Numbered from the stretch's first letter, positions 1 through 32,000 are shown. The stretch: 32,000 bases of DNA from Nostoc punctiforme PCC 73102 (GCF_000020025.1 NC_010631.1:1-32000), one strand, 5' to 3'. The notes: generated by a model not told the origin, from the sequence alone. Numbers and translations: made by a program.

Positions 1-60
1 TTTCTTATATGTTACTTAGCTAATATATATTATATTAGAGGTGTAGTAACACATAAGAAA
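1..60. repeat. Inverted repeat TTTCTTATATGTTACT (1-16) / AGTAACACATAAGAAA (45-60), 15 of 16 complementary, with a very AT-rich 28-nt spacer. Possible operator or promoter element for the downstream + strand cluster.
   Basis: Read directly from the sequence. The left arm touches the window edge, so the element may be longer. Confidence 0.5.
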
Positions 61-67
61 CTAATTT

Positions 68-589
68 ATGCAAAAAGTCAAAGAAATTTTGCTGGCTCAA
101 GGCATCGAGTTCGATGAGGCAGATATTGTGTCTGCTGCATCAGCTATTGGAATGGAGCTTGATGGTTTAAATGATGCAGAGGCAAGTGCCATCGCTTTAA
201 AAGTTGTGGAGTTAAAGCAGGCATCTGGTTTAGCATTATCTCAAAAGGATATTGCAGCCAAATCAAGAAATGGCAACGGTAAATTAGGTAAAAATTCCCC
301 CCGCCGTAAATCTACTCCTCCATTGCAAGGAGCGATCGCTCACGCATCTCAGGTTTCAAACCAAGAAATTCAATCCTTGGAGGATGTTCTCAACGTTGGG
401 ATTGACGCTTACACAACTGATAAAGCCGACAAGTTGTTATCAACGATTCGCAATGCACCCAAGGACGTAGTGAGTAAGTTTGTCTCTAAAGCGATGGAGG
501 AAGAAGCTGACGTAGATTCCTTTCGTGCAATCGGTGACGAACTCGTTGCGGGTATTTTCGGCGCTCAGTTCACAAATGCGGCCGAATAA
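68..589 (+). CDS. Hypothetical protein, 173 aa
   Basis: First ORF of a co-directional cluster. It contains a HIP1 site (332-339). No motif recognised. Confidence 0.55.
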   Translation: MQKVKEILLAQGIEFDEADIVSAASAIGMELDGLNDAEASAIALKVVELKQASGLALSQKDIAAKSRNGNGKLGKNSPRRKSTPPLQGAIAHASQVSNQEIQSLEDVLNVGIDAYTTDKADKLLSTIRNAPKDVVSKFVSKAMEEEADVDSFRAIGDELVAGIFGAQFTNAAE

Positions 590-654
590 ATTCATCTTGA
601 TAGCAGCAGTACTGAATCTGCTGCTATTAACTCTCGTTTTAGGCGTGGCTATAT

Positions 655-1011
655 ATGGAGCAACAAGACCAGACCCATCGCAAAGCATTAAATATTCACC
701 TGAAGAAGGACGGCGAATTGAATCTGTCGGGGCTGACACTAGAAGACCTGACAACAGAAGAGTTCCTAGTCGTCCAGCAACTTATTGATGAGTCAAAGGT
801 GCGATCGCAATCTAATAGGCAGATTGAGGAATTGATGCAACGGGGAATGATGGCTCAAACTGCGATCGCAGCAATAACAGTATTGATGTTTTCGTTCATG
901 GGCATATATGGCATAACCCGATATATCGGCTCACAAGTTCAACAAGTTCAGCAGATTTATACACAGGAGTCAGGAGTCAGGAGTCAGAATTCAGGAGAAC
1001 TGAATAGGTAG
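655..1011 (+). CDS. Hypothetical small membrane protein, 118 aa, one predicted TM helix (MMAQTAIAAITVLMFSFMGIYGI)
   Basis: ORF with one hydrophobic helix and two HIP1 sites (801-808, 862-869). The last ~15 codons (QESGVRSQNSGELNR) are encoded by the heptamer repeat block starting at 964, so the native C-terminus is uncertain. Confidence 0.5.
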   Translation: MEQQDQTHRKALNIHLKKDGELNLSGLTLEDLTTEEFLVVQQLIDESKVRSQSNRQIEELMQRGMMAQTAIAAITVLMFSFMGIYGITRYIGSQVQQVQQIYTQESGVRSQNSGELNR

Positions 1012-1088
1012 AATTTAATGTTTTATAGCCTATTCATTTAGTACTACAATTCTTTATTCTGGCTCCTGACTTCTGACTTCTGGATTCT
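964..1088. repeat. Heptamer-repeat inverted pair without cargo. CAGGAGT x3 + CAGAATT + CAGGAG (964-997) faces the complementary units CTCCTGACTTCTGACTTCTGGATTCT (1063-1088) across a 65-nt spacer.
   Basis: Read directly. The arms are imperfectly complementary. The spacer holds a nested 7-bp inverted repeat, GAATAGG (1003-1009) / CCTATTC (1029-1035). Confidence 0.8.
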
Positions 1089-1116
1089 TTAATTAGTAGT
1101 TAACAAGGAGAAAGGA

Positions 1117-1557
1117 ATGTTAGGAAAATGGCTTCCTGGTTTATTTGGCGGGAAAGGTGATGGAGTAGTATCAACGGATTTAAGAGTCGGGGATGCAACA
1201 CAAATTGAGGGTAATTTACCTTCATCAATCCGCGATCGCTACACATTGCCAGCTTACACTACAGCACAGCAGGTTCTGGATGAGGCTGAGGTTGCTGGGA
1301 CTTTAAAAGCACAGAAGTGGCTACATACAAAGTTCTCCCGGCACAAGCTCAAACAGTTGCAATCTTTGGCAGAGATGTATAAAAACCAATTGGCATATTC
1401 CCAAGAAGCCATGAAGGTTGAGGAAGATTTGCAGCGAACTAGGGGATTACATGGGGAGGCAGTGATCCGTCATGCCTTTGGTTCCCAGGAACAACAACGT
1501 CAGTTGGGGGGCTACGAGAAAGCATTTGATGAAGTGGGAGATAGTTTCAGATTCTAA
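1117..1557 (+). CDS. Hypothetical protein, 146 aa
   Basis: ORF preceded by a strong Shine-Dalgarno sequence (AAGGAGAAAGGA then ATG). HIP1 at 1232-1239. The stop lies 1 nt before the heptamer block. Confidence 0.6.
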   Translation: MLGKWLPGLFGGKGDGVVSTDLRVGDATQIEGNLPSSIRDRYTLPAYTTAQQVLDEAEVAGTLKAQKWLHTKFSRHKLKQLQSLAEMYKNQLAYSQEAMKVEEDLQRTRGLHGEAVIRHAFGSQEQQRQLGGYEKAFDEVGDSFRF

Positions 1558-1558
1558 A

Positions 1559-1613
1559 TCAGGAGTCAGGAGTCAGGAGTCAGAATTCAGGAGTCAGAAT
1601 TCAGGAGTCAGAA
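1559..1613. repeat. Tandem heptamer array (units CAGGAGT and CAGAATT, about 8 units). Left arm of the cassette around the four-helix-bundle gene.
   Basis: Read directly. 1560-1586 is the exact reverse complement of 1962-1988 (27 nt). Confidence 0.9.
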
Positions 1614-1616
1614 TAA

Positions 1617-1982
1617 ATGAGACAAGCAGCAAAAACATTTCAAGATTTAATAGTTTGGCAGAAAGCACATCAATTTGTTTTGAACATATATAAGCTGACT
1701 GGTCAATTTCCTAAGTCAGAAATATTTGGGTTATCCTCACAATTTAGAGGTGCATCTGTTTCTATCGCCGCTAATATTGCTGAGGGATTTAAGAAAAAAG
1801 GGAGAGCAGATAAAGCAAGATTTATGAACACGGCACAGGGTTCTTTAGAAGAATGTAGATATTATTTAATCCTAGCTAGGGATTTAAATTACGGTGATAT
1901 GGCAAACGCAATTAACCAACTTGAAGAAGTTAGCAAATTACTCACAAGCTATGTTAATTCCATTCTGACTCCTGACTCCTGA
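1617..1982 (+). CDS. Four-helix-bundle protein, 23S rRNA intervening-sequence protein family (PF05635/TIGR02436, the family that includes DGR Avd)
   Basis: Family-typical motif run: FPKSEIFGLSSQFRGASVSIAANIAEGFKKKG...FMNTAQGSLEECRYYLILARDLNY. Length of 121 aa is typical for the family. Confidence 0.9.
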   Translation: MRQAAKTFQDLIVWQKAHQFVLNIYKLTGQFPKSEIFGLSSQFRGASVSIAANIAEGFKKKGRADKARFMNTAQGSLEECRYYLILARDLNYGDMANAINQLEEVSKLLTSYVNSILTPDS

Positions 1983-2001
1983 CTCCTGACTTCTGAATTC
2001 T
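1962..2001. repeat. Complementary heptamer array (units ACTCCTG / AATTCTG). Right arm of the cassette.
   Basis: Read directly. It overlaps the last six codons and the stop of the four-helix-bundle ORF and ends 4 nt before the next ATG. Confidence 0.9.
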
Positions 2002-2005
2002 AATT

Positions 2006-2293
2006 ATGCAAATCAAGCTCTTTCATATAGGATATGCAGTGTGCGGGGTTGGCTTTTCTATGTTTATGGGTTATTTATCGGTTGCCAGCCCCGTTAGTAA
2101 GTACATTCTTTGGTTTATCGGCATAATCTCTATCTGCTGCATATTTCTGGGGTTATTCAACTTTGGCGGTTTAGTCGTTAAAGGTTTTGGATTTAACCGC
2201 AAAACTTTTACCATCGGCTTGATGCCTGGAGTGATATTCCTGTTTGTTTTCTTGACTTTAGTTGCAGCCGGTGTTGCGTTGGGGGTGAGATAA
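2006..2293 (+). CDS. Small integral membrane protein, 95 aa, about 3 TM helices
   Basis: Three long hydrophobic stretches. The ORF is tightly packed between the repeat cassette and the next gene (4-nt gap). Confidence 0.55.
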   Translation: MQIKLFHIGYAVCGVGFSMFMGYLSVASPVSKYILWFIGIISICCIFLGLFNFGGLVVKGFGFNRKTFTIGLMPGVIFLFVFLTLVAAGVALGVR

Positions 2294-2297
2294 GTTT

Positions 2298-3839
2298 ATG
2301 CCATTTGAATTACAACGTCTAACTGCCAGTAGTGCCATTCATGCAGAACGGACTATCTTATGTAGTTTAGGAGCGAGTGCAGTGTTATGTCTGTCTGCTC
2401 CTTTTTTCTTAAATACTGACCGAATAACAACCGGGATGCTACTTGGTGCTGGAACGGTGAGTGCTGGCTTATTTGGAGTATCTGCCCAAATCAGTGAAAG
2501 CAAGCAAAAAGTTTATCGCTCTTTACAAGAAGCTGACCTGAAATCACTTAAGCAGCATTTGCAAGGCGAAGCTGTTTATGATTATGTCACCACTGCGATC
2601 GCAGCCAAACGCAGAGTTGCTGATTATGTGAATCGGCTACCAGTGCAAGAGCGCCCCCGGTGGATTGCTGAATATCAATTGCAAGGATTAGTTACACTCC
2701 CAGAACCACCAGCGCAACAATCACCTTCACCGACTGGTATTCCCAATCCCGATATTGCTGACATTGATGAAGAATTTGTGCAGTCCGTGATTAATCCGGG
2801 TGCAATGAAAATTCTGCAAGCGATCGCAGCTAATTATCCTGAGTACATCAGAATTGATGGTGCTTGGATTGATGAACTGTGTGATGCTGCATCTAATCAA
2901 AATATGACCCTTCGCAGCAATCACCATTTTTACCTTTCTGGTGGAACACAATCTGGCAAATCAACTTTAGCAGGAGTGATTATCAACAAAATTGCTGCAA
3001 AATCTCAAACACCAGCAATTGTCATCGGCAGCGATCCAAAGGATGATGTCACCAGATGGTTGTGCAAGTTCAGCCGTAAGTTTGACGGCATGAAAGCGTT
3101 AAGAGATTGGATTACCTTTGCCACAGACCAAATTGACAAGCAGAAAGCAAGAGTATCAATTGTTGGTGGTGAATGTCACGGTGTTCCCGAATTATTTCTT
3201 GCTCAGGATGAGGTGGACTCTGTATTTGGTGGTGGCAAGGGACTTCCAGGAATGGTTGATGCTGATACCGCCAAAGACTTGCAGGGTTTTTGGAACTATG
3301 TCATCAAATTCACTGCTGGGTTAAAGGGTCATGGTTTATTTATGGGCCAGTCCCCACTCTCTGGGGAAACCGGATTTAGCCGCCCGTCCTTGAAAAATGT
3401 TTGCTTTATTGCGATGGGGCAAACATCAAGTTATATCCTTGACCATCCCCAGGATTTTCTGAATGTCAAAAAAGAAATTCTTGAAATCTTGCGACAGGCT
3501 TGCGAAATGTTGGATAAAGCCGGAGTTCGATATGCCCTAGTAATTCCCACTCGATCTAATCCTTTTGTTGCTCTAATCCCGGAATTTGATATCAAAGGTC
3601 TGGAACAAAAACAAGATTCCAAACCGAATAGTGACACTGTTCATAGTTCTAAAAATAATCAGCAATCCTCGCAGCAGAAGACTGACTGGTATCAAGAAAT
3701 TAGAAAATGGGCAACGGAATTAGGAAGAAGACCGCATTTTCAGGAAATCAAACAAAAGTGGCACGAATTAACGGGGCAAGAGTTAAACGAAAAAGGGGTG
3801 ACTCTATTACTAGAAAATCTCGGCTACCCAGACAACTAA
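2298..3839 (+). CDS. Membrane-anchored P-loop NTPase, 513 aa. Two N-terminal TM helices, Walker A GGTQSGKST (2940-2966) and Walker B-like LFLAQDEVD (3189-3218). FtsK/HerA/type IV coupling-protein-like architecture; subfamily unresolved.
   Basis: Motifs read from the translation. N-terminal hydrophobic helices at about aa 20-38 and 46-64. Two HIP1 sites (2595-2602, 2820-2827). Confidence 0.65.
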   Translation: MPFELQRLTASSAIHAERTILCSLGASAVLCLSAPFFLNTDRITTGMLLGAGTVSAGLFGVSAQISESKQKVYRSLQEADLKSLKQHLQGEAVYDYVTTAIAAKRRVADYVNRLPVQERPRWIAEYQLQGLVTLPEPPAQQSPSPTGIPNPDIADIDEEFVQSVINPGAMKILQAIAANYPEYIRIDGAWIDELCDAASNQNMTLRSNHHFYLSGGTQSGKSTLAGVIINKIAAKSQTPAIVIGSDPKDDVTRWLCKFSRKFDGMKALRDWITFATDQIDKQKARVSIVGGECHGVPELFLAQDEVDSVFGGGKGLPGMVDADTAKDLQGFWNYVIKFTAGLKGHGLFMGQSPLSGETGFSRPSLKNVCFIAMGQTSSYILDHPQDFLNVKKEILEILRQACEMLDKAGVRYALVIPTRSNPFVALIPEFDIKGLEQKQDSKPNSDTVHSSKNNQQSSQQKTDWYQEIRKWATELGRRPHFQEIKQKWHELTGQELNEKGVTLLLENLGYPDN

Positions 3840-4156
3840 ATTGGAATGCTCGATATGGTAATCCCAAAGAGTATAGGAAACAAGTAGCAATCGCTCACAG
3901 AAAAACTCACAATTATTGTGTCGTTTGCTTGACTAAGAAAAGTGAAGAAATCCATCACGCTTACTACGGCAACGACATCATTGGTCAATCTACATTTCCT
4001 ACGTGCTACCGTTGTCATAATGAGATTTGTCATAGTCCAATCAACTGGATAAAAAGCCGTAGTAATCCTGTTTGGGGGAATCGCAATACTGACGAATTTA
4101 TTACCAGATTGAGGCTGGGATATCAGCTACTTTATGGAGGAATCAAACATTTTTAA
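3707..4156 (+). CDS. HNH-like zinc-finger protein (CVVC...EIHHAYYGND...CYRCHNEICH). Start uncertain: ATG 3707 or GTG 3758, both overlapping the upstream gene.
   Basis: The pattern CxxC..HH..N..CxxCH..H matches the HNH nuclease core. There is no in-frame ATG, GTG or TTG start after the upstream stop at 3839. Confidence 0.45.
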   Translation: MGNGIRKKTAFSGNQTKVARINGARVKRKRGDSITRKSRLPRQLNWNARYGNPKEYRKQVAIAHRKTHNYCVVCLTKKSEEIHHAYYGNDIIGQSTFPTCYRCHNEICHSPINWIKSRSNPVWGNRNTDEFITRLRLGYQLLYGGIKHF

Positions 4157-4221
4157 TTAGTTGAGCAGTGTCGTTAATTTTTCTAAAAATTAAGTTTTAA
4201 GCTAATTGGAGAAGAATTCTC

Positions 4222-4527
4222 ATGTATAACAGCGAATACGATGATTTGAGTTTTGAAGAACAATTGCAACTGTCAGAATCACTTATGATTAGGCGGCATA
4301 ATCAGCGGATGTTCTTGCGCCGAAATGCCCAACTTTTGCAACAAGAGTTAGAGTTGGAAGCTGAACTGCTAGAAGGCAATCCAGAGTTAGCCCAGGCGGT
4401 TCATGCTTTTAATTTGCAGGAGATTCAAGCGCAACAGCAAGGTTCATTTGGTGTTATGCAAGGGGATTCGACCCCTAAAAAGCAAAGTGTTTGGAGTAAA
4501 ATTTTTCCCGGATTGGGCAGGAGCTAA
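4222..4527 (+). CDS. Hypothetical protein, 101 aa, Q/E-rich and probably coiled-coil
   Basis: ORF with GGAG 9 nt upstream of the ATG. Last gene of the cluster. Confidence 0.5.
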   Translation: MYNSEYDDLSFEEQLQLSESLMIRRHNQRMFLRRNAQLLQQELELEAELLEGNPELAQAVHAFNLQEIQAQQQGSFGVMQGDSTPKKQSVWSKIFPGLGRS

Positions 4528-4650
4528 ATGCAACTTTTTTTAATTGGAGCAAAGCAACTTTGCGTGGGTTAAATCAATTTGCTTAGGCGTTGCTAATAAG
4601 ATTTTGAGGTAATCGTAGTTTCTTTTTAACCAAATCAGCTAGAACTAACC

Positions 4651-5923
4651 CTGAAGGGGGGACAAGCACCCGAAAGCCTTTGTGCTGTATTAAGTTGAGC
4701 GAATTATGGTAAAAAAAGATAGGTCAGTATTGTCAATAAGACCTATCTGTTGAAAATGTTACCTGAATTATACCAGAAGCATCTACAAAGTTTACTTTCA
4801 CAGTCCGAATTAATATTTCTGACGCTGGTGATTAACGTAGTACAAAATATCAAAGATGTGAAACTAGAGAAAATATCAGAGTCGCTACCATTATTCATTC
4901 AATGCCAGTCGAGACGGAAGAAGTTACAAAGGTTTCTATTATTACCAATATTGAATATAGAAGAATTATGGTTTCCCATAATTGAACGATGGTTAGCTCA
5001 AATTTTCCTGGGAAATCACCGAATCTATTTAGCAATTGATAGGACGAATTGGAAAAGAAAAAATCTACTAATGATTAGTGTAATTTTTCAAAAAAGAGCT
5101 ATACCGATATACTTTAAGCTTTTAGCAAAATTAGGTAGTAGTAACTTATCAGAACAAACTAAGGCATTAACAAAGATAATTCCCTTATTTAAAAACTATA
5201 AAACGGTAGTGTTAGGAGATAGAGAGTTTTGTTCAGTGAGCTTGGCGAAATGGCTTGATGAACAAGGGTTTGAGTTTTGTTTGAGACTCAAGAAAAATGA
5301 GAATATTGAGTTGAAAGCTCATTTATGGTGCGAAATAAAAGATTTAGGTTTAAAACCAGGAACATCTTTTTTTGTATCAGATGCAACGGTAACAAAAACT
5401 AAACAAGTGAAGGGATTTAATGTGGCTTGCAAATGGAAAAAGAATTACCGTCAAAACAAAGCCAAAGAAGGATGGTTTATTTTAACTAACATGAATAGTA
5501 AAATAACGGCGATTCAGGCATATCAAAAGCGCTTTGATATAGAAGAGATGTTTAGAGATTTTAAAAGTGGCGGTTACAATTTAGAGAAGACAAATGTGGA
5601 AGGTAAGCGGTTTATTGCTTTAGTTTTAATCATCTCATTAGCTGACACTATTGCTACATTACAAGGTCAGAATATTAAGAGTAAAGGAATTGCAAAATAT
5701 CTGGCACGTCCCAAAGAATATGGACGTTCTCACAGAAGGCATAGTAACTTTTATATCGGTCTTTATGCACAGAACTGGGTTAATTTCATTGGTGATTGTT
5801 GGAGTTTAGTTCAAGATTTAATGCGATTAAGTCGTCATAAACTAGAGAATTATTTATTTACAAGGGATGAGAGCTATGAAGCTTATACAGTCAGCTTTAT
5901 AGGCTTCATGTCGCCCCTTCAGA
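4651..5923 (+). mobile_element. IS4-family insertion sequence, about 1.27 kb
   Basis: Terminal inverted repeats CTGAAGGGGGGACA (4651-4664) and TGTCGCCCCTTCAG (5909-5922), 13 of 14 matching. Flanking direct repeat AACTAACC at 4643-4650 and 5924-5931, with 1 nt of uncertainty at the right junction. One DDE transposase gene inside. Confidence 0.7.
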
Positions 5924-6102
5924 AACTAACCTATACTGGCTGGCTGTGGTACATGAGTGATAGAAGTCGTCTTCATTGCTGTAAAATGTTCCGAGGCTTG
6001 AAGATGAGTTACTTCAAGAGAGCGAATCAACTCTCGAATGACATCAGTTGCTGGTCTACCTGTGATTGCACAGTAGCGTTCAAGTTTTTCGCTCTCAGTT
6101 GA
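4756..6102 (+). CDS. IS4-family DDE transposase
   Basis: Catalytic context LAIDRTNW, VLGDREF and the IS4 Y-(2)-R-(3)-E-(6)-K signature in YQKRFDIEEMFRDFK. The listed frame runs past the IS end (about 5923) into flanking DNA. A different frame gives ...YLQGMRAMKLIQSAL and stops at 5900-5902 inside the IS, so this copy may be frameshifted near 5850-5860. Confidence 0.8.
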   Translation: MLPELYQKHLQSLLSQSELIFLTLVINVVQNIKDVKLEKISESLPLFIQCQSRRKKLQRFLLLPILNIEELWFPIIERWLAQIFLGNHRIYLAIDRTNWKRKNLLMISVIFQKRAIPIYFKLLAKLGSSNLSEQTKALTKIIPLFKNYKTVVLGDREFCSVSLAKWLDEQGFEFCLRLKKNENIELKAHLWCEIKDLGLKPGTSFFVSDATVTKTKQVKGFNVACKWKKNYRQNKAKEGWFILTNMNSKITAIQAYQKRFDIEEMFRDFKSGGYNLEKTNVEGKRFIALVLIISLADTIATLQGQNIKSKGIAKYLARPKEYGRSHRRHSNFYIGLYAQNWVNFIGDCWSLVQDLMRLSRHKLENYLFTRDESYEAYTVSFIGFMSPLQKLTYTGWLWYMSDRSRLHCCKMFRGLKMSYFKRANQLSNDISCWSTCDCTVAFKFFALS

Positions 6103-6147
6103 TGTGAGATTTATCGTCATTCGTTTGACAGCCCATTTTTTGTTCAT
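5926..6147 (-). CDS. Ribbon-helix-helix (CopG/Arc-like) small DNA-binding protein, 73 aa
   Basis: RMTINLTSTESEKLERYCAITGRPATDVIRELIRSL fits the RHH strand-helix-helix pattern. Its stop codon lies inside the IS target duplication. Confidence 0.55.
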   Translation of the reverse strand: MNKKWAVKRMTINLTSTESEKLERYCAITGRPATDVIRELIRSLEVTHLQASEHFTAMKTTSITHVPQPASIG

Positions 6148-6638
6148 AACTTGTCCGTATTTTTTAATTTTTTAAAATTAGACTTACTTTGTAAGATGCA
6201 ATGGTTGATAAATAACAGTGTTAGCCAAATGTTAGCCACAGCATACTTGCCTTGCGGTAAGACTATTCTAGACATAAACTTGACAGGGTATTTACGTAAA
6301 AGCCAAAGCTTCACCAATAAATCACTTATATGAATTTCAGATTTAGATGAGGGCGATTGATCACCTGAAACTACATAGGCTCGCTACATTACTTCCAGTT
6401 AGTATGAAGCACAATTTTACCCATATCCCTTTTCTATCCTAGCTTTTGCGACTGTGAAGGACATAATCACTGTATACACAGTAGATTAAGACGCTAATCT
6501 TTTATCAGACCTGTTGAAGCTTTCTGGAAGAAACGATCTGACGGAAGCAAAAACTCAACTCCGGCTTTCTATTTCTTATTCACCGATGCTTCGTTTCATA
6601 TTAATTGATGAGAGTCGGCGGATATTTAGGGCTAAAAG

Positions 6639-8024
6639 ATGAGGTATATTATCTCCAGAGAACAATTTCTAGCAGGGGTCAAGGAATTTATAATTTTGTC
6701 TATCTTTGCTCGACGTTTAGTATTCATCCGCCATTTTATCAAGCTAGCATCTATAAATGTGATTTCAAATCTAATGGTTCCGTTGGCAGGACTAATAGAT
6801 GTAATATTTTTAGGTCATTTAACGGAGATTCGTCATTTAGCAGGTGTAGCACTAGCAACAATTTTATTCAATTATATTTATTGGACATTCGGTTTTTTAC
6901 GCATGGGTACAACCGGAATGGTTGCACAGGCCATAGGGCGTAAAGATAACCAATCAGCAGTACTAATTGGTTTACAGCATGGGATTTTAGCACTGATATT
7001 AGGAATCACCATTCTGGTATTTCAACAACCTTTACAAATATTAGGATTTGCGATTCTAAGTGCTACACCAGAAGTTAAAAGTTCTGGTGTTGATTTTTAT
7101 AATGCTTTAATATGGGGTGCCCCAGCAACATTGGTTAACTTTGTCTTGATTGGTTGGTTTCTTGGACAAGCACAAAGTAGTAAAGTGTTGTTGCTTTCAG
7201 TTATTAGCAATAGCACTAATGTACTACTTGATTATCTATTTATTGTTCAGTGGGGATGGTCAAGTAGAGGAGCTGGTTTAGCCACAGCCGCTAGTCAGTA
7301 TCTCATGTTAATAGTAGGTATTTTGCTATATTGTCAAACAATTTCATTTAAACAAATACAAGCTCTAATTGGAGAACTATTTGACCTATCTGCTTTAAAA
7401 CTAGCTTTAATCTTGAATGGAGAAATTATTCTTCGGACTTTCGCTTTAATTTCGACAATGGCGATGTTTAGCAATCTCAGTTCTATGTTAGGAACTGAGA
7501 TTCTGGCGGCAAATACCCTGCTGATGCAAGTGGTGAGCTTGGCAGCATATTTCATTGATGGTTTGGCATTTGCTACTGAAAGCTTGGCGGGAATTTTTCA
7601 AGGTAGTAGAAATATTAGTTCTTTAAAACAACTGTTGCAAATTTCTGTAGTCAGTAGCTTGTTTATAGGATTAATGTTTGCTACTGCATTTATATGTGCC
7701 CCAGAGTCACTGTTAAGATTGCTGACCAATCATCCTGAAATTATCAATAATTTACGCTCTTATATTCCTTGGTTGTTACCAGTTTTAGGTTTTGGCTCAG
7801 TCGCTTATGCACTAGACGGTTATTTTCTTGGGTTGACTCAAGGTCATATACTTCGTCAATCTATGCTGAAAGCCACTTTAATTGGTTTTATTCCATCAGC
7901 AATTACAGCTTGGTATTTCCATAATAGTCATCTACTATGGCTATCAATGTCTTTATTTATGGCAGCAAGAACAATAACTTTGGCATTGTGCGTACCAAAA
8001 ACATTAACTATAAAACAGGAATAA
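6639..8024 (+). CDS. MATE-family efflux transporter (DinF/NorM-like)
   Basis: About 12 hydrophobic helices. N-terminal MATE signature ASINVISNLMVPLAGLIDVIFLGHL, with a duplicated half (EIILRTFALISTMAMFSNLSSMLG). Exact start uncertain. Confidence 0.85.
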   Translation: MRYIISREQFLAGVKEFIILSIFARRLVFIRHFIKLASINVISNLMVPLAGLIDVIFLGHLTEIRHLAGVALATILFNYIYWTFGFLRMGTTGMVAQAIGRKDNQSAVLIGLQHGILALILGITILVFQQPLQILGFAILSATPEVKSSGVDFYNALIWGAPATLVNFVLIGWFLGQAQSSKVLLLSVISNSTNVLLDYLFIVQWGWSSRGAGLATAASQYLMLIVGILLYCQTISFKQIQALIGELFDLSALKLALILNGEIILRTFALISTMAMFSNLSSMLGTEILAANTLLMQVVSLAAYFIDGLAFATESLAGIFQGSRNISSLKQLLQISVVSSLFIGLMFATAFICAPESLLRLLTNHPEIINNLRSYIPWLLPVLGFGSVAYALDGYFLGLTQGHILRQSMLKATLIGFIPSAITAWYFHNSHLLWLSMSLFMAARTITLALCVPKTLTIKQE

Positions 8025-8305
8025 CTATACATTAATTTACATTCAGAGGAAATACGTGTTGTCGATAATAAGTCCTCATACCAAATCTATGTGAGCCTGC
8101 ATAGAATAATTCCTTTGCCTGGTATGGAGTCTCAAATGCTTTATTCTGTACATCTTCATAGAGAATTGGTATTACGAGTTTGCTTTTCCCTTATTATATG
8201 TAGCTTCATATTAAATTGGTATAAGGGAGAAAGTATTAGTTGAAAAGCTGATATTTCATCTTCTTACTTCTCCCCCCTGTTTGTTAATTCGTATTAGATG
8301 TAAAT

Positions 8306-9058
8306 ATGGAAATCGCACTTCAACTTTCCCAAATTAGCAAGTCTTATGGTTCTCACCAAGCCGTGAACAATCTTAGCTTGCAGATTACAGAAGGTTCATT
8401 TTATGCTCTTTTAGGCCCCAACGGTGCAGGAAAAACCACTACTCTACGAATGATTGCAGGGTTACTACGACCAGATAAGGGCGATGTTATGATTCTAGGT
8501 CATAGTATCAGGCGAGCGCCTCAAAAAGCCAAGCAAACTTTAGCATATCTACCTGATGAACCGCTAATTTACAATAAACTGCGCCCTATGGAGTATTTAG
8601 AGTTTATTGCTGGACTTTGGGGAATTAATCCTCCTAAAGCTCAAATCTTAGCCCAAGAAATTCTCAAACAATTAAACTTGTGGAATCACAGAGGAGATTT
8701 GAGCGAAACTTTTTCGCGAGGGATGAAACAAAAACTTGCTTTAGCAGGGGCATTAATTCATCAACCGAGAATTCTTATCTTAGATGAACCGTTAACAGGA
8801 TTAGATGCAGCCGCAGCCCGCTTAGTCAAGAATATGCTTGCTGAATATGTAAATCAAGGTAACACGGTAATTTTAACTACCCATATCATGGAAATTGCCG
8901 AGCGTATGGCGCAGCGAATTGGGATTATTAATCATGGACGCTTGATCGCCGAAGGAACTTTAGACGAACTTAGAACTCAAAGTGGTGAAGCAGGCGCTAG
9001 TTTGGAGACAGTTTTTTTAGAATTGACTCAAAATCATGATGTTGAAGGTGCAATATGA
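8306..9058 (+). CDS. ABC transporter ATP-binding protein
   Basis: Walker A GPNGAGKTT, signature-like FSRGMKQKLALA and Walker B ILILDEP. Confidence 0.9.
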   Translation: MEIALQLSQISKSYGSHQAVNNLSLQITEGSFYALLGPNGAGKTTTLRMIAGLLRPDKGDVMILGHSIRRAPQKAKQTLAYLPDEPLIYNKLRPMEYLEFIAGLWGINPPKAQILAQEILKQLNLWNHRGDLSETFSRGMKQKLALAGALIHQPRILILDEPLTGLDAAAARLVKNMLAEYVNQGNTVILTTHIMEIAERMAQRIGIINHGRLIAEGTLDELRTQSGEAGASLETVFLELTQNHDVEGAI

Positions 9059-10584
9059 AAGTAGGTACATTACATTGGATTGTTCATCATGAATTACGTT
9101 TGTGGTGGCGTGAAAATACTGTTAGACCTGTAACGATATTTATTGGCAGCATTTCTGTAATTTTGCTTTTAATTTGGGTATGGTTTACGCTGGATGATTT
9201 TCAAGACGTTAAATCGTTTCAGACTATACCAGAGAATGCTTTGTGGATTGCGGTAGTAGTCTGGTTGTTTGGATTTTATTATGGCTTTATCCAAGCTATG
9301 AGAGGTAGCTTGGTGGGGTTATTTGAACGCGGAGATTTGGATTTACTTATATCATCGCCAATTTCAAGTAAAGTGATTTTTGCAAGTCGGGTGTTAGCAA
9401 TTGCCCTGAAAAATTTTTTCAGTGGTTGTTTATTTGTAATTCCTGTAAGTTTAATTGCTATATTATCTGGTATTCCTCAACTTTTAGGGCTTTACCCGGC
9501 TTGGATTAGTATTAATTTAAGCGCCACATGTTTAGCAATGTTGTTTGTTTTAGTGCTAGTTCGTGTTGTAGGTGCAAAGCGGGCACGGACTTTCGCTCAA
9601 GTTCTGACAGCTTTATTTCCAATTACAATATATTTGAGTTCTCAATTACCTAATTTTCTCAAAGGTAGTAGTAGTACAGAATCGATTTGGTTTCGATTAG
9701 AACATTTACTCGCGTCAGGAAACTTTTTGAGTGCAAATAGTTGGGTTTGGTTCCCTGCGAGAGCTATTTTCTTTGATCCTCTGTCAGTAGCGCTAGTGCT
9801 AATAATTAGTAGTGGTTTGACGTGGGTAACGGTGGAAATCTTACATTTTTCTTTTATCGCAGGTACACAACAGGAACTTACAAGTAAACATCATCAACTA
9901 CGCCCTACCCAAGCAAGTCGCTTTGTGGTTGGCGGTTTGTATCGTGTTGCTTTACTTAAAGAATGGCGAATTATGTGGCGGAATCCTTATTTATTTTCGC
10001 GTATCTTTTTGCAAATATTTTTTATCACATTCCCATTTCTAAGTGTGTTACGACAACATCACGGTCATGGTGTTGACCTTTTAACTTTAACTTGGCCAAT
10101 AAGTTTGGTATTTGGGCAAGCTTTGACATCAACTTTAACCCAAATTTGCATTTCTGGAGAAGAAGCACCAGACTTGCTTAAAGCTTCCCCAGTAGACAGA
10201 GGAAAGTTACGTCAATTGAAGTTGTTAGCAGCATTGATTCCGATTTGGTTGCTCATGTCACCGCTATTTATTGTTTTGATAGTTAATAGTAAATCGTGGT
10301 TTATAGCAATAGTTATTTTTTTAGTTTGTACTACTTGTGCAGCAACTCTAAGTATGTGGAATTCTCGCCCTGTCAAGTTGGCAGAATCGTTTCGACAGCG
10401 ACAAAATAGCCAAGTGAGTGTATTGTTAAAGTTACTCGAAATTATTTCCTGGTTATCTTGGGGATGGTTAGGATTTAGTTTGCAGCAAGGTCATTTACAC
10501 ACCGTTTTGATTTTTTTGGCGGTGATTGGTTTAGTTGTGGCATTAGCTGTTGCAATACACAAACAAAAAACTATTTTGGAATAG
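9055..10584 (+). CDS. Polytopic membrane protein, putative permease partner of the ABC ATPase
   Basis: ATGA start/stop overlap with the ATPase gene. Many hydrophobic helices over 509 aa. Confidence 0.75.
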   Translation: MKVGTLHWIVHHELRLWWRENTVRPVTIFIGSISVILLLIWVWFTLDDFQDVKSFQTIPENALWIAVVVWLFGFYYGFIQAMRGSLVGLFERGDLDLLISSPISSKVIFASRVLAIALKNFFSGCLFVIPVSLIAILSGIPQLLGLYPAWISINLSATCLAMLFVLVLVRVVGAKRARTFAQVLTALFPITIYLSSQLPNFLKGSSSTESIWFRLEHLLASGNFLSANSWVWFPARAIFFDPLSVALVLIISSGLTWVTVEILHFSFIAGTQQELTSKHHQLRPTQASRFVVGGLYRVALLKEWRIMWRNPYLFSRIFLQIFFITFPFLSVLRQHHGHGVDLLTLTWPISLVFGQALTSTLTQICISGEEAPDLLKASPVDRGKLRQLKLLAALIPIWLLMSPLFIVLIVNSKSWFIAIVIFLVCTTCAATLSMWNSRPVKLAESFRQRQNSQVSVLLKLLEIISWLSWGWLGFSLQQGHLHTVLIFLAVIGLVVALAVAIHKQKTILE

Positions 10585-11836
10585 TGATCGCGTTAATCAC
10601 ATTGCTTTTCCCTTTTCCCCTCTTGCTACTACCTTGTGTCACCTTGGATTCTGACTCTGCCTTACTGGAGTTAACCATTTTCACCAAGTGCTGATTTAGA
10701 TAACTCTGCGCTGAGATATACAAACTTTCCCAAATCTCTTGATTGCGGCTGATTTTTGTCCCGACTGTATTTCCTGCTGTTTTCTCCGACACCAAGTATT
10801 TACGGAAATAGTTATTCCACAAGTGTTGGAGGAAATCTTCGGCGAATTCGTTAAACGGCAGAATCCATTTATAGTCCTTGTCTAGAAATACCCGATAGGA
10901 CGCAATTATCGGTAGTGCCAAGTCGGTTGGCGCACCAAACCCGAATGAATACTTACTGTCCGGCAATAACGTCGTTTTACGTATATCTACTGATGCTAAA
11001 TCGTTAGCACCTTTTCTTCTGGGGTTGCTGATATATTCTTGGATTATTTCGTAGAGTCTTTGCTCTATCCACAGGGCGTGAGTCAAGAGAGGCAAAAGTG
11101 CAGTTAATCTTTCCCTTTCTGCGTCTATGATGTTACTTGGAAGACTCATTCCTGCTGGGTGTTTGGTTCGTTTATTGCCGTCAGGGTTGTATTTATTTCT
11201 GTCAAGGCAGTAAAGCAGCTTGAGCAGATGGGTGACATTACACTGAGCGTTTCTGGGAGCGCCGCTTTGGTTTTGGTAATAAGCGATGCGGAATTTTCTA
11301 TCTTCTTTCTGTTCTAACTGAGCTAAATACTGCTTGATAAATTTGTAATCACCCCTAGCGTTGACTTTGGAGCGCGAATCTACTGGCGTTGTAGTATTTG
11401 AAGCTAGGGCTATATCTTTAGCTGATTCTTCAGTCAGTCCGATGTGAATCGTAACTTTTACTCTGGCTTCGGTTAAATCGTATTTGTAATTTTTCGCTTG
11501 CTCAAAAGCTAAAACTGTATGTCCTCCGTTGATAATACCGTCGCTACCTCCCTCGTTAGCTTCTAAAATTTCTAATTCTAGTTCAGTTTTGTTCTTGATA
11601 GGCTTAACTTTATTGGCTGACAGAACGATTCCACTGTGGCGAGAGAAGAATTTTCCAGGTTCGGTGGTCAGTGAATCGAACATTTGTCTGTAGGTCGCGC
11701 TTTTACGGTTCGGTTCCCTGATGTTCGGTTCTAGGGGTAGGTCTGTCGGGAACGAATCTACATGAGCAGTGGCGATGATGCAATTTGGATTGGCTTGAAA
11801 ATAGTTATCTATTTTAATATTCCAAGTCTTGGGCAT
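10571..11836 (-). CDS. AIPR-like protein (abortive-infection phage-resistance family, PF10592-like), 421 aa
   Basis: The N-terminal pattern NIREPNRKSATYRQMFDSL...FFSRHSGIVLSA...DGIINGGHT resembles the AIPR core (NVR...NnGit...NGxQT). The family call comes from memory of motifs only. The ORF itself is solid. Confidence 0.5.
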   Translation of the reverse strand: MPKTWNIKIDNYFQANPNCIIATAHVDSFPTDLPLEPNIREPNRKSATYRQMFDSLTTEPGKFFSRHSGIVLSANKVKPIKNKTELELEILEANEGGSDGIINGGHTVLAFEQAKNYKYDLTEARVKVTIHIGLTEESAKDIALASNTTTPVDSRSKVNARGDYKFIKQYLAQLEQKEDRKFRIAYYQNQSGAPRNAQCNVTHLLKLLYCLDRNKYNPDGNKRTKHPAGMSLPSNIIDAERERLTALLPLLTHALWIEQRLYEIIQEYISNPRRKGANDLASVDIRKTTLLPDSKYSFGFGAPTDLALPIIASYRVFLDKDYKWILPFNEFAEDFLQHLWNNYFRKYLVSEKTAGNTVGTKISRNQEIWESLYISAQSYLNQHLVKMVNSSKAESESKVTQGSSKRGKGKSNVINAITIPK

Positions 11837-12156
11837 ACTTTATTTAATTTCTTGGTCAGTGGAATTTCTATGTTAACCAAAACCCTGACCCTGATATTGC
11901 TTTCTCGAAACGCTCAGTACCTTTAAACATTGGATTACAGCATATCTCAGCATCTGGGTAGTCAAATTATTTGAAAGAGCGGTAGAGCCGACACGCCTGA
12001 AAAGCCAAAATTCACAGCAACATTATGCTTAATCTGTACAGTGCCTAAATCCTAGTTTAGATAAAGAGTACTTAAACTCTTCATGTTTAAGCGCTCCCCT
12101 TATGGAAAGCTATTTTCAATTATAAACAACAGCTTAGTTGCTGTTCATATCTACAA

Positions 12157-12197
12157 AACTAACTTAAGGTAGACTATTATTCATACTTAAGTTAGTT
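12157..12197. repeat. Perfect 12-bp inverted repeat AACTAACTTAAG (12157-12168) / CTTAAGTTAGTT (12186-12197) with a 17-nt spacer
   Basis: Read directly. It lies in the 505-bp non-coding region upstream of the AIPR-like gene. Confidence 0.7.
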
Positions 12198-12341
12198 GCA
12201 AAAAGTGCTAATGTTAAAAAGTTTTCAAAAACATTCATAACTAGGCTTGACCAGTTAGTTTCACTAAAACGTATTTATACCTGTTCTCATTATGAGAATG
12301 ACTGCTTTACTAATATTCAGCAAGCGCAACTGCACAGTACC

Positions 12342-12533
12342 ATGACTACCACTAAAATTCATTCAGTTGTCTGTACTCAATCTCATGTTTTAGTCGTATT
12401 TTACACTAGAGCTAAATGCTGGCAGTTTCGGATTATTAGCCCCGATGGTACGGTATTCGGTGACTATCCGATTTACTATAGTGCTGAAGCAGCAGCAAAA
12501 GCTGGGCGTGATTCGATTTATCAAAACCGTTGA
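12342..12533 (+). CDS. Possible small protein, 63 aa
   Basis: Isolated ORF with no clear ribosome-binding site. The segment WQFRIISPDGTVFGDYPIYYSAEAAAKAG is faintly YegP/DUF1508-like. Confidence 0.3.
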   Translation: MTTTKIHSVVCTQSHVLVVFYTRAKCWQFRIISPDGTVFGDYPIYYSAEAAAKAGRDSIYQNR

Positions 12534-13022
12534 AGTGTTTAATTCATTCGGTGGCAATCCCAGTCTGAAAAGCACTTTCATCGCACTAGCAGGAGAGCCA
12601 TCACCCGTCAATACTTTTCGGTTAAGAATTAAGAAGCAGTAAGTAAGTTGTAGAGAAAATTTATAAGTAAGCCGTGGGAAAATTTTATAAGTATGTAACA
12701 AACAATTAAGCAGAAGAATTAGAGTTAAATCTTATACAGTGTGTACTGTTGCACCTTAAAATGTACCCTCCCAAATTACCGAATATACTGTTGCTAATGA
12801 TTCTACGTTTTACCAAGGTGACGACAGGGATTTCGGTAATCCTAAAAAATATTCATATTCGACAGTTGTAAATAGAGATAATTACTCTTGTTTGCGCCCG
12901 TGATTTTATCGCCTCAATTAGTTTTTTCTCCCTTCGCCCAGGAAGTTGATATTTAACGGGGGTAGGCTCATGGCTATACATGGTTTGCCAAGCTACCTAA
13001 ATCTTGCTACTTAATTGATATT

Positions 13023-13274
13023 CTACCCCTCAATACCTTTCCCACTCTTGTAGGTCATAGCCCTGGGTTTCCTTTTGCCTATAGGCACTACTTTCGATTG
13101 CTTAGGTGCCTGTGGCGGACGGCATTGCTCACAGTAGAGTGGTCGAACACCAAAGGTTTCTCGTTGTGTGGGTTGTTCGCACTGCTTACATACGAAGTTG
13201 AAAACGCGGGTGTGAATTTCCCGCTTGTGCGCTCTGACGGTGTACTCTTTGACATCAATAATTTTGCTGGGCAT
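13023..13274 (-). CDS. Small zinc-ribbon protein, 83 aa (CKQC...CEQC) with a basic C-terminal tail
   Basis: Two CxxC pairs. Same strand as the reconstructed sigma gene and 92 nt downstream of its stop. Confidence 0.5.
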
Positions 13275-13366
13275 TGATTGATTACTGTTGTGTCCTTACT
13301 TCTTTAATATAGTTTTTCATCTTAGTTCTGCAAGATCCGTGCGTCATCTGACTAAAGTAATTTTAC

Positions 13367-13479
13367 TTAATCAAATAAATACTCTTGGATGTCATTGCGC
13401 TGACGACGGAGAATACCTATCGCCTTGACTTGGATTTGACGAATCCTCTCTCGGCTTAGGTTTAGCTCTTTACCAATTT
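13367..13479 (-). pseudogene. Detached 3' end of the sigma-70 gene (region 4.2): GKELNLSRERIRQIQVKAIGILRRQRNDIQEYLFD plus stop
   Basis: Translating the minus strand gives the canonical region 4.2 helix-turn-helix. It joins in frame to 18303-19145 once the transposon and one AATTT copy are removed. Confidence 0.85.
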
Positions 13480-13528
13480 GGGGTAAATATAGCGAAGCTG
13501 TCACCAGGGGCAAGATAGGCTGAAAGTA
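13480..13528. repeat. Left terminal inverted repeat of the Tn3-family transposon
   Basis: Exact reverse complement of 18254-18302. Confidence 0.9.
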
Positions 13529-13560
13529 TTGTGGAGTCTGGGTTTGAGAAAAAGAGTTGA

Positions 13561-14028
13561 TTATTGGATTTTAGCGGTTTTGACAGGCGTTTTATAAGCA
13601 CAGCCACAAATTGGACAAAATCGGTGTCTCAAAGACAACACCAACTCACCGCAATTCGCACAGTTAGCTCGAATCGGTGTACCGCAGAGATAACAAAACT
13701 TGGCTTTGATATGACTCCACATAGGGTCAACCGCCGCGCCAGGATTCCAACATTGGGGACAAAACTTAACCCCTCTAACCTGAGATACTTCCTCACCCTT
13801 GATCACAGCATCAAAATATTCTTGAGGTACGCCAAGTGCGATCGCTAACCCTTGAAGTGTCCTACGATTAATTTTAAGCGTAAGTCCTCGCTCGATTTTC
13901 CCGACAGAGCGTCCATGTATACCAGCAGCATCCGCCAACTCAGACTGAGTTAAATTGAGTTTCTTCCTGACCCGTGACACGTAACTAGCAAGGGATTCAT
14001 CGCTATTGGGAGTTTTAAAAGTATCCAT
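13561..14028 (-). CDS. XRE-family HTH protein with a C-terminal double zinc ribbon, 155 aa (transposon passenger or regulator)
   Basis: HTH segment LTQSELADAAGIHGRSVGKIERG. C-terminal cysteine pairs CPQC, CYLC, CANC and CPIC. Confidence 0.8.
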   Translation of the reverse strand: MDTFKTPNSDESLASYVSRVRKKLNLTQSELADAAGIHGRSVGKIERGLTLKINRRTLQGLAIALGVPQEYFDAVIKGEEVSQVRGVKFCPQCWNPGAAVDPMWSHIKAKFCYLCGTPIRANCANCGELVLSLRHRFCPICGCAYKTPVKTAKIQ

Positions 14029-14105
14029 AAAAAGCTCAGGGCTAACTCATAAAAAGATATATAATTTATCAATAAAAAACCAAGCGAGAGAATACAGAAA
14101 CAACC

Positions 14106-15020
14106 GTGAAATCGGCTGTAACTTTAGCCACTGTCACGACCGAATTTCTAGAGCGTCCTGGTCTAGCACCAAGTACTAGAGAAACCTATGAACTGACCCT
14201 CGGACTTTTACTGCAAAAGTATGGAAGTTGGTCAATAGAAATTATCAGTAAGCAAACATTAGTTGAGTATCTAAATAATCTCAGTCATTTAAAATACACA
14301 ACACACCACAAGCATCAAGCAATATTACAAAGTTTGCTTAACTTTGCAGTAGAACAAGGGTATATAAAATCCAACCCTATCCGGGGACTAAAACAACGTC
14401 TACCTGAAAGAGAGAAAGGCGAACATAAAAGCGACGAGACAATAAGATATCTAACACAATCACAACTAAATATACTATATTCTGCCGTAAAAGATGACTT
14501 ACGTCTAAGTACGATAGTTCATTTACTGCATCGCACAGGATGCAGAATAGGAGAGCTTTTAGCCCTAAACATAGATTCTGTAGATATCAAGAACCAGAAA
14601 TTTCAAGTATTAGGTAAAGGCAACAAACAACGCTGGTGTTTTTACAGTGATGACGCAGCCTCAATGCTTGCTAAATACTTGAAATACTCACGGCATCAAA
14701 ATACGAATGCCTTGTTTACAGCACAACATCCAGTTACCCGAAAAGTAAGTAGAATCAGCTACCATACATTGCATGATTATTGGCGGGAGACAACCAATAA
14801 GTATCCACACCTTCAAGGAGTTCGCATTCACGATTTACGACATACATTTGCTACAGAACGAGTGGGGTTAATCAGTATTGAGGAATTATGCTCATTAATG
14901 GGACATGAAAGCATTCAAACAACTTTACGTTACGCTAAAGTCACCTCACAGAAATCAGAATCAGCTGCACGTCATGCCTTGAATATACTGATTAATTCCG
15001 ACCAAAAAGCTGACCTTTAG
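14106..15020 (+). CDS. Tyrosine recombinase (XerC/D-like), likely the cointegrate resolvase of the transposon (TnpI-like role)
   Basis: GTG start. Catalytic context HRTGCRIGEL, IHDLRHTFAT and GHESIQTTLRYAK. Confidence 0.85.
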   Translation: MKSAVTLATVTTEFLERPGLAPSTRETYELTLGLLLQKYGSWSIEIISKQTLVEYLNNLSHLKYTTHHKHQAILQSLLNFAVEQGYIKSNPIRGLKQRLPEREKGEHKSDETIRYLTQSQLNILYSAVKDDLRLSTIVHLLHRTGCRIGELLALNIDSVDIKNQKFQVLGKGNKQRWCFYSDDAASMLAKYLKYSRHQNTNALFTAQHPVTRKVSRISYHTLHDYWRETTNKYPHLQGVRIHDLRHTFATERVGLISIEELCSLMGHESIQTTLRYAKVTSQKSESAARHALNILINSDQKADL

Positions 15021-15141
15021 GGCAATTATATAGAATCACTCAGTTCCAGTATGTTTTTCATCGAGAAACAGCATTTTATCTCAGTTAAAGATTGTTACCC
15101 CAAAGAAGATAGAATACTGTTTGGTTGAAGAGTGAGACTTA

Positions 15142-18100
15142 ATGAAAAAAACCTGGCAGCCAGAAGAATTAGTAGAGTATTGGACGCTACTCCCTCTTGA
15201 ATTAGCACTACTGAATCAGAAAAACGACGAAAATCGGTTAGGTTTTGCTATATTGCTCAAGTTTTTTGAGATTTATGCCAGATTTCCTGAGAATAATCAA
15301 GAAATCTCCCAAAATGTTGTTGATTATGTTGCCAAACTTTTAGATATTTCCCCCCAAAAGTACTCTTACTACGATTGGCAAGGACGCTCCATAAAATATC
15401 ATCGCGCTCAAATTAGAGAATTCTTTGGATTTCAAGAAACCAAAGTTAGTGATGCTTTTGAGTTAACTAATTGGTTAGCAGAACAAGCACTAATTTATGA
15501 GTTAAAATTTGAACAGCTAAAACTTGCAGCAGTAGCGAGACTACGGAATTTAAAACTTGAACCACCGACAGATTCCAGATTAGAACGTATCATTCGCTCT
15601 GCTATCAGAAATTTTGAATCTAAATTTTTTCGGGACATAACTTCCCAACTATCTAACCAATATAAAAAGTGGATAAATGATTTTTTGAAAGAGAAAGCTT
15701 CCGATCAGGAATTAGATGATACCACACAAACAAATCATGATAAACAACTGAATAATCCAGGAGATATCCAATTATCTCAACAGTTAGATGACACGAATAA
15801 CTCAGAAATAAACACTGAAGTGACTAGATTAACATGGGCTGAATTAAAAACAGACCCAGGGAGAATTGGTGTAGAAAGTTTTCAAAAGGAAGTTGCTAAA
15901 TTAGAGATTTTTGAGCAATTAGAATTACCAACAGACTTATTTAAAAACATCTCTACCAAAGTTCTCCAAGTCTATAAAAGTCGGGTAATTGTTGAACATC
16001 CTCGTGACTTACGCCGTCACCCAGAACATATTCGCTACACACTATTTACAGCTTTTTGTTGGCTCAGAAGTCAAGAAGTTATAGATAATTTAGTAGAGTT
16101 ACTCATTCAGATTGTCCATCGCATAGGTGTGAATGCAGAAAAACGTGTAGATAAAGAGCTTATTCAGGATTTTAAACGGGTTCATGGGAAGAATAATCTA
16201 CTATACCAAATGGCAGAAGCTTCCTTGAAAACACCTGATGGCACAGTCAAGGATGTGATTTTTCCTGTAGTAAGTGAAGTGACTCTCAAGAATTTAGTGA
16301 AAGAGTATAAATCTACAGGGAATGCTTACCGTGAGAAAGTTTATACGGTGATGCGCTCTTCTTATGGTGGATATTATCGGCGAATTTTACCGTTAATTTT
16401 AAACAAGCTCGAATTTCGTTCAAATAATGAAGTTCATCGTCCAGTTATTCAAGCGATATCTTTACTAAAAAAGTATGCTGATAGTAAACAGCGTTATTAT
16501 GATGCTGGAGAAGATATACCCATTGAGGGGGTATTACGTAGTGGTTGGCAAGAAATTATATTAGAGACGGGAGCAGACGATGAAATCAAAGTTAATCGCA
16601 TTAATTATGAGTTGAGCGTGCTGCAAGCATTGAGAGAAAAGCTGAGATGCAAGGAAATATGGGTTGTAGGAGCTAATCGTTACAGAAACCCTGAAGAAGA
16701 TTTACCTGCTGATTTTGAGGCGCAAAGATTAGAATATTTCCAAGCTTTGAAACAACCATCCGATGTAGAAGTCTTTATTGCTAATTTACAGCAATCTTTG
16801 GAGCAATCATTAACTTTACTGGATAAAGGAATACCTAAAAATAGTTTAGTCACACTTAAAACGACAGGCAAAAGTCGAATTTGTGTTTCTCCTCTGAATC
16901 CTCAAAATGAACCGACTAATTTGACTAGGTTGAAAACTGAAATTACTAGGCGTTGGCGCATGACTAGCCTCTTAGATATTCTGAAAGAGACTGATTTGCG
17001 AGTTAAGTTTAGCCAACACTTTCAGAGTGTATCAACACGAGAGGTTTTAGGCGAATATACTTTACAAAAACGCTTGCTACTTTGTTTATATGGTTTAGGA
17101 ACGAATACTGGATTAAAGCGTTTAAGTGATGAGATTAAAGGCGACAATTATCAAGATTTACTCCATGTTAAGCGTCATTTTATTCAGAAAGAACAATTAC
17201 GTAATGCTATTGCCTGTATTGCAAATGCAATTTTTACTGCCAGAATTTCTACTATTTGGGGAGAGGGTACAACCGCCTGTGCTTCTGACTCGAAAAAGTT
17301 TGGTGCTTGGGATCAAAACTTAATGACTGAGTGGCACATCCGTTATGGTGGAAGAGGTGTGATGATTTATTGGCACGTTGAGAAGAATTCTGTTTGTATT
17401 TATTCACAGTTAAAAACTTGTTCTTCTTCTGAAGTGGCAGCCATGATTGAAGGATTATTACGCCACTGTACTGAGATGAAAGTGGAGACAAATTATGTGG
17501 ATAGTCACGGTCAAAATGAAGTGGCTTTTGCTTTCTGTCATTTACTGGGTTTTCAGTTAATGCCGCGTCTTAAACGTATCAATGTTCAGAAATTATACCG
17601 TCCTTCAACTGGAAATAATGATGCTTATCCAAACTTGCAACCTATTTTAACTCGCGCTATTAATTGGGATTTAATTCGCCAACAATACGACCAAATGGTG
17701 AAGTATGCTACTGCTTTGCGTTTGGGTATGGCAGAAACTGAAGCCATCTTAAAGCGTTTTACTAGGGGTAATTTATTACACCCTACTTATCAAGCCTTGG
17801 CGGAATTGGGCAAGGCTGTAAAAACTATATTTTTATGTAAATACCTGCATTCGGTTGAACTGCGACAAGAGATAAATGCTGGACTCAACGTGGTGGAGAA
17901 CTGGAATAGTGCTAACAGTTTTATTTTTTACGGCAAGGGTGGGGAGATTGCTACTAATCGTTTGTCTGACCAAGAATTAGCTGTGTTATCTCTGCATTTA
18001 CTCCAGATATCTTTGGTATATATAAATACGTTGATGATTCAGGAGGTTTTGTCCCAACCACAATGGATGAAGTTGATGAAGTTGGAGGATTTGCGGGCGC

Positions 18101-18186
18101 TTTCGCCTTTAATTTGGGGTCACGTTAATCCCTATGGTACTTTTCGTTTGGATCTTAATGTCAGGTTGCCAATTGAGACGGGGTAA
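15142..18186 (+). CDS. tnpA: Tn3-family DDE transposase, 1014 aa
   Basis: Size plus Tn3-type motifs [16 protein letters not shown] and [27 protein letters not shown]. Confidence 0.95.
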
Positions 18187-18253
18187 ATGTGTCTAAAAAT
18201 ACGCTTTGTTCGTATGTCTCTTAATCTTATAGTCTGAAAGTCATCCACCGCAG

Positions 18254-18302
18254 TACTTTCAGCCTATCTTGCCCCTGGTGACAGCTTCGCTATATTTACC
18301 CC
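18254..18302. repeat. Right terminal inverted repeat of the Tn3-family transposon
   Basis: Exact reverse complement of 13480-13528. Confidence 0.9.
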
Positions 18303-19145
18303 AATTTGAGCGAGATTAAAATGCCGATCGTTCTCCAAACCAAAGCTTAAAGTCAACACTTGACGCTGAATCGGTGTCAATGGTTCTAATAATTTAACTA
18401 CGTCTTGCGATAGAAGTTCTTGGGTGAGTAGTTTCTCTGGTAAAACACCAACGTCTGTTAAAATTTCGCCCAATTCTGTTTCTTGCTCATCTCCCACTTT
18501 TTTATTTAAGGAAATGGCTGTACGAGAGGCACTGAGATATTCTCGAAGCTTATCGGGGCTGATATTTAAAGATGCAGCTATTTCTTCAGCAGTGGCATGG
18601 TGACCGAGTTTTAGAAAGCTTTCTCGCTGTACTTTCTTAATTTTATTAAGAATTTCGGTTAGATGCACAGGCAATCTAATAGTGCGGGATTGTTCTGCAA
18701 TTGCTCTGGTTATTGCTTGACTAATCCACCAGTAGGCGTAAGTTGATAGCTTATAGCCCCGGTTGGGATCAAACTTTTCTATACCCCTTTGCAAACCGAT
18801 TGCTCCTTCTTGGATCAAATCTAAAAATTCCAAATTGCGGTTCTGATACTTCTTGGCAACAGAAACTACCAGCCGCAGGTTAGCTGTCACCATTTTTTGT
18901 TTAGCTTTTTGACCAAGGTGTAGCGCTGCTCGGACTTGTGTCTCAGTTTGAGCGACAGCATTGGCTAATTCTGTCATTGTTGGTTCCCGGTCTAGCTGTT
19001 GGATGAGTTCATTTTTGGATTGCTCAATCGCAATCATTTGTTGTACCTGTCTACCATAAGCAATTTCTTCCTCTGGCTTTAATAAAGGATACTGACCAAT
19101 TTCTTGTAAATAGATGCGAACCATGTCTGAACTGAGGCTGGACAT
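18264..19145 (-). pseudogene. Sigma-70 family (group 2-like) sigma factor truncated by the transposon insertion. Native part is 18303-19145 (281 aa); the last 12 codons and stop come from the transposon inverted repeat.
   Basis: Region 1.2 (YLQEIGQYPLLKPEEE) and region 2 ([61 protein letters not shown]) are intact. The tail VNIAKLSPGAR is a translation of the inverted repeat. Confidence 0.85.
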
Positions 19146-19235
19146 ACAAACTTTTCGACTTTTTTAAACCAGGGAATTTAAAAGTATAAATCAGATAGTT
19201 CATTGAAGTTTTCTATTTTTAATAGTCAAAACATA

Positions 19236-21482
19236 TTACCAATCTAGTCCAGCATGAAGTAACCTCTGCTGTAACCGTGTGTAGCGCTGTTGGTCATCGG
19301 TAGAACGCACCGCTAAAGATATCGCTTTTTTTGCGCCAACCACGATCGCTAATTTCTTGGCACGGGTCAGCCCGGTGTAAAACAGGTTCCGGGTCAACAT
19401 CATATAGTGCTGCATGTAGATTGGCACAATCACCACTAGATATTCTGACCCCTGGCTTTTATGAATAGTCACGCACCATGCTAGGGCAATTTCATTCAGG
19501 TCAGCGTAATCATAAATGACAGTCCGCTCACCATATTGCACTGTAACTTCTTGCTCAATAGTATCAATGGTGAGGATTATTCCTAAATCGCCATTGAAGA
19601 CTTCGCGGTTGTAGTCGTTGGTTAGTTGGATGATGCGATCGCCCTCTCGCAACAAATTTCCACCTCTGTTAATCTCCACTTTGTTGGGGCTGGGCGGATT
19701 AATCAACTGCTGCAATACGGTATTTAGGTTGCGAGTCCCAACTACACCCCGCGTCATTGGGCAAAGTACCTGAACATCAGTAGCCGGATTAAAACCTAAG
19801 CGGGGAATTAAATCTGTGATTAATTCACAGATTGCTTGTACTCCATGTTCCGGCTGATGTCCGCCGCCGTGCCAAATACAATCAGACACGGGATTATCAG
19901 AAATTGGCTCGATTGTGGGATACTGCCCTCTATTAATTTGGTGAGCAGCAGTGATAATTGCACTGGTTTGGGCTTGGCGAAATATCTGAGTTAACCGCAC
20001 CACAGGAACTCGCCCCGAATTAATCAGGTCAGCGAGTATTTGACCTGGCCCTACTGACGGCAACTGGTCAATGTCACCTACCAATAACAGTAGAGCGCCA
20101 GCCAATACTGCTTTAACTAAAGAGTAAGCTAGAAACAAGTCAAGCATCGATGCTTCGTCAGCAATAATTGCCGTGTGGGGTAAAGGATTTTCGTTATCGC
20201 GCTTGAAACCCATTGAGCGGGGATCAAATTCTAACAAGCGATGAATAGTTTTAGCTTCCAGCCCCGTCATTTCACCCAAGCGTTGAGCAGCCCGTCCCGT
20301 AGGTGCAGCCAGGGCAATAGATTTACCCATTGCTTTCCAAAGTGAGACAATAGTATGGGTAGTGAAAGTTTTTCCAACGCCAGGGCCACCAGTGAGGATT
20401 GTGATTTTGGAATAAGCTGCTGTTTCTACTGCCAAGCGTTGCTGTTCTGAAAGCTGAATTTGACGGCTAGTGGTGAAGCGCTCAATCCAGGCGCGGACGC
20501 GGGGAATGTCAGTATCAACAGGCTTTTCTAAACGTTGGCGGATCAGTTGAGCTAAATTCTGTTCCGTATGAAAATAAGTCGGCTTGTAGCAAAGTAGTGT
20601 TTTTTCTTCATCCCGCTCTCTAATCAGCTCGTCTGCGAGAGCCATATCTTTAATAACTATCGCTACCGCTTCTTCTGTGGGCTGGTGAGATTCGGTAGTC
20701 AGTAGTTTGATTACCGACTCAATCAATTCGCTTTGTGGCAAGTAACAGTGGCCATCTTCGGCAGCAACACTAAGGCAATGGATAATCCCCGCACGGTAAC
20801 GAAATTCTGAGTCAGGGGCAATTCCGATATTTCTTGCAATCTTGTCAGCAGTCAGAAAGCCAATACCGTAGATGTCGGCTGCTAACTGGTAGGGATTTTT
20901 GGTAACAGTGGCGATCGCTTCATCTTTATATTGCTTGTAAATCTTTACAGCATAAGTGGTAGAAACGCCATGCCCCTGGAGAAACACCATAACTTCTTTG
21001 ATCGCTTTTTGAGTTTCCCAGGCGTTTTTAATGAGAGTGATCCGCTTTTTGGCAATACCCTGGACTTCAATCAGTCGTTCAATCTGATTTTCGATGATGT
21101 CGAGCGTTTCTAAACCGAAGTGAGCGACGATACGCTTGGCTGTTACTGGGCCAACACTTTTAATCAGCCCACTACCCAAATATTTTTCAATTCCAGTGAG
21201 AGTAGCTGGTTTGGTTTCTTTGTAGTTGACTACTTGGAATTGGGGGCCAAATTGTGGATGGTCACGCCAGAAACCAGTTAGTTGTAAGGTCTGCCCTGGC
21301 TGAATGTTAGCAAAGCTGCCAACGATTGTTGTGAGTTCGTTGCTACGCGGACGAGTCAGCCTTGCCACAGTGTAGCCTGACTCAGCAGAGTAAAAAGTTA
21401 AACGTTCTACGACTCCGATGATTGTTTCGTGTTGAGGTAAGGCACTTATTTGTTGAGCGGAAAGATTAGGAGGAGTGAACAT
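19236..21482 (-). CDS. recD2: RecD/TraA-family SF1B DNA helicase (RecD2-like), 748 aa
   Basis: Walker A GGPGVGKT, motif II IIADEASMLD and motif III LLLVGDIDQLPSVGPG. HhH-like GIGFLTADKIA. Two HIP1 sites. Confidence 0.9.
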   Translation of the reverse strand: MFTPPNLSAQQISALPQHETIIGVVERLTFYSAESGYTVARLTRPRSNELTTIVGSFANIQPGQTLQLTGFWRDHPQFGPQFQVVNYKETKPATLTGIEKYLGSGLIKSVGPVTAKRIVAHFGLETLDIIENQIERLIEVQGIAKKRITLIKNAWETQKAIKEVMVFLQGHGVSTTYAVKIYKQYKDEAIATVTKNPYQLAADIYGIGFLTADKIARNIGIAPDSEFRYRAGIIHCLSVAAEDGHCYLPQSELIESVIKLLTTESHQPTEEAVAIVIKDMALADELIRERDEEKTLLCYKPTYFHTEQNLAQLIRQRLEKPVDTDIPRVRAWIERFTTSRQIQLSEQQRLAVETAAYSKITILTGGPGVGKTFTTHTIVSLWKAMGKSIALAAPTGRAAQRLGEMTGLEAKTIHRLLEFDPRSMGFKRDNENPLPHTAIIADEASMLDLFLAYSLVKAVLAGALLLLVGDIDQLPSVGPGQILADLINSGRVPVVRLTQIFRQAQTSAIITAAHQINRGQYPTIEPISDNPVSDCIWHGGGHQPEHGVQAICELITDLIPRLGFNPATDVQVLCPMTRGVVGTRNLNTVLQQLINPPSPNKVEINRGGNLLREGDRIIQLTNDYNREVFNGDLGIILTIDTIEQEVTVQYGERTVIYDYADLNEIALAWCVTIHKSQGSEYLVVIVPIYMQHYMMLTRNLFYTGLTRAKKLAIVVGAKKAISLAVRSTDDQQRYTRLQQRLLHAGLDW

Positions 21483-21571
21483 TGCCTGTTAGAAGAGGCC
21501 GCACATTATTATAATACTGGAAGTCAGTTAATTATAGTACATAAATACTAAGTTGCCTGCCTGAAATTAGT

Positions 21572-21744
21572 GGAACGAAGAAGCACAAAATACATCAGAT
21601 CCTATCTTCAGAAACGAAGAGAGATTGACACCGCACGTTACCTCAATCTTGATTTTGATGAAATCATCTAATTTCGTGGTAGAACTACGGTGGCTAGTTG
21701 GACAGCAACGCAGAGTAGACCGGCCTAATTTATTTGAAACGAAG
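21572..21744. repeat. Three dispersed copies of G(G/A)AACGAAG (21572-21580, 21611-21619, 21736-21744) upstream of parA. Candidate iterons or partition/operator sites.
   Basis: Read directly. There is also a direct repeat of AGTGAGCC 5 bp apart at the parA start. Confidence 0.35.
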
Positions 21745-21890
21745 TGATGATAAGCTTTTGAGCTAATTCAACTATATTAGCTTATGAAAGTCCAAATTTA
21801 GATAGTCAAATATTATCTGTGCTTACTCCGTTGTCGTTATAATCTAGTTTTCAAGAAAAAGTTAGTCGAAATTAGAAGTGAGCCAATTTA

Positions 21891-22667
21891 GTGAGCCTTA
21901 TCATTTGTTTATTTAATCAAGCTGGTGGAGTTGGGAAATCCACTCTAGCGATTAATCTTGGTTATCACTTAGCACAATTAAAGCCTGCTAAAACCAAGCA
22001 TCACTACCGAGTTCTTTTAATTGATATAGATCCTCAAGCTTCACTTACTAACTTTATGGGAATTGTGCCTGAATCCCAAGAAAAAACCATTTATAATGCA
22101 GTGATTGATCAGGAAGCACTACCAATTCTTAAAGAAATTCATGGGATGGATTTTGTTCCGTCATCTCAGGATCTGACTTCAGCTGAATTAGAGTTAGTAG
22201 TAGCAGATATGCGTGATTTACGTCTTAAATATGCTTTGGAACCTGTAAGCGAACAGTATGATTTTATTTTGATTGACTGCCCCCCTAGTTTAGGCATTCT
22301 TACTTATATCAGTTTAGTGGCATCAACTCACGTTTTAGTGCCGATCCAGACGCAATACAAGGCATTCTTGGGGACAGAATTACTCTTAAATACAGTAACA
22401 CGCGTTAAGTCTCTTCCAAATCGAAAGCTAAAAATTGCTGGGTTTATCCCAACGATGTTTGATTCACGTAATAGCCAAGATGAACGAACACTATTAGCTA
22501 TTCAAGAACAATTGTCACAGGTTGGGATAGTCTATGACCCAATTCCTCGATCTACTGCTTTTGCTGATGCTGCTGAAGAAAATGTTCCTTTGGCAATCTT
22601 TAATCCTAAGCATCCAGCTTTATCAATCCTAAAAAAAATTGTTAAAGGGCTCGAGAAATTATTATGA
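21891..22667 (+). CDS. parA: ParA-family partition ATPase
   Basis: GTG start. Deviant Walker A NQAGGVGKST. Typical size of 258 aa. ATGA overlap with parB. Confidence 0.9.
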   Translation: MSLIICLFNQAGGVGKSTLAINLGYHLAQLKPAKTKHHYRVLLIDIDPQASLTNFMGIVPESQEKTIYNAVIDQEALPILKEIHGMDFVPSSQDLTSAELELVVADMRDLRLKYALEPVSEQYDFILIDCPPSLGILTYISLVASTHVLVPIQTQYKAFLGTELLLNTVTRVKSLPNRKLKIAGFIPTMFDSRNSQDERTLLAIQEQLSQVGIVYDPIPRSTAFADAAEENVPLAIFNPKHPALSILKKIVKGLEKLL

Positions 22668-23587
22668 GTATAAAGCGTGACAAGCCTTATGGTCGCCGTC
22701 TTAAGGGATTAGAAGCTTTGATTGGGGAGTCTGTTGACACTGTTCCCTGTGGACAGTTTGTCACTATCGAAAAAATCCAACTCTCTGTTCAGCAGCCTCG
22801 CCGTTATTTTGATCCAAAAAAGCTAGAGCAGTTAGTACAGTCGGTTAAAGAACATGGCATCTTAGAACCATTGTTAGTCCGTTATTTATCTAACGATAAA
22901 TATGAGTTGGTAGCTGGAGAGAGGCGTTACAGAGCAGCTAGTTTAGCAGGATTAACTGAAGTACCTGTAATTGCACGTTCCTTGAATGATCAGGAAGCCC
23001 TGCAACTGTCATTAGTAGAAAATTTACAGCGAGACGATCTCAATCCTATTGAAGAAACAGAAGGTATTTTAGAACTTATAGCACTTCAACTAGATAAGAG
23101 AGTGCCAGAAGTTATATCTTTACTTTATAAAATGCAAAATATTTTGGCGGGAAAAGTTACTGATAACGTTATCAGTAATTCTGATGCAGAGGATGTAAAA
23201 ATGATTTTTACAGGCTTGGGGCTTATGGAATGGGAGTCGTTCACTGCTAACAGACTTCCTCTCTTGCGGTTGCCTGATGAAATTTTAGAAGTTCTACGCC
23301 AAGGAAAAATTGAATACACAAAAGCTAAAGTAATCGCTAAGTTGAAAGAAAAGACAGAACGTATTGCTTTATTGGAAGAGGCGATATTACAAAATTTATC
23401 ACTAAATGAAATTCGAGAACGCTTGAAAACCCGTAAGTCGTCAACAGAAGAGAAGGAATTAGAGAAGCAAATAGATTCTACCTATAAGAAAATGAAAAAA
23501 TCAAAGCTATGGGATAATCCCAAAAAGCGCAAGAAGCTTGAATTATTGTTTGCTCAAATAGAAATTTTAATTAACGAGGATGATTAA
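22664..23587 (+). CDS. parB: ParB/Spo0J-family partition protein
   Basis: ParB N-terminal domain motifs ILEPLLVR and YELVAGERRYRAA. Confidence 0.9.
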   Translation: MSIKRDKPYGRRLKGLEALIGESVDTVPCGQFVTIEKIQLSVQQPRRYFDPKKLEQLVQSVKEHGILEPLLVRYLSNDKYELVAGERRYRAASLAGLTEVPVIARSLNDQEALQLSLVENLQRDDLNPIEETEGILELIALQLDKRVPEVISLLYKMQNILAGKVTDNVISNSDAEDVKMIFTGLGLMEWESFTANRLPLLRLPDEILEVLRQGKIEYTKAKVIAKLKEKTERIALLEEAILQNLSLNEIRERLKTRKSSTEEKELEKQIDSTYKKMKKSKLWDNPKKRKKLELLFAQIEILINEDD

Positions 23588-23723
23588 AACTGGACTAGAA
23601 GTTACTGCACCTTATTCTGTCTAAGACTCAGATGTCCCCAATGTGAGCAAACGGCGATTAGACTGAATACGCCAGAAGTACTTTCAACAACAGCGATTCC
23701 TTCTCCTTGGCCATAAACAGTTT

Positions 23724-24781
23724 TTAACTAGCCAAATAATCTTTAATCTGATCTTGTTCACGTTGTAAAGCTTTGATACCCTGCCCATAGGCAGAGCGTA
23801 CCTTGGAATGACTGAGATTGAATCTTTGTGCAATCTGTTTTGCAGTCAGCTTGTCCTCGCCCTCCAGACCAAACTGTAAAATTAAAACAAAACGTTGATT
23901 TGGCTTCAAGGTAGCTAATAAATCCTGTAAATCTGACTGGAGACATTCTAGGGCAACGTACTCTTGTACGGAGATTCTTTCGTCAGCTAATATCTCTTGT
24001 AGTTAAGTTTCTTGCTCCTCCCCAATTCCTAACTTTAAAGAAAGTAGCGGACGAAATGCGTTGAGACATTTGGAGATTTGCTTAGAACATACGTCAATAA
24101 CCGTACTTATTTCTGTAATAATGGGCTTTATACCAATTTTGTATGAAGTTGCATAGAATAAGAAAGCTAAAACCTTTACTTCACAAGCCTTGCAGCCTTT
24201 AATGGATTTATGCAGCTTCACAATAATTTGGTATTAGTTCCAAGGTTTGAAAAAGTTCGATATCTGCTTTTTTGATTTGCATCAATCTTTTGGTCAAGTC
24301 ATGCGGTAAGCGAATAGTGTGCAATTGTTTTGCAACGGCTCTGGTAATTCCCTGTCGAATCCACGCCTTTTGCATAGGTAGAAAATTTATAACCGCAATT
24401 CGGATCAAACTTCTCTACCGCATGAAAGTAAACCAATAGCTCCCTCTTGAATCAGATCCAGAAATTCCGGCTTACTCCAATGATACTTTTTAGCTATAGC
24501 AACCACTAACCGGAGATTGGCAGTAATCTTTTTTTGTTTAGCTAGTTGACCTTGTTCAAGGATTTGGATTAATTATGTTTCTGTTTTCTTCGCCTCGGCA
24601 GCAAGTTCAGCCATAGTTGGAGAAGGCTTTAGCCGTTGCATGAGAAGATTATTTTGCTCATCTTGTGCCAGCATAGCTTTACTTGTCGTGCATAGAAAAT
24701 TTCTTGTTCCGGCAATAGCCTCTCGAAGCGACCAATTTTTCGTAGGTAAATTCCAAGTGGATCAGAGCTTTGGCTAGACAT
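23724..24781 (-). pseudogene. Decayed sigma-70 paralogue with multiple frameshifts and an in-frame stop
   Basis: Minus-strand fragments in different frames: MSSQSSDPLGIYLRKIGRFERLLPEQEIFYARQV; [33 protein letters not shown]; [15 protein letters not shown]; AWIRQGITRAVAKQLHTIRLPHDL; and region 4 QRFVLILQFGLEGEDKLTAKQIAQRFNLSHSKV. They are collinear with the sigma gene at 18303-19145. Confidence 0.8.
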
Positions 24782-24896
24782 CTTGCAAGGAAATAAATTG
24801 CTAACAAAGACATAGATAGTAGAGTATAAATCAAAGAGTCAACCATCTAAATTAATTTCTGCTGCGTTGATAAAAAAGATTTCAAAAATTCTTATT

Positions 24897-25043
24897 GGGG
24901 GCTACATGGGGGCTATATATACCCCAACAATAGTTCAGGATTTTTGGGATATTTTGACCCCTATATAGGGTGTATATAGGTGCTAAGTAGGGTATATTTG
25001 ACTAATTAATATTTTATACCCCATTTAGCCCCCAAGGGGTTAT
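24897..25043. promoter_or_regulatory. parC-like centromere candidate. At least 7 copies, in both orientations, of a GGGG(C)TATATA-type motif upstream of the ParM-like gene.
   Basis: GGGGGCTACAT (24897-24907), GGGGGCTATATATACCCC (24908-24925), CCCCTATATAGGG (24958-24970), GGGTGTATATAGG (24968-24980), GGGTATATTT (24990-24999), TTTATACCCC (25013-25022) and TAGCCCCC/AAGGGGTTAT (25026-25043). Confidence 0.5.
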
Positions 25044-25160
25044 GATAAGCTCTTGAGTTGGGAAAATAAGGGTGAAGTTATTTTATTCTCCTTTCTCTTG
25101 CTCTTGCAGATCGCTTGAACAGATAATTTTCAAAAATCAAAGTGTATTACTTTTGTATTT

Positions 25161-26120
25161 ATGTCAAACATTCACACGTTGCAAAAAATTTTTCCTGCGG
25201 GTTTCGATAACGGTTACGGAAGCCTCAAACTTTTAGTCGATGGCTTTGAAGTAGTTCGTGTCCCCAGCTATATAACTAATGCCGAGATGGAAGATGTTCC
25301 AGGGCGCGTAGTTTTTAACGGTACTGCTTACACAGTTGGAGAGTCAGCTTACCGGACAGGGAATTATTTTGACCGCAACACAGACAATAATGAAAATAAA
25401 GTCAACAACGCATTATTGACTTTATTGGGTGCATTGGCACATCTACCACACCGTAAAGCTTGGCACTTAAAATTAGTCGTCAGCTTACATGATGTCGGTC
25501 TGGCTGAAGAATTACAAAAAGTACTCAATGGAGAATATCAGCCAATACTTGCTGGCAAACAATCAGACGTAAAAGTAGAAGTGCTGAAAGTTGTACTAGA
25601 GGGTATGGGTGCATTGTTTGGGCATCCACTACCAAAAAAATTAACCATTTTAGACTTTGGCAATGGAACAACCCTGTATTCTCGTTATAACCGGGGTCAG
25701 CGAGAAGTTCATACTGCTTACCCCATTGGTGTAGAAGTTCTCATCGATGATATTTCCCAAAAAATGAAACATTTGAATGGCGGAAAAATCGGAGATCCAT
25801 CCAAAATCCGATTTTGTTTGGAAATGGGGCATACCCGATACAGCCGTGACATCGATATCAAAGATATATACAGTGCTTCTTTGAAAGATTGGTATGAAAA
25901 ATACTTGAAGAAAGTGGTGAATCTGACATTGGATGCCAAGCACCAGGGGGATGAAATCTGGGCGATTGGTGGAGGCTGCCTCTTACCAGGATTTAAGAAG
26001 CTATTGGAGAAAAACGGCTTCAAAATCCTGGACAATCCGGTAGAAGCCAATGTCTCTGGGCTTTTAGAGATGGCAAAAACCATTAACAGTAAGAACCCAA
26101 CTACTACATCTTTTAAGTAA
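25161..26120 (+). CDS. parM: Actin-like segregation ATPase (ParM/StbA family)
   Basis: Actin-fold motifs GFDNGYGSLKL (phosphate 1), ILDFGNGTTLYS (phosphate 2) and IWAIGGGCLL (adenosine). 319 aa. Confidence 0.7.
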   Translation: MSNIHTLQKIFPAGFDNGYGSLKLLVDGFEVVRVPSYITNAEMEDVPGRVVFNGTAYTVGESAYRTGNYFDRNTDNNENKVNNALLTLLGALAHLPHRKAWHLKLVVSLHDVGLAEELQKVLNGEYQPILAGKQSDVKVEVLKVVLEGMGALFGHPLPKKLTILDFGNGTTLYSRYNRGQREVHTAYPIGVEVLIDDISQKMKHLNGGKIGDPSKIRFCLEMGHTRYSRDIDIKDIYSASLKDWYEKYLKKVVNLTLDAKHQGDEIWAIGGGCLLPGFKKLLEKNGFKILDNPVEANVSGLLEMAKTINSKNPTTTSFK

Positions 26121-26130
26121 AGTTATAACA

Positions 26131-26424
26131 ATGGCAGATAAAAAAGACTTAGCACCGGAAAAAATTCGCCTCAAAGATAATTACCGAGAGCGCATATTTG
26201 CAGAATCGCAAAAACTAGATAAAAGCTACCTGGACACCCTTTACTTTATCGTTGATTGCTATTTTGTTTTCATCAAGGCTGGATTACCTGCACAACTTTT
26301 ACCTTCCCCACCTATTAATACGGAATCAAACCAACTCACGTCTTGGACTGCAACTCCATTTCCAGAGGAGAAAGAAGAAGAAGATTCTTCAGGGGAAACA
26401 TTCAGCCTTGATTTTGATTTGTAA
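26131..26424 (+). CDS. Candidate ParR-like adaptor, 97 aa, with an acidic C-terminal tail (EEKEEEDSSGETFSLDFDL)
   Basis: Lies 10 nt downstream of the ParM-like gene in the canonical parC-parM-parR order. There is no sequence-family evidence. Confidence 0.4.
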   Translation: MADKKDLAPEKIRLKDNYRERIFAESQKLDKSYLDTLYFIVDCYFVFIKAGLPAQLLPSPPINTESNQLTSWTATPFPEEKEEEDSSGETFSLDFDL

Positions 26425-26638
26425 TCGTCAAAGGAAGTTGGCAACGCTAAAGAAAGGTGATTAGCCCTGAAAGCTTTGCCAGACCTCAACTGTAACCCTC
26501 AAATGTAACAATTAATGTAATAATTTTTGCAACTTAATTTTCTTACTTGGGCATTATTCAACTCCAGTAATAACAAAGTTGGACATTTTTTGTTATTCCC
26601 GGTAGGATTATTGCTATGAGCCTATCAAGAGGTAGCAG

Positions 26639-26896
26639 ATGAACGTTTCTCTGACCATAGAACTGGAAAAGTGGGTGCAATCCAAAGTTGAAAGCGGTAT
26701 GTACACTTCGGCTAGTGAAGTGATCCGTGAAGGTCTGCGCCTGCTCAAAGACCAGGATGCCCTCAAAGCAATACGCCTTGCCGAGTTAGGTAGGGAGATA
26801 CAGCAGGGGATTGATAGCGGAGAATCTACACCGCTAAACATGGATGAAATTATCGAATTGGCGAAACAACAACGGCAGACGAGAGAATCCCCATAA
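26639..26896 (+). CDS. parD: ParD-family type II antitoxin (CC2985/ParD1-3-4 type)
   Basis: The N-terminus MNVSLTIELEKWVQSKVESGMYTSASEVIREGLRLLKDQD is family-typical. Confidence 0.85.
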   Translation: MNVSLTIELEKWVQSKVESGMYTSASEVIREGLRLLKDQDALKAIRLAELGREIQQGIDSGESTPLNMDEIIELAKQQRQTRESP

Positions 26897-27198
26897 TGGC
26901 GACAATTCTTATAAAACCGTTAGCACAAGCTGATTTATTGGATATTTGGAATTTTATTGCCAGTGACAGCTTTGATAAAGCAGATCAGCTTCTAAAAAAA
27001 ATAGACAGTCAGCTTAAAATGTTGGCATCAAACCCCGGTATGGGAAGAAAACGCGATTCCTTAACACCAAATCTGCGGAGTTTTCCAGTAGGGAATTATC
27101 TAATTTTCTACCGGACTATAAACCAAGGTATTGAAGTCATTCGTGTTATACATGGGGCAAGAGACATTCAAAGCCTTTTTGAAAAAGATGATGAGTAA
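26896..27198 (+). CDS. parE: ParE/RelE-family type II toxin
   Basis: 1-nt overlap with parD. Family pattern A..DL..IW.FIA ... YLIFYR...GIEVIRVIHGARD. Confidence 0.85.
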   Translation: MATILIKPLAQADLLDIWNFIASDSFDKADQLLKKIDSQLKMLASNPGMGRKRDSLTPNLRSFPVGNYLIFYRTINQGIEVIRVIHGARDIQSLFEKDDE

Positions 27199-27213
27199 GT
27201 CGTTTTTCAATAG

Positions 27214-27318
27214 TTATATTTCTGCCAACACTGCTGCTTTCTCTTTATTACTTGACTTTAGATGTGCTAGACCTCGATTATAAGAAACCTGTGCTTGCTC
27301 TAGATTAGCTGTCTCCAT
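27214..27318 (-). CDS. Possible 34-aa micro-ORF (METANLEQAQVSYNRGLAHLKSSNKEKAAVLAEI) downstream of the giant ORF
   Basis: AAGGAG lies 8 nt upstream of the ATG at 27318. It is not in the supplied ORF track because it is too short. Confidence 0.25.
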   Translation of the reverse strand: METANLEQAQVSYNRGLAHLKSSNKEKAAVLAEI

Positions 27319-27367
27319 AGCGTTGTTCTCCTTTTTTATTGCTGAATAGGGCTATTCTAGGATAAAT

Positions 27368-30300
27368 CTATCTTTGTAAGTCTACTTGTTGTGTTTGAGA
27401 TTTAGCTAATATTTTATCAATTTGAGTATTAACATCCTCAAAAGTTTGCAATATCTGTGGAGTTAGTTTATTAGTCTGTAGCTGACCAGATTGCAAGTTG
27501 AAAATTACCTCCCCATCTTTCTGCGAAATAATTAAATCTCTCTGCTGGGTATTAAAAGCCAAATCATAAATCTTCCCTTGAACTTGAGTACCATTTTCAT
27601 CAGACTTACCCCAGACCATGCCAATCCTTTGAGCAATTTGAGTCAACCGACTGATGGCTTCAAGCTCAGATGTATCATTATTCATTGCTGTCAGCGCTTG
27701 GGCTGAGAATTGCTTACTAACTTTAAACTGATTGGCGACTTCCACAATGCGTTTTTTGTAATTTTCCGGCTTCCCTAACTTATCGGCGGCATTGTACCAT
27801 TTTCTCAAGTCATCAATAGTAACTGTTGGGGGCTTATCGATCCCTAGAGATTCGGTTTTTGCACTATTAGTAATATCTAGTGTGGGAGGATTAGTCGTCA
27901 GTGACAGCTTTGTATCTTTATTAGTATTAGGTGCAGTTTTAGTACTTTGTTGAGATAAAGGCAGTGGCGGTTGTTCTGAAGGTTTCAAAAATTGCGGTCG
28001 TGTGGCGAGGGAGTTAATTTTTTGTTGATATTCATTACTTGATTCAATCACAGCCCCAAATTTCTTAGTCATGCTCTCCAAAGTTTTGGCAGGGATAGAG
28101 CTATCAACCAGGTGAAATACCGCTAGACCTTTTTTGGTTTCCCCGATCGCATTTTCTATTGGTACTTGCTGATATTCAACATTTTGATTCTTTAACCATT
28201 GAGTAACAGTATCAGCTTTGTGATTGTCAACAGCCAAGCCCATAACTCCAAGTTTTTTGTTTGATTGGGTAGAAAATAAGAAAGTAGGACGTTCTTTAAT
28301 TTGCTGTAGAATTGGCTCACTACTATCAATCATCTGCTGTTGTTGAGGGTTAACTGATTGAGTCCCAAAAGCCTGAAATTCCTTCGTCCATTTCTGGGGA
28401 TATTCAACGGTATTAGGGTCAATTTGAGCGCAAATCACTGAGAAATTACTTTGAAGGATCGCAGGCGCAGGTGTCAGTTGTCCGGTTTTGAGTAGTCCAA
28501 GCTGTCTGAGCGCGTCTTTGTCTTTCTTAAAATGTAATACCCCCAAGGGTTCACCATTGAGAAATACTGCATCTCTAGTTTTTAAAGGTGGCGTTTCGAT
28601 AGTCAGTTTTCGGTAATCTCGATCCGAGAATGACTGACCAGAAAAATCATAAAAGTTGATTTTATTGATTTTGAGGAGATTCCCATTGGGGGACTCACCC
28701 AGCACAAAAGCTTGATCTCCAGCTTCAGAGATAGAAGTAAGTTTCAACTTCAGGGGATTACCATTTTTTAGGTAATCAACTTGTTTTAACTGCTGGATAG
28801 AATCACTGTCTAACTCACCCAGAGTCAAAGCATCAAGTTTGATTTTTACTGTTTTATCAGGAATCGGCACAGTGCCAAATTCTAAGTTTATGGGTTCGGC
28901 GTTAAAAACAAGTCCTGCATAAGAGAAGTTCTTAAGTTCGCGGATAGTAATTTCAACCGGCTCGTTTCCTGGTAGTCCAATAGTTACTTTGGCAGTAGCA
29001 GGTTCTAGCCCAATGAAATTAGCTTGCGCCTTTGTGCCAATTGGTAACATTCCAGCCCTGGTTTCGAGCATGGCGAATTCCTTATATTCGCCGTCAGCAT
29101 CCTGGACAAACATTAGCCTAGAAACGTGGCGTTCATGTCCCAGTGGGTGATGGCTAGCCCTGATTTCTATAGGATGTTTTTCATGAGCGTTCCAGTCTCG
29201 ACCCAAAAATTGATTCGCTTCATTATTTAATGTGACTAACTTCGGTTCGCTAAATTGCAGTTCCTCCAAGCGGGAGATAATCTCATTGGCGAAAGCAGCG
29301 AAGGCAAAATTAGAGACTTTTTTAGCGATCGCTTGGGGATTTGCGTTTTCTTTTCTTGCAACTTCAAGTTCATCTTGGCGGGATGCACAGATGTTCCAAG
29401 CGGCGGCGGCGGATGCAAGTTTTTCTGACTCTGGGATCGAGGCGTAAAATACTTCAGCCGCATCATTTGCCAAGGCAAAGAGTAGTTTAGTTTGGCTTCT
29501 GGTAAGTTCTGGTTTTAGTTCTAAGAGTTTAGCTCTTTGCGTGGTTATCCCCGCCTTGAGGTTGTGGTCAGTTACAGATTGCTGGCTAACTGTTCCCAAC
29601 TGACGGTATACAGGTTTTCCATCTTTATCGATTTCTCCATTAATCTGGGCGACTGCTAGTAATTTGTGGGGGCGTTCGCTACTTGTAAATTTAATTTCTT
29701 CTAGGCGAATGTTAAGTGTCTGGGCTTTCCAGATTAGGGGATGCCCGTAACGAGTTAGATTGGTAATTTCGAGTTGGCAAGACTGTGGAGTTTGGATGAT
29801 TGCTGATGGCCCCTTCTCGGTTTCCCGCCGTCGCTCCATACGTACCGCAGCGTTGAACTTCAGATCGAACTCGTACTTCGCAGCGATCGCTGCAAATTTT
29901 TGTTGTGGTGTAAATTCTACTCCTTTGAATAAGTCTTTAAACTGGACTATGGGACGCGATTCTAACTGTGATTGCTGGAAATATTTATTGGTTTGGCTAA
30001 TCAATAATTCTACTGGTGAGTAGCCCTTTGGTGTTATACCTGTGCTTAAATAAACTGAACGCGACTTTTTATCTTTAATATAGTTAACATCACGATACAA
30101 GTAGCGGTTGTTTTCCCTGATTTTATCCATCTCAGGTTTTTTAGCACTTTTGAATAAATCAACCGCTATTTGGTTTTGATAACACCCCTCACCAATCATT
30201 TCTCGGTACATCAGGCGGTTAACATCCATCGCCTGTTGAATATTTTCTGGGGTTCTTTCATCCAAAGCAAGTTCAACAAACCCTTGTATATAAGGCTTGT

Positions 30301-32000
30301 ATTCTTCTCGAATTAACTTTGGCTCTTTCTGGCGTTCTTGCTCAAACAGGGTTTCGTAATGGTTAGAAACTTGGTCTAAATAACTTGATTTCTGCTCAAA
30401 AGTACCGTAAGTCTTTAGGATTTCTATTTCTGATTCTAGAGCTTCCAATGCAGTAACTTGATTATTAATCACTCCCACGCTGATGCTATCGCTCATGTGG
30501 ATGGCGATTTTTTCAAAAGGCGGCTGGATTCCAGTTTCAGGATCGTAGAATGATTGTTTTGTGAGCTTAACTGTAGGGGAATAGGCGTTTTGGGGAAGAT
30601 TTCTTCGCTCTGCCTCTGCTGTTAAATTAGGATATAAGCTAGCTCTTGCCACACCAATGCAGTCACCATCGTAGTCTCGTGCTTGGCGTTCTGATTCAGT
30701 TTCTGCTGGATCTATTTCTTCAACATCAATCCCTTGCGCTTCTAACTCTGTAATTCTGGCTTGTATGCGCTTGTGGTCTTCGTCATTGACTACAATTATG
30801 CCTTTGAGGTCTTTACCATCTGGCCCGAGTCGATCTTTAACGTGCTTGTTAGCAGACACACACAATCCGTTAGAATTCAGAAAAGGAGAACGGAAGTTAA
30901 GAATTTTCTCTTCATTCTTTTCCCATGAAACACAGATTTCACCATTTTTTAAATCTTTGGATGGAATAATCATCCCTCGGTCAAAAGTAAGCGTTTTCCC
31001 TAAAGCGATATCTCGCCATTGGCTCTGTACAAACCGACTTAATTCCTGTTTAACTTTTTCCGTTTCTAATAACTGCTGATGACCCAACAAGTCAGCTTTG
31101 ATGAGCTTGTACATGAACAAGTCATCTTTAGTACCCTCGTCATCTAATTCTTCATCTGCATCTAAGTCATCATTTGTCCCTAAGTTTTTAACATCTGCTT
31201 CAAGGCTAGTAAGTTCTCCTATTTTTAATTTACTTTGGTTCAATGATTCTTTGCGTTTTTCATATTTTTCACAATAGTCAGCAGCAACTATTCTTGGGTC
31301 ATCTTGAATAGAGGCTAGTTTTTCAGCTTGTAGCTCTAATTCTTCGGCAAAATCTTTAATTCCTTGGGGGAAAGATGCTAAGAGTTGAGAGATAGACATT
31401 TGACCTTGCTGTGATTGTCCTTTTTCAGCCAACCAAATATTTTGCTGATATAATCCTGGCTTAATCTGTGGTTTAGTCGCCCTTGTTGGTCTGTCCTTAT
31501 CTGTTCCCTTAAAACTACTTATGGGGAGAATTATATCTATTTTTGGTTTATTTTTAGGATCTGCATATTTGATTTTATCAAGCTTGTATGGTCGCAGTGT
31601 CCCTTTTCCAAAACGATATTTAGTAGTATCTTCTCCGTCTCCTTCTACCCAACCAAATCGATGCTGAATAACACGGTAGCTTTTATCTTGCTGTGATTGT
31701 CTTAAAGTTAGCTTGTCATAAAGTTGGGTTGAAATTTGTCCATAACAGTCACCAACTAGTTTATATGCTAAATCATTTGATAATATTCCTCCGTTTTCAC
31801 CCCTGTTTTCAGTAGAATCATCTACTACCAAAATGTTTAGCTTTTCGTGAATCGCATTTTTACAATTCCCCAGGAAGATGGAACCATAAGCACCCCTGTC
31901 TTTACTGTCTGGACAAATTTTTTGAATCGTTTCTAAACATTCTTTTTCTCCATAAAGTAAGCGGGTCTTAGAAGATAATAATAAAATGTATCCATCTGGA
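27368..32000 (-). CDS. Giant protein (more than 1540 aa, 5' end outside the window) with an N-terminal two-barrel RdRP/YonO-like RNA polymerase motif set. The C-terminal ~900 aa are unassigned.
   Basis: The reading frame stays open from 31831 to 32000 (PDGYILLLSSKTRLLYGEKECLETIQKICPDSKDRGAYGSIFLGNCKNAIHEKLNI precedes the listed TTG). Motifs: GDCYGQIS (31730-31753), IQHRFG...RFGKGTL (31595-31666), FRSPFLNSNGLCV (30857-30895), DYDGD (30662-30676) and AVDLFKSAKK (30137-30166). Confidence 0.65.
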   Translation of the reverse strand, partial: PDGYILLLSSKTRLLYGEKECLETIQKICPDSKDRGAYGSIFLGNCKNAIHEKLNILVVDDSTENRGENGGILSNDLAYKLVGDCYGQISTQLYDKLTLRQSQQDKSYRVIQHRFGWVEGDGEDTTKYRFGKGTLRPYKLDKIKYADPKNKPKIDIILPISSFKGTDKDRPTRATKPQIKPGLYQQNIWLAEKGQSQQGQMSISQLLASFPQGIKDFAEELELQAEKLASIQDDPRIVAADYCEKYEKRKESLNQSKLKIGELTSLEADVKNLGTNDDLDADEELDDEGTKDDLFMYKLIKADLLGHQQLLETEKVKQELSRFVQSQWRDIALGKTLTFDRGMIIPSKDLKNGEICVSWEKNEEKILNFRSPFLNSNGLCVSANKHVKDRLGPDGKDLKGIIVVNDEDHKRIQARITELEAQGIDVEEIDPAETESERQARDYDGDCIGVARASLYPNLTAEAERRNLPQNAYSPTVKLTKQSFYDPETGIQPPFEKIAIHMSDSISVGVINNQVTALEALESEIEILKTYGTFEQKSSYLDQVSNHYETLFEQERQKEPKLIREEYKPYIQGFVELALDERTPENIQQAMDVNRLMYREMIGEGCYQNQIAVDLFKSAKKPEMDKIRENNRYLYRDVNYIKDKKSRSVYLSTGITPKGYSPVELLISQTNKYFQQSQLESRPIVQFKDLFKGVEFTPQQKFAAIAAKYEFDLKFNAAVRMERRRETEKGPSAIIQTPQSCQLEITNLTRYGHPLIWKAQTLNIRLEEIKFTSSERPHKLLAVAQINGEIDKDGKPVYRQLGTVSQQSVTDHNLKAGITTQRAKLLELKPELTRSQTKLLFALANDAAEVFYASIPESEKLASAAAAWNICASRQDELEVARKENANPQAIAKKVSNFAFAAFANEIISRLEELQFSEPKLVTLNNEANQFLGRDWNAHEKHPIEIRASHHPLGHERHVSRLMFVQDADGEYKEFAMLETRAGMLPIGTKAQANFIGLEPATAKVTIGLPGNEPVEITIRELKNFSYAGLVFNAEPINLEFGTVPIPDKTVKIKLDALTLGELDSDSIQQLKQVDYLKNGNPLKLKLTSISEAGDQAFVLGESPNGNLLKINKINFYDFSGQSFSDRDYRKLTIETPPLKTRDAVFLNGEPLGVLHFKKDKDALRQLGLLKTGQLTPAPAILQSNFSVICAQIDPNTVEYPQKWTKEFQAFGTQSVNPQQQQMIDSSEPILQQIKERPTFLFSTQSNKKLGVMGLAVDNHKADTVTQWLKNQNVEYQQVPIENAIGETKKGLAVFHLVDSSIPAKTLESMTKKFGAVIESSNEYQQKINSLATRPQFLKPSEQPPLPLSQQSTKTAPNTNKDTKLSLTTNPPTLDITNSAKTESLGIDKPPTVTIDDLRKWYNAADKLGKPENYKKRIVEVANQFKVSKQFSAQALTAMNNDTSELEAISRLTQIAQRIGMVWGKSDENGTQVQGKIYDLAFNTQQRDLIISQKDGEVIFNLQSGQLQTNKLTPQILQTFEDVNTQIDKILAKSQTQQVDLQR

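What the first reader, a model, noticed from the sequence alone, without database searches (positions are those of the whole stretch)
27368..32000. Plasmid-borne giant ORF with the full motif series of two-barrel (eukaryotic-RdRP / YonO-type) RNA polymerases
Five short motifs occur in the N-terminal ~570 residues. Their order and approximate spacing match what I recall for cell-encoded RNA-dependent RNA polymerases (Pfam RdRP PF05183; QDE-1/RDR proteins).
- D-x-x-G-x-I-S: GDCYGQIS here, versus SDGIGKIS-type.
- The first barrel lysine motif Q-x-R-(F/Y)-G...KG: IQHRFG...RFGKGTL here, versus FQIRYGGYKGV.
- R-x-P: FRSPFLNSNG here, versus RNPCLHPGD.
- The metal-binding D-x-D-G-D: DYDGD, as in NADFDGD of the beta-prime subunit and DLDGD of RdRPs.
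- A-V-D-x-x-K: AVDLFKSAKK here, versus AVDFPKTG.

In prokaryotic mobile elements this fold is known mainly from phage proteins (YonO of SPbeta, the crAss-like phage virion RNAP), not from plasmid backbones. Here it sits directly beside the plasmid stability modules (parDE, parMR, parAB). No Rep, DnaG-type, AEP or PriCT primase is recognisable anywhere in the 32 kb.

The ~900 residues C-terminal to the polymerase motifs have no recognisable motif. Possible roles are a replication primase, an autonomous plasmid transcriptase, or an RNA-amplifying conflict system.
Basis: partly seen in the sequence, partly recalled or inferred. Interest (0 to 1): 0.85.

Follow-up and report, generated by a model that had tools for sequence, protein, structure and literature searches.

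The report
Two-barrel RNA polymerase on cyanobacterial plasmids
A giant gene on a Nostoc-type plasmid encodes a single-chain RNA polymerase built like the enzymes that amplify silencing RNAs in plants and fungi. It usually lies next to the plasmid's DNA-transfer genes and probably makes RNA primers on plasmid DNA. Earlier computational papers noted the family, but nobody has tested it.

Summary
A minus-strand ORF ends at a stop codon at 27368-27370 and stays open to the window edge. It has 1543 codons in the window; orthologues have about 1596 aa, so only about 64 N-terminal residues are missing. All five motifs are present, and they are the best-conserved columns across more than 100 divergent family representatives.

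No sequence search recognises the protein: Pfam (including PF05183), NCBIfam, PHROGs, PDB sequence profiles and hhalign against YonO all fail. An AlphaFold model of residues 1-820 (pLDDT 85) matches RDR2 and QDE-1 first, then the largest subunits of cellular RNA polymerases, and phage 'RdRP'-type proteins at E 7.6e-11. The two-barrel polymerase reading is therefore supported.

The fold assignment is not new. Papers from 2010 and 2012 already list cyanobacterial RdRP/YonO-like proteins, mention RNase H fusions and propose a primase role.

New here:
- The family sits on large cyanobacterial plasmids.
- In 56 of 68 informative loci a relaxase (MOBV, MOBF or MOBP) lies 0.8-8.8 kb upstream. Other clades have ssb or parAB there instead.
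- Relatives are fused to PrimPol-PriCT2, RecD-like helicase, RNase H or SLOG/NADAR domains.

Best guess: an RNA-priming polymerase of the plasmid transfer and replication module. This is inferred, not shown.

The parts
27368..32000 (-). Giant ORF, truncated at its 5' end by the window edge. Stop codon at 27368-27370; 1543 codons at 27371-31999.
   Evidence: Orthologues of 1596 aa show about 64 residues missing.
31385..31867 (-). First (beta-like) double-psi barrel region, residues about 45-205. It carries GDCYGQIS (31730-31753), IQHRFG (31652-31669), RFGKGTL (31595-31615) and SSFKG (31505-31519).
   Evidence: The model shows strands at 48-59, 86-90, 111-122, 129-138, 156-159 and 182-195. Barrel boundaries are approximate, taken from the secondary-structure string only.
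30995..31384 (-). Long helical hairpin (residues about 206-335) between the two barrels, with a disordered acidic loop at 257-289.
   Evidence: helices 215-258 and 287-333; pLDDT below 50 at 257-289.
30635..30994 (-). Second (beta-prime-like) double-psi barrel region, residues about 336-455. It carries FRSPFLNSNG (30866-30895) and the metal-binding DYDGD (30662-30676). A helical insert of about 30 aa (409-421) separates them.
   Evidence: R370, P372, D442, D444, G445 and D446 are near-invariant. Divergent relatives and YonO lack the insert.
29810..30634 (-). Helical domain, residues about 456-730. It includes the long helix 584-616 and AVDLFKSAKK (30137-30166).
   Evidence: Q610, D614, K617 and S618 conserved. 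It is part of the roughly 800-column Foldseek alignments to RDR2 and QDE-1.
27371..29809 (-). C-terminal half, residues about 731-1543. The model shows beta-rich domains, an alpha/beta domain, a disordered Pro/Gln/Thr-rich linker and a terminal helix plus beta-meander domain. Function is unknown.
   Evidence: Model pLDDT 71. There is no Pfam hit and no significant PDB fold match. Homologues are limited to close relatives. Relatives replace or extend this region with other domains.
26639..27198 (+). parD-parE toxin-antitoxin pair, convergent with the giant ORF.
   Evidence: PF03693, PF05016.
25161..26424 (+). ParM-like actin-type partition ATPase plus a small downstream ORF that is a candidate ParR.
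   Evidence: PF17989. The same arrangement occurs on pNsp_c.
21891..23587 (+). ParA-ParB partition pair.
18264..21482 (-). RecD2/YrrC-type SF1 helicase (19236-21482) and a sigma-70 family factor (18264-19145). These are backbone neighbours, also collinear on pNsp_c.
   Evidence: It is uncertain whether they belong to the same functional unit. RecD-like helicase domains are fused to the polymerase in distant relatives.

Best explanation
**Shown.** The ORF encodes a single-chain polymerase of the two-double-psi-barrel fold.
- Its first barrel supplies conserved basic residues (K132, K164, R114/R129) and D84.
- Its second barrel supplies R370-x-P372 and the Asp triad D442/D444/D446, which binds catalytic Mg2+ in all known members of this fold.
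- Conservation of these residues across the family indicates an active enzyme.
- The family is confined, as far as named members show, to cyanobacteria, mostly on large plasmids.
- In most loci the gene lies in a fixed position a few kb from a conjugative relaxase gene. A small divergent ORF lies 48 bp upstream of it.

**Inferred.** The enzyme is part of the plasmid's DNA-transfer-and-replication module. It synthesises RNA de novo on single-stranded plasmid DNA.
- Its most likely role is to prime complementary-strand synthesis of the transferred strand. It may also transcribe early genes from that strand.
- This would make it a functional analogue, not a homologue, of the transferred conjugative primases Sog and TraC and of virion-delivered phage RNA polymerases.
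- SSB would coat the template. In some relatives a fused RNase H would trim the RNA:DNA hybrid to a primer, and a fused PrimPol or RecD-like helicase would extend or unwind.
- The variable C-terminal half would carry partner-binding or delivery functions.

It is unknown whether the protein itself passes through the type IV secretion system.
For: **Fold and active site.**
- The model has pLDDT 85.
- Foldseek top hits are RDR2 and QDE-1, followed by the largest subunits of multisubunit RNA polymerases. Phage RdRP-like proteins match at E 7.6e-11.
- Catalytic residues are conserved in 97-100% of cluster representatives.
- They fit the eight invariant positions defined for two-barrel polymerases: QDE-1 D709, R738, K743, R962, P964, D1007, D1009 and D1011 (PMC2919709).

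**Plasmid location.** 78 cyanobacterial plasmids carry a homologue, and 53 of them are typed conjugative or mobilizable.

**Link to relaxases.**
- Of 68 loci with at least 8 kb of upstream sequence, 56 have a relaxase homologue 0.8-8.8 kb upstream and none has one downstream. Over all 100 loci, 60 have one: 31 MOBV, 17 MOBF and 12 MOBP.
- MOBF and MOBV both occur next to polymerases of one close cluster, so the relaxase has been swapped while the position was kept.
- Subfamilies at about 30% identity also have Mob_Pre/MobV upstream or a coupling protein nearby.
- On pANACY.02 the gene lies beside the relaxase at 69-79 kb. The plasmid's own replisome cluster (parAB, ssb, holA, gamma/tau, dnaN, PrimPol) lies at 102-125 kb.

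**ssb upstream in other clades.** This is seen in Gloeothece and Jaaginema.

**Fusions in relatives.**
- PrimPol plus PriCT-2
- RNase H, PF00075, E 2.5e-37
- RecD-like SF1 helicase
- SLOG, NADAR and DUF4326

**Shared domain with relaxases.** A domain of about 110 aa from MOBP relaxases recurs inside the Pseudanabaena polymerases (BLASTP E 2e-10).

**Precedent.** A primase role for RdRP-like enzymes of selfish elements, and RNA:DNA hybrids for the cyanobacterial RNase H fusions, were proposed in PMC3417536. Transferred primases and the N4 virion polymerase are described in PMC5512222.
Against: - There is no biochemical or genetic evidence of any kind. Template (DNA or RNA), product and timing are unknown.
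- Clustering of mob, par and rep backbone genes is common on plasmids, so proximity to a relaxase does not by itself separate transfer from vegetative replication.
- In the Scytonema-type subfamily the gene is followed directly by parA-parB-SNF2 with no relaxase within 10 kb. That is the classical position of a rep gene.
- Twelve of the 68 informative loci lack a detectable relaxase upstream.
- In MOBP loci the gene is co-directional with the relaxase and downstream of it. If usual oriT rules apply it would enter the recipient last, so the protein would have to be transferred or act later.
- The loci surveyed are phylogenetically close, so the counts are not independent events.
- The window itself ends before the upstream region. 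A relaxase next to this particular copy is inferred from relatives only.
- I could not inspect model coordinates, so the spatial clustering of the conserved residues is not verified.
Confidence: 0.45

Rival explanations
1. Vegetative replication initiator or primase. The polymerase transcribes at or near the plasmid origin and forms an R-loop or primer, as host RNA polymerase plus RNase H do for ColE1 and as T7 and mitochondrial RNA polymerases do at their origins. It would then be the replicon-specific 'Rep' of these large plasmids.
For: - Different large plasmids of one strain each carry their own copy, for example five plasmids of Nostoc C052 and three of ATCC 53789.
- The gene lies among par genes in the window. 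In the Scytonema-type subfamily it sits immediately upstream of parA-parB.
- No conventional Rep domain was found in the window ORFs scanned.
- Fusions to PrimPol-PriCT2 and RNase H, and holA/holB next to the Gloeothece gene, fit replication.
Against: - On pANACY.02 the gene goes with the relaxase, 27 kb from the parAB-ssb-pol III-PrimPol cluster.
- Several host plasmids are assigned a MOB-suite replicon cluster. This suggests a separate Rep, although I could not locate those loci.
- Among the matches listed, pCC7120alpha is the only PCC 7120 plasmid; 18 matching records were not listed.
- Fusions to SLOG, NADAR and DUF4326 domains are not typical of initiators.
Confidence: 0.22
2. Dedicated plasmid transcriptase. 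Like YonO of SPbeta, it would be a DNA-dependent RNA polymerase that transcribes a specific set of plasmid genes, for example transfer or leading-region genes, independently of the host enzyme.
For: - It has the same fold class as YonO, which transcribes late SPbeta genes (PMC5467207).
- Its motifs resemble YonO's: RSPHL/RSPFL and DNDGD/DYDGD.
- Forrest et al. speculated that cyanobacterial YonO-like proteins transcribe special gene sets.
- It overlaps with the main hypothesis if the early genes are read from ssDNA.
Against: - Fusions to primase, RNase H and helicase domains point to DNA synthesis and RNA:DNA hybrids rather than mRNA production.
- No conserved promoter or target operon was identified.
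- The plasmid also carries its own sigma-70 factor for the host polymerase.
- hhalign shows no detectable sequence relationship to YonO.
Confidence: 0.18
3. RNA-templated RNA polymerase in a conflict or regulatory system. Like eukaryotic RdRPs, it would copy or amplify RNAs, for example antisense RNAs controlling plasmid or invader genes.
For: - The nearest solved structures are cellular RdRPs.
- Some relatives are fused to conflict-type domains: NADAR, SLOG and DUF4326.
- An AIPR abortive-infection gene is present in the window and near the orthologues.
Against: - No Argonaute, Dicer-like or other RNA-guided partner is a conserved neighbour.
- The conserved neighbours are DNA-handling genes.
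- The RNase H fusions imply DNA:RNA hybrids.
- QDE-1 itself also uses ssDNA templates (PMC9508822 abstract).
Confidence: 0.06
4. Two-barrel DNA polymerase. Like archaeal PolD, the core would polymerise dNTPs and act as a plasmid DNA polymerase or DNA primase.
For: PolD shows that the two-barrel core can be a DNA polymerase (PMC7708050 and PMC4996933 abstracts).
Against: PolD is not among the top 50 fold matches; RdRPs and RNA polymerases are. The RNase H fusions imply an RNA product.
Confidence: 0.03

Closest known systems
Cellular RNA-dependent RNA polymerases (QDE-1 of Neurospora; plant RDR2)
   Same: - They are the best structural matches over about 800 aligned columns.
- Both are single chains with the two barrels in the same order.
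- They share DxDGD (QDE-1 has DYDGD), R-x-P, Q-x-R...K-G and AVDxxK-type motifs.
- QDE-1 also works on ssDNA together with an SSB-type protein and a helicase.
   Different: - No sequence-profile similarity is detectable; PF05183 is not matched.
- TM-scores are only about 0.3.
- The barrel-1 Q-x-R and K-G motifs are split by a hairpin of about 14 residues. Barrel 2 carries a helical insert of about 30 residues.
- The host is bacterial and plasmid-borne, with no RNAi partners.
- It has an unrelated C-terminal extension of about 800 aa.
YonO of Bacillus prophage SPbeta and phage YonO-like or 'RdRP'-annotated proteins
   Same: - Both are prokaryotic mobile-element, single-chain two-barrel polymerases.
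- YonO has the same motif order: SAGQIR, VKG, RSPHL, DNDGD.
- Phage relatives are the best hits in the viral structure library, at E 7.6e-11.
- The literature places a cyanobacterial family among the YonO-like proteins.
   Different: - hhalign of the family profile against YonO finds nothing, and tblastn against 50,697 phage records gives no match.
- YonO is 839 aa and is encoded among phage genes. This protein is about 1600 aa and sits on plasmids beside relaxase and par genes.
crAss-like phage virion RNA polymerase (phi14:2 gp66) and phage N4 virion RNA polymerase
   Same: They are giant polymerases delivered with incoming DNA that act first on it. gp66 has the same two-barrel fold class. 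N4 vRNAP uses ssDNA hairpin promoters with SSB (PMC5512222).
   Different: - The fold match to gp66 is weak (E 0.22).
- N4 vRNAP has the unrelated T7-like fold.
- Delivery of the plasmid protein to recipients is hypothetical.
Transferred conjugative primases (Sog of IncI1; TraC of RP4) and polyvalent proteins of conjugative elements
   Same: - They are encoded in or beside the relaxase module.
- They are large multidomain proteins.
- Relatives of this protein are fused to PrimPol-PriCT2 and helicase domains, which are typical of such proteins.
- The proposed role is the same: priming the transferred strand (PMC5512222).
   Different: - There is no Toprim or AEP domain in the window protein; the catalytic fold is unrelated.
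- Two-barrel polymerases are not part of the published polyvalent-protein repertoire. That paper notes a paucity of such proteins in cyanobacteria.
ColE1-type RNA-primed replication (host RNA polymerase plus RNase H)
   Same: The logic is the same: an RNA polymerase product on plasmid DNA is processed by RNase H into a primer. Gloeothece relatives fuse the polymerase to RNase H.
   Different: Here the polymerase is plasmid-encoded and has a different architecture. No origin or RNA II-like transcript has been identified.

Membership tests
Two-double-psi-barrel nucleotide polymerase superfamily | Overall fold: two DPBB domains in one catalytic core | tested here: met
   The AF2 model has pLDDT 85. 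The top Foldseek hits are almost all two-barrel polymerases, RdRPs and then the largest subunits of multisubunit RNA polymerases. Barrel topology was not inspected in coordinates.
Two-double-psi-barrel nucleotide polymerase superfamily | Metal-binding Asp triad D-x-D-x-D (DxDGD) in the beta-prime-like barrel | tested here: met
   DYDGD at residues 442-446. Conservation is D442 103/106, D444 103/106, G445 106/106 and D446 107/107.
Two-double-psi-barrel nucleotide polymerase superfamily | R-x-P motif upstream of the triad (QDE-1 R962/P964; Rpb1 R446/P448) | tested here: met
   R370-S-P372; R 116/117 and P 115/115. Reference positions are from PMC2919709.
Two-double-psi-barrel nucleotide polymerase superfamily | Acidic residue plus two basic residues in the beta-like barrel (QDE-1 D709, R738, K743) | tested here: inconclusive
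   Conserved candidates exist: D84, R114, R129, K132 and K164. The one-to-one correspondence with QDE-1 residues could not be checked without a residue-level structural alignment.
Two-double-psi-barrel nucleotide polymerase superfamily | Template-dependent nucleotide polymerisation | not testable with these tools
   This needs biochemistry.
Pfam RdRP (PF05183, eukaryotic cell-encoded RdRP) | Match to the family HMM at or above the gathering score | tested here: not met
   There is no PF05183 hit even at E<=1 for the window protein or at E<=0.01 for seven divergent relatives. Family profiles against PDB sequences do not reach RDR2 or QDE-1.
YonO-like phage/bacterial polymerases | Detectable sequence homology to YonO | tested here: not met
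   hhalign of A1 against YonO gives probability 0.4%, and tblastn against phages gives no match. Only motif-level resemblance is seen. Ruprich-Robert & Thuriaux found by PSI-BLAST, and grouped as YonO-like, a cyanobacterial family. I could not check their list because the supplement is not held.
YonO-like phage/bacterial polymerases | Structural similarity to phage single-chain two-barrel polymerases | tested here: met
   There are 11 BFVD hits at E<=1e-3. The best is 'RNA dependent RNA polymerase [Podoviridae sp.]' at E 7.6e-11.
Polyvalent / transferred proteins of conjugative elements | Encoded beside relaxase or T4SS genes | tested here: met
   56 of 68 informative loci have a relaxase upstream, and one locus has a coupling protein nearby. 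This was not observable in the window itself, which ends before the upstream region.
Polyvalent / transferred proteins of conjugative elements | Several unrelated enzymatic or effector domains in one polypeptide | tested here: inconclusive
   This is met in relatives, which carry PrimPol-PriCT2, RNase H, an SF1 helicase, SLOG, NADAR or DUF4326 domains. In the window protein only the polymerase is recognisable, and the C-terminal half is unassigned.
Polyvalent / transferred proteins of conjugative elements | Translocation into the recipient with the DNA | not testable with these tools
   This needs a Cre-fusion or similar transfer assay.
Plasmid Rep initiators / DnaG or AEP primases | Recognisable Rep, Toprim or AEP catalytic domain | tested here: not met
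   The window protein has none. An AEP domain is present only as an extra N-terminal fusion in relative P0094.

The most novel reading that the evidence does not exclude
The polymerase is a substrate of the plasmid's type IV secretion system. It enters the recipient with the transferred strand and there acts as the conjugative primase and/or first transcriptase on ssDNA. It would be the first two-barrel RNA polymerase shown to serve plasmid conjugation, and the cyanobacterial counterpart of transferred primases and polyvalent proteins. An equally unconventional reading is that it is the replicon-specific initiator of these megaplasmids. That would be a Rep of RNA-polymerase type with no precedent among plasmid initiators.
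Probability: 0.3. Interest if true: 0.8.

Novelty: new member of a known kind. Interest (0 to 1): 0.55.

Why it matters
Single-chain two-barrel polymerases are regarded as relics close to the root of all cellular RNA polymerases and of eukaryotic RNAi polymerases. Only YonO and a crAss-like phage enzyme have been studied in prokaryotes.

This family has 546 clusters at 50% identity and lies on most large plasmids of Nostoc-type cyanobacteria. All members are annotated 'hypothetical', and no database model covers it.

If it primes or transcribes transferred plasmid DNA, three things follow:
- It would reveal a third, unrelated solution to conjugative priming, besides Toprim and AEP primases.
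- It would give experimental support to the published idea that RdRP-like enzymes began as primases of selfish elements.
- It would help explain how cyanobacterial megaplasmids, whose replication and transfer are poorly understood, establish themselves. That is useful for vector design.

The fold assignment itself is not new, so the value lies in the context evidence and in making the primase hypothesis testable.

Tried and rejected
**Sequence searches that found nothing useful.**
- Pfam, NCBIfam and PHROGs on the whole protein.
- phmmer of the protein against PDB sequences.
- The family profile against PDB sequences.
- A narrower profile of the second barrel alone, which gave only chance chaperonin hits.
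- hhalign of the family profile against YonO.
- tblastn against 50,697 phage records.

**Unavailable resources.**

**C-terminal half.**
- The fold search gave only insignificant OB-like barrel matches such as ModE and Teb1 (E >= 0.025).
- jackhmmer against neighbouring genes found only split copies of the same gene.
- The 'DUF3945' and 'Ribonuclease HI' names that some sources attach to close relatives are not supported by Pfam. True RNase H domains exist only in the Gloeothece proteins.

**Neighbours.** The conserved small neighbours, including the 176-aa divergent ORF and the 133-aa ORF, have no Pfam or NCBIfam match.

**Other.**
- Rfam found no known RNA in the window.
- GC skew in the window was judged uninformative for locating an origin.
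- The window is not identical to any PLSDB plasmid. The best match is 90.5% identity to a Nostoc sp. C057 plasmid, so the missing 5' end could not be recovered from the same replicon.

**Literature not held.** Iyer, Koonin & Aravind 2003, Iyer & Aravind 2012 and the supplement of Ruprich-Robert & Thuriaux 2010 are not held. I could not check whether their cyanobacterial sequences include orthologues of this protein. The RNase H-fused Gloeothece members make this very likely.

**Rejected ideas.**
- Chance motif coincidence is ruled out by the conservation and the fold match.
- A pseudogene is ruled out by 1543 codons without a stop.
- A functional link to the nearby sigma-70 factor is unlikely, because the pairing is not conserved outside close relatives.


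Full report
**1. The observation**

The minus strand of 27368-32000 carries one long reading frame.
- Its stop codon (TAG) is at 27368-27370. The frame stays open to base 31999, giving 1543 codons with no stop.
- The TTG at 31831 that the mechanical ORF list reports as the start is internal. Orthologues align from the first window codon.
- Full-length orthologues are 1596 aa: pNsp_c of Nostoc ATCC 53789 and pCC7120alpha. About 64 N-terminal residues therefore lie beyond the window.

**2. The motifs are not chance**

- A search with the N-terminal 750 residues found 130 relatives, all cyanobacterial where named.
- A profile search of 1.84 billion cluster representatives found 546 clusters at E<=1e-3 and 286 at E<=1e-30.
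- In a 42-sequence alignment reaching 32% identity, R370, P372, D442, D444 and G445 are among the invariant columns. D84, Q112, R114, R129, K132, G133 and D446 are nearly invariant. Q610, D614 and K617 are also invariant.
- Across 105-119 representatives that cover each position, these residues are kept in 93-100% of cases.
- A further motif, SSFKG (K164 113/114), belongs to the same set.

**3. What sequence methods say**

They say nothing.
- Pfam (including PF05183), NCBIfam, PHROGs and PDB sequence searches give no meaningful hit for the protein, its profile or a sub-profile of the second barrel.
- hhalign against YonO, whose sequence I took from the SPbeta record, is also negative.
- By eye, YonO shows the same series in the same order: SAGQIR, VKG, RSPHL, DNDGD.

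**4. What structure says**

- AlphaFold2 on the alignment gives a confident model of residues 1-820, with pLDDT 85 and pTM 0.74. It has two six-stranded beta regions (about 45-205 and 336-455), separated by a long helical hairpin and followed by a helical domain.
- Foldseek against the PDB returns Arabidopsis RDR2 (two entries), maize RDR2 and QDE-1 as the only hits below E 1e-3. Each alignment spans about 800 columns. Nearly all further hits are largest subunits of Pol IV, Pol II, Pol I and bacterial, archaeal and plastid polymerases.
- Against predicted viral structures the best hits are phage proteins annotated as RNA-dependent RNA polymerase (E 7.6e-11) and crAss-like phage proteins.
- The two-barrel polymerase fold is therefore well supported, with eukaryotic-type RdRPs and phage YonO-like proteins as nearest neighbours.
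- TM-scores are low (about 0.3-0.4), as expected for multidomain proteins with different inserts.

**5. The C-terminal half**

- Residues about 731-1543 have no Pfam match and no significant fold match.
- The model suggests beta-rich domains, an alpha/beta domain, a disordered linker and a terminal helix plus beta-meander domain.
- This half is conserved only among close relatives.
- In other family members it is replaced or extended by:
  - RNase H, in the Gloeothece PCC 7424 protein of 2805 aa (PF00075, E 2.5e-37)
  - RecD-like SF1 helicase (P0282, P0235)
  - cpYpsA or YAcAr SLOG, DUF4326 and NADAR domains (P0193, P0281)
- One relative has PrimPol plus PriCT-2 at the N-terminus (P0094).

**6. 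Where the gene lives**

- tblastn finds it on 78 cyanobacterial plasmids of 120-880 kb (Nostoc, Tolypothrix, Calothrix, Gloeothece, Pseudanabaena, Chroococcidiopsis and others). Several plasmids of one strain often carry it. 53 of the 78 are typed conjugative or mobilizable.
- In the window it is flanked by parDE, ParM, ParA/ParB, a RecD2-type helicase and a sigma-70 factor. This layout is collinear with pNsp_c.

**7. Conserved neighbours**

I compared 100 loci, made up of 15 annotated plasmid regions, 80 genome contigs and some metagenome contigs.
- A small divergent ORF of 176 aa with no known domain lies 48 bp (median) upstream in 72 loci.
- A relaxase homologue lies upstream in 60 loci and never downstream.
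- Among the 68 loci with at least 8 kb of upstream sequence, 56 have a relaxase at 0.8-8.8 kb, median 4.8 kb.
- Three unrelated relaxase families are involved: MOBV 31, MOBF 17 and MOBP 12. MOBF and MOBV both occur next to polymerases of one close cluster. The relaxase has therefore been exchanged while the arrangement persisted.
- More distant subfamilies show the following:
  - Mob_Pre/MobV upstream
  - a coupling protein nearby
  - ssb one or two genes upstream
  - in one subfamily, parA-parB-SNF2 directly downstream
- On pANACY.02 the polymerase sits next to the relaxase at 69-79 kb. A plasmid-borne replisome set (parAB, ssb, holA, a DNA polymerase domain protein, gamma/tau, dnaN, PrimPol) lies at 102-125 kb and the T4SS at 135-148 kb.
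- A domain of about 110 aa that follows the nuclease domain of the MOBP relaxases recurs inside the Pseudanabaena polymerases (BLASTP E 2e-10).

**8. Interpretation**

Shown: the fold, the conserved active-site residues, plasmid residence, linkage to relaxase, ssb and par genes, and the fusion partners.

Inferred: the enzyme makes RNA on single-stranded plasmid DNA as part of the DNA-transfer-and-replication module.
- Its most likely role is priming complementary-strand synthesis after conjugation, and possibly transcribing early genes.
- SSB would coat the template. The fused RNase H, PrimPol or helicase modules in relatives would process, extend or unwind.
- This makes it an analogue of the transferred primases Sog and TraC and of virion-delivered polymerases (PMC5512222).
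- I give this 0.45.

The main rival, at 0.22, is an origin-priming 'Rep' function. The rep-like position next to parAB in one subfamily and the occurrence on several plasmids of one strain favour it. The pANACY.02 layout and the conflict-type fusions count against it. A YonO-like dedicated transcriptase (0.18), an RNA-templated amplifier (0.06) and a PolD-like DNA polymerase (0.03) remain possible.

**9. Comparison with the literature**

[quoted passage not shown] They defined the eight invariant residues of two-barrel polymerases, treated the cyanobacterial proteins as one of five families, and called their role an enigma (PMC2919709).
- Forrest et al. 2017 repeat this (PMC5467207).
- Aravind et al. 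2012, citing Iyer & Aravind, state that the cyanobacterial versions may be combined with RNase H. They take this to suggest action on RNA-DNA hybrids, and propose that RdRP-like enzymes of selfish elements probably acted as primases (PMC3417536).
- The RNase H-fused Gloeothece proteins belong to the present family, so the family and the primase idea are already published.
- I found no paper that places the family on conjugative plasmid backbones or links it to relaxases.
- The polyvalent-protein survey does not include two-barrel polymerases, and it notes a paucity of such proteins in cyanobacteria.

**10. Verdict**

- The novelty is moderate: this is a member of a computationally known but experimentally untouched family.
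- The new context evidence sharpens the primase hypothesis and makes it testable.
- Interest: 0.55.

Noticed in passing
window 18264-21482 (-): A plasmid-borne sigma-70 family factor (18264-19145) lies next to a RecD2/YrrC-type helicase (19236-21482). The same pair is collinear on pNsp_c (L001 23734-27022), and both gene kinds also occur on pANACY.02.
   Followed up: partly
window 14106-18186 (+): A tyrosine recombinase (14106-15020) is followed by a Tn3-family transposase (15142-18186). This is a likely transposon insertion in the plasmid backbone. A DDE transposase also lies at 4750-6102.
   Followed up: no
window 10571-11836 (-); L002 8928-10130: An AIPR (abortive-infection-type) protein is present. 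AIPR genes also lie a few kb from the polymerase gene on pCC7120alpha and elsewhere on pANACY.02.
   Followed up: no
L001 7430-7584: At least six copies of an 11-bp iteron (GCGCCAGAGTT) lie in the 570-bp gap between the divergent MobF relaxase and ParM genes. This is a parC-like centromere and the probable oriT-side region.
   Followed up: partly
NC_020157.1 (pANACY.02) 102-125 kb = L105 17240-39951: This cyanobacterial plasmid carries its own replisome set: parAB, ssb, holA, a DNA-polymerase-domain protein, pol III gamma/tau, dnaN and a PrimPol. A ThiF/E2/JAB ubiquitin-like system lies among these genes.
   Followed up: no
L007 and L010 polymerase residues about 1040-1160; L011 relaxase residues 190-303; L004 relaxase residues 184-295: An unnamed domain of about 110 aa follows the PF03432 nuclease domain in MOBP relaxases, with two copies in some. 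It recurs inside the Pseudanabaena polymerases (BLASTP E 2e-10). Only weak winged-helix hints were found, and it was not detected in the window protein.
   Followed up: partly
divergent family members (sequences): Two distant members have NADTDGD, close to the NADFDGD of beta-prime. They have only about 40 residues between R-S-P and the Asp triad, as in YonO. The window subfamily has an extra helical insert of about 30 residues there.
   Followed up: partly
L001 11231-11761 (-) and equivalents; just beyond window base 32000: A conserved divergent ORF of about 176 aa lies 48 bp upstream of the polymerase gene in 72 of 100 loci. It has no Pfam or NCBIfam family, only a weak Myb/SANT-like hint at E 0.003. 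It is a candidate regulator or partner.
   Followed up: partly
window 68-4527 (+): A run of same-strand ORFs has no Pfam family. The 513-aa ORF at 2298-3839 shows only a weak P-loop resemblance to TrbB/VirB11-type ATPases (E 5e-4, far below cut-off).
   Followed up: no
window 24895-25035: A 17-nt inverted repeat (94% complementary, arms 107 nt apart) lies upstream of the ParM gene. It is a candidate centromere or operator.
   Followed up: no
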